A stretch of DNA of 64,000 nt from positions 152,708-216,707 of the forward strand of contig NIVC01001978.1 in NCBI GenBank assembly GCA_002269645.1, in the 5' to 3' direction. The notes beneath the pieces were generated by a model. That model made no database searches. It was not told where the DNA came from and worked only from the letters and a program-made list of their open reading frames with translations. Shown piece after piece: positions 1-64,000 of this stretch. Within the stretch, counting starts at the first letter, position 1, and each line of letters starts with the position of its first letter. Source of the stretch: Macrostomum lignano (taxonomy: Eukaryota). The position numbers and the translations under genes are program-made.

Positions 1-1490
1 GGAGGGGAGAGAGAAGAGAGAGGAAAGAGTAGAAGTGAGAAGAGGGAGAGAGAAGATGGGAGAGATGAGACAGGATCGATGACAGAGGAGAGCAGAGAAG
101 AGTGAGAAGAGAGTAGAGATGAGAGATGAAGGAGGAGAGAGCAGAGTGCAGAAAGGCGAGAGAAGAGAATAGAGGGGAGAGAGTATAGAAGAGAGAAGAG
201 AAGAGGAGTAAGGAAAGAGAGTAATCAGAGGAGGGTAAAGAGAAGAGTACACTGAAGATTGGAGAGTACAGATGGCAGAAAAGAGAGGGGATGAGAGTGA
301 ACACGATATCTGAGAGGAGAGAGGAGAGAGGAGTCAGATGAGGGGAAAGAGAAGAGTACAGAGGAGAGAGGTGAGAACATACGAGTATACGAGAGTAAAG
401 ATGACAGATGAGAGAGGGAAGATAAGACTAAGAGAGCAAAGACGAGAGTGAACACAGGAGAGATGGGAGAGTAGAGAGAAAAGAGGATAGATAAGAAATA
501 AGAGATGAGAGATGAAAGGTGAGACAAAGGGAGAGAGAGAGAGAAGTGAGTGAGGAAAGAGGAGGGGAGGGGAGAGAATCGAGAGGACAGGGGAAAGAGG
601 GGAAAGGATGAGAGAGGGGTGAGGAGAGAGAGGGAGAGATAGAGGTAGAGAGCATGCAGAGAGAAATGAGAAGAGATAAGAGAGAAAATATAAAAGAAGA
701 GAAAGGTGAGATAGATAAGAGAGCAAAGACGAGAGAGGAGAGGTGAAGGAAGAGACGATAGAAGAGAGGACAGAGAGACGAGAGAGTACAGAGTACAGAG
801 GAGGGAGGAGAGGAGAAAGGAGAGAGGAGAAGTGTTCGGAGAGGGTAGAGTAAGGAGTGAGAAGAGGGGAGAGGGAAGAGAGAATAGAGAGTAGAGAGCA
901 GAGAGAAGATAGTAGAGAGCAGAGAGAAGATAGTAGAGAGCAGATAGAAGATAGTGCAGATCGAGCAGAGGGAAGATAGAGTAGAGAGCAGAGAGAAGAG
1001 AGAGTAGAGAGCAGAGAGAAGATAGAATATAGAGCAGAGAGAAATGGGAAGAGATAAAACAGGAGAAAGGGAGAGATAAAAGAGCAGAGACGAGAGAGGA
1101 GAGGAGAGGAGAGAAAATAATAAGAGGGAATAGACGAGAGAAGAGGGGATAGAAGAGAGAGAGAAGAGACCATAGACCAGAGAAGAGAGAAAACAGAAGA
1201 GAAGGTAGAGATAGAAGTTTCTAAGGATCCAACTTCAAAGGGACACAAGGAGAGGCAGAGGCCATGAGTTTGCCTGACATTCTGTGCAGCACCCCAACCA
1301 ACAATATTAATGTTTGCTTCAAATACTAATTGTACACGAATGTACTCTATTTTATGTTTAACTCTATCCTAAATTCCTAACTGTTAAAAAGTTTTTGTTT
1401 AAGTATGGGCTCAGATTTCAGAATACATGCAAAAATAGTTCCGGGGGTTGGAATTCCCCGGGTTCAAATTCCGCAGGTTTCAACAGCTTG
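1..1490 (+). mobile_element. Helitron-like non-autonomous element, copy 1 (5' part outside window), with internal GA-rich purine tract
   Basis: About 1240-1490 is a diverged duplicate of about 4340-4607, and the GA tracts also align (e.g. 110-330 vs 3200-3420). Ends in imperfect hairpin CCCGGGTTCAAATTCCGCAGG followed by TTTCAACAGCTTG. Confidence 0.55.
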
Positions 1491-2970
1491 TCTCTACATA
1501 TAAAAATCAAAACTCTGTGTGTGTGTGTGTGTCTGTGTGTGGACAATTTTGATCGCTATGGACTCCCAAACCGCTCAACCAAATTACACCAAACTTTACA
1601 CCCACCCTAAACTTACTACGGAGAATGTCTTAGGCTACCTTTAAATTTCCTAGACTCAAGTCTTCCTACCTAAAAGTGCAAAAAACTGCTTAAAACGCGC
1701 GATTTTTTCACTAAATCCTCCATAGCGCCGCTCCACTTTTACCGATTCTCTTCAAATTTGACACAGACAATCTTAAACTATTTTAGCACAATCGTGTAAA
1801 ATTTCGAGTCTCAAAGTTAATCCTGAGCGGTGCTGTGCACTTTTAAAGTTAGGCTGCTTTTTTTCAGCGTAGCAACCACCCCAACCTCCGCCCGCCTGCC
1901 TCTCTTTCCCGATTCCGATCTGGGCCCAGATGTGTAAAATGGGTTTCAAAATCGACTAACTTTCAGCTGCCATAAATTTGCTCCACGTGAAGCGATTGAC
2001 TTTAAACTTGACACAATTATTCATTGACTCATTCTCTATCTAAATGTAAAGTTTCAACTCTGTAACTCATTCAGAAAAGAAACTGTAAGCGTGTGAAGTT
2101 TGTCTGCTTTTTCTGTGTTTGTGCCACTCACTCACTCATTCCCCAGCCCAGCCGAAGGATCAGGCGATAGGGCTGAATGTACATAGCAAATGTACAGTGT
2201 TTTGGAATAACTTTTAATAGCCTTCTCTGTACCCCCGCGAGTAGAGAGGCGTGCAGAGGAGCTTTAGCGAGAGATTCAACCACTGTCCTCACTCCTCTGT
2301 ATAGACAAGTCTGCAGCAGTTAAACAAGGATGGCAAATCAAGGCGATGTGGGATCATTTTTAAAAATAGCGAAAAATTAACTGATTACAATGCAATCCTA
2401 CTAAATTAGTTACACCATGAAAATTTTAACATCAAGATTCGCATAAGGTACTTTAAAATTTAAATGGCCTCCTAAAAATGCGGATTTCCTTGGTTGTTAG
2501 ACTGCTGCAGACTGTGGTGGTGGAACTGGAGATACACAAATTCCTCTCAGAGCTGCTAATTGGCCAGAAAGATGACGTGATTAAAGCGTGAGAAATGATA
2601 ACAACCATGATAGTACTACATCCCACAAACTGGATTTCGAAGCAGGGATCGGCGGATTTTTTACGTCAAAGGCCAGATATAGAATCAAGCTCATGGCTGC
2701 GGGCCATATGAAAGTGAAAAGGAAAAAGAATAGACTATTAGAAAGGGAGGAGGGGCGAGAGGGGCATAAGAGAAAAGATAGATATCAGGAGAGACGAGGG
2801 GGTTGAGGAGAGAGCAGAGAATATGGGACGAAGAAGCGAGAGGAGAGAAGAGAGAGGGGAGAGGAAATAGTAGAGGTGAGAAGATGGAGAGAGAAGAGTC
2901 GAGAGATGAGACAGATGATCGATGAGAGAGAGAGAGAGAGAGAGAGAGGAGTGAGAAGATGAGATAAGAG

Positions 2971-3053
<83 letters not shown>

Positions 3054-4607
3054 GAGAAGATGAGATAAGAGATAAGAGAGAGAGAGAGATTTGAGAAAGA
3101 AGAGAGGAGAAAGGAGAGATGATAGAGTAAAGGGAAGAGGAAGAGAGAGGAAAGAGATGAGATTGTAGAGATGAGAGAGATGAAAGAAAAGATGATCGAG
3201 AGAGTAGAGATGAGAGATGAAGAAAGAGAGAGCAGAGTGCAGAGAGACGAGAGAAGAAAATAGAGGGGAGAGAGTATAGAAGATGGAAGAGAAGAGAGGA
3301 GTAAGGAAAGAGAGGAGTCAGAAGAGGGGAAGAGAAGAGTACACAGTAGAGAGGAGAGTAGAGATGACAGAAGAGAGAGGGAATGAGGGAGCAAAGATGA
3401 GAGTGAACAGACGATATAAGAGAGAAGAGAGGAGAGTGGAGAGAGAAGAGAGAAGACAAGAGAGGGAGAGTATAGAAGAGAGAAGAGAAGAGACGAGAAG
3501 AAATAAGAAAGGAAAGAGAGTCCTGAGTCAAAAAAGGGGAAAGAGATGAGTACAAGAGAGAGGTGAGGGAACATATGAGAGTAAAGATGAGAGATGAGAG
3601 AGGGGAGATGAGAGAGCAGAAACGAGAGTGAACAGACGAGAGATGGGAGAGTAGAAAGAAAAGAGGAGAGATATGAAATAATAGATGAGAGGTGGAGACA
3701 GGGGAGAGATGAGAAGTGAGTGAAGAGAGAGGAGGGGAATGGAGAGAATCTAGAGGACAGTGAAACTGGTGAAAGGGACGAGAGAGGAGAGGAAAGAGGG
3801 AAGAGATTAGAGAGAAGAGAGATAGGACAGGAGAGAGCAGAGAGATGAGAGGAGAGAGAGAGGGGGAGAGAGAGAAGATAGAAATGAGAAAAGATAAGAG
3901 AGAGAGAGAAGATAAAAGAAGAGATATGAGAGACAAGAGAGCAAAGACGAGAGAGAAGGGAGGTGAGGGAAGAGACGATAGAAGAGATGAGAGCAGAGAG
4001 CGGACAGAGGAGAGGAGAGAGTTGAGAGAAGAGAGGAAAAATGAGAGTTGAGAGAAGAGAGGAAAAGGAGAGAGTAGAGACGAGGGAAGTGTTGAGAGAG
4101 GGTAGAGTAAGGAGTGAGAAGAGGGGAGAGGGAAGAGAGAGTAGAGAGCAGAGAGAAATGAGAAGAGATAAAAGAGGAGAAAGAAGATATGAGAGACCAG
4201 AGAGAAGAGAGGAGAGGAGAAAAAAAGAATAGAGAGAAGAGGGGAGAGAGGAGAGAGGACAGAGGAGAGAAGAAAGAAGAGATAAGAGGAGAGAGAGAGA
4301 AGAGCCGAGAGAGAAGATAGGAAACAGAAAAGAAGATGGAAGTTTCAAAGGATGCAAGGGACATAGGTAGAGGCGGAGGCAGAGGCCAGAGTTTGCCTGA
4401 CATTCTGTGCAGTACCCCAGCCAACAATATCAATGCTTGCTTTAAATGCTAATTTTACACGAATGTGCACTCTATTTTGTGTTTAACTCCATCCTAACTA
4501 TTAACAAGTTTTTGTTTGAGTTTGACCTCAGATTTCAGAATACATGCAAAAATAATTCCGGGGAATGGAGTTCCCCGGGTTCAAAATCCGCGGGTTTCAA
4601 CAGCTTG
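1491..4607 (+). mobile_element. Helitron-like non-autonomous element, copy 2 (~3.1 kb), head-to-tail with copy 1
   Basis: Starts TC(TCTACATATAAAAAT), then (TG)n and AACC/ACCGAT..AAATTTGACACA motifs typical of Lep1/DINE-like rolling-circle elements. Ends in hairpin CCCGGG-TTCAAAAT-CCGCGGG plus TTTCAACAGCTTG, followed by T. The terminus is CTTG rather than canonical CTRR. Confidence 0.55.
2730..4340. repeat. GA-rich low-complexity polypurine tract including (GA)n
   Basis: Almost only A/G on the + strand; source of the spurious S/L-rich and R/E-rich ORFs. Homologous tract at 1-1250. Confidence 0.95.
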
Positions 4608-4788
4608 TGAGGTTATAAAAAAACGGAAACAACCTAGACCTAGACCTAGGCCATAGACCTATTCCTTGCATCGATTGAATTTTCTCTTGTTTCTTTATTT
4701 ATTGCGTTTGTTAAGTCTTTTAGCGAACGTCTCAGGGTTAATTCTCGTCTTATTAGATTTAGAAGTCTGCTATTCGCTAACATATAAA

Positions 4789-6123
4789 ATGAACTCGAAT
4801 TCGCATGTCCAGCACCAGGAGCCGGAATCCGGTACTTTTGAAGGCAATATGCTGCAGTATCAGCAGCAGCAACCGCCAGAGCAGCAAACTGAATCTACAG
4901 CGCAGCATCGCAGCTACTTTGCTGACGTTAGCAGCGCATTTCTAACTCGAAAGGACGAAACTCAGAGACACAATTCAATTTCTGAATCGTCTAAAAATGA
5001 TGCGGCCAATCCAGCTGCCGCTGATTTCAACTCTCTCAAAGAGGAGCTGACAAATTCTGCAACGATTCAAGCGACTACGACTGCAGATACTTTAGCCGAT
5101 GTTCCCGCACCATCCAGCGCTGCCGAAGGTGGCGGTGTCTACTTTGACGGTAGCTTTCAGTCAGCTAATAGAGGCGGCTGTGGTGTGGAGTGTGGACGGA
5201 ATACAGATAATCACCCAGTTTCTATAGCTGATAGTGATGCAGTCTTCTCAATCTCTAATGATCAAGCTAGCAGTATGATGTTCCAAACGAATCAGCACGA
5301 ACTGAAGTATTGGTCAACTGACAATGAGCAGGCTTCATTTCGTGAACAGTTGATGGCTATACAACAAGATCAGCTGCAGCGACAACCGCATCTAGGAGGC
5401 ATCTCCGGTCAAGAAGCGTTCAGCATCCAATCTGTCAATCAGTCCAGCAGCAGTGTAAATGCACAGGTTGCAGCAGATGTTGGAGTAAAACAAACCATTA
5501 ACTTGGTGAATCTGGAGACAGATCGAACTGCAGTGCTTAGCACCGTTGAGGCAGCAGCGCCAACAACTGTGGCTAATGACGACTTCACAGCCGCCGCCTC
5601 AGTCGTGTCCAAATCGGAAACCGGCAGAGCCCCAAATCTGTCAAAAGCTCCGAGCGCCTGCATTGTCGGCCAGGGTCAGTTTAGCCAGTTCGAGTGCGGA
5701 TTGTGCGGCCAAGTGTTCGGCGAGATCGAGGCGATGGCTCAGCACATTGTAGATGTGCATTTAAATGCGGTAAGTAGCCGCTATATACAAGTGATGCTTA
5801 ATTTCTATTTGTCATAATGCGCATCTCATGAGTTCAGTGCATACAGTACATACTGATCTGTCCACTGACTGGGTCACCTAAACTGCGTTAGAATTCGTTC
5901 AAGTTGAAAGCTAGCGGAAGTGACAGGCAAGACTTCTCGACGTCGTGAAATTTTGAGCTTGCGAATTTTTGGCTTTGCATTGGAAAGTGATCGATATTGT
6001 TACGAGGATTTGAAGTTTGGAGCTCAGGGAATTCTATCAATTTGTCCTTCTGTCTATATCATTAAAACAAATTATATTCCTCTGTCTGTAGCCTGTCTGT
6101 CTGGCTGTCCGTCTGTCTGTCTT

Positions 6124-6218
<95 letters not shown>

Positions 6219-6223
6219 GTCTA

Positions 6224-6286
<63 letters not shown>

Positions 6287-6291
6287 GTCTA

Positions 6292-6358
<67 letters not shown>

Positions 6359-6409
6359 GTCTACTTGTCTGTCTGTCTATCTGTCTACTTGTCTGTCTAT
6401 CTGTCTACC

Positions 6410-6450
<41 letters not shown>

Positions 6451-9400
6451 GCTCGCCTTGCTTTCCTACCTGCCTGTTTGTCTGTCCGTCTGTCGGTAGT
6501 TCCGCTTTTAGTAGCTTATAATTGGACATACAGACAGTCTTTTACGTACTGTCCGTCACGCTGGCATTTCAGATGCGATTCATGCAGCAGCAGGATCAAG
6601 CCTATCAGCAGAGTGCGGTTCACCAACGCGCCAAACTGATCACCCCGTCGGCTCTGATCTGCTGCCTTCGCCTCGATCTGCGCGTCGACAACGAGCCGGA
6701 GCCCAGCAGCTACATGAGTCACCTGTCCGGCCGAGAGACCATTGCCGACAGTCTCACGGTGGTGACCACCCGAGACCGCGAGGGCCGACCGAGGCCAATG
6801 TTCGAGTGCCGCCGTTGCAATCGAATATTTGCCAGCCGGCACGAAGGTTTGAAGCACACCGACTGCGCCAGGTTCAAATGCAACTATTGCGACTATGTTT
6901 GTCGCAACGCTAGCGCCAAGGCGCAGCACGAGAAGAAACGGCACTGCGGCTCGTCAACGACAAACGCTGCAACCGCTGGCGCTTCGTCGGTAGCTGCGAC
7001 TTCTTCAACGGATCGACAGTCGAACAAGAAGACTGCAGCTGCTCCGCACCGGCAACAGCAGCAGAAGATCAGCAAGTCAAAGGCTGGCGGCGGAAAGAAA
7101 GTAGGAAAAAAATCGAAGACCAGTGGAAGACAGCAGAATTCTGCAGCCACAGCGACAGAGCCGGATGCGTTTGGTGAGCGTGCATGAGTGCATCGGTTGG
7201 ACGTGTTGGTGTGTCAGAGCTCATATCTAGTGATAGTACCGTATACGCGACATAAATTATTGTATATATACATAGGGACGAATTTGTTTTTATTGGAATA
7301 GTAACATTTTCTTGACTTTACTTGCTATCGACGTAACAAATTTGAAAAATATCGTTGATAGTCCCCTGGGCCCGGTGCCACCTGCTGAAGGTGCCTACAG
7401 CGTCGGATTAGTGACGAAATATTATACTTGAGAGAATAACTGAGGATTTCCAGCAGTTTTGGTTTGCCTACTGTCCAGGCTTGATCAGTGAAACTAGAAA
7501 AATTCGCAACATGGTGTCCATAGTCACCTGGTGACACCTGTTAAAGGTCTAGAAGCTTCGCCAGGGTAAAGGCTAGTGACCAACGAAGTCAAGGCTGATG
7601 CAGACACATGTCGCGTGCTGATGAAATTTGGAGGCTTGGCAAGGCTGCATTGAGGCACAGTACTGATCGGCGCATAAGGGTATATGGGATTATGAGAAAA
7701 TTCCGAACTTCTGGCAGAATTGTTAAATATTTCGACGTTCTGTAAGCTTGTGACTTCATTCTTGTTTAAGAAGGTGTGCAACAAAAAGTTAGCCCGTGTT
7801 CTTAAATTTTGTGTGCCTGTGTTGCTCCGTTTCGGCGCGGCAAAATATTGTCAGTAGGGAATTCCCAACTGCTAGTTCCACTAGCAGTATGGCGGCTTAT
7901 CAGTAACATACTGGAGTGGCGGCTTATCAGTAAGATATTGAGGTGGCGGCTTATCAGTAAGACATTGGAGTGGCGGCTTATCAGTAAGACATTGGAGTGG
8001 CGGCTTATCAGTAAGATATTGAGGTGGCGGCTTATCAGTAACATACTGGAGTGGCGGCTTATCAGTAAGACATTGGAGTGGCGGCTTATCAGTAAGACAT
8101 TGGAGTGGCGGCTTATCAGTAAGACATTGGAGTGGCGGCTTATCAGTAAGACATTGGAGTGGCGGCTTATCAGTAAGACGTTGGAGTGGCGGCTTATCAG
8201 TAAGACATTGGAGTGGCGGCTTATCAGTAAGATATTGAGGTGGCGGCTTATCAGTAACATACTGGAGTGGCGGCTTATCAGTAAGACATTGGAGTGGCGG
8301 CTTATCAGTAAGATATTGAGGTGGCGGCTTATCAGTAACATACTGGAGTGGCGGCTTATCAGTAAGACATTGGAGTGGCGGCTTATCAGTAAGACATTGG
8401 AGTGGCGGCTTATCAGTAAGACATTGGAGTGGCGGCTTATCAGTAAGACATTGGAGTGGCGGCTTATCAGTAAGACGTTGGAGTGGCGGCTTATCAGTAA
8501 GACATTGGAGTGGCGGCTTATCAGTAAGATATTGAGGTGGCGGCTTATCAGTAACATACTGGAGGGGCGGCTTATCAGTAAGACATTGGAGTGGCGGCTT
8601 ATCAGTAAGATATTGAGGTGGCAACTTATAAGTAAGATATTGGGGTGGCGGCTTATCAGTAAGATATTGGAGTGGCAGTAAAGGCAGCTTATCGGTTAAG
8701 ATATTGGAGTGGCGGCTTATCAGTAAGATATTTGAGTGGCGGCTTATCAGTAAGATATTTGAGTGGCTGCTTATCAGTAAGATATTGGGGTGGCAGTAAA
8801 GGCCGCTTATCGGTTAAGATAGGAGTGTCCGAAAATGATGCTATGCTGAGTTCTTAATTTATATTTTTATGTTACTAAAAGTAGTATTGTACGCTTTTTT
8901 TATTCGGGTGAGATATCTACTGTCTAATTAAATGCATTTCAGGCGACTTAGAGCAGCAGCAACAACAGCAGCAAATGCAAATGCAAATGGTTGACAGCTC
9001 AGATGCTCAGCTGCAGGCTCTGCTATTGCATCAGCAGCAGCAGCAGCAGCAGCACGATCAAGCTATGCAAATTTACCAGCAGATGGTTGGCTACGGCGGC
9101 GGCAGCTTTGACTCGCAGCAGCAGCAGCAACAGCAGCAGCAATATCAACAGATTCCAATGGCGTTACATACGCCAGATTCACAGTACCAATTGGCCGCCT
9201 ATCATCATCCCGCCAATGCATTTGCTTTTCAACAGCAGCAGCAGCAGCAGCAGCAGTACTATTATCCGCAGTACCAGCAGCTGTACGACCACTATCATGG
9301 CCAGTCGGCTGGTCTGGCCATCGCCTCCGCTCTGTCCACTGGCGATGCCACCGAAGCTTACTACGCTGTGACAGCTGCGATAGATAATGAGACTGCTCAA

Positions 9401-9435
<35 letters not shown>

Positions 9436-9505
9436 GATGGAACAGGAGATCGAGCAACAGCAGCAGCAGCACCAGCACCAGGAGCAAAGTATGGTCAATG
9501 AATGA
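4789..9505 (+). CDS. C2H2 zinc-finger protein with poly-Q C-terminus, 3 exons, ~714 aa
   Basis: Exons 4789-5769 (GCG|gtaagt, phase 0), 6573-7173 (tttcag|ATG ... TTT G|gtgagc, phase 1) and 8943-9505 (tttcag|GC). Total 2145 nt, in frame. Fingers: FECGLCGQVFGEIEAMAQHIVDVH, FECRRCNRIFASRHEGLKHTDC (C2HC-like), FKCNYCDYVCRNASAKAQHEKKRH. Confidence 0.8.
6080..6495. repeat. (GTCT)n microsatellite in ZnF intron 1
   Basis: Direct reading. Similar tracts at 9640-9785 and 24275-24545. Confidence 0.95.
7325..7537 (-). CDS. Possible terminal exon of a PGPGxY-repeat (STPG/ODF3-like) protein, antisense within ZnF intron 2
   Basis: tttaacag|GTG acceptor followed by open frame VSPGDYGHH...AWTVGKPK...VAPGPGDYQRYFSNLLRR*, with two PGDY motifs. 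Upstream exons not established. Confidence 0.3.
   Translation of the reverse strand: MSPGDYGHHVANFSSFTDQAWTVGKPKLLEILSYSLKYNISSLIRRCRHLQQVAPGPGDYQRYFSNLLRR
7888..8820. repeat. 27-bp minisatellite (TTGGAGTGGCGGCTTATCAGTAAGACA), ~34 units, ZnF intron 2
   Basis: Direct reading; gives the WRLISKTLE-type repeat ORFs. Confidence 0.95.
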
Positions 9506-9639
9506 ATGAATGATTCAAGGACCGATGTTGAACTCATCAACGGAATGAAACTTTTCTTGTGTTTAATGTTGGCTTCTGTTATAAAAGCAGCCCGTGTTTA
9601 AATTCTAATTTGTTAATGTCAATAAATTGTTTGTTTCTG

Positions 9640-9705
<66 letters not shown>

Positions 9706-9734
9706 GTGTCTGTCTGTCTGTCTGTCTGTCTGTG

Positions 9735-9785
<51 letters not shown>

Positions 9786-10393
9786 TTCTGTTTGTTTTCC
9801 CTCTATTTATCAGCATTAGCTTCAAACTTGCTGTTGTTCAAGCGAAACCAAGGTAAGCTCGTATTGTGTTATTGAATCGGTTTTCAGAAGTTGTGCCAGT
9901 ATCGTTTCTATAAGAATTGTTGCCGTAGTTGTTATTTTGTTAAACCTAGCTAAAAGCTAGATCGCAGTTAAACAAGCTAATTAATAATCCAGTAATCTTC
10001 CTAATCACTCTAGTTACTCTTTTTGCGAAGTTTCTATGCAATCAATAAACAGTCGAGTCAAGTGGCAAGCAGTGTTGTTTTGGTTTCCGCGATCTCCCAT
10101 TTCAAAGTCTGCTTTCTAATATGCCTTGGTTCATGCAAGTGTTACGTCTATTCGTAATACTTGTGTATAAGGAAAATTCGTGACATTCTTGTTATTACCG
10201 ACTAGGCTGAGTAGATTGTGCTAATAATACAGGGTAGGTAAGGGTGAGAGAGAATATTATTAAAAACATATTTAGCTCTCTGACGCATACTGCATGGTAC
10301 TTGCTGGATTACCAAAAGCAAGTTGCTTCAAGCCTTCAGGAAATCCGAGTGTATAGATAAACTTTTGATTTCTGCTAAATCATGCGACGCTCC

Positions 10394-11050
10394 TGTCTAA
10401 CAGCTCACACAGGTGATACATTTCTGTCTAACAGGTGATACACTCCTGTCTAACAGGTGATACACTCCTGTCTAACAGGTAACAATCCTGTCTAACAGGT
10501 GATACACTTCTGTCTAACAGGTGATACACTCCTCTCTAACAGGTGATACACTCCTGTCTAACAGGTGATACACTCCTCTCTAACAGGTGATACACTCCTG
10601 TCTAACAGGTGATACACTCCTCTCTAACAGGTGATACACTCCTCTCTAACAGGTGTCACTCCGCTCCTGTCTAAAGGTTGACATAATCCAGTCTAACAGG
10701 TGACATTCCTGTCTAACAGGTAACAATCCTGTCTAACAGGTGCCATTCCTGTCTAACAGGTGATACACTTCTGTCTAACAGGTGATACACTCCTGTCTAA
10801 CAGGTAATACACTTCTGTCTAACAGGTGATACATTCCTGTCTAACAGGTGATACATTCCTGTCTAACAGGTGATACACTCCTGTCTAACAGGTAATACAC
10901 TTCTGTCTAACAGGTGATACACTCCTGTCTAACAGGTAATACACTTCTGTCTAACAGGTGATACACTCCTGTCTAACAGGTGATACACTCCTGTCTAACA
11001 GGTGATACACTCCTGTCTAACAGGTGATACATTCCTGTCTAACAGGTGTC
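10394..11050. repeat. 22-bp minisatellite (CACTCCTGTCTAACAGGTGATA)
   Basis: Direct reading. Confidence 0.95.
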
Positions 11051-11814
11051 ACTCCGCTCCCAATCAAAACGGCACTGATCTTACAAGCCCTTGAATGGTT
11101 GGGCGCACTGCGGGCTCCCCTCTTCTATTGGCTCTGGAGTTCCTATGTTTCAAGCCGCTAAAAAGGCTGAATTTTTATTCAGCCAGAAAATCTTTCACAA
11201 AGTAGACAATCGTAGCCTAGTAATTTGAATATCGATTGAATTAATCAACAAAATGACCAGCATATTAGTTCGGCCCTTAATCCTCATTTGCTGGATTTTA
11301 TTTATTGCATCCGCGTTGAGGTGTAAGTCTCGTCTCGTTATAAATTGCTTTGTAGTTTTATACAGACTGGAATTATTTTTAGTTTCCAACCAATTTTGCG
11401 AAAAAAATTGCAATTAGAAAGGAAGATAGACTCGATTTTTTGGAAAGGAGCTGGGAGGCCAATAAATTCACTATAGCGATACGACATACTTGTACATTCC
11501 TTACTGGTCTCAACCGAGAATACCCTTGTAGCGTCCTTCTATTGTACTTCAGTTTTCCACACATATTATATGTTTCAGAAGTGATTGACAGTTCGTCTGT
11601 AAAGAAAATAATTCAATCGTGCGCAGAATTTCCCCAGATGTGTCAGTTGAGCTGTTTCACTAAACTCTTATATGTAGCCTTCATACAGTTATGTAGTTAT
11701 AAATGGATATTGGGCCATTTAGAACTCCTTATTAAATTAGTTTCATTCCAGGGCAAAAACGGATTTTCTCGACCACAAAATGAGAATTCATTTTGGTTCA
11801 GTTAAATGTGAAAG

Positions 11815-12148
11815 CTGATTTTTGGCGCCACAAATTAAACACAGAGTTTCGGTGCCACAAACACAGAGTTTCAGCGCCACAAACAAACACACAGAGTTTC
11901 AGCGCCACAAACACACAGAATTTCAGCGTCACAAACACACAGATTTCGGCGCCACAAACACAACGATTTTTAGAGCCACAAAACCACTGATTTTTGGCGC
12001 CACAAAAACAATGATTTTCGGCGCTACAAAACAATGACTTTCGGCGCCACAAAACAATGATTTTCGGCGCCACAAAACAATGATTTTCGGCGCCACAAAA
12101 CAATGATTGTCGGCGCCACAAAACAATGACTTTCGGCGCCACAAACAC
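11815..12148. repeat. ~23-bp minisatellite (TTTTCGGCGCCACAAAACAATGA)
   Basis: Direct reading; units degenerate toward the left. Confidence 0.9.
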
Positions 12149-12914
12149 AATGTGCTAAAGAATTAGCCACAACAGAATTTGAATTTAGTTAAAGAAATAT
12201 AATTATCTTTTGGATTTCTGCCTGTCAGAAGCAGACTCGGTGGCGTGTGAAGCCAGTCACCAATTCCAAGATTTCACGCCTCGATCAGAACCGCTTTGGG
12301 CTTATTTTAATCCCAAGCTCCCAAACTGTTGAGATTTCACCCACAACTCCTGTCTTGGCTGGAGAAGAATCCGAATTTTATTATCGAGTTACTTATTCTC
12401 TACAGAAGCAGCCTTTAGCTTAGTCTGTCTTCTGCCTGCCCGTCTCACTTCCTCTGCTCTCCGCTTGTCGCCCCTCGGGAACCGGCTGACTGACTGGCTG
12501 GCTGAATTGAGTCAGTCGGCTTCCGGAGTAAAGTAAAGTCTAGGTAGAGCCAAGGCAGTTGAGAAGTAGCTAGCAGGGGTAAGAGGGGAGAGCGGACTGG
12601 CTTGGGAGCGCACGCAACTATGCACGATCGAGTTTCCACTGCGAAAGGCCTCAGCACTTGCGTGGCGCAGTCCCTCGAGTCTGCATGAGCACACACACGC
12701 CGCTTACTTGTTATTAGTAGACTTAAACTAATTCCTAGGCATATAGAATGCGCTAGCCAGTTGTGGCCAGAGCGGCGTCGCGTTTTGATTGCTCAAAAGA
12801 GTCAAACTTCCGGTCAACTATTGTGTACTTTGACAAAGAAATTAAATTGCTCTAATGGCTCCTAGCAAACAATTTTCTGTCTAAATTTAATAGCAATAGG
12901 CTGTTTAAGCTTAT

Positions 12915-13860
12915 AGAGGCAGGTATAGAAGAGTACAGACAGGTATAGAAGGGTAGGGACAGGTATAGAAGAGTACAGACAGGTATAGAAGGGTAGAGAC
13001 TGGTATAGAAGAGTACAGACAGGTATAGAAGGGTAGGGACAGGTATAGAAGAGTACAGACAGGTATAGAAGGGTAGAGACTGGTATAGAAGAGTACAGAC
13101 AGGTATAGAAGGGTAGGGACAGGTATAGAAGAGTACAGACAGGTATAGAAGGGTAGAGACTGGTATAGAAGAGTACAGACAGGTATAGAAGGGTAGGGAC
13201 AGGTATAGAAGAGTACAGACAGGTATAGATGAGTACAGACAGGTATAGAAGAGTACAGACAGGTATAGAAGGGTAGAGACTGGTATAGAAGAGTACAGAC
13301 AGGTATAGAAGGGTAGGGACAGGTATAGAAGAGTACAGACAGGTATAGAAGGGTAGGGACAGGTATAGAAGAGTACAGACAGGTATAGAAGGGTAGAGAC
13401 TGGTATAGAAGAGTACAGACAGGTATAGAAGGGTAGGGACAGGTATAGAAGAGTACAGACAGGTATAGAAGGGTAGAGACTGGTATAGAAGAGTACAGAC
13501 AGGTATAGAAGGGTAGGGACAGGTATAGAAGAGTACAGACAGGTATAGATGAGTACAGACAGGTATAGAAGAGTACAGACAGGTATAGAAGGGTAGAGAC
13601 TGGTATAGAAGAGTACAGACAGGTATAGAAGGGTAGGGACAGGTATAGAAGAGTACAGACAGGTATAGAAGGGTAGAGACAGGTATAGAAGAGTACAGAC
13701 AGGTATAGAAGGGTAGAGACAGGTATAGAATACTACAGACAGGTATAGAAGAGTACAGACAGGTATAGAAGGGTAGGGACAGGTAGGGATGAGTAGAGAC
13801 AGGAATAGAAGAGTAGAGACAGGAATAGAAGAGTACAGACAGGTATTGAAAAGTACAGAC
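12915..13860. repeat. 20-bp minisatellite with 40-bp higher-order alternation (ACAGGTATAGAAGAGTACAG / ACAGGTATAGAAGGGTAGGG)
   Basis: Direct reading. Confidence 0.95.
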
Positions 13861-14751
13861 ATAAAATTAATACAATTTTCTTTAAACTCAATTAGAACTC
13901 AAGCCGAACGCTGTATTATTGAGGTGTCCTCAAAAGCTCATCTTGCCCCATGAAGTACTTCGTATATATTTGAGACAGTCAGCCTTCGTTAGGAAATAAA
14001 AAGCAAACCAATATATAAGCTACTTTGACGTAGATGGGGGTGTGGAGGCTTTCTACAATAGACAAAGTTTTATTGCGTCAGGCTAAATCAACATGTTCCT
14101 ATAGTCTATGGCTAGGCCCAAATGGGGAATAAAAGACCCGGACTTCCAACTCCAGGAAGCCGACCAGGGAACGATAGTTTTCTGAAGTAGTCTATGGCCG
14201 AAGATATAAGATGGGAGCCTTTTCTTCATTAATAACCTTCTCCCGAGAATGTGCTCGGACTATACTTGGAGAATTTCTCAAGAGTCCCAAGCAACTGCTG
14301 GTTTTATTAATTTATTCATAGGCACTAAATTATAAACGAAGCTATGCTAACATAGCTTCAATAGGTTTTGCTTGACTGCTTTGCATATCGAGTAGGTCAG
14401 AATTGGCTTCAACAACGAATTGATGTATTGGTGACCTACGGTAAAACAGCAAGCTTAAATGGGAATGAACCGACCCAGCGACTCTAGGGAGTCAGTGAGA
14501 GAGCGAGTGGGAAAGAGGAATTTCGGACTCAAATGCTATCTGAGCACAACTTCCGTCAAAATTCCATTAAAAATTTCCAATTTGGCTTCCCCTTGGCTAC
14601 AGAAAGTCAGCAGAGGGGGAGTCAGCATAGGTTAGAGCTCAGCTTTTAGAAGCCCCTGATTTAGTATCTTCTTTAGCGAGAAATCGTATAATAATCAAAG
14701 CTTTGTTTTCAGAACCCAATGTAAGTTCGGCGCCCCTGTCTTTTGGGTAGA

Positions 14752-15862
14752 TGGGCGCCACTGTCTCACTGTCTCTTAGGTTGGCGCCACTGTCTCACTG
14801 TCTCTTAGGTTGGCGCCACTGTCTCACTGTCTCTTAGGTTGGCGCCACTGTCTCACTGTCTCTTAGGTTGGCGCCACTGTCTCACTGTCTCTTAGGTTGG
14901 CGCCACTGTCTCACTGTCTCTTAGGTTGGCGCCACTGTCTCACTGTCTCTTAGGTTGGCGCCACTGTCTCACTGTCTCTTAGGTTGGCGCCACTGTCTCA
15001 CTGTCTCTTAGGTTGGCGCCACTGTCTCACTGTCTCTTAGGTTGGCGCCACTGTCTCACTGTCTCTTAGGTTGGCGCCACTGTCTCACTGTCTCTTAGGT
15101 TGGCGCCACTGTCTCACTGTCTCTTAGGTTGGCGCCACTGTCTCACTGTCTCTTAGGTTGGCGCCACTGTCTCACTGTCTCTTAGGTTGGCGCCACTGTC
15201 TCACTGTCTCTTAGGTTGGCGCCACTGTCTCACTGTCTCTTAGGTTGGCGCCACTGTCTCACTGTCTCTTAGGTTGGCGCCACTGTCTCACTGTCTCTTA
15301 GGTTGGCGCCACTGTCTCACTGTCTCTTAGGTTGGCGCCACTGTCTCACTGTCTCTTAGGTTGGCGCCACTGTCTCACTGTCTCTTAGGTTGGCACCACT
15401 GTCTCACTGTCTCTTAGGTTCGCGCCACTGTCTCTTAGGTTGGCGCCACTGTCTCACTGTCTCTTAGGTTGGCGCCACTGTCTCACTGTCTCTTAGGTTG
15501 GCGCCACTGTCTCTTAGGTTGGCGCCATTGTCTCTCTTCGGTTGGAGCCACTGTCTCTTAGGTTGGCGCCACTGTCTCTTAGGAATTGGCGCCACTGTCT
15601 CTTAGGAATTGGCGCCACTGTCTCTTAGGAATTGGCGCCACTGTCTCTTAGGAATTGGCGCCACTGTCTCTCTTCGGTTGGAGCCACTGTCTCTTAGGTG
15701 GGCGCCACTGTCTCTTAGGTTGGCGCCACTGTCTCTTAGGTTGGCGCCCCTGTCTCTTAGGTGGGCGCCACTGTCTCTTAGGTTGGCGCCCCTGTCTCTT
15801 AGGTTGGCGCCACTGTCTCTTAGGTTGGCGCCACTGTCTCTTAGGTGGGCGCCACTGTGTCT
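14752..15862. repeat. 29-bp minisatellite (GTTGGCGCCACTGTCTCACTGTCTCTTAG) grading into a 21-bp unit (GTTGGCGCCACTGTCTCTTAG)
   Basis: Direct reading; the switch occurs around 15420-15520. Confidence 0.95.
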
Positions 15863-16404
15863 TATGTGGGCGCCCTTACTCCCCGTCTCCTAAGACCAGA
15901 GAATGTCACATCCAAGAGTTTGGCAAAAGTGGAGCTCCTGTCCTTCAGTGAGCATGGTTGCTTTTTTCATTTAGTTTTTGTAGGGATATTTGGGGTGCGC
16001 CGCCCCCTTGCCCTAATCCCAAGAATCCTCGATTCCCGGGAAAAGAAATCTGGATCCCACCCGTTCGCTGCCAGGATTTGGGTGGGGATTTTTGTAAAGC
16101 CCTTTTTTGTCAAGTAGGATTTCTATAATAATCGGTAGAGACGATCGGGACTTATTTGATTGCGAGGTGAGAATTAGCTACGCTTCTATGAATTCCGTCA
16201 CTGTACATTGAAATCCCGTTCTGAGCTGGGCTTGCATTGAGTTGAGATTTCTAGGAGTAGAAATCCTTCGCTGTATGCCTTAACAAATGTGGGAATAATG
16301 AGTCGACCGGATTTTTAAGTTGAAGAGGAGCGGCTAAGGGCGTCAATGGGATTTCAGCGAGCGTCAGTATTGAGTTCGTTGTATAGCTTCTCAAGGCATC
16401 CAGT

Positions 16405-16650
16405 GCTGCACCTCAAGGACACCCAATTTTGCACCTCAAGGACATTCAATTTTGCACCTCAGAGACGCCCAATGTTGCACCTCAGAGACACCCAATGTTG
16501 CACCTCAGAGACACCCAATATTGCACCTCAGAGACACCCAATGTTGCACCTCAGAGACACCCAATGTTGCACCTCAGAGACACCCAATGTTGCACCTCAG
16601 AGACACCCAATGTTGCACCTCAGAGACGTCCAATGGACACCCAGTGTTGC
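16405..16650. repeat. 23-bp minisatellite (GCACCTCAGAGACACCCAATGTT)
   Basis: Direct reading. Confidence 0.9.
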
Positions 16651-16853
16651 ACTTTAGTGACTGACACCTTCACTCCTCAAGGTCACTAGAAAGTCTCTCA
16701 GACACCGGATCTAGTATCTCAAGGACGCCTAATTTGACACGCCCAGTTAGTTCACCATTTTCCATGCTATGCCCTATAGTCTCGTTGGAGGAGAACGCTG
16801 TGGAATATAAAATAGCTCGTATATGGATATGAAATCTTGCTGATTAAACGCAG

Positions 16854-19800
16854 GCCAAGCCTATTCGCTAACCGAAGACCGCCAGTTACACATCAACGCA
16901 TCGGTTGAGTACATGCTCAAGCAGCGACTGCTCAGGGGATACGACACCACTAGCCGGCCGGTTCGCAGGGATTTGAGTCCGGTGGACACCAGTGTTGGAA
17001 TGTCGCTGTTTCACATCTTGGACACTGTAAGTTGATCGAAAATGTACATTTTTATATTGTCTGTCGTGAAGTGATAACTGTTACTGGGTGACAGATTTTA
17101 AATAATAATGTGTCTAACGGGTGTGACATCGCGTATAACAGGTGTGAGGTTGTGTCTAACAGGTGTGAGGTTGTGTCTAACATGTGTGAGGTTGTGCCTA
17201 ACATGTGTGAGGTTGTGTCTAACAGGTGTGAGGTTGTGTCTAACAAGTGTGAGGTTGTGTCTAACATGTGTGAGGTTGTGCCTAACATGTGTGAGGTTGT
17301 GCCTAACATGTGTGAGGTTGTGCCTAACATGTGTGAGGTTGTGTCTAACAGATGTGAGGTTGTGTCTAACAGGTGTGAGGTTGTGTCTAACAGGTGTGAG
17401 GTTGTGTCTAACAGGTGTGAGGTTGTGTCTGAAATGTGTGACATTGTGTATAACATGAGTGACATTATCAGACAGAATTATGCGGGATTGATTCTGTCCT
17501 GTCAATCTAAAACGAACGACTGTTCTGTAGAGAAAAAAATCCGCGCAGAAAAAGTTTTCAAATCGGTGCTTTGCCAAACAGGCAGCAACAAACTGGTGGG
17601 ACGAAAAAGAACTACTGGAAAAAGCATAGCGCAGCCAAGAGGCCTCCAAAACAGCTATAAAATAAGCATTAAAATGAAGAGAAATTGCCGGAAAAAAGCT
17701 ATCTGCTCTGCCATTAATCCGCCATGCATTTTTACAGTTCATACACTTAAACAAAATTGTTCCACATTTTCCCGTTGCAGAGTGAGCGCCATCAGACCAT
17801 CTCTGCGCAGGTGTCCGTTCGAGTGGTAAGGCGCTGGTAGAGTTCCAGAATCAACAGCTGAATCAACAATCAAAATTAAATTCACTTTTTGTGGCGTTCT
17901 TAAATTCTCGTTCTTCTGTTGTCGTTCTTCTTTTCCAGCACTGGTGGGACGAATATTTGACTTGGAGCGTGGAGGACTTTCCCATACAGAGATTCTGGAT
18001 CCCTGCTAAGAGCATCTGGCGACCGGATCTCATCATCACCAATTAGTGAGGAAACATCGCGCTTCGCCTGACCTTTGTTGGAACAGAATGAAAGGCAATC
18101 TAGAAATACAACCAGAATAGAAGATTCGAACTGATACATTCGGGATTCACACGAACTTGAATCCCACAGCTGACACTCCCTGACTCAACAGGATGTAAAG
18201 ACACCGAATCCCACAGCTGACACTCCCTGACTCAACATGATGTAAAGACACCGAATCCCACAGCTGACACTCCCTGACTCAACAGGATGTAAAGACACCG
18301 AATCCCACAGCTGACACTCCCTGACTCAACAGGATGTAAAGACACCGAATCCCACAGCTGACACTCCCTGACTCAACAGGATGTAAAGACACCGAATCCC
18401 ACAGCTGACACTCCCTGACTCAACAGGATGTAAAGACACCGAATCCCACAGCTGACACTCCCTGACTCAACAGGATGTAAAGACACCGAATCCCACAGCT
18501 GACACTCCCTGACTCAACAGGATGTAAAGACACCGAATCCCACAGCTGACACTCCCTGACTCAACATGATGTAAAGACACCGAATCCCACAGCTGACACT
18601 CCCTGACTCAACAGGATGTAAAGACACCGAATCCCACAGCTGACACTCCCTGACTCAACAGGATGTAAAGACACCGAATCCCACAGCTGACACTCCCTGA
18701 CTCAACAGGATGTAAAGACACCGAATCCCACAGCTGACACTCCCTGACTCAACAGGATGTAAAGACACCGAGTCCCACAGCTGACACTCCCTGACTCAAC
18801 AGGATGTAAAGACACCGAATCCCACAGCTGACACTCCCTGACTCAACAGGATGTAAAGACACCGAATCCCACAGCTGACACTCCCTGACTCAACAGGATG
18901 TAAAGACACCGAATCCCACAGCTGACACTCCCTGACTCAACAGGATGTAGAGACACCGAATCCCACAGCTGACACTCCCTGACTCAACAGGATGTAAAGA
19001 CACCGAATCCCACAGCTGACACTCCCTGACTCAACAGGATGTAGAGACACCGAATCCCACAGCTGACACTCCCTGACTCAACATGATGTAAAGACACCGA
19101 ATCCCACAGCTGACACTCCCTGACTCAACATGATGTAAAGACACCGAATCCCAAAGCAGACACTCCATGACTCAACAGGATGTAAAGACACCGAATCTCA
19201 CAGCAGACACTCCCTGACTCAACAGGATATAAAGACACCGAATCCCACAGCTGACACTCCCTGACTCAACAGGATGTAAAGACACCGAGTCCCACAGCTG
19301 ACACTCCCTGACTCAACAGGATGTAAAGACACCGAATCCCACAGCTGACACTCCCTGACTCAACAGGATGTAGAGACACCGAATCCCACAGCTGACACTC
19401 CCTGACTCAACAGGATGTAAAGACACCGAATCCCACAGCTGACACTCCCTGACTCAACAGGATGTAAAGACACCGAATCCCACAGCTGACACTCCCTGAC
19501 TCAACAGGATGTAAAGACACCGAATCCCACAGCTGACACTCCCTGACTCAACAGGATGTAAAGACGCCGAATCCCAAAGCAGACACTCCATGACTCAACA
19601 GGATGTAAAGACGCCGAATCCCACAGCTGACACTCCATGACTCAACAGGATGTAAAGACACCGAATCCCACAGCTGACACTCCCTGACTCAACAGGATGT
19701 AAAGACACCGAATCCCACAGCTGACACTCCCTGACTCAACAGGATGTAAAGACACCGAATCCCACAGCTGACACTCCCTGACTCAACATGATGTAAAGAC

Positions 19801-22327
19801 ACCGAATCCCACAGCTGACACTCCCTGACTCAACAGGATGTAAAGACACCGAATCCCACAGCTGACACTCCCTGACTCAACAGGATGTAAAGACACCGAA
19901 TCCCACAGCTGACACTCCCTGACTCAACAGGATGTAAAGACACCGAATCCCACAGCTGACACTCCCTGACTCAACAGGATGTAAAGACACCGAGTCCCAC
20001 AGCTGACACTCCCTGACTCAACAGGATGTAAAGACACCGAATCCCACAGCTGACACTCCCTGACTCAACAGGATGTAAAGACACCGAATCCCACAGCTGA
20101 CACTCCCTGACTCAACAGGATGTAAAGACACCGAATCCCACAGCTGACACTCCCTGACTCAACAGGATGTAGAGACACCGAATCCCACAGCTGACACTCC
20201 CTGACTCAACAGGATGTAAAGACACCGAATCCCACAGCTGACACTCCCTGACTCAACAGGATGTAGAGACACCGAATCCCACAGCTGACACTCCCTGACT
20301 CAACATGATGTAAAGACACCGAATCCCACAGCTGACACTCCCTGACTCAACAGGATGTAGAGACACCGAATCCCACAGCTGACACTCCCTGACTCAACAG
20401 GATGTAGAGACACCGAATCCCACAGCTGACACTCCCTGACTCAACAGGATGTAAAGACACCGAATCCCACAGCTGACACTCCCTGACTCAACAGGATGTA
20501 AAGACACCGAATCCCACAGCTGACACTCCCTGACTCAACAGGATGTAAAGACACCGAATCCCACAGCTGACACTCCCTGACTCAACAGGATGTAAAGACG
20601 CCGAATCCCAAAGCAGACACTCCATGACTCAACAGGATGTAAAGACGCCGAATCCCAAAGCAGACACTCCATGACTCAACAGGATGTAAAGACGCCGAAT
20701 CCCACAGCTGACACTCCCTGACTCAACAGGATGTAAAGACGCCGAATCCCACAGCTGACAATTTTGTTGCGTCCTACTACTTCAATTGACCTGTTGACCA
20801 TACTTGAATCAAACCTTCAAATCAACCCGATTCGCTTCGAATTCTCAGCGCCAACGACGAATACTCCGACTACATGAACACTAACGCTATAGTGGAGAAG
20901 AACGGCAAAATAATGTGGACTTTTCCCATGGTTGTAAAAATGTACTGCACCCTGGACGTGCGCTATTTCCCATTCGACTCGCAGGACTGTAACGTGACGT
21001 TCGTGTCGTGGACATACGACGGATTCCAGGTGGCGCTTAACCACACCGGCCGAGACGACCAGAAAGTGTACTACAATGCCAGAAACCAAGAATGGAAAGT
21101 GACAGGAATTTCGCCGCGCCAAGAGCTGATCAAGTATCCCTGCTGCAAGTCGCCGTTCCCAGTTATTCACTTCACGATACACATGTACAGGCGGTGTCTT
21201 TTCTACGTTATCAACCTTATTTGTCCCTGTCTGCTGATCTACTTTGTCTCATTTCTGGGCTTCTACCTGCCAATAGAATCTGGCGAGAAGGTTAACCTTG
21301 AAATAACTGTACTGTTGGCTCTGGTGGTCTTCCTGCTAATGGTGAGCGAGACTATGCCGCCGACACCTGATGCCATTCCTATTCTTGGTTAGTAATGCTC
21401 CTCGGTTTCATTGGTTTCAAGATTAGAATCAAGGACTTCTAGACTAACAGGACGTAAAACTCAAAGATATTGAATCCAATTACGAAAAGCATTCCTACGA
21501 GCTAACAGGCTACTTAAGAATGATAGGATAGCAAGGATAGTTATGTTTACTACCTGAATACTACCTTAAAAATGAAACTAATCTCTTCCAAACCTCGATA
21601 AACTGGCCGAACTTTCAGGCCTGCTATTCACTGTCACAATGACAATGGTAGCCCTTGCAGTTGTCATGTCGGTGATTGTAACGCGAGTGTTCTTTGCCGA
21701 CCAGCATCACCAGCATCAGCAGGAGGAGCATCAGCAGGGTCTGCACCAACGAAGGCATCGACTGCCGAGTTACATTGTGTGGCTCGCCAAACTGCATCGT
21801 CGCTGGACTGGCTCCTCGCTAGGGAAGTCAAAGAATGCGACAACAGCGACGGGCGCGGCTGCTTCGGAGTCGCGCTGCTCGTTGGGCCAGCAGCATGAGC
21901 AGGCCACTAGACGCCGCTGGGCCGAAGCGACCGACAGTTCGAATTCGCCGTTGAAATCGCCAGTGCAGCAGCCTCCGACATTGCCATCAACGTACTTTAA
22001 GGTAGTTCAGAGAAGCTCCTTATGATAGTTAATTAGGGAGCCATTCTCAGTTCTACCGCTATTCTCACTTATTAATATGTACTCAAGGTCGCTCTACAGC
22101 CAATCCCAGCATCATCTAATGGCACAAGCGATGGAACTCGGCTACAGCAAAAGCAGAAGCAACAGGAGCAGCAGCAGCAAGAGTTGCAGGAATTATCCGA
22201 CGTGTGGAAGCACGCGGCGTTCGCTCTGGATAGGATATTTTTCTGGGTGTTCACAGCGCTCACAGTGGCCATGTTCTTCACCATCTGCTGTGTGGCATCG
22301 CCCGCTTTCAATGAGGATCACTCTTGA
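16854..22327 (+). CDS. Nicotinic acetylcholine receptor alpha-type subunit (Cys-loop ligand-gated ion channel), divergent alpha7/alpha9-like; signal-peptide exon not located
   Basis: Exons 16854-17026 (..RGYDTTSRPVRRDLSPVDTSVGMSLFHILDT), 17781-17825 (45 nt, SERHQTISAQVSVRV), 17939-18045 (HWWDEYLTW..WRPDLIITN), 20849-21387 (Cys loop CTLDVRYFPFDSQDC, loop C YPCC, M1, M2 GEKVNLEITVLL), 21619-22001 (M3 and loop) and 22100-22327 (M4 WKHAAFALDRIFFWVF). All junctions are GT-AG with matching phases. Confidence 0.93.
17112..17430. repeat. 21-bp minisatellite (TGTGAGGTTGTGTCTAACAGG) in nAChR intron
   Basis: Direct reading. Confidence 0.95.
18159..20760. repeat. 47-bp minisatellite (GAATCCCACAGCTGACACTCCCTGACTCAACAGGATGTAAAGACACC), ~55 units, nAChR intron
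   Basis: Direct reading; near-identical contiguous units with no spacers. Confidence 0.97.
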
Positions 22328-22429
22328 ATGACAAATGGAACCTGGGCGCCTGTTTCATTGTACTACTAACGTATGCAGTAGTTATTTTACCCTAGAACTT
22401 AGTTAGCATTCAGCCTATGTGAATGGCAG

Positions 22430-22760
22430 ATCATTCTGTGAATAGACTGTATGAATAGCATATTATTCTGTGAATATTCTGTGTGAATAGCCAATCAATA
22501 TGTGAATAGTCTGTATGAATAGCCAATCATTCTGTGAATAGTCTGTGTAAATAGCCAATCATTCTGTGAATAGTCTGTGTGAATAGCCAATCATTTTGTG
22601 AATAGTCTGTGTAAATAGCCAATCATTCTGTGAATAGTCTGTGTGAATAGCCAATCATTCTGTGAATAGTCTGTGTGATTAGCGAATCATTATGTGAATA
22701 GTCTGTGTGAATATCTGATGAATCTGTGAATAGTCTGTGTGAATGGCTGTTCAATCTGTA
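22430..22760. repeat. 32-bp minisatellite (GTGAATAGTCTGTGTGAATAGCCAATCATTCT) downstream of nAChR stop
   Basis: Direct reading. Confidence 0.9.
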
Positions 22761-23689
22761 AAAAGCCTGTCTGAATATAAATATGATAAAATATGAAATA
22801 TGAGTAAAATATTCGTTATAAACGACCGATCACCGAGTTAGCGAATATTTTCGGTGATTGCACTTAAAATTCAGAATACAAACAGACAAGTTAATTTACC
22901 GTCTATATAATTACAATTCACTTATTACACAATTAAAACAAGTGCAGATTTACAACAGTAGATAAGGAATATTGCTGAGTAAATCTTATAGCAAATTTTA
23001 TTTATTTATAGGTAACTATACTGTTTTATTATTAAATAAAAAACAATAGAACAAAAGGTGAATAATAATTAATTTAGAACTCATTAAGTTAAATAAGCAT
23101 ATTATAGATTCAGTAAAACAAAACTGTTATAAATCAGTAATACCGGTAATAATATTAGCAGATACTACTGATATCTGAGAGGTAAAAGCACTCGAAAAAT
23201 ATGTCGTCTATTGCCTCAAAACTTGTATGAAAAGTCAACTCCTAATGCAATAAAACTTTAGTAATATCATACGCTAATCACACTACTATAAAAAACTGGA
23301 TGTAAATAGTTTTCGGAAAAATGTTGCGTTTAATAAAAAATACCAGCACGATAAATTCAAATAGAAAAAGCCGGAACGCCATTTAAAACGAGAGAAAAAT
23401 AGTTCAATGCTAGCGGACAAAGCGACAAAGAAGGTCAATGCACACGGATATGGTAACCATAACTACGATTACTAGGCACACTTACACAAACAGCTAAATA
23501 GTAGTTTAGCAATATTATATAATCTATTCACCACATAGAAAATTATCAAAGGATTAGGAGTAAGGATTAATAAAACAGGTACTGAAACATATTTGTATAA
23601 TAATCAGAACAAAATAATGAAAATCATTTTTATATCAAACAATCGATTAATCTATTAAGTCATCAAATCAAATCGATCGATCAATAGCT

Positions 23690-23865
23690 CAATAAATCAA
23701 TTAATTATTCAATCAAATCGATCAGTTAATAAAAAAATCGATAAATCAATAAATCGATAAATCAACCAATCGAGAAATCAATAAATCGATAAATCAATAA
23801 ATCGATGAAGCAATAAATCGATAAATAAATAAATCGATAACTCTATAAATCGATAAATCAATCAA
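23690..23865. repeat. ~16-bp degenerate repeat (ATCGATAAATCAATAA)
   Basis: Direct reading. Confidence 0.8.
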
Positions 23866-23963
23866 ATTATCAGTTTCGTTAACAAACCAATCAACAACAT
23901 CAACTAGATTACTTTACCCATCAGTTAGGCCAACAAGGCAGCCGATCTCCACGATCTCCGCTC

Positions 23964-24274
23964 TCAGTCGGCCTGCTCAGAGGTAGCCGGCGTTGGCGGC
24001 GTCGGCGGCTGCAGCAGCTCGTCCATCACGTCGTAGACGTCCACCTGCTGATGCTCGCCGCCAGCAGTCGTGCCGAAGCCGCCACGGCGCAGCATCCGGA
24101 CGAGAATCAGCGCCGATTGCGCCGGTGGCAGCAGCCGTTCGCGCAGGTCCTGCCACATCGCCCGGGACTCCGGGTCTGCGGACTCTCTGAGCTGCGCCTG
24201 CATGTCCGTGTCCAGGGGGCCCGGCCCGTAGCTTAGCAGGCTCAGGTCCGGCCTGCGGCGGGTGAACGGCGGTA

Positions 24275-24349
<75 letters not shown>

Positions 24350-24387
24350 GCCTGTCTGTCTTAGTGTTTATCTGTCTGTCTGTCCTG

Positions 24388-24466
<79 letters not shown>

Positions 24467-24469
24467 CTG

Positions 24470-24529
<60 letters not shown>

Positions 24530-25889
24530 GCCTACCTGCCTGCCTTTCAACCTACCGATTCATAAGTCTCTTTACTATCAGTATTCTAACTAACTATTTT
24601 ACTGATCGACGATCCAGTCTATCCCACTTTTCTCTTCAATCTACTCGACTCTCCCCAATTTACTCCACTCTACTCCATTCTCCCCCACTCTACCCCACTC
24701 TCCCTCAATCTACCCACTCTCCCCCAATCTATCCCACTCTCCCCCAATCTACTCCACTCTCCCCCAATCTATCCCACTCTCCCCCAATCTACTCCACTCT
24801 CCCCCAATCTACTCCACTCTACTCCACTCTCCCCCACTCTACCCTACTCTCTTCTAATCTACCCACTCTCCCCCACCCCAATCTATCCCACTCTCCCCCA
24901 ATCTACTCCACTCTCTCCCAATCTATCCCACTCTCCCCTAATCTACTTCACTCTCCCCACTCTGCTCGACTCTCCCCCAATCTAGCCCAGAATAACAATC
25001 TCAGGTCTCACCTCTCGGCAGCCAGAGTGCGAAACAGCATGAGCCTGGCAGCTTTGCTAGCGCAATAGACAGCCATAGATTTGAAGGGTTGCACAGCGCA
25101 CAGCGAACTAACATTGACTATCCACCATTGATTCACAATTGACAGCTTAAGACAGTAGGCGTTTAACAGCAGTACAGAAGTGATATTCACACTCCAATGC
25201 TCGTCCAATACCGCTTTATCAGTCAGGCAGTCGGATTTCTGGCCATAGATTCCCAGAGTGCCGGCATTGTGCACCAGCAGGCCAAATGGGGGTGCGTCTA
25301 GAAGTTTTGAACAAAAGTACATGAGGTACTTACTATGTACTTTATATAGCCGCTCAATTGTGCTATTTCCGAAGCTTGTTCCAGTTAAAGATTTCACCAT
25401 TATGGCACTGAATAAGACTGAGGCCATGGAAGATGTGATCTCCCCTTTGTGCATCATGGGGTCACTAGAGAATGACCCCCTCTTGGTACATCATGGGGTC
25501 ACTGAATATTGACTCAATTAGTTCGTTTCGGGAAAAAGAAGTAATTGAAAAGAAAAATCCAATCAATGAAACTTACAAGTTCCCAACAGTGGACTCTTAG
25601 TGGCTTCTTGCAGAGCAGACTCTATTGCATCAGCATTAGCCTGGCCTAAATCCAAACTTACAGTTCGAGTTTCAATTTCATCAGAGGCGTTGCGCAGTTC
25701 AGCAATAGCAGCAGCAACCAAGTCCAAGGCTTCGCTATTTCGGCCAATCAGGATGAAACGAGATCCTGGAGCGGCATCCTCTGCTAGGGCCAGGGTTAGG
25801 GTGCGGCCGAAGCCGCGACCTGCACCAGTGATAATGTATAAACCTGGTTGGCTGGTCATTGGCAGTGGCTGTGGCTTGATCTGAGCCAT
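23964..25889 (-). CDS. SPR: Sepiapterin reductase (SDR family), 3 exons, ~295 aa
   Basis: Exons 25889-25577 (IITGAGRGFG; T|gtaagt), 25297-25012 (LLVHNAGTLG, NVSSLCAVQPF, YCASKAAR; AG|gtgaga) and 24252-23964 (cag|G PDLSLLSYGPGPLDTDMQ..VDVYD). Total 888 nt in frame; motifs match the SPR pattern. Confidence 0.92.
24275..24985. repeat. (GTCT)n plus 20-bp minisatellite (CCACTCTCCCCCAATCTATC) filling SPR intron 2
   Basis: Direct reading. Confidence 0.93.
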
Positions 25890-28800
25890 GTTTTAAAGAT
25901 TATTTAGCATGCAAAATGAAGGGTGTAAATTGTGTTATCTAAATTATCTAAAATATTTTCTAACAAATAGAGACATATGGAAATAAAAACATACATATTT
26001 GGCATATGGATAAAAAAATAAATTGAAATTTAGAATATTATTAATGAGACTGAAATTTTTCAGATTTTCACATTGAGTATTATACTTTCTTTTATTTCAC
26101 AAATAATTTATTCATTTATATATTTATAATTCATTTATATTTCATTTTATTATTGCATTTTATTACATATATATATTACATTTACATTTATATATTACAT
26201 TTATATTACATTTTATATATTACATTTATAATTCATTTATATAAATTACTATTTGACAAAAATAAAGCATTAACTTAAAATGGAGAATTGTTAGTAATAA
26301 ATACATTCATATATTACGACTAATCCGACGTGACAGTCTAGTTTAATAATATATGGGAAAAATTATTTCGAAAAGGACAAGTATGTTCTCTTTTAGTAAA
26401 TTTGAAAGCATTTTAACTTTTGGGTTTTAAACTGAAGTGTTATTATCCTAATTTGTTTAGTTTAGCAATATTTTACAGGTTAGGTATATTCATAAAATAT
26501 CAATAACAAAATTAACAAAAAATAGAAAATAGTAGCTAAGGCATACATGTAAGGTATGTTAGTGGACGACTGGTATGTGGTATGATTTTTTAATTATAAG
26601 CGTAGACGAAGTAAAGTCACTTTTAGTAGACGAAGCAGTACGAAAAAATAGTTCATTTGCTTCAACCACCAAATAACATATATAACAGTAATTCGTAAAA
26701 AACAATTTCAAATCATAGAATATAAAATTTTGTTGGTATTAACAGCAGCAGAGTCAACAATAATTAGCCTGCTTTTGCCCACTTTCGAAGAAAAACATCA
26801 GATTAGAATTATTTTCCAAATCATTATCATAAAAACGGTTTTGTGATTTCATACAGCAATCAATTTACAGATATTTAATTTGTCTCCTTACTGCATTTAA
26901 GGTCTATTCTTTTGTTATTAAAATAATTTTTAAAACCAACTTTGTTATATCGGTAAGCTAATCCGGCAGTGTTTAAAAATCACTGATGAGAATGAAAGAT
27001 AAGTCTATTCAATGACCACTGCATATAGCTGTATGTAGTTTTACAACGGTCCTTGAGTATATTCTCACATGCATAAAATACTATTGCTATCCATGAACGT
27101 TTTGGGTACTTAAGAGTTGAAAATTGTTTAACGGCCGTGGCGGTATACTAGCTACTCGCCACGGCCTTGTGTCCACTTGGTGTATTGCTTTGTTTTTTTA
27201 AGTTAATGTTTAAAAAATTAGATAAGAAAAAACCATATTATTCACATCCATCTCTTTGCCTCTTCACTATATATTCCAGTTTTTTTATGAATCAAGTGAA
27301 AATTATCACCAGACTGCAGAAGACTGCAATAGAGGGCAATAAAAGCTCGACTTTCTTATGCATATACGAACGCGAATCTATACACCACCTCGACCATAAA
27401 TTTATGCTCATGTATACATGTAGTTATATTGATGAGGACGCACTTTTTTCCAAATTTCACGCTCGCACGGGTTCCAAACTTGCTAGCCTACTAACAGCAG
27501 GCTATGGGCGTTTTTCTCCCTCTTTTGTAATTTTTCTAGAATTCATACTAGTAGGACTTCTGTAGCTATATTAATCTGCCAGCAAATCTGCCAGGTCTGA
27601 CAGCAACCTGCGCCTCACTCAGTGCGGAGGCTGCATGGCGCTAGATAGTCTGAAAGGATGCGGGCGGTACGCAGCTTTTTTCTCATCATTTTGACAGGCC
27701 ATCAAGATTTATGAGGTCAGGGCCTATTGTTCGTGTTCACTCAAGCGTGTGACAGCTTTGACAGCTATGCGTTTTACCCCTAAAAGTACGTTGGGATTGG
27801 CGATTAGCGATTTCTCTTCATTATCTTCGCTTTCTACTTAATAAGAGCTTTCTAATGTATATTTTTTCATTGATTTTTGTCACTTCTACGCGAAAAGGCA
27901 TAAATCATTTTGTTGCGATTTTGATTGATTTATGGCCGCACCTGTCATATTTTTACGACCCCGAGGGAACTGATAGGATCTGCCGGTCACGTGACTTTGG
28001 GTGGCAACAAGCTCAGCCAAGCAGGAAATTCGACGCTCATTCTAACAAATCGGCTCAGCCAATCAGAATCGACGTGTTCCATTATAACAAACTGCGGTCC
28101 AGTTGGCGGCTATTTAAACCGGTGTTTTTGGCCCGCTCGGACTAACCCTTTCTGGAGACCGGCCAACAGGAACTTGCTCTCTCTCTGGACCGACCGTCGT
28201 TTCTTGATCCCCGGATTGCGACTCCCCCCATCATCGTCAAGGACGAATTCCCCCGGTCATCAGCAGTGAACATCAAAGTTAAGAGCATCACCTGCTAGCT
28301 ATCTGCAAAGGTTATGACATCAGCATCATCCCGGGTCTACAACTGCAAAGCACTAAGCCGATTCGGTCACTGTGGATTACCTGGTTTCCGGCTGTTGAGC
28401 TTCTGATTGGTTGGGTGAGAGGCTGCCTAGACTTGCTTGATTGGGGGATTCCTTACCTGTCCCCTGTTTCAGTAGCTGGATTAGGCGCACACTTTTGCTC
28501 ATTTTGTTCAGTAGTGCTGTTACTGAGGCGGAAACCATTCAATAATACTGCTAAAACTCCAATTCCGAGTCCGAGTCCGAGTCTCCAAGTCCGAAACACC
28601 AATTCAATCTGAAGTGTGAAGTGATTCAGTGAGAAGGTTAAATCTGACAGTTATTGTTATCGGTTTTATTTCTTTGTTCGCCGATGGCTCAGATGAGTAG
28701 TTAGTAGGCGCCGGTCACAGTGGACCAATGGCAAGGCAGTTCTCAGTCGACCAATCTATCAAATCAGTGAGCAAAACTGCCAGAAGTGCAGAATCGGCGC

Positions 28801-28979
28801 CAGAGATGTACTTTGTGCACTCTAGGTTTGCCAAGCGGCTCGGGTAATGAATCATGCGGTCTCTGAAGTTCGAGTTAGTCTATCATCAGCGCTATGAGAG
28901 GCTAGTTGGCGCGTTGAAGGCCAAAAGTACAATTCTTCGTATTTAGCAATGTAATAGTACATGTATAGCTACCCCATAG

Positions 28980-29699
28980 TCTCGCCACTGCAAGAATCCC
29001 CTGCACAAGTCCCCTCTGTACCTGCATGGCCAATGCGATCGAGTCCCAGCAGTGTCCCTTAACATCGGCTATGACTTCGAGATTGACAGCAAAAAGAAAC
29101 GTGTAGTTGGCAGGTAAGTGCAAAGCCCCTTCTAGTCGGAAGCCCGATTTCGAGAGTCCTGGTGAGCCAGGACGTACGGGCTGGTGGCAGCGAGTTAGCT
29201 AATCTGCGGATTAACTAATTTCTACCTTCAAAATTCTCCCTGCTTGTCTCTCGCTGTCCCTCTCTTAGCTATAGGACCTAGACTGCTCGCCACACGATCA
29301 AGCTACCATGTGGCTGACCATCTGACAGGAGTGGGGGACCAGGACTCTAATTGATTTATTTCTGAGACCTGAGGCCCGAAGGCTTCCCCACGAGGGGGCT
29401 GAAAGGCCGAAACCCATCAATATCCCCAATTTTTTTCTAAAAATTGTTAAAAATTTAGATTTCGGAAGGGTAAGGAGTTTGAAACAATGCACCAAAAACA
29501 GATACATCCGTTCAAAAACCCGCCACCAGCTGTACCAGACGGTAGGAGGCTTCCAGACGCTGACGTCAATCAGAAGATCGCGGCAAGTGTGGCGGGCTAC
29601 GCGCAGAAAAAGGTTAAGAAAAAAGCAAAACGGAAGTTTATGAAAAAGGGGGCTAAATTCACTGGAAAGGTTGTAACGGATATTCTTGACTTTGATTAA
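28980..29699 (+). CDS. Putative last two exons of a small Lys-rich protein of unknown function; HPFKNPPP motif resembles the peptide cluster
   Basis: Exon 28980-29113 (catag|SRHCKNPLHK..KKKRVVG AG|gtaagt) joins in phase 2 to exon 29459-29699 (tttag|A FRKGKEFETMHQKQIHPFKNPPPAVPDGRR..KKVKKKAKRKFMKKG..DILDFD*). Start exon uncertain. Confidence 0.45.
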
Positions 29700-30319
29700 T
29701 AGGTTAGTACGCTCGTAATGAGCGATAAAAAAACAACTTCAGCAGGTACACGATCAGTGTGAGAAGCTAAAAAATTGGTTTTGTATGTAAATGTGTTTGT
29801 TTTTAACAAATGAAATATACGAGCGTACATGTATGTAGCCACAAAGCGCGTCTTATCTAAGTAATGATGAAAGATGTAAAATAATGTTACTATATTCCTT
29901 AAATACATGAACATGTATACATACATAAGTTCTTTTTCTAATTCCATACCTCTAGGAACAACAACTCACTGATTTTTATGGGAATACAACTACGAAGATA
30001 GCAGCTCATTGGCCTCTAACATTTGTTGTTGCTCCTCTGTGCACATATGTACCTCCGAGGTGGCTTCCCGACTGAGCAGAACAGGCTACAGAGAATGTTA
30101 CTTTGTCGCAAGAAAATCACTGCCATCACTCTGCCGATGCTGCGTTATTTGGCGAAACTTGATTAAAGCATCCTTCTCATTGTTGGTAATCCAATGACGG
30201 TTCTGTTGTTTCTAGTCTGAGGCCAGGGCCATAGAAGTACATGTACTCCCAAATTTCTTCACCTGTGAGGATGCTATCTACTCAGGCAAGTGGCAAGCAT
30301 CAACTGGATGAACTCAACT

Positions 30320-31209
30320 CGGACTTCTGGGCATCCCATCGTCTCAAGCCCTACATCCTGGTTAGAAAGTTCACCATCGTCATATTGATCACCAGCCGTT
30401 GATGCGTCCATTTGGCCGATCTCTGGGAATCCCGACAAATATATCGCTAAGCCATAGCATTTCGACTATTACGACATTCAGTATGCGCCGGAGAGTTAAA
30501 TGATTCTGATGCGCCATCACACGGGTTGGTCCAAGCCATGGATTCAGGAAGCATAGAGAGTGCTAGCTCGTATCGTATCAACTTTGTAAACTTTGAATCG
30601 CCCGTAATCCCGAAAAATCGCATTGTGTAGCGGAGATCGACGCAGAACCATTCGTTCAACGCGTCATGCAAAAAGGGTTGTCTGGTTACTGCATGGAAGT
30701 CGTGATCTCAGGCCGAGCAGTACTAATAAGCTCACCATCAAAAATGGACTTCCATTCAATGGGCCGCGAAATGCCCATTCACTTCAAACTCACAACTCAT
30801 AATGGGTACATAGCAACCTACAAGTACATGTTCGTGGCCCGGCGTACGATCTGACGTCGAGCACTATGTTGCACCGCATGCAATGTCCTCCGACCAAGGC
30901 TTGCACGAGAGCGTGACGCACCATTTCAGAAGCTTCAAATGGATTGATCTGGCAACATCCTCATTATTGTTGTTGATGCACACTCCGGCTGGATTGAAGC
31001 TTTTCCATGTAGAAACCGAACTTTTACTTCTGTTATCACCGCACTTCACACAGTCGTCACACGCATTGGTGCTCCAGAATTTCTCGAGTCCGATTAAGGC
31101 CCTGAATTCATCAGCGATGAGCTGACCTCCTGGCTAAAGACATGGCACATTAGGCAGCTCGAATCCTCATTTATTATTGGCAAGCCAACGTGACGGGCGC
31201 GGCGCAGAC
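30320..31209 (+). mobile_element. Degenerate Gypsy/Ty3 LTR-retrotransposon pol relic (RNase H plus integrase)
   Basis: Frameshifted RLKPYILVRKFTIV/DHQPLMRPFG..GIP (RNase H), H.G..DVEHYV..CTAC (HHCC) and IIVVDAHSGWIEAFP..RIGAPEFLESD*GPEFISDEL..HIRQLESSFYYWQAN (rve core with a stop in DNG). Confidence 0.85.
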
Positions 31210-31712
31210 GGGGGGTTTCACTAGGCCGAAACTTCACTAGGCCGAAACTTCACTAGGCCGAAACTTCACTAGGCCGAAACTTCACTAGGCCGAAACTTCA
31301 CAAGGCCGAAACTAACATGGTAACATTAAAGTGAATCTTAGAGCCATGCATATTCTACGAATAGGAATCTAGGCAAATCTGCGTGCTTTCAAAGGAGCCA
31401 CAAAAACATACAAACTTTACAACTTAAAAGTCCATCCGATTGAGACAGAAAATGGCAATGAAAATAATAAGCAATCAGAGTTCACCCCCAAATGAAGTCA
31501 GAAATGTCGAAAAAACTGAGTGACCATATCGTGCTCCCACTTTGGTAGCAGAGTAACACTTAGGTCAAAATAAAGAAACTGGTGCAGAGAAATCGTCACT
31601 GCTTGCGGTTCCATTTTGGAGGCTTAAGTTCACATCCTCTTTCGACCATAGTAAGGACGCTGCTAAAATGATTTTTCGGCAATGTGAAGTTTCGGCCAAG
31701 TGAAAGCGCCCC
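31210..31712. mobile_element. 503-bp MITE with ~29-bp TIRs, 16-bp subterminal repeats and 8-bp TSD (Merlin/hAT-type), inserted in the Gypsy integrase
   Basis: Left GGGGGGTTTCACTAGGCCGAAACTTCAC vs right GTGAAGTTTCGGCCAAGTGAAAGCGCCCC. TSD GCGCAGAC (31202-31209) / GCGCGGAC (31713-31720). (CACTAGGCCGAAACTT) x5 lies inside the left end. Confidence 0.8.
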
Positions 31713-33619
31713 GCGCGGACGATATAACACCGCTTGGGTCCTCGATGGCGAATTGCTAGCTCGTACGCCTAGCAAGTAATCAACAAGCGCGCCCCACAGG
31801 TTGAGGATAGTGATGAACACGTCCCGGCCGCTGACGTAGTTGCGCAACCACCTTGACGTACTCACGTAGCAGCCGTGCCAGAAGCAAGTCCCCGACTCCC
31901 CACTTATAGCTTTCCTGATTCCTGAAGGCACTTCCTGAAGTACTGTCAGTTAAAGACTTAATTCCCTGTGTATTATATCAGCCCCCTGCCCTTTGACGAG
32001 TTCTTATTAGTGCCCTTTGAAACATCTCAAATTTTATTTCCAAAGACTTGTTATCGAAGGGGCATGTTGTAGACTACGATCTGCTCTATAACTTCGATGG
32101 CACAGTTTGTTACAGCTGTTACAGCTCGTTGGGGCTTTCATGTTAAACTTTAAGCCTCTCTTAACTCAGCGACTACTCAAACATCATGTTAGGTCAAGTA
32201 CTCAAACTCCGTCAAGTTTTTTTTTGATTAAAATAGAATGCATGCTGGGCAATGTCATGCCACGATCAAATTCACATTTCCTAAATTTCAGCTCTCTGAG
32301 TTAGCCGTTACAACAACAGTAGAACCTTTAATAACAATGTATTTGAATTTGTACTCGGAAAAGTTTACAACGTTAACAAACGTATCCAATCGCTTTAAGT
32401 TATTTTTAATTAAAAAATTTACTTTATTTGTACAAAGAAAAGTTGCACAACAACAGTATAGTTTCAGCAAGTGTTTCTACATTAGGAAGGTATACTATAA
32501 AAGGTACTGAATTCTGATAAACAAAGTGAATGACGGTTAAACTCTAGTGAACTACAAGCTAACATAAACTATTTTTATGATAAAATACTTGGGCCGCTTA
32601 GACACTTGTGTTTAGTAAAATACAATTAGGTTCAGTCATAATGTTCATTGTAAGCCAAGGCAACTGAAATGTACATTGACGTGTACATTAAAATGTACAT
32701 GTACATAAAAATTAGACCTGGGCCTAAGGGTTTAGCTACGGATGGCCTGCAAGGGATGGGACAGAGAAGCAATAAATGAGCCTTTAAGGAATGCAATTAC
32801 AATGCTTTTACTTGTATTTCAACTTCTACTGAACTGAAAGTAGCTTGTATGCTATAATGCGCTGAGTGAATTCACCATCTAGTTGTTACAGTTTGAAACT
32901 TGTATAGTTTTTATAGGCAAGCAGAGCAGATTCTGCTTTTATATCCTACGTACATGTCTCATACCTAAAAATCATAAAAGATTCATGTTTAAAGCTCGAC
33001 TCATTGGTTTTATAAATCTATTTTCTCATTCTGTTACACTTTATTGCTACACACTCAGCTATAAGAGTTTTAATTTTCTAACTTTTCTAAGAATCTAAAT
33101 TTTCCAAGAAACGTTTAGTTTCGGACGCTTCTATACCTGAGTAGTCCCCTCATTATACAGATTTCCCAAGTTCAGAAACAAGATTCCATCTCTTCTTACC
33201 GCTACTGCATCCTTCGGTTGCTATGGGCAACGAAATAAGATTTGTAATCACAACCAGTAGACACAGGAATGCCAAGCATTTACTCAAGTAAGACATTTTG
33301 CTGGCTGCGACAAAATAAAATTAATAATGACCAACGAAATCTGGCATGCGACTACATGTAGGGTTTAGGTAATTCCGACTCTCAGTTGGCGTCTAGGCCA
33401 TAGACATCTGCGTAAAGTACATGTAAGTCAACTTGAAGAAATATTGCACTTTCGCCAGATCTTAGTCAATTATTTGACTTTATATCTTTGCAATCGTCCA
33501 TGGCCAAAATAAACCTAATAAACATAAGCTTTGAGCTAATTTCTAATTCGAGTAGATGATTGCTACCTCTACATCATTTTAGTAAGAGTAAAAAAAGCAT
33601 AAAAATATTAATTTCGAAA

Positions 33620-34033
33620 ATGTCGAGCAGTCAACTTTTCACCAGTCTGTGCTTGCTGGTAACGGCTCTGATGTTAGCTAATGAAGTTCAAGGATGCCCT
33701 AGGCCTATTTTAAGAAGAGGTAAATATCCTAATTTGTGTTCTAGTTGACATGGGCTCTACGTACGATGTAGGAATAATAGGACAGATAGACACGGCGGAA
33801 TAGAGCAGTTCGTCACATCGGAGCCTCTCCTTTCTTCCGCAGTGAAGAACATAAGAAATCCGTTTAAATCGCCGCCACCTCCTCCAAGAAAGAAGCTGGA
33901 CATCAGCTGGCCCGTGAACCGGCCTGTCAAGTCAAAAATGGCCTCAATGAAGTCCATCAATAAGGATTTGAAGAAAATGAAAAAAGCACGGGAAGCGGCT
34001 TATTTTAAAAGAAAGCAGGCCGGCAAGCTATGA
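33620..34033 (+). CDS. Secreted basic peptide precursor, copy A (96 aa)
   Basis: Exon 1 33620-33719 (G|gtaaat), exon 2 33843-34033 (ctttcttccgcag|TG). MSSSQLFTSLCLLVTALMLANEVQG-CPRPILRRVKNIRNPFKSPPPPPRKKLDISWPVNRPVKSKMASMKSINKDLKKMKKAREAAYFKRKQAGKL*. Same exon length and phase in three paralogs; AATAAA in a conserved 3' UTR (~34235). Confidence 0.85.
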
Positions 34034-34529
34034 AGCGAAAAAGTTTACTGCATTGGACAACAAGCTCATGTGGTGTCAAAGAGCTCTACTTTTTACTGAT
34101 CATCGTTTTTGATCAGTCAATGTGAGTTCTTTATTGACTACTAGCACGCTGTTTATTTTTTTGAAGGAGTACGAGTATAGCTTTTTTGTACATTTTTTTC
34201 AGTCACCCTTTTTAACGAGAGTAGCGAAACTTTAATAAATAAAATTGCAAGTTGCAAATAGCTTTTTGCCATAATGAAGCATGTATCCATCTACGAGTTG
34301 CATGTACTCGTACTGAATGCCTAACATGTACAATATTGTCTGCAACGCTCTAGTCGTGTACTCTATAGCTTGTATACAAGCGTAAAGTAATGCATCCAAC
34401 AAATATTCGAAAACGCGTTTTGACATTGATTTTAGCGAAAGAGCTCAAAGTAATAGTGATGCAGTAGTGTAAACATCACTCATAAATTGTAGGTATCGTA
34501 AGGTTTAATTTGAATACGTATTTGCCCCT

Positions 34530-34612
34530 GTGTTCTTCGATCTTGGTCGTGCCGGGATTCTTCGAACTGGGACCTAGGTGCGCTGTCGTCCACTCTGCTG
34601 GACATGGATGGG
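34530..34612 (-). mobile_element. Short non-LTR RT fragment (WTTAHLGPSSKNPGTTKIEEHR), homologous to 47380-47435
   Basis: Degenerate W..A.L.PIPKK.G RT domain-1 motif; DNA similarity to the RTE relic. Confidence 0.55.
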
Positions 34613-34622
34613 GGTCCACCCC

Positions 34623-35401
34623 AACTGCCAGCCGGAAAACTGCCAGCCGACAACTGCCAGCCGACAACTGCCAGCCGACAATTGCCAGCCGAGAAAACTG
34701 CCAGCCGGAAAACTGCCAGCCGACAACTGCCAGTCGACAATTGCCAGTCGACAATTGCCAGCCGAGAAAACTGCCAGCCGGAAAACTGCCAGCCGACAAC
34801 TGCCAGTCGACAACTGCCAGCGGACAAGTTCTAGATAATTGAATCTACTGTAGCCTACTTATTAGCTAAGTAAAAAGCACAAAACTGTTTGGCTAGCAAA
34901 AGGCTTGTGGGGTAGCCTTAAATGTCGCCCTTCTCTTCCCTAAATTTTTCAGATTTCCATTAGAAGTATATATGTGAAGGAGAAGGCATTTTGTAATGCC
35001 TATTGTAAATATTTCTGTATTGAAAGTTTATATTTACTTTATTATTTAATTTGCGATTGCGATTGCTATATGACGCAATCCTAGATAAGTATATTAAATT
35101 ACTTTACTTAAATAAAGCTTTCAAAGAAAGAACAAAGGCTACCTAAAATACAAAATTTGAATGCTTTCTCCTTCAACTGTTGTCGGCTGGCAGATTTCTC
35201 GGCTGGCAGTTGTCGGCTGGCAGTTTTCCGGCTGGCAGTTTTCTCGGCTGGCAATTGTCGACTGGCAGTTGTCGGCTGGCAGTTTTCCGGCTGGCAGTTT
35301 TCTCGGCTGGCAATTGTCGACTGGCAGTTGTCGGCTGGCAGTTTTCTCGGCTGGCAGTCGTCGGCTGGCAGTTGTCGGCTGGCAGTTGTCGGCTGGCAGT
35401 T
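34623..35401. mobile_element. Foldback-like element: inverted arrays of 14-16 bp units (AACTGCCAGCCGAC/GGAA/GAGAA) flanking a ~350-bp AT-rich spacer
   Basis: Array 34623-34826 is the reverse complement in unit sequence of array 35178-35401. No TSD identified. Confidence 0.7.
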
Positions 35402-35691
35402 TACACACTAATTATCTAAGATGTCTTGTCTGCAGTGACAATGGTACAATATAGATCATACTCTTTCGACATTGCTTTTACTGAGAGAAGTCAGAGAAAT
35501 AGTCATGCAGTTCCTGTACGGTGCCGACGTCACTCTCATAGATTTTAGGCATTGAAAAGTTGCATTTGAATACCATCAGCGAGTAGAAATCTCTAACAGG
35601 TAAATACAGAATCATCGTCCATTCATAGAGAATTTTGGCGTCAAGGTCAACTAGCCTACGTTCGCATGGAACAGGGCAGATATAGTCGATA

Positions 35692-36600
35692 GACAAAGTG
35701 GAATGGGGCAGATAGACACAGCGGAATAGGGCAGATAGACACAGCGGAATAGGGCAGATAGACACAGTGGAATAGGGCAGATAGACACAGCGGAATAGGG
35801 CAGATAGACACAGTGGAATAGGGCAGATAGACACAGTGGAATAGGGCAGATAGACACAGCGGAATAGGGCAGATAGACACAGTGGAATAGGGCAGATAGA
35901 CACAGTGGAATAGGGCAGATAGACACAGCGGAATAGGGCAGATAGACACAGCGGAATAGGGCAGATAGACACAGTGGAATAGGGCAGATAGACACAGTGG
36001 AATAGGGCAGATAGACACAGCGGAATAGGGCAGATAGACACAGTGGAATAGGGCAGATAGACACAGTGGAATATGGCAGATAGACACAGCGGAATAGGGC
36101 AGATAGACACAGTGGAATAGGGCAGATAGACACAGTGGAATAGGGCAGATAGACACAGCGGAATAGGGCAGATAGACACAGCGGCATATGGCAGATAGAC
36201 ACAGTGGAATAGGGCAGATAGACACAGTGGAATAGGGCAGATAGACACAGCGGAATAGGGCAGATAGACACAGCGGAATAGGGCAGATAGACACAGTGGA
36301 ATAGGGCAGATAGACACAGCGGAATAGGGCAGATAGACACAGTGGAATATGGCAGATAGACACAGCGGAATAGGGCAGATAGACACAGTGGAATAGGGCA
36401 GATAGACACAGTGGAATAGGGCAGATAGACACAGCGGAATAGGGCAGATAGACACAGTGGAATAGGGCAGATAGACACAGTGGAATATGGCAGATAGACA
36501 CAGCGGAATAGGGCAGATAGACACAGTGGAATAGGGCAGATAGACACAGTGGAATAGGGCAGATAGACACAGTGGAATAGGGCAGATAGACACAGCGGAA
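35692..36600. repeat. 23-bp minisatellite (TAGGGCAGATAGACACAG(T/C)GGAA), ~39 units
   Basis: Direct reading; same family as the arrays in peptide-gene introns. Confidence 0.97.
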
Positions 36601-37576
36601 TGTGACCTCTGGAGATGATCACATAATCACCTGGAAGATTGACCTAACTCCTTGGCTGCCTCTCAAGCTAAAATTGTCGCTTCCATGGGTGGCTACACTG
36701 CTGTCGCCTCTTTTGACTCAGCTGTAGGCGGCTCCAAGCATCCGAGTGCAACGGGAGGCGTCGCTGCCATTCCGCTGACCCCTGGCGATCACGGGCAGCT
36801 GGTGCTGCGGTGTCGCGCAAGGAGATCCAGTATCGTTATTGCTGGTGTCCAAACAGAGTGGTCCCTCAACGGAGAGTTGGATGGTCGCTTGCCCGGTAGC
36901 TCTTAGGTACATGTACGAGTAGCGGACGAACTGGGAGAAATTCTCGGCTTGAAAATGTCAGACTTTCAGTTGCGCACCTGTCAGATTGTAGGAGGCGAGT
37001 GTGACTTCGAGGGCTTCTGTCCATTCGTTGGTTAACTATCTGGGATGAGATGTGTTGATTAAATTTGAATGTACGTAGACTTATGTACATTCATCTCATA
37101 CTCATTCTATGCATGACTTCTTTCTTGTATAAAACTACGATAATTAACAAAAAAGCCATAGAGCTTCTAATATACTAAAATGGTTTGTCGGTAGGTATAT
37201 CTATATTCAGTGATGCAAGTTACATTAAATTCTGATTGCGACGTCAGTCTACTTTGGGACACAGCAGTAAAGGTCTTTAGAAGTTCCAAATCTAAATTTC
37301 CTCTAATCAGCGAAAGTAAATAGGGAAATAATAAGAATCTGCACTTTTGCCGGATTCTATCGCACTTGATTGATCAAATCTTACTTGTCTATGGCAAAAA
37401 ATTACGCAAGTTATGTATGTTGCCGGCTTTTTCGGTAGCAATTTCACTATGCTGAAGCCAGGTAGCAACTCGTAACAACGCGTCTTTGAGCTGTTATAAC
37501 TTCAATTAGATAATTGCCACGCCTGCAACTAAGTAGTACGCGAACCAAGGATATAAAAAGAAAATTTAATGCGAAA

Positions 37577-38663
37577 ATGTCTAGCTGCCAACTTCTCACA
37601 ACTCTATGCGTGCTGGTAATGGCTCTGATGTTAGCTACTGAAGTTCAAGGATGCCCCAGGCCTATTATGGCAAAAGGTAAATATGCTTATTTGTGTTTTA
37701 GCTGATAGGGCTCGAAATACGATTTAGGAACAGACACAGTGGGATAGGGTAAATGGACACAGCGGAATAGGACAGGTAGACAGTGGAGTAGGGTAGATAG
37801 ACACAGCGGAATAGGGCAGGTAGACACAGCGGAATAGGGTAGATAGATACAGCGGAATAGGGTAGATAGATACAGCGGAATAGGACAGGTAGACACAGCG
37901 GAATGGGTAGATAGATACAGCGGAATAGGACAGGTAGACACAGCGGAATGGGTAGATAGATACAGCGGAATAGGGCAGGTAGACACAGCGGAATGGGTAG
38001 ATAGATACAGCGGAATAGGGCAGGTAGACACAGCGGAATGGGTAGATAGATACAGCGGAATAGGGCAGGTAGACACAGCGGAATAGGGCAGGTAGACACA
38101 GCGGAATAGGGCAGGTAGACACAGCGGAATAGGGCAGGTAGACACAGCGGAATGGGGCAGGTAGACACAGCGGAATAGGGCAGATAGACACAGCGGAATA
38201 GGGCAGGTAGACACAGCGGAATAGGGCAGATTGACACAGCGGAATAGGGCAGGTAGACACAGCGGAATGAGTAGATAGATACAGCGGAATAGGGCAGGTA
38301 GACACAGCGGAATAGGGCAGGTAGACACAGCGGAATAGGACAGGTAGACACAGCGGAATAGGACAGGTAGACACAGTGGAATAGGACAGGTAGACACAGC
38401 GGAATAGGCCAGGTAGACACAGCGGAATAGGACAGGTAGACACAGCGGAGCCGCCGCACTCTCCTTCCGCAGTGAAGAGCGTCAAAAATCCGTTTAAATC
38501 GGCGCCACCGCCACAAAAAAAGAAGTTGGACATCAGCTGGCCCGTGAACCGGCCTACCACGTCAAAAAAGGCCCCAATAGATTCCATCAATAAGGATTTG
38601 AAGAATATGAAAAGCCAGCGGGAAGCGGCTTATTTTAAAAGAAAGCAGGCCGGCCGCCGATAA
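37577..38663 (+). CDS. Secreted basic peptide precursor, copy B (96 aa)
   Basis: Exon 1 37577-37676 (G|gtaaat), exon 2 38473-38663 (ctccttccgcag|TG). MSSCQLLTTLCVLVMALMLATEVQG-CPRPIMAKVKSVKNPFKSAPPPQKKKLDISWPVNRPTTSKKAPIDSINKDLKNMKSQREAAYFKRKQAGRR*. Confidence 0.87.
37733..38449. repeat. 23-bp minisatellite array (~31 units) inside the copy B intron
   Basis: Direct reading. Confidence 0.95.
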
Positions 38664-39545
38664 AGCGAAAACAAGTTTACTGTGTTTGACAATAAGCTCA
38701 TGTGGTGGTCAAAGAGCTCTACTTTTTACTGATTATACTCGTAGTTTTTGAGCAGTCAATGTAAGTTTTACTGCCTACTGTTTATTTTTTGAACGAGGAT
38801 GAGTAGCTTTTTTATGTTATTTTCAGTCACCAATTTTGTTTTTAATGAGAGTAGCGAAACTGTAATAAATAAAATTGCAAGTTAGACAATAGCTTTATTG
38901 CCGTAATGAAGCATGTATCCATCTACGAGCCGTACGAGTTACGTGTACTCGTACTGAATGCCTAAGATGTATTGTATGCAACGCTCTACTCTACATATAC
39001 ATGTATATCTATATGTATGCATGTTATTTATTTACTTTTACTAACAGATGTATTACATCATTTTACCTCCTATTTTGAACAAATTCAAAAGAAACAAGCA
39101 GAACTTCAATTCAAACACTTTAAGAAACAACAGCCCTTGCGAAACTTCAATTCAAACGAAGTCCCTTTCTATTCTTCAGAAGAGAAGAACTTCAATTCAG
39201 ACTGTCTGTGGTCAAAATTGTCCCCGAATGACGCGCATGCGCAGATTTGAAATTCAAAAGAAACAAAGTCGCATTCTATTTCGACAAAGGGATAAAACAC
39301 AGCATATCGACGAACATAAGAGTAAAATGAAAAACAGGAACAAGACAGTGTCAGTTGGCCAACTTGAGACACCTAACCATCAATTGCCTGTCCACCAAGG
39401 CAGCGAGGGAAGCATGTAAACACATGGTTGAACCACTCAGTGCTTGACTTGACTTACTTGACTTAGCTGCAGGGCTGTCCCGGAGGGGACACAGCGGGAA
39501 GGCGCGGGCGCCCATTCCGCTAGTCCCTGAACGGCCGACGCGTCG

Positions 39546-42500
39546 CTATGGACGGAGGGTTGGCGCCGCCCAGGGAGGTCCCCCAGTGTCGCCAGCAGCT
39601 ATGGTGCTCTCTGGAAAGGAGAGTTCAGCCCTGCGGGTGGCCCGAAGGTAGCGCATGAGCTGATTAAAGTTTTCGGGTTTGCACGCTTCAGTAATAGATG
39701 TGTGTGGCCCGAGGTAAGTGAGTCTGGCCCGCGTGAAGGCGGGACAGATGCTGACGAAATGCTCAGCGGTTTCGTCACCTGAGTTGCAGAAACTACAGGT
39801 GGCGTTGGTGGCGTTGCCCTGCAGGTACTGGTGCCTGGAGAAGCAGCCGTGACCAGAGAGGGTCATGGTGGCAGCCCGGATGTCTCTGCGCGAGAGGCGC
39901 AAGAGGAGCTTCCGGAGCTGGTGAGAGGGCTGAGGGACAGCGCCTCTGGATTGCCTGCAGTTCGTGCGGTTCGCCCAAGTCGAGCGGTGCTGAGTCCTGA
40001 TCCACGCTTTGATGCGCGAGTCGATGACACAGCCAGGAATCGGGACAAGAGGTTCGGGGCCGAGAGAGGAGCCGGAGGCACCAACTTTTGCAAGGGTGTC
40101 AGCCAACTCATTTCCTCGGATCCCCACATGCCCCGGAACCCACTTAAGGGTAATTTTGTTGGCGGAACCCAACACATTGAGGAGTTTGATACAGTCAAGG
40201 ACTGTAGCAGAGTTGGTGCTGCAGCCACTGATGGCGTGCAAGGCAGCTTGGCTGTCCGAATGGAAAATGATGTTCTTACCAGTAACGCCAGTGGCGAGAA
40301 GCTCTGCAGTGCAGGAGCTGATGGCCAGAACTTCATTTTGGAAAACACTGGAGTTGACCCCAGTGTATTGAGCGTGGGTAGCGATGACCCTCCCGTTCAG
40401 AAAGATTCCAACACCAAAGCCGGTGTTGGCTGACTGCTTAGAACCGTCGGTGTAGCAATGAAGCTCACCAGGGTTCCAATGGTCATTGATGTTATCGCGC
40501 GAGTCGATAGCTACGGAGTAGCGCTGTCTCAGGTTGAGCGTTGAGGCAATGCCATCGGTGAAGACGCGATTGGCCTGACACTCGTTGAGAAAGTTGAGGC
40601 ACAGATCGCTATGCGGGACAAGGTTCCGCTTAGCAGGTGCTCTCATGTAAATGAATTTGACGCCGGCATCAATTAGACGCCGCGTCGTTCTAGCCGCCTC
40701 ACCCCTGATGAAGAGGTCAAGAGGCGGAAGATTAAGGAAGGCCCCCATGCCAGCAAAGGGCGTGGACCTGGTGGCGTTGCAGATGAGCCTACACGCTCTG
40801 CCTTGGATCGTGTTGAGCAGGTCTGCATGGCTTTTGACCTGGGTAGCGCTAACCCAGACAACAGAGGCGTACGTAATGGCAGGTCTAACTACGGAAGTAT
40901 AGATCCACCAAAGCCGCTTTGGGGATAGACCCCAAGAAGTGCCAAGTGCTCGTCGGAGCTGGGCCAGGATGGCTGAGGCACGCTTGGCTTTTGCTTTCAC
41001 GTGGAAGGACCAGTTGAGCCGGTGGTCAAGTGTGACCCCGAGACATCTGGTCTGGTGCGCGAAGGCAATATCTCTGCCGTAGAGCTGCAGAGGACGTATG
41101 TTCCAGCGTAGTCTGCTGGTAAACATAATGGCAACGGTTTTGGGCTCAGAGAGTTCCAGACCATTGTCATTGGCCCAGGATTCTGCTTTGCGGATAAAGC
41201 TCTGCATCAGATCCCTGAGCGTGCTGGGAGACGGTCCTGCCACAATGGCCGTGACGTCATCAGCATACCCGACTTTGAAGACGGGGTCGGGTCGGGAGTC
41301 ACTCAAAAGAGCGTCCATGACCAGGTTCCAGAGCGTCGGGGTGAGGACTCCGCCTTGGGGTCCACCCTTACAGACTCTGGTGGAGGCAGTTTGCCCAAGA
41401 AGTTGGGCAGTGACCGTACGGTTGGAGATCATGTACATGATCCACCGTATGAGGGTAGCATGAGCTTTGCGATTTTGAAGGGCCCTCTGAAACGCTTCAA
41501 AGATAACGTTGTCGAAGGCGCCAACAATGTCAAGAAAGAGAGCCAGAGCGTAACCGTCACCCAGTACCGCCCTTTCAATCTTCTCGACAATCGCATGCAG
41601 GGCGCTGTCAGTCGACCTCCCGGTACGGAAGGCGTGCTGATTATTGCTGAGGGGCATCGCTGTCAGCTCGCAGGACAGCAGCCGCCAGAGAATAAGCCTC
41701 TCAGTGAGCTTAAGCATTGCTGACGTTAAGCTAATAGGCCGGAAGGCCTTGACGCTTTGGTAGTCACCCTTCCCAGGTTTGGGAATAAAGACTACCCGAG
41801 CTTCAGTCCAGCATTTGGGAACGTATCCCAGCTGGATAGAGGCCCGCATAAGATTGCGGGTGAGTCTCAGGAACGAGGGTATCTTGGCTGCTTCACGAAG
41901 GAGAACAGGGTAGATACCATCAGGTCCAGGAGATTTGAAGGGTTTGAAGGTTCTGACCGCACGAGCGATTAGGTCTTCAGTGACAATGCCCGCCGCTAGG
42001 GTGGCTCCATCCATCGAATGGTTGGGCTCCGGTCTAGCAGTAGGTACCCTCGGGAAGAATGTGCTAAGCATATGCTGAAGCACTTCTTCAGGGTCTTTAG
42101 TAAGAGAGCCATCATCTTTTTTGATCATGGCTAATTTGGACATTTTGTCCATTGTAAGGGCCTTGACAAGCCTAGAAGTAGGTCTGTCTTGATCCAATTC
42201 ATTGCAGAATTGGCGCCACTTACATTCCTTGGCCTTGCGCACTTCAGATTTGAAATTGCGGGAGGCTTGCCGGAAAAGCTCCATGTCCTCCGGGTTTCCG
42301 GTCTTCATGGCACGGCGATGAAGGCTTTTGGCCTTCCGCCTGAGTTTCCCCAGCTCCGGGTTCCACCACGGCGCCGAGGTCTTGCCTTTGTAGGCGCGAG
42401 CAGGACAAGCCGCTTCGTAGGCTTCAATAATGCAACCTGTCAGCGTCTCAGCCATATGATCCACATCCTCGCAGGTCTCAATCGGACGTAAGTCCGTGAG

Positions 42501-43286
42501 TTCCTGCAGGTGCAGATCAAGGGCAGCCTTGTAGGCCGCCCAATCAGTGTTGCGGATATTGCGTCTCCAAGTGATCGGAGACTGGGTTTTAGTGTCCGCG
42601 ATGTTAAAGGCGATAAAGCAGTGGTCAGACAGGGAGGGCTCCTCAGACCAGACTCTCCACTCCTCAACTCTGTCAAAGAGTCTTGGGGTAACGAGTGTGG
42701 CGTCGAGGACCTCGGTCCATCTGCCATTATTAAAGGTAGGAGTGCTGCCGCGGTTGCAGAGCATGAGGTTTGTGTTAGAGATGAGGGCCAGAAGCTCCTC
42801 TCCTCTAGTGTTGGTATCTTTGCTGCCCCAGTGCTTGTGGTGCGCGTTGAGGTCGCCCCCTAAGCACAGCTCAGCGTTCTGGGACTCGCAGTACTGCGCG
42901 AGGCGCAGTAAACTCTCAGGAGCAGGGTCTCTGTCGCCTGGGATATAAACCGAGGCAACAAGACACGTACGCGGAGAGAAATGATTAGATTGGATGACGC
43001 AAAGGTCTCCATCAGAGAGATCAGTCCTCAGCCAAGCCTGGAGATGGCTAGCAGCGAGGATAGCCGCTCTAGGGCGGCTGTTCCCCGGGCCACACACATA
43101 AAAATCAGAGTAGCCAGAGGGAATGTTGGGCAACTTACCGTTGCGCATCCAGGGTTCCTGGATCAGGATGAGGCCTGGCCTGTACAGCTCAGCAATCTTC
43201 ATCAGATTTACTGACGCAGATACGCAATGCTGTAAATTAATTTGCAGACAGAATGTCGCTCCTTTGGCAGCGTGGAGCTTAGTCAT
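39546..43286 (-). CDS. LINE ORF2 (APE endonuclease - reverse transcriptase - RNase H - CCHC), 1246 aa, intact
   Basis: QINLQH, IQEP, GGDLNAHH, LDATL, SDH (APE); PGPDG, IPKPGK, LDIVGAFD, PQGGVL, YADD (RT); YTDGS, NE, SDS, WVPGH..GNELAD (RNase H); CSFC..HFVSIC. Confidence 0.97.
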   Translation of the reverse strand: MTKLHAAKGATFCLQINLQHCVSASVNLMKIAELYRPGLILIQEPWMRNGKLPNIPSGYSDFYVCGPGNSRPRAAILAASHLQAWLRTDLSDGDLCVIQSNHFSPRTCLVASVYIPGDRDPAPESLLRLAQYCESQNAELCLGGDLNAHHKHWGSKDTNTRGEELLALISNTNLMLCNRGSTPTFNNGRWTEVLDATLVTPRLFDRVEEWRVWSEEPSLSDHCFIAFNIADTKTQSPITWRRNIRNTDWAAYKAALDLHLQELTDLRPIETCEDVDHMAETLTGCIIEAYEAACPARAYKGKTSAPWWNPELGKLRRKAKSLHRRAMKTGNPEDMELFRQASRNFKSEVRKAKECKWRQFCNELDQDRPTSRLVKALTMDKMSKLAMIKKDDGSLTKDPEEVLQHMLSTFFPRVPTARPEPNHSMDGATLAAGIVTEDLIARAVRTFKPFKSPGPDGIYPVLLREAAKIPSFLRLTRNLMRASIQLGYVPKCWTEARVVFIPKPGKGDYQSVKAFRPISLTSAMLKLTERLILWRLLSCELTAMPLSNNQHAFRTGRSTDSALHAIVEKIERAVLGDGYALALFLDIVGAFDNVIFEAFQRALQNRKAHATLIRWIMYMISNRTVTAQLLGQTASTRVCKGGPQGGVLTPTLWNLVMDALLSDSRPDPVFKVGYADDVTAIVAGPSPSTLRDLMQSFIRKAESWANDNGLELSEPKTVAIMFTSRLRWNIRPLQLYGRDIAFAHQTRCLGVTLDHRLNWSFHVKAKAKRASAILAQLRRALGTSWGLSPKRLWWIYTSVVRPAITYASVVWVSATQVKSHADLLNTIQGRACRLICNATRSTPFAGMGAFLNLPPLDLFIRGEAARTTRRLIDAGVKFIYMRAPAKRNLVPHSDLCLNFLNECQANRVFTDGIASTLNLRQRYSVAIDSRDNINDHWNPGELHCYTDGSKQSANTGFGVGIFLNGRVIATHAQYTGVNSSVFQNEVLAISSCTAELLATGVTGKNIIFHSDSQAALHAISGCSTNSATVLDCIKLLNVLGSANKITLKWVPGHVGIRGNELADTLAKVGASGSSLGPEPLVPIPGCVIDSRIKAWIRTQHRSTWANRTNCRQSRGAVPQPSHQLRKLLLRLSRRDIRAATMTLSGHGCFSRHQYLQGNATNATCSFCNSGDETAEHFVSICPAFTRARLTYLGPHTSITEACKPENFNQLMRYLRATRRAELSFPESTIAAGDTGGPPWAAPTLRP

Positions 43287-43413
43287 ACTGTATTAAATGC
43301 AATATCTGGCTAGAGCCCAGGGCCATCAAGGAGACTTGGACAACAGATCGTCCTCGTCCCAGGCCGCTGGGGCTTGACTGGGAGATGGGAGTTGGTCGAC
43401 GTCCATGGCCTCC

Positions 43414-44885
43414 TCACCCCACCGGCCCCCCAGCAGAGTCCTCAGGCTCCGATGACAGGATGGAGGAAGCTTCCTCACCTGCATCTTTACCTTCAGACCC
43501 CACCAAGGTGGCCGAGGAGAGCTCGGATTCCGAAGACCCGGCCTCGTCCTCAACTCCTTCTCCGACTGGCAGGTTTGGTTCCCGGGGCTTGGCCGGAGCC
43601 GTTACCGCGGTCGCCGAACTGCTGCTAGCAGAGGGGCGAGATGCAGCTTTGGCTTTGGGATCGGCTTGCGCCTTTCCTTGGGCCTTAGACTGCGCCCCGC
43701 TCTTGCCGGAGATGCCGGGGTTGGCAGTAGCCTTCCCTTTGGCAGACTTTCCTCGGCGCATCTTGAGCTTGAGGGCACCCAGCTGGAAAGAGGATCCATT
43801 AGGGTACCGACTCGCCCAAGTGCTGGAAAGGCCGAGGACAATTGAGTTGCCCGTCTCCCCCCTGCGGACTTTACGGTGATACACCAGTCCACTAGCAGGG
43901 AGGTCGGGGTTCAGACGCAGTAGGACCCGGCGAATAACGTCTGGTCCAGCTGCGGTGCTCTTAGCAGGGACGAAAACCACATAGGGTATCGTCTTTGGAC
44001 GCTGGCCCTCGCGAAGAAAAAGAGCTCCGCCAAGGTCAGCATCCAAGGAGACCGTCGGTAGCCGCTGGAGCAGCCGCCGAGCGTCCTCCTCGCTGCTAGG
44101 AGCAATAAGAACGAATGTGCTTCGCAGCACCATCCGCTCAATGCCGATGGAGATTCCCTCCTCGACAGTCAGCTCAATCAGATAGGAGTCAACAGCACTC
44201 CACACTTTTTGAAGCTGATCAGTGGTCCAGTCCTGGTCGCGACCTTGGATGATCACTCCCGGGATTTTGGCCTTGGCCTTCGCCGCAAAGGTAGCTCCCG
44301 AAGGAACCTCCTTGTTGGCAGTGGCCATTTGTTGCGCCGTGGTTTCGGCCTCAGCAGCCGCGGCAGCAGCTCCAGGGAGCGCCGCCGCTGAACTACTGGA
44401 GCTTCCACCGGCCGGCCCGCCTGGTTGCCTTGGGACTCCAGTCGCTTCAGCATCCATGGTGGACGCCGCCGCTTTGGCCCCGCAGCTCCCTTCTTGGCCT
44501 GCCTTTTGGCGCGTTGTTTAGCGCGTTTGCGCTCAAGCCGAGCCCGCTGAGCTTCATCGGATCTGCCAGATTTGGCCGGTCCTTTAGGCTCAGAGCTCGC
44601 GGTTCCCTTAGATCCACCAGCGGAGCTGGCAGGTCTTTGGGTATTTTGAGTTTGGTAGCTCTGGTCGGATCTGCCAGCAGAGCCAGCCGGTCCTTCCTTT
44701 GCCACAGTTGAATCAGTCGGTTGGGATCTGCCAGCAGGGCCGGCCGGTCCTTCGGACTGAGGTTGGGGTTTAGAAGGGTCCCCGTCCCTAGAGTTAGCTT
44801 GATTATCCATAGACGGCTCGAAGGCCATGATAAAAGGTTGGTGGGCTACCCTCAAAGGGGCGCGGTACCCACCCGGCCGCTCCAC
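43414..44885 (-). CDS. LINE ORF1 (gag-like, no CCHC knuckle), split by an apparent 1-nt frameshift near 44480
   Basis: Upstream frame 44885-~44480 (basic RARLERKRAKQRAKRQAKK) joins the 44457-43414 frame if one G is added to the GGGG run (44478-44481). The central domain resembles LOA-type ORF1 (recalled, not searched). Confidence 0.7.
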
Positions 44886-45883
44886 CTGACCGGGCAGTAG
44901 GCCAATAGCACCCTCAAGGCTGGCCCGACACCAGGAGGGGGACCGCTTGCGACCGGACTACTCCCCGGCCTTCCAGCCCATCGGCACGGTCAACACCTTA
45001 GGCATTAGAGAGTACGTTGAGCAGTACCACGGCCTGCAGGTTGGCGAGCCAGACCCGCATACCCAAATTCGGCCGAAGCCACTGGATAGGGTCGCCAGCG
45101 CCGGAGCCCAGTCTGTCCAGCAGCCCTAGGGACTGCCTTGAACACACGCGGGGACGAGTACCCTGGGTCGACTTGCGAGACAGCGTGGGGGGGGTCTGCG
45201 GCTGCCAGAGGCAAATAGAGGGTGCAGACCTCCCACCAGCCTTGACCTGCTGAAGATAGGGGCAGGCGTGAAGCATCGCAGACCTTAGCCCATGGGCCTA
45301 GTCTGTCTCATACTTCACTGGCATGCTGAATACGCCTTCGCGTGCAACCACTCAGTGCACTTGTCCACAGAGATGCAGCCAATGGTTCTGTCCACCATGC
45401 TGTACAGAATGTCTCGCCGATAGGTCGCAATCGACTGATTCCCGTGCTATTCACCGATTCCACCTTCTTCCAGCAATTCATCGTCTTCTTCAATCTGATC
45501 TTCAGTATTCATATCGTTTCTTATTGCGCAACGATTGTACAGTTTTTCAGTACAGGAAAAACAAAAAATTAGATTAATGTACTAAAAATGTACTCGTATC
45601 TAAATGTATGTGCAAAAATTTCTGTCGAAATAGAATGTGACTTTGTTTCTTTTGAATTTCAAATCTGTGCATGCGCGTCATTCGGGGACAATTTTGGCCA
45701 CAGACAGTCTGAATTGAAGTTTTTCTGTTTCAATAGAAAGGCACTTTGTTTGATTTGAAGTTTCGCAAGGGCTGATATTTCCTAAAGTGTTTGAATTGAA
45801 GTTCTGCTTGTTTCTTTTGAACAAGACTTTGTTCAAAATAGGAGGTAAAATGGTGTATACGTTTAAACAAATATAAAAATACA

Positions 45884-45884
45884 A

Positions 45885-45935
<51 letters not shown>
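45884..45935. repeat. (CAA)n microsatellite
   Basis: Direct reading. Confidence 0.95.
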
Positions 45936-45936
<1 letters not shown>

Positions 45937-45964
45937 AGCAAAAACAACGATAAAATGCATTGTC

Positions 45965-47440
45965 AGCCAGTCAAGAGTGAGCCTGGGTCACAGGGCTCGT
46001 TTCAAGGCCTGGGCGCGAATGTAGGCCGCACCGCCGGCATCATATCAGTCAGCAGGCAGTCGACGAAACGCCGAGTGCGCACCTGCCCTGCCGGTAGGGT
46101 GCCTGCAGCTTGAGCAACAGCACCTTCGGCACCGGTTGTGAGCAGTACGACTCAGCTTGGATGTGGCCTGCCAGATGGAGTTGCCCGGTGCGCAACAGTT
46201 CGCTAGGACGGGACAGGCCGGTGCGGCGGTAGAGTGCCGCATTGGTGACTCGCTCGTAGCCGCACTTGTAGCGCCTAGCAGTCCTCGCGAACGTCAGGCA
46301 TCAGACCGCCGATGTAGACGAACTGCTGACAGCGCGGAAGCCTCGTCCCCTGTCTGTCAGCGTCTCGGCAGAAAATTGCAGCCTCGATGTCGCCCGGCAC
46401 GCAGAGCACGACGGTCTTTCGCGTGTTGATTACCAGTCCGACACTTACTGCAACGCTCAACAGCCAGTCTAGCTGGCGCTGGGCGCCCTCGAGGGTCGAG
46501 GACAGCAAGGTAAAATCTTCGACGTAGTCAAGCACGCCGAGCCGCCTCTCCGGTTGGCGAAGACCCACGCGTCGTTGCAGCAGGAAGCCGTCGTCGGTAG
46601 AAGGGAGCTAGGGCGGTTCGCAGCACCCAGTCAAGCAGCAGGACGAACAGGAATGGCTCAAGCGTATCTCCCTGAAGCACCCCAGAGGATGTCTCAAAGA
46701 AATCCGACAGGCCGTCCGGTGTCCGCATAGCAGCTCTCGTGCCATGGTACAGCGCCATGACGGCGGAAATCAGCTGCTCTGGCACGTTGAACATCACAAT
46801 TGTAAGCACCATTGGGAGCACGGCCCTCACGACCTTCCTGAAGTCAATAAGAGAGTAATCAGGCTGGACTGGGGGTCCGCGCTTCCTCGATGACTCGCCG
46901 AAGAGCCAGGATCTGCGCCACTGTGCCGCGCGTGTACACGGTTTCTTCGGAATAGCGATTTCGGGCACCTCGTCCGGACCCAGCGCTTTGCCACCCGAAG
47001 TCTTTGAGCGAGCATCACAACGTCGGCTGTGCTGACTTGTGCTACATTGAAACCCTCTGTCAGCAAAATACCGTCCCCTGCGGCAGCCTCAGATCGTTTG
47101 GCAGCGGGGGCGACGTTATTTCTTCCACTGATCCGGATTGCGAGCTGGGTTGAGCGGGATGCTCCACTTCCGCCCGGTCAGAGCGTTGATGACGGACCAG
47201 GCCGCGCGCCGTTTGGCGTCGGGTCCAGCAGCGGTGACGCCCTGGATGGCTTCGTCAACAGCAGCCTGTTGTCGCTGCAGGTAGACAGCCGCCAGAGGCT
47301 CCTCGGCCCCACGCAAGATCTTGTTGAAGAGCTTCGGGGTGCACAATATCAGCTACGAGTGTATATTCTCCTGTGTTAAATGATCCTGATCGTACCTGGC
47401 TTTTTCGGAATGGGAACAAGGTGCGCTGTCGTGGCTATAC
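45965..47440 (-). mobile_element. Degenerate, internally rearranged RTE-like non-LTR retrotransposon relic
   Basis: Pieces: TAHLVPIPKKPG; PKLFNKIL; AAWSVINALTG; KALGPDEVP; LIDFRK; SSGVLQGDTLEPFLF; LDYVED (decayed YADD); GLVINTRKT; FVYIGG. Multiple frameshifts. Confidence 0.85.
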
Positions 47441-47844
47441 CAAAGTTTGAAACTAGTGCAACAGGTGCTGTAAAGTTTCTGTTTGAAAGAAACATTCTGC
47501 TGGGTTTCAGTTTGCGAAGGTGTCAAGAGCAAACGGGAGTTGATTGTCTGGAAGTCTCGGATTCTCTGCGCACCTTGCCTTTATGATGCCAGTCTTCAGG
47601 ACACCCGACGCGACTAAATTGTTTTGAGCTAAAAATATACTTGTAATAAACATACTCCTACAAGTGCTGCCGCTCTTTGGTCTATGAGAATAAATAACGC
47701 TTTTAAATATATTTTTAGTCTATGGTCCAAAACCAAACTTCCGGCGGAACGCGAAAATCGGCTTCACTTTTTAAAAGCTTCGTTGGCATTCTATGTATAC
47801 TCAATATTCTCTGGTACTACTTAATTATCAAATGTCTGTGGTTA

Positions 47845-47958
47845 AACTCGTAAAAACACGACTTTATGGTGTAGAAAAAAATTCGCTTCTACAAACTATT
47901 AGTACGCGAGTTAGAATGTAATTTTAGTAAACAATTTTACGCGAAAATGTCAACCTGA
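47845..47958 (+). pseudogene. Relic of a fourth peptide-gene copy (upstream region plus ATG, then immediate stop)
   Basis: AACTCGTAAAAACACGACTTT..TAGTACGCGA..TTTTACGCGAAAATGTCAA aligns with the region upstream of copy B (AACTCGTAACAACGCGTCTTT..TAGTACGCGA..TTTAATGCGAAAATGTCT) and copy C. Reads ATG TCA ACC TGA and runs straight into the 23-bp array. Confidence 0.6.
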
Positions 47959-47960
47959 AA

Positions 47961-48902
47961 GACACAGTGGAATAGGGCAGATAGACAGCAAAATAGGGCA
48001 GATAAACACAGTGGAATAGGGCAGATAGACACAGTGGAATAGAGCAGATAGACACAGTGGAATAGGGCAGATAGACACAGTGAAATAGGGCAGATAGACA
48101 CAGTGGAATAGGGCAGATAGACACAGTGGAATAGAGCAGATAGACACAATGGAATAGGGCAGATAGACACAGTGGAATAGGGCAGATAGACACAGTGGAA
48201 TAGGGCAGATAGACACAGTGGAATAGGGCAGATAGACACAGTGGAATAGGGCAGATAGACCCAGTGGAATAGGGCAGATAGACACAGTGGAATAGGGCAG
48301 ATAGACACAGTGGAATAGGGCAGATAGACACAGTGGAATAGGGCAGATAGACACAGTGGAATAGGGCAGATAGACACAGCGGAATGGGGCAGATAGACAC
48401 AGTGGAATAGGGCAGATAGACACAGTGGAATAGGGCAGATAGACACAGCGGAATAGGGCAGATAGACACAGTGGAATAGGGCAGATAGACACAGTGGAAT
48501 AGGGCAGATAGACACAGTGGAATAGGGCAGATAGACACAGTGGAATAGGGCAGATAGACACAGCGGAATGGGGCAGATAGACACAGTGGAATAGGGCAGA
48601 TAGACACAGCGGAATAGGGCAGATAGACACAGTGGAATAGGGCAGATAGACACAGCGGAATAGGGCAGATAGACACAGTGGAATAGGGCAGATAGACACA
48701 GTGGAATAGGGCAGATAGACACAGTGGAATAGGGCAGATAGACACAGTGGAATAGGGCAGGTAGACACAGTGGAATAGGGCAGATAGACACAGTGGAATA
48801 GGGCAGATAGACACAGTGGAATAGGGCAGATAGACACAGTGGAATAGGGCAGATAGACACAGTGGAATAGGGCAGATAGACCCAGTGGAATAGAAACAGT
48901 GG
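47961..48902. repeat. 23-bp minisatellite (TAGGGCAGATAGACACAGTGGAA), ~41 units
   Basis: Direct reading. Confidence 0.97.
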
Positions 48903-49229
48903 AACAATCTGATTTATAGTTAAACCGGTGAGACGAAGTCAAGGCAGATAGCACGAGAGGCGCAAGTTCCAGTCTGGCCGCAGTAATACGAGCGTACGAG
49001 CGTACTGTATTTACGTAAACTCGTATTTACGAGTATTTACTTTATTTTAAAGGACTCAAAACTTAGAACATCTTGGAGACTTAAAAGAGAAAAATCGACA
49101 CGTACTTAGCGGGCCAGAGGCGCTAAATAAAGGCACCCAAACCGATGGCACGGGACCAAAGCACGGCCCCACCACCCCGCATCAAAGCACAAGAGCCACG
49201 CCCCACTGGTTTAACACCCTACCAAACTA

Positions 49230-49651
49230 AACCCGATCGGACCATTACTACGAGCATACATAGTAGGGGAGAAATATGCTCTGCAATAGCACGTCGAACG
49301 CTAATATACTCCATATGTGGAGGCGTACCTTCGAACTGGTCAGCAATTACCGCATGAAAAAAAACAATTTCCATCACCGGCAATAGAAACTGTTTAGGAC
49401 GAAGCAGCAGGTGTAAGAGTAATAGGAATTTGCATCTCCCATTCCGCCTACAATTGGAACACCAACGTCCACCACGAAGCCGAACGCCTCGTCAACCTAT
49501 CCTCCCGTTCAGATGAATCGTTTACAGCCGCGTGCGTCTTCTTCCTACCAATGTTCGATGCCTCTCCTACCTGTGAACACGTTTCAAGTCGTGATCGACA
49601 CTCACACTGATTTTTTAGTCGAAGCTGGCGTTCACTCTCAGACTCAGGCAT
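49230..49651 (-). pseudogene. OTU cysteine-protease domain relic, possibly Helitron-derived
   Basis: VSIAGDGNCFF/HAVIADQFEG..YISVRRAIAEHI with a +1 shift in an 8-T run (49357-49364). Upstream ESERQLRLKNQ..R.R segment is reminiscent of Helitron N-terminal repeats. Confidence 0.55.
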
Positions 49652-50498
49652 TTGTCGGAACGAAATTTTAGCGCTGAGGCGGAAGGCCTTCTTAGTTCAA
49701 TAGATGCAATGGCAGCAAAGATTTTGCGCTGCTTTGTGCGTATATTTATATTTACACAAACAGCGCGATATTGAGGGGAATAGGGAGGTGCGAAAAGGTG
49801 GCGTGGCGTGATTGGCTACGCCAACTCCCCCCCCCCGGCTTCGCGAGCCGGCTAGCTTAGTGAGCACCCACCCCACCTCAGCTAGACAGAGGTTGGGGGG
49901 TTTCCAGTGCGGCTGCACTGGTGCTGCCGGTCGCGTACAGTCTGGCCGCCACAGCGCAAAATTAATCTACACCAAATTAAACTTCTTACATCTTAGAGAT
50001 TCTCACCGTGAGCCTTAAAATTCTTACTTCGTTGATCAAAAACAGTACTTTAAGCAATAGTCTAGAAATCAATCAATTCCAGAAAAAGAACATCTTGGTT
50101 AGCATCAGCATTGACATCTCAAACAATAACGAAAAGATATGCTTTTATCCTTTCAAACTTTTAAAAAAATTCAACACCATTTGCATATCAAGTCTGCACT
50201 AGATAAATTCTAAATATTCTGTAATAAGTGAAATAATAAAAACTTGCACTTTTGCGAAATTCTATCGCAGTTGGTTGACCATATCTTACTTGTCAACTTG
50301 TCTGTGGCAAAAAATAACGCAAGTTATGCTTGCTGCCAGAAATTTTATCGGCAGCAATTTCACTACGCTGGTGCCGCATAGCCACTCGTAACAACGCGTC
50401 TTTAAGCTGTTGTAACTTCAGTTGAAGAACTGCCACCTCTACAACTGATTAGTTCACGAGCCGAAAATCAAAACAAATCTAGAAATATTAATACGAAA

Positions 50499-51740
50499 AT
50501 GTCAAGCTGCCAACTTTTCACAACTCTGTGCCTGCTGATAATGGCTCTGGTGATAGCTACTGAAGTTCAAGGATGCCCCAGGCCTATTATGGCAAAAGGT
50601 AAATCTGCTAATTTGTGTTTTAGCTGATATGGCTCGAAATAAGATTAAGGATTAGAGTAGATACACACTGTAAAATAGGGCAGATAGACGCAGCAAAATA
50701 GGGGCAGATAGATACAGCAGAATAATAAGGCAGATAGACACAGTGGAATATGGCAGATAGACACAGTGGAATAGGGCAGATAGACACAGTGGAATAGGGC
50801 AGATAGACACAGTGGAATAGGGCAGATAGACACAGTGGAATAGGGCAGATAGACACAGTGGAATAGGGCAGATAGACACAGTGGAATAGGGCAGATAGAC
50901 ACAGTGGAATAGGGCAGATAGACACAGTGGAATAGGGCAGATAGACACAGTGGAATAGGGCAGATAGACGCAGCAAAATAGGGGCAGATAGATACAGCAG
51001 AATAATAAGGCAGATAGACACAGTGGAATAGGGCAGATAGACACAGTGGAATAGGGCAGATAGACACAGTGGAATAGGGCAGATAGACACAGTGGAATAG
51101 GGCAGATAGACACAGTGGAATAGGGCAGATAGACACAGTGGAATAGGGCAGATAGACACAGTGGAATAGGGCAGATAGACACAGTGGAATAGGGCAGATA
51201 GACACAGTGGAATAGAGCAGATAGACACAGTGGAATAGGGCAGATAGACGCAGCAAAATAGGGGCAGATAGATACAGCAGAATAATAAGGCAGATAGACA
51301 CAGTGGAATAGGGCAGATAGACACAGTGGAATAGGGCAGATAGACACAGTGGAATAGGGCAGATAGACACAGTGGAATAGGGCAGATAGACACAGTGGAA
51401 TAGGGCAGATAGACACAGTGGAATAGGGCAGATAGACACAGTGGAATCGGGCAGATAGACACAGTGGAATAGGGCAGATAGACACAGCGGAAAAGGGCAG
51501 ATAGACACAGCGGAGCCGCCCCACTCGCCTTCCACAGTGAAGAGCGTCAAAAATCCGTTTAAGTCGGCGCCACCAAAGAAGAAAATGGACATCAGCTGGC
51601 CCGTGAACCGGCCCGCCATGTCTCAAGCAGAACGGGCGGCTACGAAGGCGAAGATGCAAAAGCAGGTCCCCGCTCAAGAACTCGTGAATAGAATGACGGA
51701 AGCTAACAAGAAGCGAAAAGAGGCTGCTGCTCAGGGCTGA
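50499..51740 (+). CDS. Secreted basic peptide precursor, copy C (100 aa)
   Basis: Exon 1 50499-50598 (G|gtaaat), exon 2 51538-51740 (ccttccacag|TG). MSSCQLFTTLCLLIMALVIATEVQG-CPRPIMAKVKSVKNPFKSAPPKKKMDISWPVNRPAMSQAERAATKAKMQKQVPAQELVNRMTEANKKRKEAAAQG*. About 250 bp upstream also aligns with copy B. Confidence 0.87.
50670..51513. repeat. 23-bp minisatellite array (~36 units, with recurring variant pair) inside the copy C intron
   Basis: Direct reading. Confidence 0.95.
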
Positions 51741-52043
51741 CGGAAAGTAAGTCGAAAGCAGAAGCAAACGGAATCCATCATAGATCCACTAAACATTTTT
51801 GCCTATCATAGTGTGCGTAGGTAATAAGGGAGTTTCACTTACTAATGACAATGTTTTCTTTGATGAAGTACTTTTTATTTCATGAACGAGTGACCTAATC
51901 TAAATGTACGCTTAATCGCCTTTTTGCTTTTTAATGAGTACCTAAACAATCATAAATAAAATGCTGACAGAAAAAGTGTTATGCTGCACTAGCGAGTGAT
52001 GCACTAATTGCAGTTGTTCTACGTTTAATGCAAGTGTATCTGA

Positions 52044-52052
52044 GATAGATAG

Positions 52053-52083
<31 letters not shown>

Positions 52084-52089
52084 GATAGT

Positions 52090-52158
<69 letters not shown>

Positions 52159-52170
52159 GGATAGACAGAC

Positions 52171-52257
<87 letters not shown>

Positions 52258-52266
52258 CAGATAGAC

Positions 52267-52297
<31 letters not shown>

Positions 52298-52356
52298 CAG
52301 ATAGACAGATAGATAGATAGACAGATAGATAGATAGACTGATAGACTGATAGACAG
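52044..52356. repeat. (GATA)n microsatellite
   Basis: Direct reading. Confidence 0.97.
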
Positions 52357-52678
52357 GAAGTGCGGCAACGTTATTGCCGTACAATTCTTATGCACACGCG
52401 TAAAAACCGAGCGAGGAGGGTGGATGGAGATGCGACCCCTCAATGCAGCTTTTAAGGCCAACAGCCTTGCACAGTTTTGCAGGCAGAGAAAGAAAGAAAA
52501 TTTAAGCTTCTTATTGGAATTTGGCGCTTGGTAACAGGGCCAACAATGTCTGTACTGTACACCTGCAGCTTTTCTTTATTAAAGCTTTAACAGGAGAGAC
52601 CGCTGCTTCGAAAATTTCTCTTTAGCTGCGCGGCAGCAGATAGAGAGGCCAGTTTGAACACCCCCTGTCAGGTTCGCA

Positions 52679-55600
52679 ATGGTGGATTCGCAATCCCAGC
52701 TTCGTTTGAAACGTCTCGGCCCGTGCGCCGTTGAGATCCGTCAGAGCTACCCGTCGAATCATCTGCTCAACACGGAGTGCTCACATCGCGTGTTTAAGTC
52801 GGTGCATCCGTCGGGTGAGCTCGCAATGGATTCTGCTGCTTGGCACTTTTCCGCATCAAAAACAGATGCGACAACTGAGGATTTATTAGGAGAGCAGGCC
52901 GATCTTTTCACGTCTTACGAGCTAGATATAAGGGGCTTCAGGTGACCGGTATGGTTTTCAGGGAAACGATATGGTATTTAGGTGACCATCATTATATCGC
53001 CGTCAAATGAACGTTTTGTTCTTTGGCGTCAAAATCGTCGTACGATGGTTTCTTCCATTTTTAATAAAGCTTTGTTCATAAATGATACAACTGAATTTCA
53101 ACTTGATTACTCATATTTCTACTAAAAAATTTCAGCTCACTCGTGTCGTCCATCATCTCAGCAGGACAAGCATGACTCTCAGCATTGGCCGGCGTTTCTG
53201 CTGGCATTCGGTCTCAAGCAGACCCAGCAGGATGTGCAGGCCTTGCATTACAAAGTGCAACAGTTCCGGTTCGAGGATAAGCCGTGAGTGACGTCCGAAA
53301 TTAGAGATGCATAACAAAGATTGTTGAGAGGTGTCTCGTCTCCTGTAGAATGAAGTTTTGAATCAAGGGTTACTTTAAGTAGCTATTGGGATTGATACTG
53401 AAGTATCGTGGAGGCTACTGATGCATTGAGAAGATTAATGAACTATCGGGGGGGCGGTTACTGAAGCATCGGAGGGTTTCTAAAGCATGGAAAGTTACTG
53501 AAGCATCGTGAGGGTTACTGAAGCATCGGGAGGGTTACTGAAGCATCGGGAGGGTTACTGAAGCATCGGGAGGGTTACTGAAGCATCGAAGGTTACTGAA
53601 GCATCGAAGGTTACTGAAGCATCGAAGGTTACTGAAGCATCGAAGGTTACTGAAGCATCGAAGGTTACTGAAGCATCGAAGGTTACTGAAGCATCGAAGG
53701 TTACTGAAGCATCGAAGGTTACTGAAGCATCGAAGGTTACTGAAGCATCGAAGGTTACTGAAGCATCGAAGGTTACTGAAGCATCGAAGGTTACTGAAGC
53801 ATCGAAGGTTACTGAAGCATCGAAGGTTACTGAAGCATCGAAGGTTACTGAAGCATCGAAGGTTACTGAAGCATCGAAGGTTACTGAAGCATCGAAGGTT
53901 ACTGAAGCATCGAAGGTTACTGAAGCATCGGGAGGGTACTGAGACATCAGGAGGGTTACTGAAGCATCGGGAGGGTTACTGAAGAATAGCATCGGGGGTA
54001 ACTGAAGCATTGGGGGGGTTACTGAAACAGGAATTGGGTATACTAAAGACAAAAGAGAGCTCAGGCTTCCTTATTAATTAATTTATCCCACCGACTACTC
54101 AGCAAAGACAAGCTGCTGCACTCGGTCGGTCAGCGTGGCTCAAGCGAAGGCTACTTTTGCTATCCTCGCGGTTTAAGCGTCGCCTCGGACGGTGAACTCG
54201 CCATCGCGGACACCGAGAATCATCGGGTGCAGCTGTTCAACTCTGCCGGCGTGTTCAAGAACATTATCGGCCGCGGCAAAGGTTCTGCACCGGGCGAACT
54301 GGACAGCCCATTGGATGTCGCTTGGATGCCGACCGGAAATTACGCTGTAGCCGATACCGGAAATAGTCGGGTACAGATTTTCCGGCCAAAAGGCAGTTTG
54401 AGAATGATGTTTTTAACTAGAGCCGCTCCAGTGGCCATCGCCTGCGATGCTGGGCACAACATCATCGTTGTTAGCGAAGCCAGACAGGTGAAATGCTGTT
54501 CATTGCATGCAGTTTCGAATCACGTACACCCTTCAGGGCCAACCTCCTAGGCACAGAGAATGTATACCGCTCTCCTGTGCTCAGCAGTCAGCAAAAGGGC
54601 AGGATGACGTTCGGGTGCCCCACAGCCTTCTTGCATCGCGTACTCGTAATTAATTGAGTAGACTCAAAGCACAAAATTTTGGGGAACGGGAAGAATCCCC
54701 GCTTAATAGGTGACACTCCTCTCTAACAGGTAACACTCCTGTCTAACATGCTCTCTATCAGGTGACACAAGCAACACTCCTCCCTAACATGTTGTCTATC
54801 AGGTGACACAAGCAACACTCCTCTCTAACATGTTGTCTATCAGGTGACACAAGCAACACTCCTCTCTAACATGTTGTCTATCAGGTGACACAAGCAACAC
54901 TCCTCTCTAACATGCTCTCTATCAGGTGACACAAGCAACACTCCTCTCTAACATGCTCTCTATCAGGTGACACAAGCAACACTCCTCTCTAACATGTTGT
55001 CTATCAGGTGACACAAGCAACACTCCTCTCTAACATGCTCTCTATCAGGTGACACAAGCAACACTCCTCTCTAACATGTTGTCTAACAAACCAGCAAACA
55101 AATCTTTCCACTCTCAGATTGAAATGTACCGCAAAGGCTGCAAATTTGACAAATCTTTTCCAATCGACACGCCAACCGGAGCCAAATCCGCCGCTGCCGC
55201 CGCCGCCATCGCCAGCCCGGTGCAGATGTACAGCGTGGCCGCCAATCGCCAGCTGATTGCCCTCTGCGACACGGCCTGCGGAGTTGTTCGCCTATTCGAC
55301 TACGACGGCGTCTGCAAGCTGACGTTCGAGCCTGCAGCGTCGAGACCCGGGCTCGCCGTGCTGCCGACCAGCGTCGATTTGTCGGCCGACCTGCTGCTGA
55401 TCGCCGATGCCACCAATCATACGGTGAATGCGTACGCTCTGACTGGCGAATTTCACCAACAGGTGAGCGCGGCCGGGAAGTCAAGTGGATGGTGACAGCA
55501 TTTTTTACGAGCGTAGAAACCCCTTACGTCTTGGAGCTTACAGCATTGTTTTTGCACTCCCTGGCTCACATCTTGGAGCTTACAGCAGCTCTGAGGTCTA

Positions 55601-56635
55601 TGACGTCGGCCTCACTATCCATCTTGGAGCTACGGGAGTGCTGTTGCACCCCAGACACCCATCTTGAAGCTACGGGAGTGCTGTTGCACCCCAGACACCC
55701 ATCTTGAAGCTACGGGAGTGCTGTTGCACCCCAGACACCCATCTTGAAGCTACGGGAGTGCTGTTGACCCCAGACACCCATCTTGAAGCTACGGGAGTGC
55801 TGTTGCACCCCAGACACCCATCTTGAAGCTACGGGAGTGCTGTTGAACCCCAGACACCCATCTTGAAGCTACGGGAGTGCTGTTGCACCCCAGACACCCA
55901 TCTTGAAGCTACGGGAGTGCTGTTGCACCCCAGACACCCATCTTGAAGCTACGGGAGTGCTGTTGAACCCCAGACACCCATCTTGAAGCTACGGGAGTGC
56001 TGTTGCACCCCAGACACCCATCTTGGAGCTACGGGAGTGTTGTTGCACCCCAGACACCCATCTTGAAGCTACGGGAGTGCTGTTGAACCCCAGACACCCA
56101 TCTTGAAGCTACGGGAGTGCTGTTGCACCCCAGACACCCATCTTGAAGCTACGGGAGTGCTGTTGCACCCCAGACACCCATCTTGAAGCTACGGGAGTGT
56201 TGTTGCACCCCAGACACCCATCTTGGAGCTACTGAAATTTTTCGCAAACCCTCAGACACAGTGATCTAAATTAGCACCTGAAACCCACCTTAGCGCATAG
56301 TACTTTACTGTAATTTACGTCTTATTGAAGCAACAAATCGACCATTTAGAGTTGGTTAGATCTATGTTACATGTCATTCGATTCATCACAAACCAAATCT
56401 GCACACTCAGGCTCTGGGTCCTGTCGACGATCTAGGCAACGTTCAATGCGCCCGGTTCACTCCCGAGGGTCACCTAGCCGTCACGGAGTTCGCTGCCAAT
56501 GGGCTGCACTGCCTGAAAATATTCCGCTTCGCGCCGTGCGATTGCCATTCGGAAAGGCCGACGTCGGCTAAAAAGGACAAATCGACGCCAATCCCGAAGA
56601 CACACTACACTAGCGATTTGGTTGTGCCGCAGTAG
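52679..56635 (+). CDS. NHL-repeat (beta-propeller) protein, 5 exons, ~412 aa
   Basis: Exons 52679-52814, 53136-53283, 54103-54487, 55118-55462 and 56411-56635; 1239 nt, phases consistent. NHL motifs GYFCYPRGLSVASDGELAIADTENHRVQLF and GELDSPLDVAWMPTGNYAVADTGNSRVQIF. The first two exons are less certain. Confidence 0.85.
53458..54030. repeat. 18-bp minisatellite (GGTTACTGAAGCATCGAA) in NHL-gene intron 2
   Basis: Direct reading. Confidence 0.95.
54712..55087. repeat. 41-bp minisatellite (AGGTGACACAAGCAACACTCCTCTCTAACATGTTGTCTATC) in NHL-gene intron 3
   Basis: Direct reading; shares core sequence with the 10.4-kb array. Confidence 0.93.
55617..56232. repeat. 40-bp minisatellite (CTGTTGCACCCCAGACACCCATCTTGAAGCTACGGGAGTG) in NHL-gene intron 4
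   Basis: Direct reading. Confidence 0.95.
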
Positions 56636-59185
56636 CCGACGTTCAAAACATAAGAGCTTGTAGATGATCATATGATTTCTCTTTTTGAACCCATGGAGCA
56701 CTAAAGTTAGAAAAGGCTAAGATTTTATAATCAATTTTCTTTTGTTTCAAACACTTACAGCTACATGTAGCTCTGTTAAATTATTGTTTATGTACATGTT
56801 GATGATGTAGATTGTACATGCAAAGTCCTACGACAAAGCTGCATGATACGTATTCTGTTGTTTTGAAAGCTTACATGTACTTAAATATATATGTACATGT
56901 ATTTTTTTACATGAAACGAGCTCAAATAAATAAAAACTTAGTAGAAATGAACCTCTATCTTAATATTGCATCGTATGTTGCACCAAATAATTATAACTAC
57001 ATTAAAATAAGTATTCTGTTGGGCTTTCTTTTCAAGCCCAAGCACTCTATGCATTCTATTGTAAAGTATATGTTCTAAATCACACGTAATACCAGCCTCC
57101 CCTCGGTTTCAAATAAATAGCTCTACCTAGCTACGGAGATTAGCCATCTGCGAATAAAATACATGAATTGAGTTTCCTGCACAACCAGTGCATCCTACGG
57201 TCACAACAGCTCCCATTCCGCGCAGTGTGCCTTCAAAGCAGTCCTTAAAGAAACATCCATATGTGAGCTTGAATTCGTTAAAAAACTTGAATGGGCTCGA
57301 ATTATGCTAAAATTAACTCCTTAAAACGGATGATGACGAGAAAAGTGAATAGTGCCAGGATAAATCAACAGAGAAAAAAACAATCGGCATCTCTTTTGCT
57401 CATGGAAGCAGTAGAAAAAAGCATTCCGTTGAGACTGAAAGACACCAACAAAGAGACGCCCACCGATTAAACTAGGGCGGAAAATTCACGCTCAAACGCA
57501 GCTTTCGAATACTTAGAGAACGCTACATTGATCGAGATTCTACGCATGCAGAAGCAGCAATTGGAGCAGCACCACAGCCTCCCCCGGCTGTCCCTCAGTA
57601 AACAGTTTTCTCTGTCTCTTTGGCAACACGATACTGAATTTCAGCGAAAAAATCAACCATAAAGATAACAAAAAATCTCTCTAAACCAATCCAAAGACCG
57701 GCTTGCAACGCCCGCGGATTTTGTGCAGTAGCTTATTGATGGCACATCGATTTTTTTTCTCTTTATCGATAATTAAGGCAGCTGCAGCAATAAATAAATG
57801 GGAGTAGTAGCTTATCCAAACCATACACTTCACTATCGATTGTAGTATATACTGTACTACTATATACAGCTGTACAGCTACAGTACAGCTACAACTGTAC
57901 AGCTACAGAAACTTAACATCAAATTAAATTCAGGAACCGTGCACTCAGATCACGGAGCTGCTGCGTTCCAGCTCTTGCAGACACACTCATCCACACCAAT
58001 TTAGGAGAATGAGCGCCCGCTTGTGGCTGCAGCTGTGTGCAACTTTTTTCATCGGATTAAAGCTGCTGCACCTTGGAGGTTGCGAATTAAATTTCTAGTC
58101 TATTTCTCCGAATCTAATTCTCCGAACCACTACTTGCACAGAAGCCACAGTAGCTTCTAGCAGCTCATAGATACGAGCTAAAACAATAGCTAAAGCAGCA
58201 AAATCAGCCTGAAAGCCCTTTTTGATCTACATTTTTGCCTTGGCCTACCAACAACTTCATCCAATCATTTCAGTAACCCTTTCCCTGACGAGCCAACAGC
58301 TGCATTTCAGCAATCCTCTCATGAGTTTTGACATCTCAGCGATTCTCATTGTGGGCTTGACATCTCATAAATTTAAATTTTCCCATAAGCATTGACATCT
58401 TAGCAAATGTATATGCCATCATTTTTATAGTCATTTTGTACATAGAGTCATTTTTATACATACATCGCCTAGCTAGCGAAGCGAACTCCAATAAGTAAAA
58501 TTTTAATTTAAGGGTGTTGGTACTTAGCGGCCCGGTCCGGCCAGCTCTAGCCTGCGGCCGGGGGCCGCAGTTTGATCACTTAATATAACAATTGCAAAAT
58601 GATATTTTGCTGTAACCAATTAAACAAGCAAACGAAATTTATATACCTGTTCTTCTACATATCAAAATTTAATCTAGATCAGTTAATTGAAAAGAGTGTA
58701 GATTTTTACACATTCCTAGAAGTTGCTTTTTCAAGAGAAAATCATCTTTTCCAAGACTTATTATTATTAGAAGTACGTGAATAGCTATTAAGACATTGAC
58801 TTTGACATTGAGCCAACTGTATTAAGATTGCTTGCTTGCTTGCTTCCTGCATGTAGCCTGCCTGTGTTCTACCTGTATTGTCTAGTAATTAGTATATCTA
58901 CCTATTTCTTCCCTGCCCTATCATATCTACCTATCACTGCCCTGCCCTTCAGCCTACCTATTCCACCATTTGTAGGCCGAACATAATATCAGCTAATAGC
59001 CTATATTAATTTAGACAGTAAGGCAATCATAGCATTGTACTGTTTCATGTATGAAACATGCTATTATAATATGTAGCGATTAGCGAAGCAAGAGTTCTAG
59101 TTTACTTCGTTATATTATTCTGCCTTTCGTTAAATTATTTTACCCCGTTTTTCTATCAATTTCAGGTTCAAGGTCAAGTCAAGTC

Positions 59186-59495
59186 CTAAACAGGATAATA
59201 AACAGAAGCCCAGTACAGCACGGCGCCAAAGGGGTTGTTATGGTACATGCGGCGCCAGATGTACTCCTCAAGATGGGCCTCAAAAAGCGCGTCGCTCATT
59301 CCATGCATGGCCTGTAGCCCATAGGTGCCTCTTGGCCAGGGCCCACATCCCCTCGATGTGGTTTGTGTGCACTGTTGGGTCAGCCGGATCCATGAAATAT
59401 AGACGGTGGTTTACCACTGCGTGATTCTGTAGCCTAGCATAGGCCAGCCAGCCATCGGTGATGATACAGGTCCTAGGTAGCATATGGCATTGCAA
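59186..59495 (-). mobile_element. Merlin (IS1595/ISXO2-like) DDE transposase C-terminal relic
   Basis: CIITDGWLAY..VNHRLYFMDP..TVHTNHIEGMWALAKRHL, then a frameshift to LQAMHGMSDALFEAHLEEYIWRRMYHNNPFGAVLYWASVYYPV*. Confidence 0.85.
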
Positions 59496-60544
59496 GAAAA
59501 TACATGAAATTAATATAACAAAGTAAAGTAGAATTATGAAATAATATAACGAAGTAAACTAGAACTATGCCGAAATCATGACCATGTGTTCATTTATTCT
59601 TGCTTTCTTGAACAGAATATGCAGGCCTATGCTATAATATAGTTCTCTTGAGTTTCAATTTAATACTTTCAGAACTATTAGGCCTACTTTTAAATAGATA
59701 AAATACTTAAATACATTACTTAATTAAGTCTATTTACAAACAAAGCATTAGGGCCAATTATAGTGTTAGATTTATTAGTATATTATTGGCCTACTACTAT
59801 TGACTTTTATTTGATTTAGGCCCCTACCCTAGCCTATAGATGGTAATCAGACTCTCACCATTTTTATTTACTACTTTGTTATCTTAATTATTTATTTAAC
59901 ACATAGAGAAACTATCTAAATTAATTTATGTCCATGATTAATAATATTAATAATAAAATTCTCTTACAAAATTAGGCCTAATAATAAAAACATACAAACT
60001 TAATATGTATAAATGCGTATATTATTATATTGTAGCAGTTAGGCCAGTTAGATATGATTTGTTTCTCTGCATTTAAAAAAAGTATTTTCTTTTGAATGCT
60101 CACAAGTTACCTTGTCTATGACCTAAATTCCCACTTTTAGTTTCAGCCTCAAACTCATTATAGTATAGGCCTACCTTAATCTTATTAAATAGATATAACC
60201 CTAGCCATAGTTAGCCTTGCTCTTGCAACTTAATCAATCTTTTAGTAGCCAATGCCACAAGTACAATGAATGCCTATAAGTATAGTGCATTGACTGGTAG
60301 CAAGATGAAGTAAAAAAATATTCTATGAGATCATTCAACTAAAAATTGCCTTAAAAATGCTTAACAACCAATATAACTATATGTATGTCACTATATCAAT
60401 GATAAATTTGGATGGCCAATTGAATATGACTAGTTAAAAACCTATGATTCACATTCACATTCAGAGTTTTATATACTACTACTAAATCTAGTAGTAAAAA
60501 GAAGTTCGTTTTTTTAAACTTCTGCATCAAGACTCAATCTAAAG

Positions 60545-60796
60545 ATGTCCGACACTGAAGCAGCTCAACAACAACAGCAGTTAGATGCTTTGATGGCATT
60601 TCCACCCGAGGTTGAAGCTGCCCTACAAGAGCTGGTGGATCCCAATGATCCACTCGATCAGGCTAGTTTCTGCGCTACAGATTATATTAATAGGATTTTT
60701 CCTACTGAGCAGAGCCTAGCTGGGCTTGACGATGTTCTGTCTGGCATCAGGGCTCAGATTGCACAGCTGGATTCTGAGCTGCGCGTGGCTGTTCAG
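60545..60796 (+). CDS. VPS53: Vacuolar protein sorting 53 (GARP/EARP subunit), exon 1; gene continues beyond the window
   Basis: FPPEVEAALQELVDPNDPLDQASFCATDYINRIFPTEQSLAGLDDVL matches the Vps53 N-terminus (DPLD..F...YIN..FPTEQSL..ID). Donor CAG|gtaatt at 60796/60797. Confidence 0.9.
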
Positions 60797-61036
60797 GTAA
60801 TTGTAGATCATTTACTAGCAATCTACGCCCCCCGTTGGGGAGCCAAAGAAATGCAATACACGTTTTTTTAATAAGCTACATGTATCCTTGAAATCTTAAA
60901 AAATCTCCTGTCAAACCTTGTAAGCCTTGACATGTCAGTAATTCCCCCCCACAAGCTTTAACATATCAACTCCCCCCCTTGACATCTCAGCAATGCCCCC
61001 AATAAGCCTTGGAAATCTAAAAAATCTGTCAACCTT

Positions 61037-61091
61037 CTAACCCTAACCCTAGCCTAACCCTAACCCTAACCCTAACCCTAACCTAACCCTA
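61037..61091. repeat. Short interstitial (CCCTAA)n telomere-like tract within a degenerate GCCTTGACATCTCAGCAAT repeat block (60890-61830)
   Basis: Direct reading. A second degenerate copy is at ~61460-61505; the block 60890-61230 is repeated at about 61340-61700. Confidence 0.75.
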
Positions 61092-61999
61092 AAGCATTGA
61101 CATTTCAGTAATTCTCTCTAAGAGTCATTATAGCACTGCTACAGCATTATTGCGATTCCCTGCAAGCCTTAACATCGTAGGGATTCCCAAATGAATCTCT
61201 TAACTTCGACATGAAGCTTCTTTTATTTTTTACATAACGCTTTTTTATCAGCGATCCCTCCCCTGAGGAGGCATCAAATAATATAAATAAGTTTTCAATA
61301 AACTACATGTAGCTTCTGACTTTAGCCTTGAAATCTCATTTATACCCCGTGAGCCTTGACATCTCAGCTATTCCCCTCGTAAGCCTTGACATGTCAGCGA
61401 TGGCCCCATAAACCTTGAAATCTAAAAATCCCCTGTTAACCTTGAAACCCGATAAAATATAACCCTCAACCCACACCTGACCTAAACCTAACTTTAACCC
61501 ACCCTAAAGCCTTGAAATCTCAGCAATTCTTCTCCCCTAAGCCTTGACATTTTAGTGATTCCTTCTTTAAGAATCACAGCACTATAACGATTTCCACCTA
61601 GCTTTGACATCGTAGCAATTCCCAAATGAATCTTTTAACTTCGACATGACTTTTCTTTTATGTATACATAGTGCTACTTTTATTTTTTACATGACTCTTT
61701 TTCTATCAGCACCCCCCAGTGGCGAGCCAACAAAGAATGCAATAAAAAAATTGAGTAAAGTGCATGAACTTTGAAGTCGCTTCTGAACTTTGCTTTGACA
61801 TCTCAGAAGCCCCCCCCCGTAATCTCAGTTATTCTCTGAGAGCCTTTACGTCTCAGTTTTTCTTCCCAGCACAGCATTATAGCTGCATTTAATTTTTACA
61901 TGACACCCTTCATGTCTGACATGACGCTTCTTTTATTCTACCATGATGCTTCTTAATTTTTTAAATAACACTTTCCTTAGTTTTTAAATGAGGCTTCTA

Positions 62000-63410
62000 T
62001 GATTTTTTCATGACGCTTCTATGATTGTTTACATGACGCTTCTATGATTTTTTACATGACGCTTCTATGATTTCTATATGACGCTTCTATGATTGTTTAC
62101 ATGACGCTTCTATGATTGTTTCATGACGCCTCTATGATTTTTACATGAGGCTTCTATGATTTTTACATGACGCTTCTATGATTGTTTACATGACGCTTCT
62201 ATGATTTTTATATGACGCTTCTATGATTGTTTACATGACGCTTCTATGATTGTTTACATGACGCTTCTATGATTGTTTACATGACGCTTCTACCATTTTT
62301 TAAATGACGCTTCTATGATTGTTTACATGACGCTTTTATGATTGTTTACATGACGCTTTTATGATTGTTTACATGACGCTTCTATGATTTTTTACATGAC
62401 GCTTCTATGATTGTTTACATTACGCTTCTATGATTGTTTCATGACGCCTCTATGATTTTTACATGAGGCTTCTATGATTTTTACATGACGCTTCTATGAT
62501 TGTTTACATGACGCTTCTATGATTTTTTACATGACGCTTCTATGATTTTTATATGACGCTTCTATGATTTTTTCATGACGCTTCTATGATTTTTACATGA
62601 CGCTTCTATGATTGTTTACATGACGCTTCTATGATTGTTTACATGACGCTTCTATGATTGTTTACATGACGCTTCTATGATTGTTTACATGACGCTTTTA
62701 TGATTTTTACATGACGCTTCTATGATTGCTTCATGACGCTTCTATGATTTTTACATGACGCTTCTATGATTGTTTACATGACGCTTCTATGATTGTTTAC
62801 ATGACGCTTCTATGATTGTTTCGTGACGCTTCTATGATTGTTTACATTACGTTTCTATGATTGTTTACATGACGCTTCTATGATTTTTACATGACGCTTC
62901 TATGATTGTTTACATGACGCTTCTAGGATTTTTTACATGACGCTTCTATGATTGTTTACATGACGCTTCTATGATTGTTTACATGACGCTTCTATGATTG
63001 TTTACATGACGCTTTTATGATTTTTTAAAAATGACGCTTCTATGATTGTTTACATGACGCTTCTATGATTGTTTACATGACGCTTCTATGATTTTTAAAA
63101 AATGACGCTTCTATGATTTTTATATAACGCTACTACGATTTTTTACATGGCGCTTCTATGATTTTTTAAATGACGCTTCTATGATTGTTTACATGACGCT
63201 TCTATGATTGTTTACATGACGCTTCTATGATTTTTTAAAATGACGCTTCTATGATTTTTATAAAACGCTTCTATGATTGTTTACATGGCGCTTTTTTGAT
63301 TTTTTAAATGACGCTTCTATGATTGTTTACATGACGCTTCTATGATTGTTTACATGACGCTTTTTTGATTTTTTAAATGACGCTTCTATGATTTTTACAT
63401 GACGATTCTT
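62000..63410. repeat. 22-23-bp minisatellite (TTTACATGACGCTTCTATGATTG) in VPS53 intron 1
   Basis: Direct reading. Confidence 0.95.
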
Positions 63411-64000
63411 TTTAAAAAGTCTTTTAGTTTTCCTGACGTTGAAAAGCTTTAATTAAAAAATATACTCTATGAAAATTCGAACCATCGTCTCTGCATTTAG
63501 CAGTTCAGTTTGTTCACTCTAGGCTAGCTCTCATCGTTTTGATAACATCAATTTTTGCACTTATATAATTCAACACTTTAAATCCAAGCATAAAGTAAAT
63601 CACACGAAGCAGTTATGACATAATCAGTTTTCTCAGTCAGTCAGTATCAGTTAACATATGGTTACGCAATTTAAATCAAGTCTGGTGCTACGCTTCCACA
63701 CTGCATTTTCAATTCAAGCTGGAGTTACAATTCAGTTATGATGCAATCTATTTCAGAATCAGAATTCAACCAGTCAGTTTTTTCACTAACATTATTACAA
63801 TGCATTTCAAGTCGAAAAGTTTGCTTGACCTTTGCAAAAGCATGTTTTTCGAATATTTAATGCCTTTAGCATCGAGCAATTTCTTAGCCAAGATGCATGT
63901 ACGTCACGGGAAAATTTCTGATCGAACAGTGCAAGCTCGAAGAAAATCGGTCCAGCCATTTTTCTCTAATCGATTGCGTACAAACAAGCAAGATTTTCAT

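Follow-up and report, generated by a model that had tools for sequence, protein, structure and literature searches.

Precursors of the cathelicidin or frog dermaseptin type combine a conserved prepro-region, a basic processing site and a hypervariable cationic peptide, and they are encoded by clustered, duplicated genes. Pro-rich antimicrobial peptides (drosocin, pyrrhocoricin, apidaecin and Bac7) are short, rich in Pro and Arg, and contain repeated PRP/PxP motifs. In flatworms, the trematode helminth defence molecules (HDMs; FhHDM-1/Sm16) form a phylum-specific group, in which a precursor of about 90-100 aa gives a secreted mature peptide of ~8 kDa that lacks recognisable domains and carries a helix at its C-terminus; conservation is highest in the last ~35 residues, which are amphipathic and largely hydrophobic (PMC3093369). 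For Macrostomum lignano itself, 76 prostate-limited transcripts (Mlig-pro1-76) were described, 31 of them without BLAST hit, and signal peptides were present in 38 of 65 (Weber 2018, PMC5977470).

A family of small basic peptides sharing some of these features was identified in a window of 64,000 nucleotides from M. lignano (Mlig_3_7, contig NIVC01001978.1). Three genuine genes, A, B and C, were arranged in tandem on the same strand with two exons each, and the order of the family along the window was F-remnant, A, B, D-remnant and C. Gene A (33620-33719 / 33843-34033, + strand, 96 aa) starts with an exon 1 (33620..33719) of 100 nt, which contains the ATG, a signal-like leader of 25 aa and CPRPILRR. 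It is followed by a phase-1 GT..AG intron of 123 nt (33720..33842) holding ~2 units of a 23-bp repeat, and by the coding part of exon 2 (33843..34033), which encodes the core and the A/B-type Lys-rich tail and ends with TGA, with a poly(A) signal AATAAA (34234..34239) about 200 nt past the stop. Gene B (37577-37676 / 38473-38663, + strand, 96 aa) has exon 1 at 37577..37676, an intron of 796 nt (37677..38472) in which the 23-bp minisatellite AGACACAGCGGAATAGGGCAGGT spans 37732-38449, and the exon 2 coding part at 38473..38663, with AATAAA at 38864. Gene C (50499-50598 / 51538-51740, + strand, 100 aa) has its own ATG and leader in exon 1 (50499..50598), an intron of 939 nt (50599..51537) with the minisatellite at 50659-51514, and an exon 2 coding part (51538..51740) with a core homologous to that of A and B, followed by AATAAA at 51955.

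In all three genes exon 1 was 100 nt, the intron was in phase 1, the donor was G/GTAAAT (the slash marks the exon border), and the acceptor consisted of a polypyrimidine tract and CAG; AATAAA lay 200-215 nt past the stop codon, and the introns of B and C were made up nearly entirely of minisatellite. A conserved upstream (promoter) region was present before B (37319..37576, + strand), in which a TATAAAA-like element lies 24 nt upstream of the ATG; its equivalents were 33529-33619 in A and 50221-50498, the C-type promoter, in C, and the upstream regions of B and C were 81% identical over 421 nt. A sequence-only reading of this DNA had proposed three paralogous genes with a 100-nt exon 1, a phase-1 intron and junctions at 33719/33843, 37676/38473 and 50598/51538. 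The exon coordinates, junctions, intron phase and paralogy all held, and so did its guess that the host is a lophotrochozoan, M. lignano being a flatworm, while the count of three members was too low, since two remnants, D and F, also lie in the window.

Remnant D (47845..47960, + strand) consisted of two collinear promoter blocks and ATGTCAAC, with an ATG at 47947, and ran straight into the 23-bp minisatellite at 47960-48893; the remainder of exon 1 and the whole of exon 2 were lost. Its alignment score was 30, compared with a shuffle mean of 17.9 +/- 2.9, with the second collinear block in addition. Remnant F (29505..29699, + strand) was what is left of a divergent member: the 3' portion of its exon 2 (..PFKNPPPAVPDGRRLPDADVNQ..KKVKKKAKRKFMKKG..). 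A deletion of ~923 bp had removed the sequence from the promoter through exon 1 and the intron to nt 20 of exon 2. An intact F gene was located on sister contig NIVC01001911.1 (L002 5075-5168 / 5507-5718). By BLASTP it matched A, B and C with E of 3e-8 to 6e-7, with an identity of just 46-50% over residues 10-44. Its intron was likewise in phase 1, with GTAAATA as the donor, and both NPFK.PP and a dibasic site were retained.

The presence or absence of family copies differed among redundant contigs, and exon 2 of C was duplicated on a sister contig. On sequence comparison, modules consisting of promoter and exon 1 were transferred from copy to copy by gene conversion. The cluster was split between B and D by a non-LTR retrotransposon outside the family (39444..45345, - strand), with a 13-bp target-site duplication AACCACTCAGTGC, intact ORF1 (43414-44457) and ORF2 (39546-43286), and endonuclease, reverse transcriptase and RNase H domains; its insertion site was empty on both sister contigs. 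Such loss or truncation of copies, presence/absence differences and gene conversion are typical of the turnover of effector families.

Genes A and B are transcribed and spliced. The spliced product of A was residue-for-residue identical to PAA62065/PAA62673 (Mlig009388), and that of B to PAA84953 (Mlig020625.g1), a protein annotated on the sister contig. Since these gene models rest solely on data from RNA-seq and transcripts (Wudarski 2017, PMC5730564), the splice junctions of A and B have transcript support. Spliced transcripts had been predicted for all three genes, and this stood for A and B through the deposited transcript-derived proteins but not for the junction of C itself: the product of C exon 1 and C exon 2 had no match in the deposited M. 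lignano protein set, and the deposited model Mlig027967 on NIVC01001978.1 links B exon 1 to C exon 2. The genes had also been taken as unannotated, but A and B were already deposited as "hypothetical proteins".

The leader of A, B and C was MSS(S/C)QL..(N/T)EVQG, 25 aa, followed at the predicted cleavage site by CPRPI, with a single Cys at +1 of the predicted mature peptide, as also in F. An invariant core NPFKS(P/A)PP..KK(L/M)DISWPVNRP followed in A, B and C, and then a Lys/Arg-rich tail. Leader, lone Cys and core were thus as the sequence-only reading had described them, and its charge count for the mature peptide of A, 23 K/R and 3 D/E in 71 aa (pI 11.6), was exact. The mature peptides were ~8 kDa (8.4 kDa and pI 10.3 for F), with 71-77 aa and pI 10.3-11.6, and the first 36 residues contained 19-28% Pro, the PRPI motif at the N-terminus and one PRP. 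Every member, F among them, kept a basic site (RKK, KKK or RR) immediately followed by a conserved Leu/Met.

For the leader, a heuristic check gave an h-region at residues 6-20 (15 residues) with a mean Kyte-Doolittle hydrophobicity of 2.4-2.8, and a conserved polar c-region lay between it and the predicted cleavage site. The -3/-1 residues were V and G in A, B and C, and F had the same layout, with Y and G before the Cys. In addition, the most conserved segment began exactly at the predicted mature N-terminus in all five types. On these heuristic criteria, the A, B and C peptides are probably secreted through a cleavable signal peptide.

Signal and core had been expected to be under constraint and the tails to evolve fast, and both expectations were borne out. 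For B and C, codons 26-61 contained 5 synonymous differences and 1 non-synonymous (dN 0.013, dS 0.281, Fisher p=0.0013); for A and C, omega was 0.45 over codons 1-61 (p=0.03). As judged from these substitutions, the conserved N-terminal module is under purifying selection. Redundant contigs add no evidence of constraint, since exons and flanks alike were about 99% identical between them. Indels among the gene copies kept the reading frame, and this, together with the synonymous excess between B and C, the AATAAA signals and the identity of A and B to deposited proteins, means that the coding pattern is not a product of chance. For the tail, omega between A and B was about 2.8, which was not significant. 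The tail of C was not homologous to the A/B tail at the nucleotide level, which corrects the earlier reading, and most of its 3'UTR was also unrelated to A/B; three tail types (A/B, C and F) exist with unrelated sequences, every one polybasic.

HMMER found no relatives outside M. lignano in 1.84 billion representative proteins, and Pfam and PDB gave no match; across these representatives and a further set of 5.8 billion clusters, only proteins of M. lignano itself were matched. The earlier statement that no known family is recognisable was therefore upheld, and by these searches the family is restricted to M. lignano, or at most to close relatives.

AlphaFold2 predicted a helical leader, low-confidence, non-helical and disordered residues 24-68 (A) or 24-62 (C), and a helical tail in both copies modelled (residues 69-95 in A with pLDDT about 95; 63-74 and 79-98 in C), in agreement with the helical tail proposed before. 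The tails had a mean hydrophobicity of -0.41 to -0.51 and a hydrophobic moment of 0.21-0.27, no higher than that of shuffles. This speaks against a lytic helical antimicrobial peptide of the classical kind, and the most common antimicrobial mechanism therefore does not apply. A linear amphipathic peptide of the cecropin or LL-37 type was rejected accordingly: the family is cationic, but its tail helix is not amphipathic.

With the trematode HDMs the family shares its flatworm-only occurrence, precursor size, predicted signal peptide, mass of ~8 kDa, C-terminal helix and lack of domains (PMC3093369). However, A, B and C have a hydrophilic, non-amphipathic tail as their least conserved part, the reverse of the HDM C-terminus, and the N-terminal half of A and C is predicted to be disordered, whereas the HDM mature peptide is mostly alpha-helical. 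The FhHDM-1 C-terminal peptide did not align to the family, and HMMER gave no trematode match in the 1.84 billion representatives. Membership in HDM/Sm16 was rejected for lack of homology, of a mostly helical mature peptide and of a hydrophobic or amphipathic tail. The cathelicidin/dermaseptin type resembles the family in its conserved signal and N-terminus, basic site, diversifying cationic tail and clustered duplicated genes; unlike it, the family has a basic, Pro-rich N-terminal module with neither cathelin domain nor acidic propiece, its tails are not amphipathic, and cleavage at its basic site is putative. Likeness to Pro-rich antimicrobial peptides lies in the cationic N-terminus with its Pro content and PRPI, but the family has one PRP only, more Lys than Arg and 71-77 aa unless processed; no homology was found, and the likeness would need a cut at the tribasic site.

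The explanation we favour, with moderate confidence, is that the genes encode lineage-restricted, secreted polycationic effector peptides of ~8 kDa, preferably with a host-defence or surface-secretion role. Exon 1 would supply the cleavable signal peptide and the first 7-8 mature residues, with a mature start at C-x-x-P-I behind the final G of the leader, and exon 2 the conserved disordered Pro-rich module (V....NPFK..PP), the di-/tribasic site and an interchangeable Lys/Arg-rich tail, fast-evolving, hydrophilic and mostly helical. The peptides would be released by a secretory or gland cell type and could bind polyanionic targets electrostatically outside the cell, for which microbial envelopes, sulphated glycans or mucus, and nucleic acids are candidates. 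The conserved N-terminal module may confer specificity, the unpaired N-terminal Cys may link two peptides into a disulphide dimer or attach the peptide to a partner, and the peptides would act without pore formation by an amphipathic helix.

Seminal-fluid peptides from the prostate gland, passed on at mating to influence the recipient while their tails diversify under sexual conflict, are unlikely, though they come first among the alternatives. Like many Mlig-pro proteins of the same species, the family is short, with a predicted signal peptide and without BLAST hits (PMC5977470), and it is lineage-restricted and fast-evolving with copy-number turnover at the locus. The gene IDs Mlig009388, Mlig020625, Mlig027967 and Mlig033008 were nevertheless absent from all literature supplements searched for gene IDs, including the complete table of ISH-annotated prostate, antrum and gonad transcripts (Brand et al. 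2020, Table S11; 0 of 4), which contains the mapped Mlig-pro genes as well as some unmapped probes. As the screen covered about 150 candidates, this absence is only weak negative evidence; the primers of six unmapped probes from the part of the table covered matched nothing in the window.

A precursor of neuropeptides or peptide hormones, cut at the conserved di-/tribasic site, is more doubtful. Cleavage would release, as active product, the N-terminal C-x-x-P-I...NPFK..PP peptide, the (L/M)DISWPVNRP peptide behind it, or both. As in flatworm neuropeptide prohormones, a predicted signal peptide and a basic site conserved even in F are present, conservation is strongest from the mature N-terminus, and the ends of B (..AGRR) and C (..AQG) could be amidation signals. 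Against this, the ends of A (..AGKL) and F (..DFD) have no such signal, and the second peptide has no conserved downstream cleavage site, the basic site behind (L/M)DISWPVNRP being variable in position or missing between copies. No peptide is repeated within the precursors, long polybasic helical tails are atypical as spacer peptides, and neuropeptides are usually conserved across flatworms, whereas this family has no homologue.

Low probability is given to a structural, adhesive or matrix secretion (rhabdites, mucus, cement/shell glands or adhesive organs), in which polyanionic partners would be condensed or cross-linked by the basic peptides, with the N-terminal Cys as covalent link. The extreme net charge, the predicted disorder of the Pro-rich segment and the one unpaired Cys in every member would suit it, but the repeats, Gly/Tyr/DOPA-type composition and large size of known adhesive proteins are missing, Table S11 does not list the IDs among its antrum, cement-gland or adhesive transcripts with ISH annotation, and fast-evolving tails are unusual in structural proteins.

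It is similarly improbable that the locus is a modular diversity generator, in which interchangeable polybasic effector tails would be joined by recombination to a conserved address module (promoter, signal peptide and Cys/Pro-rich N-terminus) across the phase-1 intron with its recombination-prone minisatellite. Its routes would be gene conversion, seen in the promoter and exon-1 swaps, deletion and duplication, seen in the remnants D and F and in the second copy of C exon 2 on the sister contig, and perhaps true splicing between genes that joins B exon 1 with C exon 2, as in the deposited model Mlig027967. The invariant Cys might be used for dimerisation or lipidation. If this were true, M. 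lignano would have a rapidly changing secreted cationic repertoire under host-microbe or sexual conflict.

By the positive-inside rule, by which positive charge sits on the cytosolic side of a membrane anchor, the uncharged n-region and the net charge of about +3 in the 15 residues past the h-region could favour an uncleaved N-out anchor with a cytosolic basic Pro-rich part (PPPPPRKK, SH3-ligand-like), but an h-region of just about 15 residues, the conserved polar c-region with V and G at -3/-1, and the conserved block starting right at the predicted cleavage site make a non-secreted product very improbable.

The locus reveals annotation errors at tandem paralogues, and it is a clean example of the turnover of an orphan gene family in a neopolyploid genome, through presence/absence differences among contigs, gene conversion of promoter and exon 1, and expansion of intronic minisatellites. 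In other respects it is an ordinary cluster of lineage-restricted, probably secreted peptides and opens no long-standing question. Should the genes indeed encode effector peptides, no such family would have been defined before in M. lignano, the flatworm model with working transgenesis, in which such a small and tractable family could be used, through RNAi, ISH and synthetic peptides, to probe host defence, surface secretion and reproduction.

Three two-exon genes on the forward strand had been proposed by the sequence-only reading, A (33620-33719 and 33843-34033), B (37577-37676 and 38473-38663) and C (50499-50598 and 51538-51740), and splicing at these positions indeed yielded three intact frames, of 96, 96 and 100 codons. 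Exon 1 was 100 nt in each of them and was followed by a phase-1 intron of 123 nt (A), 796 nt (B) or 939 nt (C), just as had been claimed, with a G|GTAAAT donor and a polypyrimidine tract leading to CAG. An AATAAA signal was located 200-215 nt past the stop codon in all three genes. The alignment of the products agreed with the proposed signal-like leader, single Cys at the mature N-terminus, invariant core and basic tail: the leader MSS(S/C)QL...EVQG was followed by invariant GCPRPI, V34, NPFKS(P/A)PP, (R/K)KK(L/M)DISWPVNRP and the basic tail. Each mature peptide contained one Cys, at +1, and had a pI of 11.6 (A), 11.0 (B) or 10.7 (C); a recount for A gave the same figures as before, 23 K/R versus 3 D/E in 71 residues.

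A 23-bp minisatellite made up nearly all of the introns of B and C, with about two units in the intron of A. About 40 further units of this minisatellite formed an array of their own between A and B (35688-36601). It was considered as the remnant of a further gene copy and rejected, since its flank similarity was no higher than that of shuffles; the array may be what is left of a lost copy's intron, or it may have transposed there.

The genes are real, and A and B at least are transcribed and spliced as predicted. The sole database relatives were three clusters of M. lignano "hypothetical proteins" (P0001, P0002 and P0003). P0002 was identical to the product of A (Mlig009388.g1/g2; PAA62065, PAA62673), and P0001 to the product of B (Mlig020625.g1; PAA84953). 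The gene models of Mlig_3_7 were built from RNA-seq and transcript evidence only, by StringTie and TACO together with a de novo transcriptome and with data on poly(A) and trans-splicing (PMC5730564), so these exact matches provided transcript support for the junctions 33719/33843 and 37676/38473, and the spliced transcripts predicted earlier were confirmed for A and B.

The product of C exon 1 joined to C exon 2 was absent from the deposited protein collection, and B was without its own deposited model on NIVC01001978.1. The model on this contig, Mlig027967 (PAA62066, PAA62672; 100 aa), joined B exon 1 to C exon 2, spanning 13.9 kb. The third gene on the redundant sister contig NIVC01000353.1 was composed of a C-type promoter, B-type exon 1 and C-type exon 2, thus Mlig027967 may be a transcript of that copy mis-mapped to the window; genuine cross-gene splicing from B exon 1 to C exon 2 is possible. 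In P0003 (Mlig033008.g1, 94 aa) the tail corresponds to C exon 2 repeated in a shifted frame. The P0003 model (10001-18283 of L001, the locus on NIVC01000353.1) covered the two C exon 2 copies present there (starting at 11348 and 18134), and it looks like a mis-join between them. Both deposited models, Mlig027967 and Mlig033008.g1, are likely annotation errors.

Locus L003 was 100% identical to 23620-44033, which makes the window the final 64 kb of contig NIVC01001978.1 (assembly Mlig_3_7, GCA_002269645.1). Further versions of the locus, 92-100% identical to the window, were carried by NIVC01000353.1 and a second sister contig, NIVC01001911.1. Such redundancy is expected because 180 Mb of Mlig_3_7 consists of duplicated blocks at least 95% identical, originating from extra large chromosomes (PMC5730564). 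On NIVC01000353.1, C exon 2 together with the intron array occurred twice (L001 11348-11550 and 18134-18336), about 6.8 kb apart, against once in the window; this may be a true duplication or may have arisen in assembly. Copy A on the same contig (L001 209-400) had one extra nucleotide in exon 2, which is a frameshift unless it is an indel error of the long reads.

The earlier description as a cluster of three genes held for A, B and C as real genes, but it was too narrow, as more members exist. Copy D (47845-47960, + strand) retained two collinear promoter blocks and ATGTCAAC, then passed directly into the 23-bp minisatellite without exon 2; across 47845-48893 the first 10 nt of the coding sequence were fused to an array of about 40 units, and the same structure was found on the sister contig. 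D is a truncated copy. F, a divergent fifth family type, was first seen as a weak match 4.1 kb upstream of A (29505-29699, + strand), where the 3' part of exon 2 encoded HPFKNPPP followed by a Lys-rich reading frame. A complete, unannotated two-exon F gene was identified on NIVC01001911.1 (5075-5718 of the locus L002, + strand), with an exon 1 of 94 nt ending at the GTAAATAG donor and a phase-1 intron of 338 nt containing its own minisatellite, different from the 23-bp one. Both the window and NIVC01000353.1 lacked about 923 bp through a deletion that had taken the F promoter, exon 1, the intron and the initial 20 nt of exon 2, so of the three redundant contigs only NIVC01001911.1 kept an intact F.

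Once exon 2 was joined, the F product was 101 aa, MLLNHTAIGLCLLLMSLVLDAGYG|CAPPIAKRVLSKGNPFKNPPLAVPDGRRLPDADVNQ...KKVKKKAKRKFMKKG...DFD, with a mature peptide of 77 aa (8.4 kDa, pI 10.3) containing one Cys, at +1. F matched A, B and C across residues 10-44 (E 3e-8 to 6e-7). L10, C11, L13 and L17 of the leader, then G|C, P-I, V34, NPFK and PP were invariant across the four types A, B, C and F, each of which then continued with a basic site and a Lys-rich tail. When the window and all retrieved loci were scanned in six frames with a profile, no members beyond these four types emerged.

The sequence-only reading had recognised no known family, and the searches gave the same answer. A, B and C had zero matches in Pfam at E<=10, and only noise in PDB (E>=0.6). 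An exhaustive HMMER search of 1.84 billion representatives returned two matches only, both from M. lignano (P0001 and P0003), and an indexed three-sequence profile search of 5.8 billion clusters, repeated with a four-sequence profile including F, found no homologues outside M. lignano, only the three M. lignano clusters. On these comparisons, the genes form a family without detectable relatives beyond M. lignano.

Substitution rates were compared along the coding sequence. Between B and C, codons 26-61 had dN 0.013 and dS 0.281 (1 non-synonymous and 5 synonymous changes, p=0.0013). Over codons 1-61, omega was 0.25 for B versus C (p=0.011), 0.45 for A versus C (p=0.03) and 0.52 for A versus B (p=0.08). 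In the tail of A versus B, dN was 0.228 and dS 0.074, an omega of about 2.8 which was not significant. The C tail and most of the C 3'UTR had no nucleotide similarity to A/B, apart from some 40 nt at the poly(A) signal; thus three unrelated tail types exist (A/B, C and F), every one polybasic. Comparison of the three redundant contigs was uninformative on constraint, because exons and flanks were both about 99% identical.

Two promoter types were recognised, and gene B on NIVC01000353.1 carried the C-type promoter, while the third gene there was of B type from the ATG through about 55 nt of the intron. The tracts concerned (window 37458-37740 and 50380-50660; L001 3569-3850 and 9882-10165) formed a mosaic in the alignment, a pattern of gene conversion between tandem copies.

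The rest of the window held various other features. In a non-LTR retrotransposon of 5.9 kb (39444-45345, - strand) both reading frames were intact, ORF1 with 347 aa and ORF2 with 1246 aa, the latter encoding endonuclease, reverse transcriptase and RNase H. The element ended 3' in a TTGAC-type repeat, and its target-site duplication was 13 bp long, AACCACTCAGTGC. The site was empty on both sister contigs, so this is a recent insertion of an element that may still be active. The upstream neighbour of the peptide genes was a deposited short-chain dehydrogenase gene (adh_short, about 23964-25889, - strand) and the downstream neighbour an NHL-repeat protein gene (about 52700-60500, + strand), placed by homology with the sister contig; neither was evidently connected in function with the peptide genes. 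A long exon of a nicotinic-receptor-like Cys-loop ligand-gated ion channel (20874-21392, + strand) spanned the part in which the ligand-binding domain ends and the transmembrane region begins. Reading frames with C2H2-like Cys/His motifs and long poly-Q tracts (4666-9505) had no match in Pfam, and a degenerate (GA)n-rich, purine-skewed repeat of about 4 kb occupied 1-4400. Across the window there were dozens of different minisatellites (periods 14-47 bp), which fits the reported 15% tandem-repeat content of the genome.

For the leader, the h-region and the -3/-1 residues matched the heuristics of a cleavable signal peptide, but the n-region was uncharged and the sequence after the leader strongly basic; the A-C peptides are likely secreted. 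AlphaFold2 predicted for A a helix at 4-23 (leader), a low-confidence non-regular stretch at 24-68 and a helix at 69-95 (pLDDT about 95), and for C helices at 63-74 and 79-98 with lower confidence than for A. The products share one architecture: a predicted signal peptide comes first, the mature part opens with a Cys, a disordered, Pro-rich module that is conserved and a basic site come next, and a polybasic tail, variable and for the most part helical, closes the chain. In the best-supported reading, such products would be secreted polycationic effector peptides which bind polyanionic targets electrostatically.

Among other roles, a prohormone is possible; the family showed the features of prohormones in part only. 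A structural role is possible as well. The PRPI motif may resemble that of proline-rich antimicrobial peptides, and the architecture may resemble that of conserved-prepro/variable-peptide precursors. A seminal-fluid role is possible too; none of the four gene IDs (Mlig009388, Mlig020625, Mlig027967 and Mlig033008) appeared in Brand 2020 Table S11, a complete table in which transcripts of this transcriptome are assigned the ISH patterns published for prostate, antrum, gonads, cement glands and others, and six unmapped ISH probes had no match to the window, which counts only weakly against it. At least three of the four gene IDs were also absent from the searchable supplements of Weber 2018, Grudniewska 2018, Mouton 2018, the Cells 2026 paper and Wudarski 2017. 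The peptides follow the format of trematode helminth defence molecules (PMC3093369), in which a signal peptide precedes a mature peptide of about 8 kDa with a helix at the C-terminus, whereas the conserved, hydrophobic, amphipathic C-terminus which defines those molecules was not present in the A-C tails; membership was rejected on this ground and for want of sequence similarity. An amphipathic-helix antimicrobial peptide was rejected too, as the tail hydrophobic moment (0.21-0.27, at a mean hydrophobicity of about -0.5) was not above that of shuffled sequence.

In full-text literature searches the four gene IDs had no match, nor did the protein or UniProt accessions or the peptide motifs, and neither a paper on Macrostomum antimicrobial peptides nor a usable single-cell atlas was found. 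The family is thus undescribed in the searchable literature, yet its proteins are already deposited as hypothetical proteins. For the putative secreted polycationic effectors, defence or surface secretion is the favoured biological role. Gene families of this sort, in which lineage-specific secreted peptides are clustered and evolve fast, are familiar.
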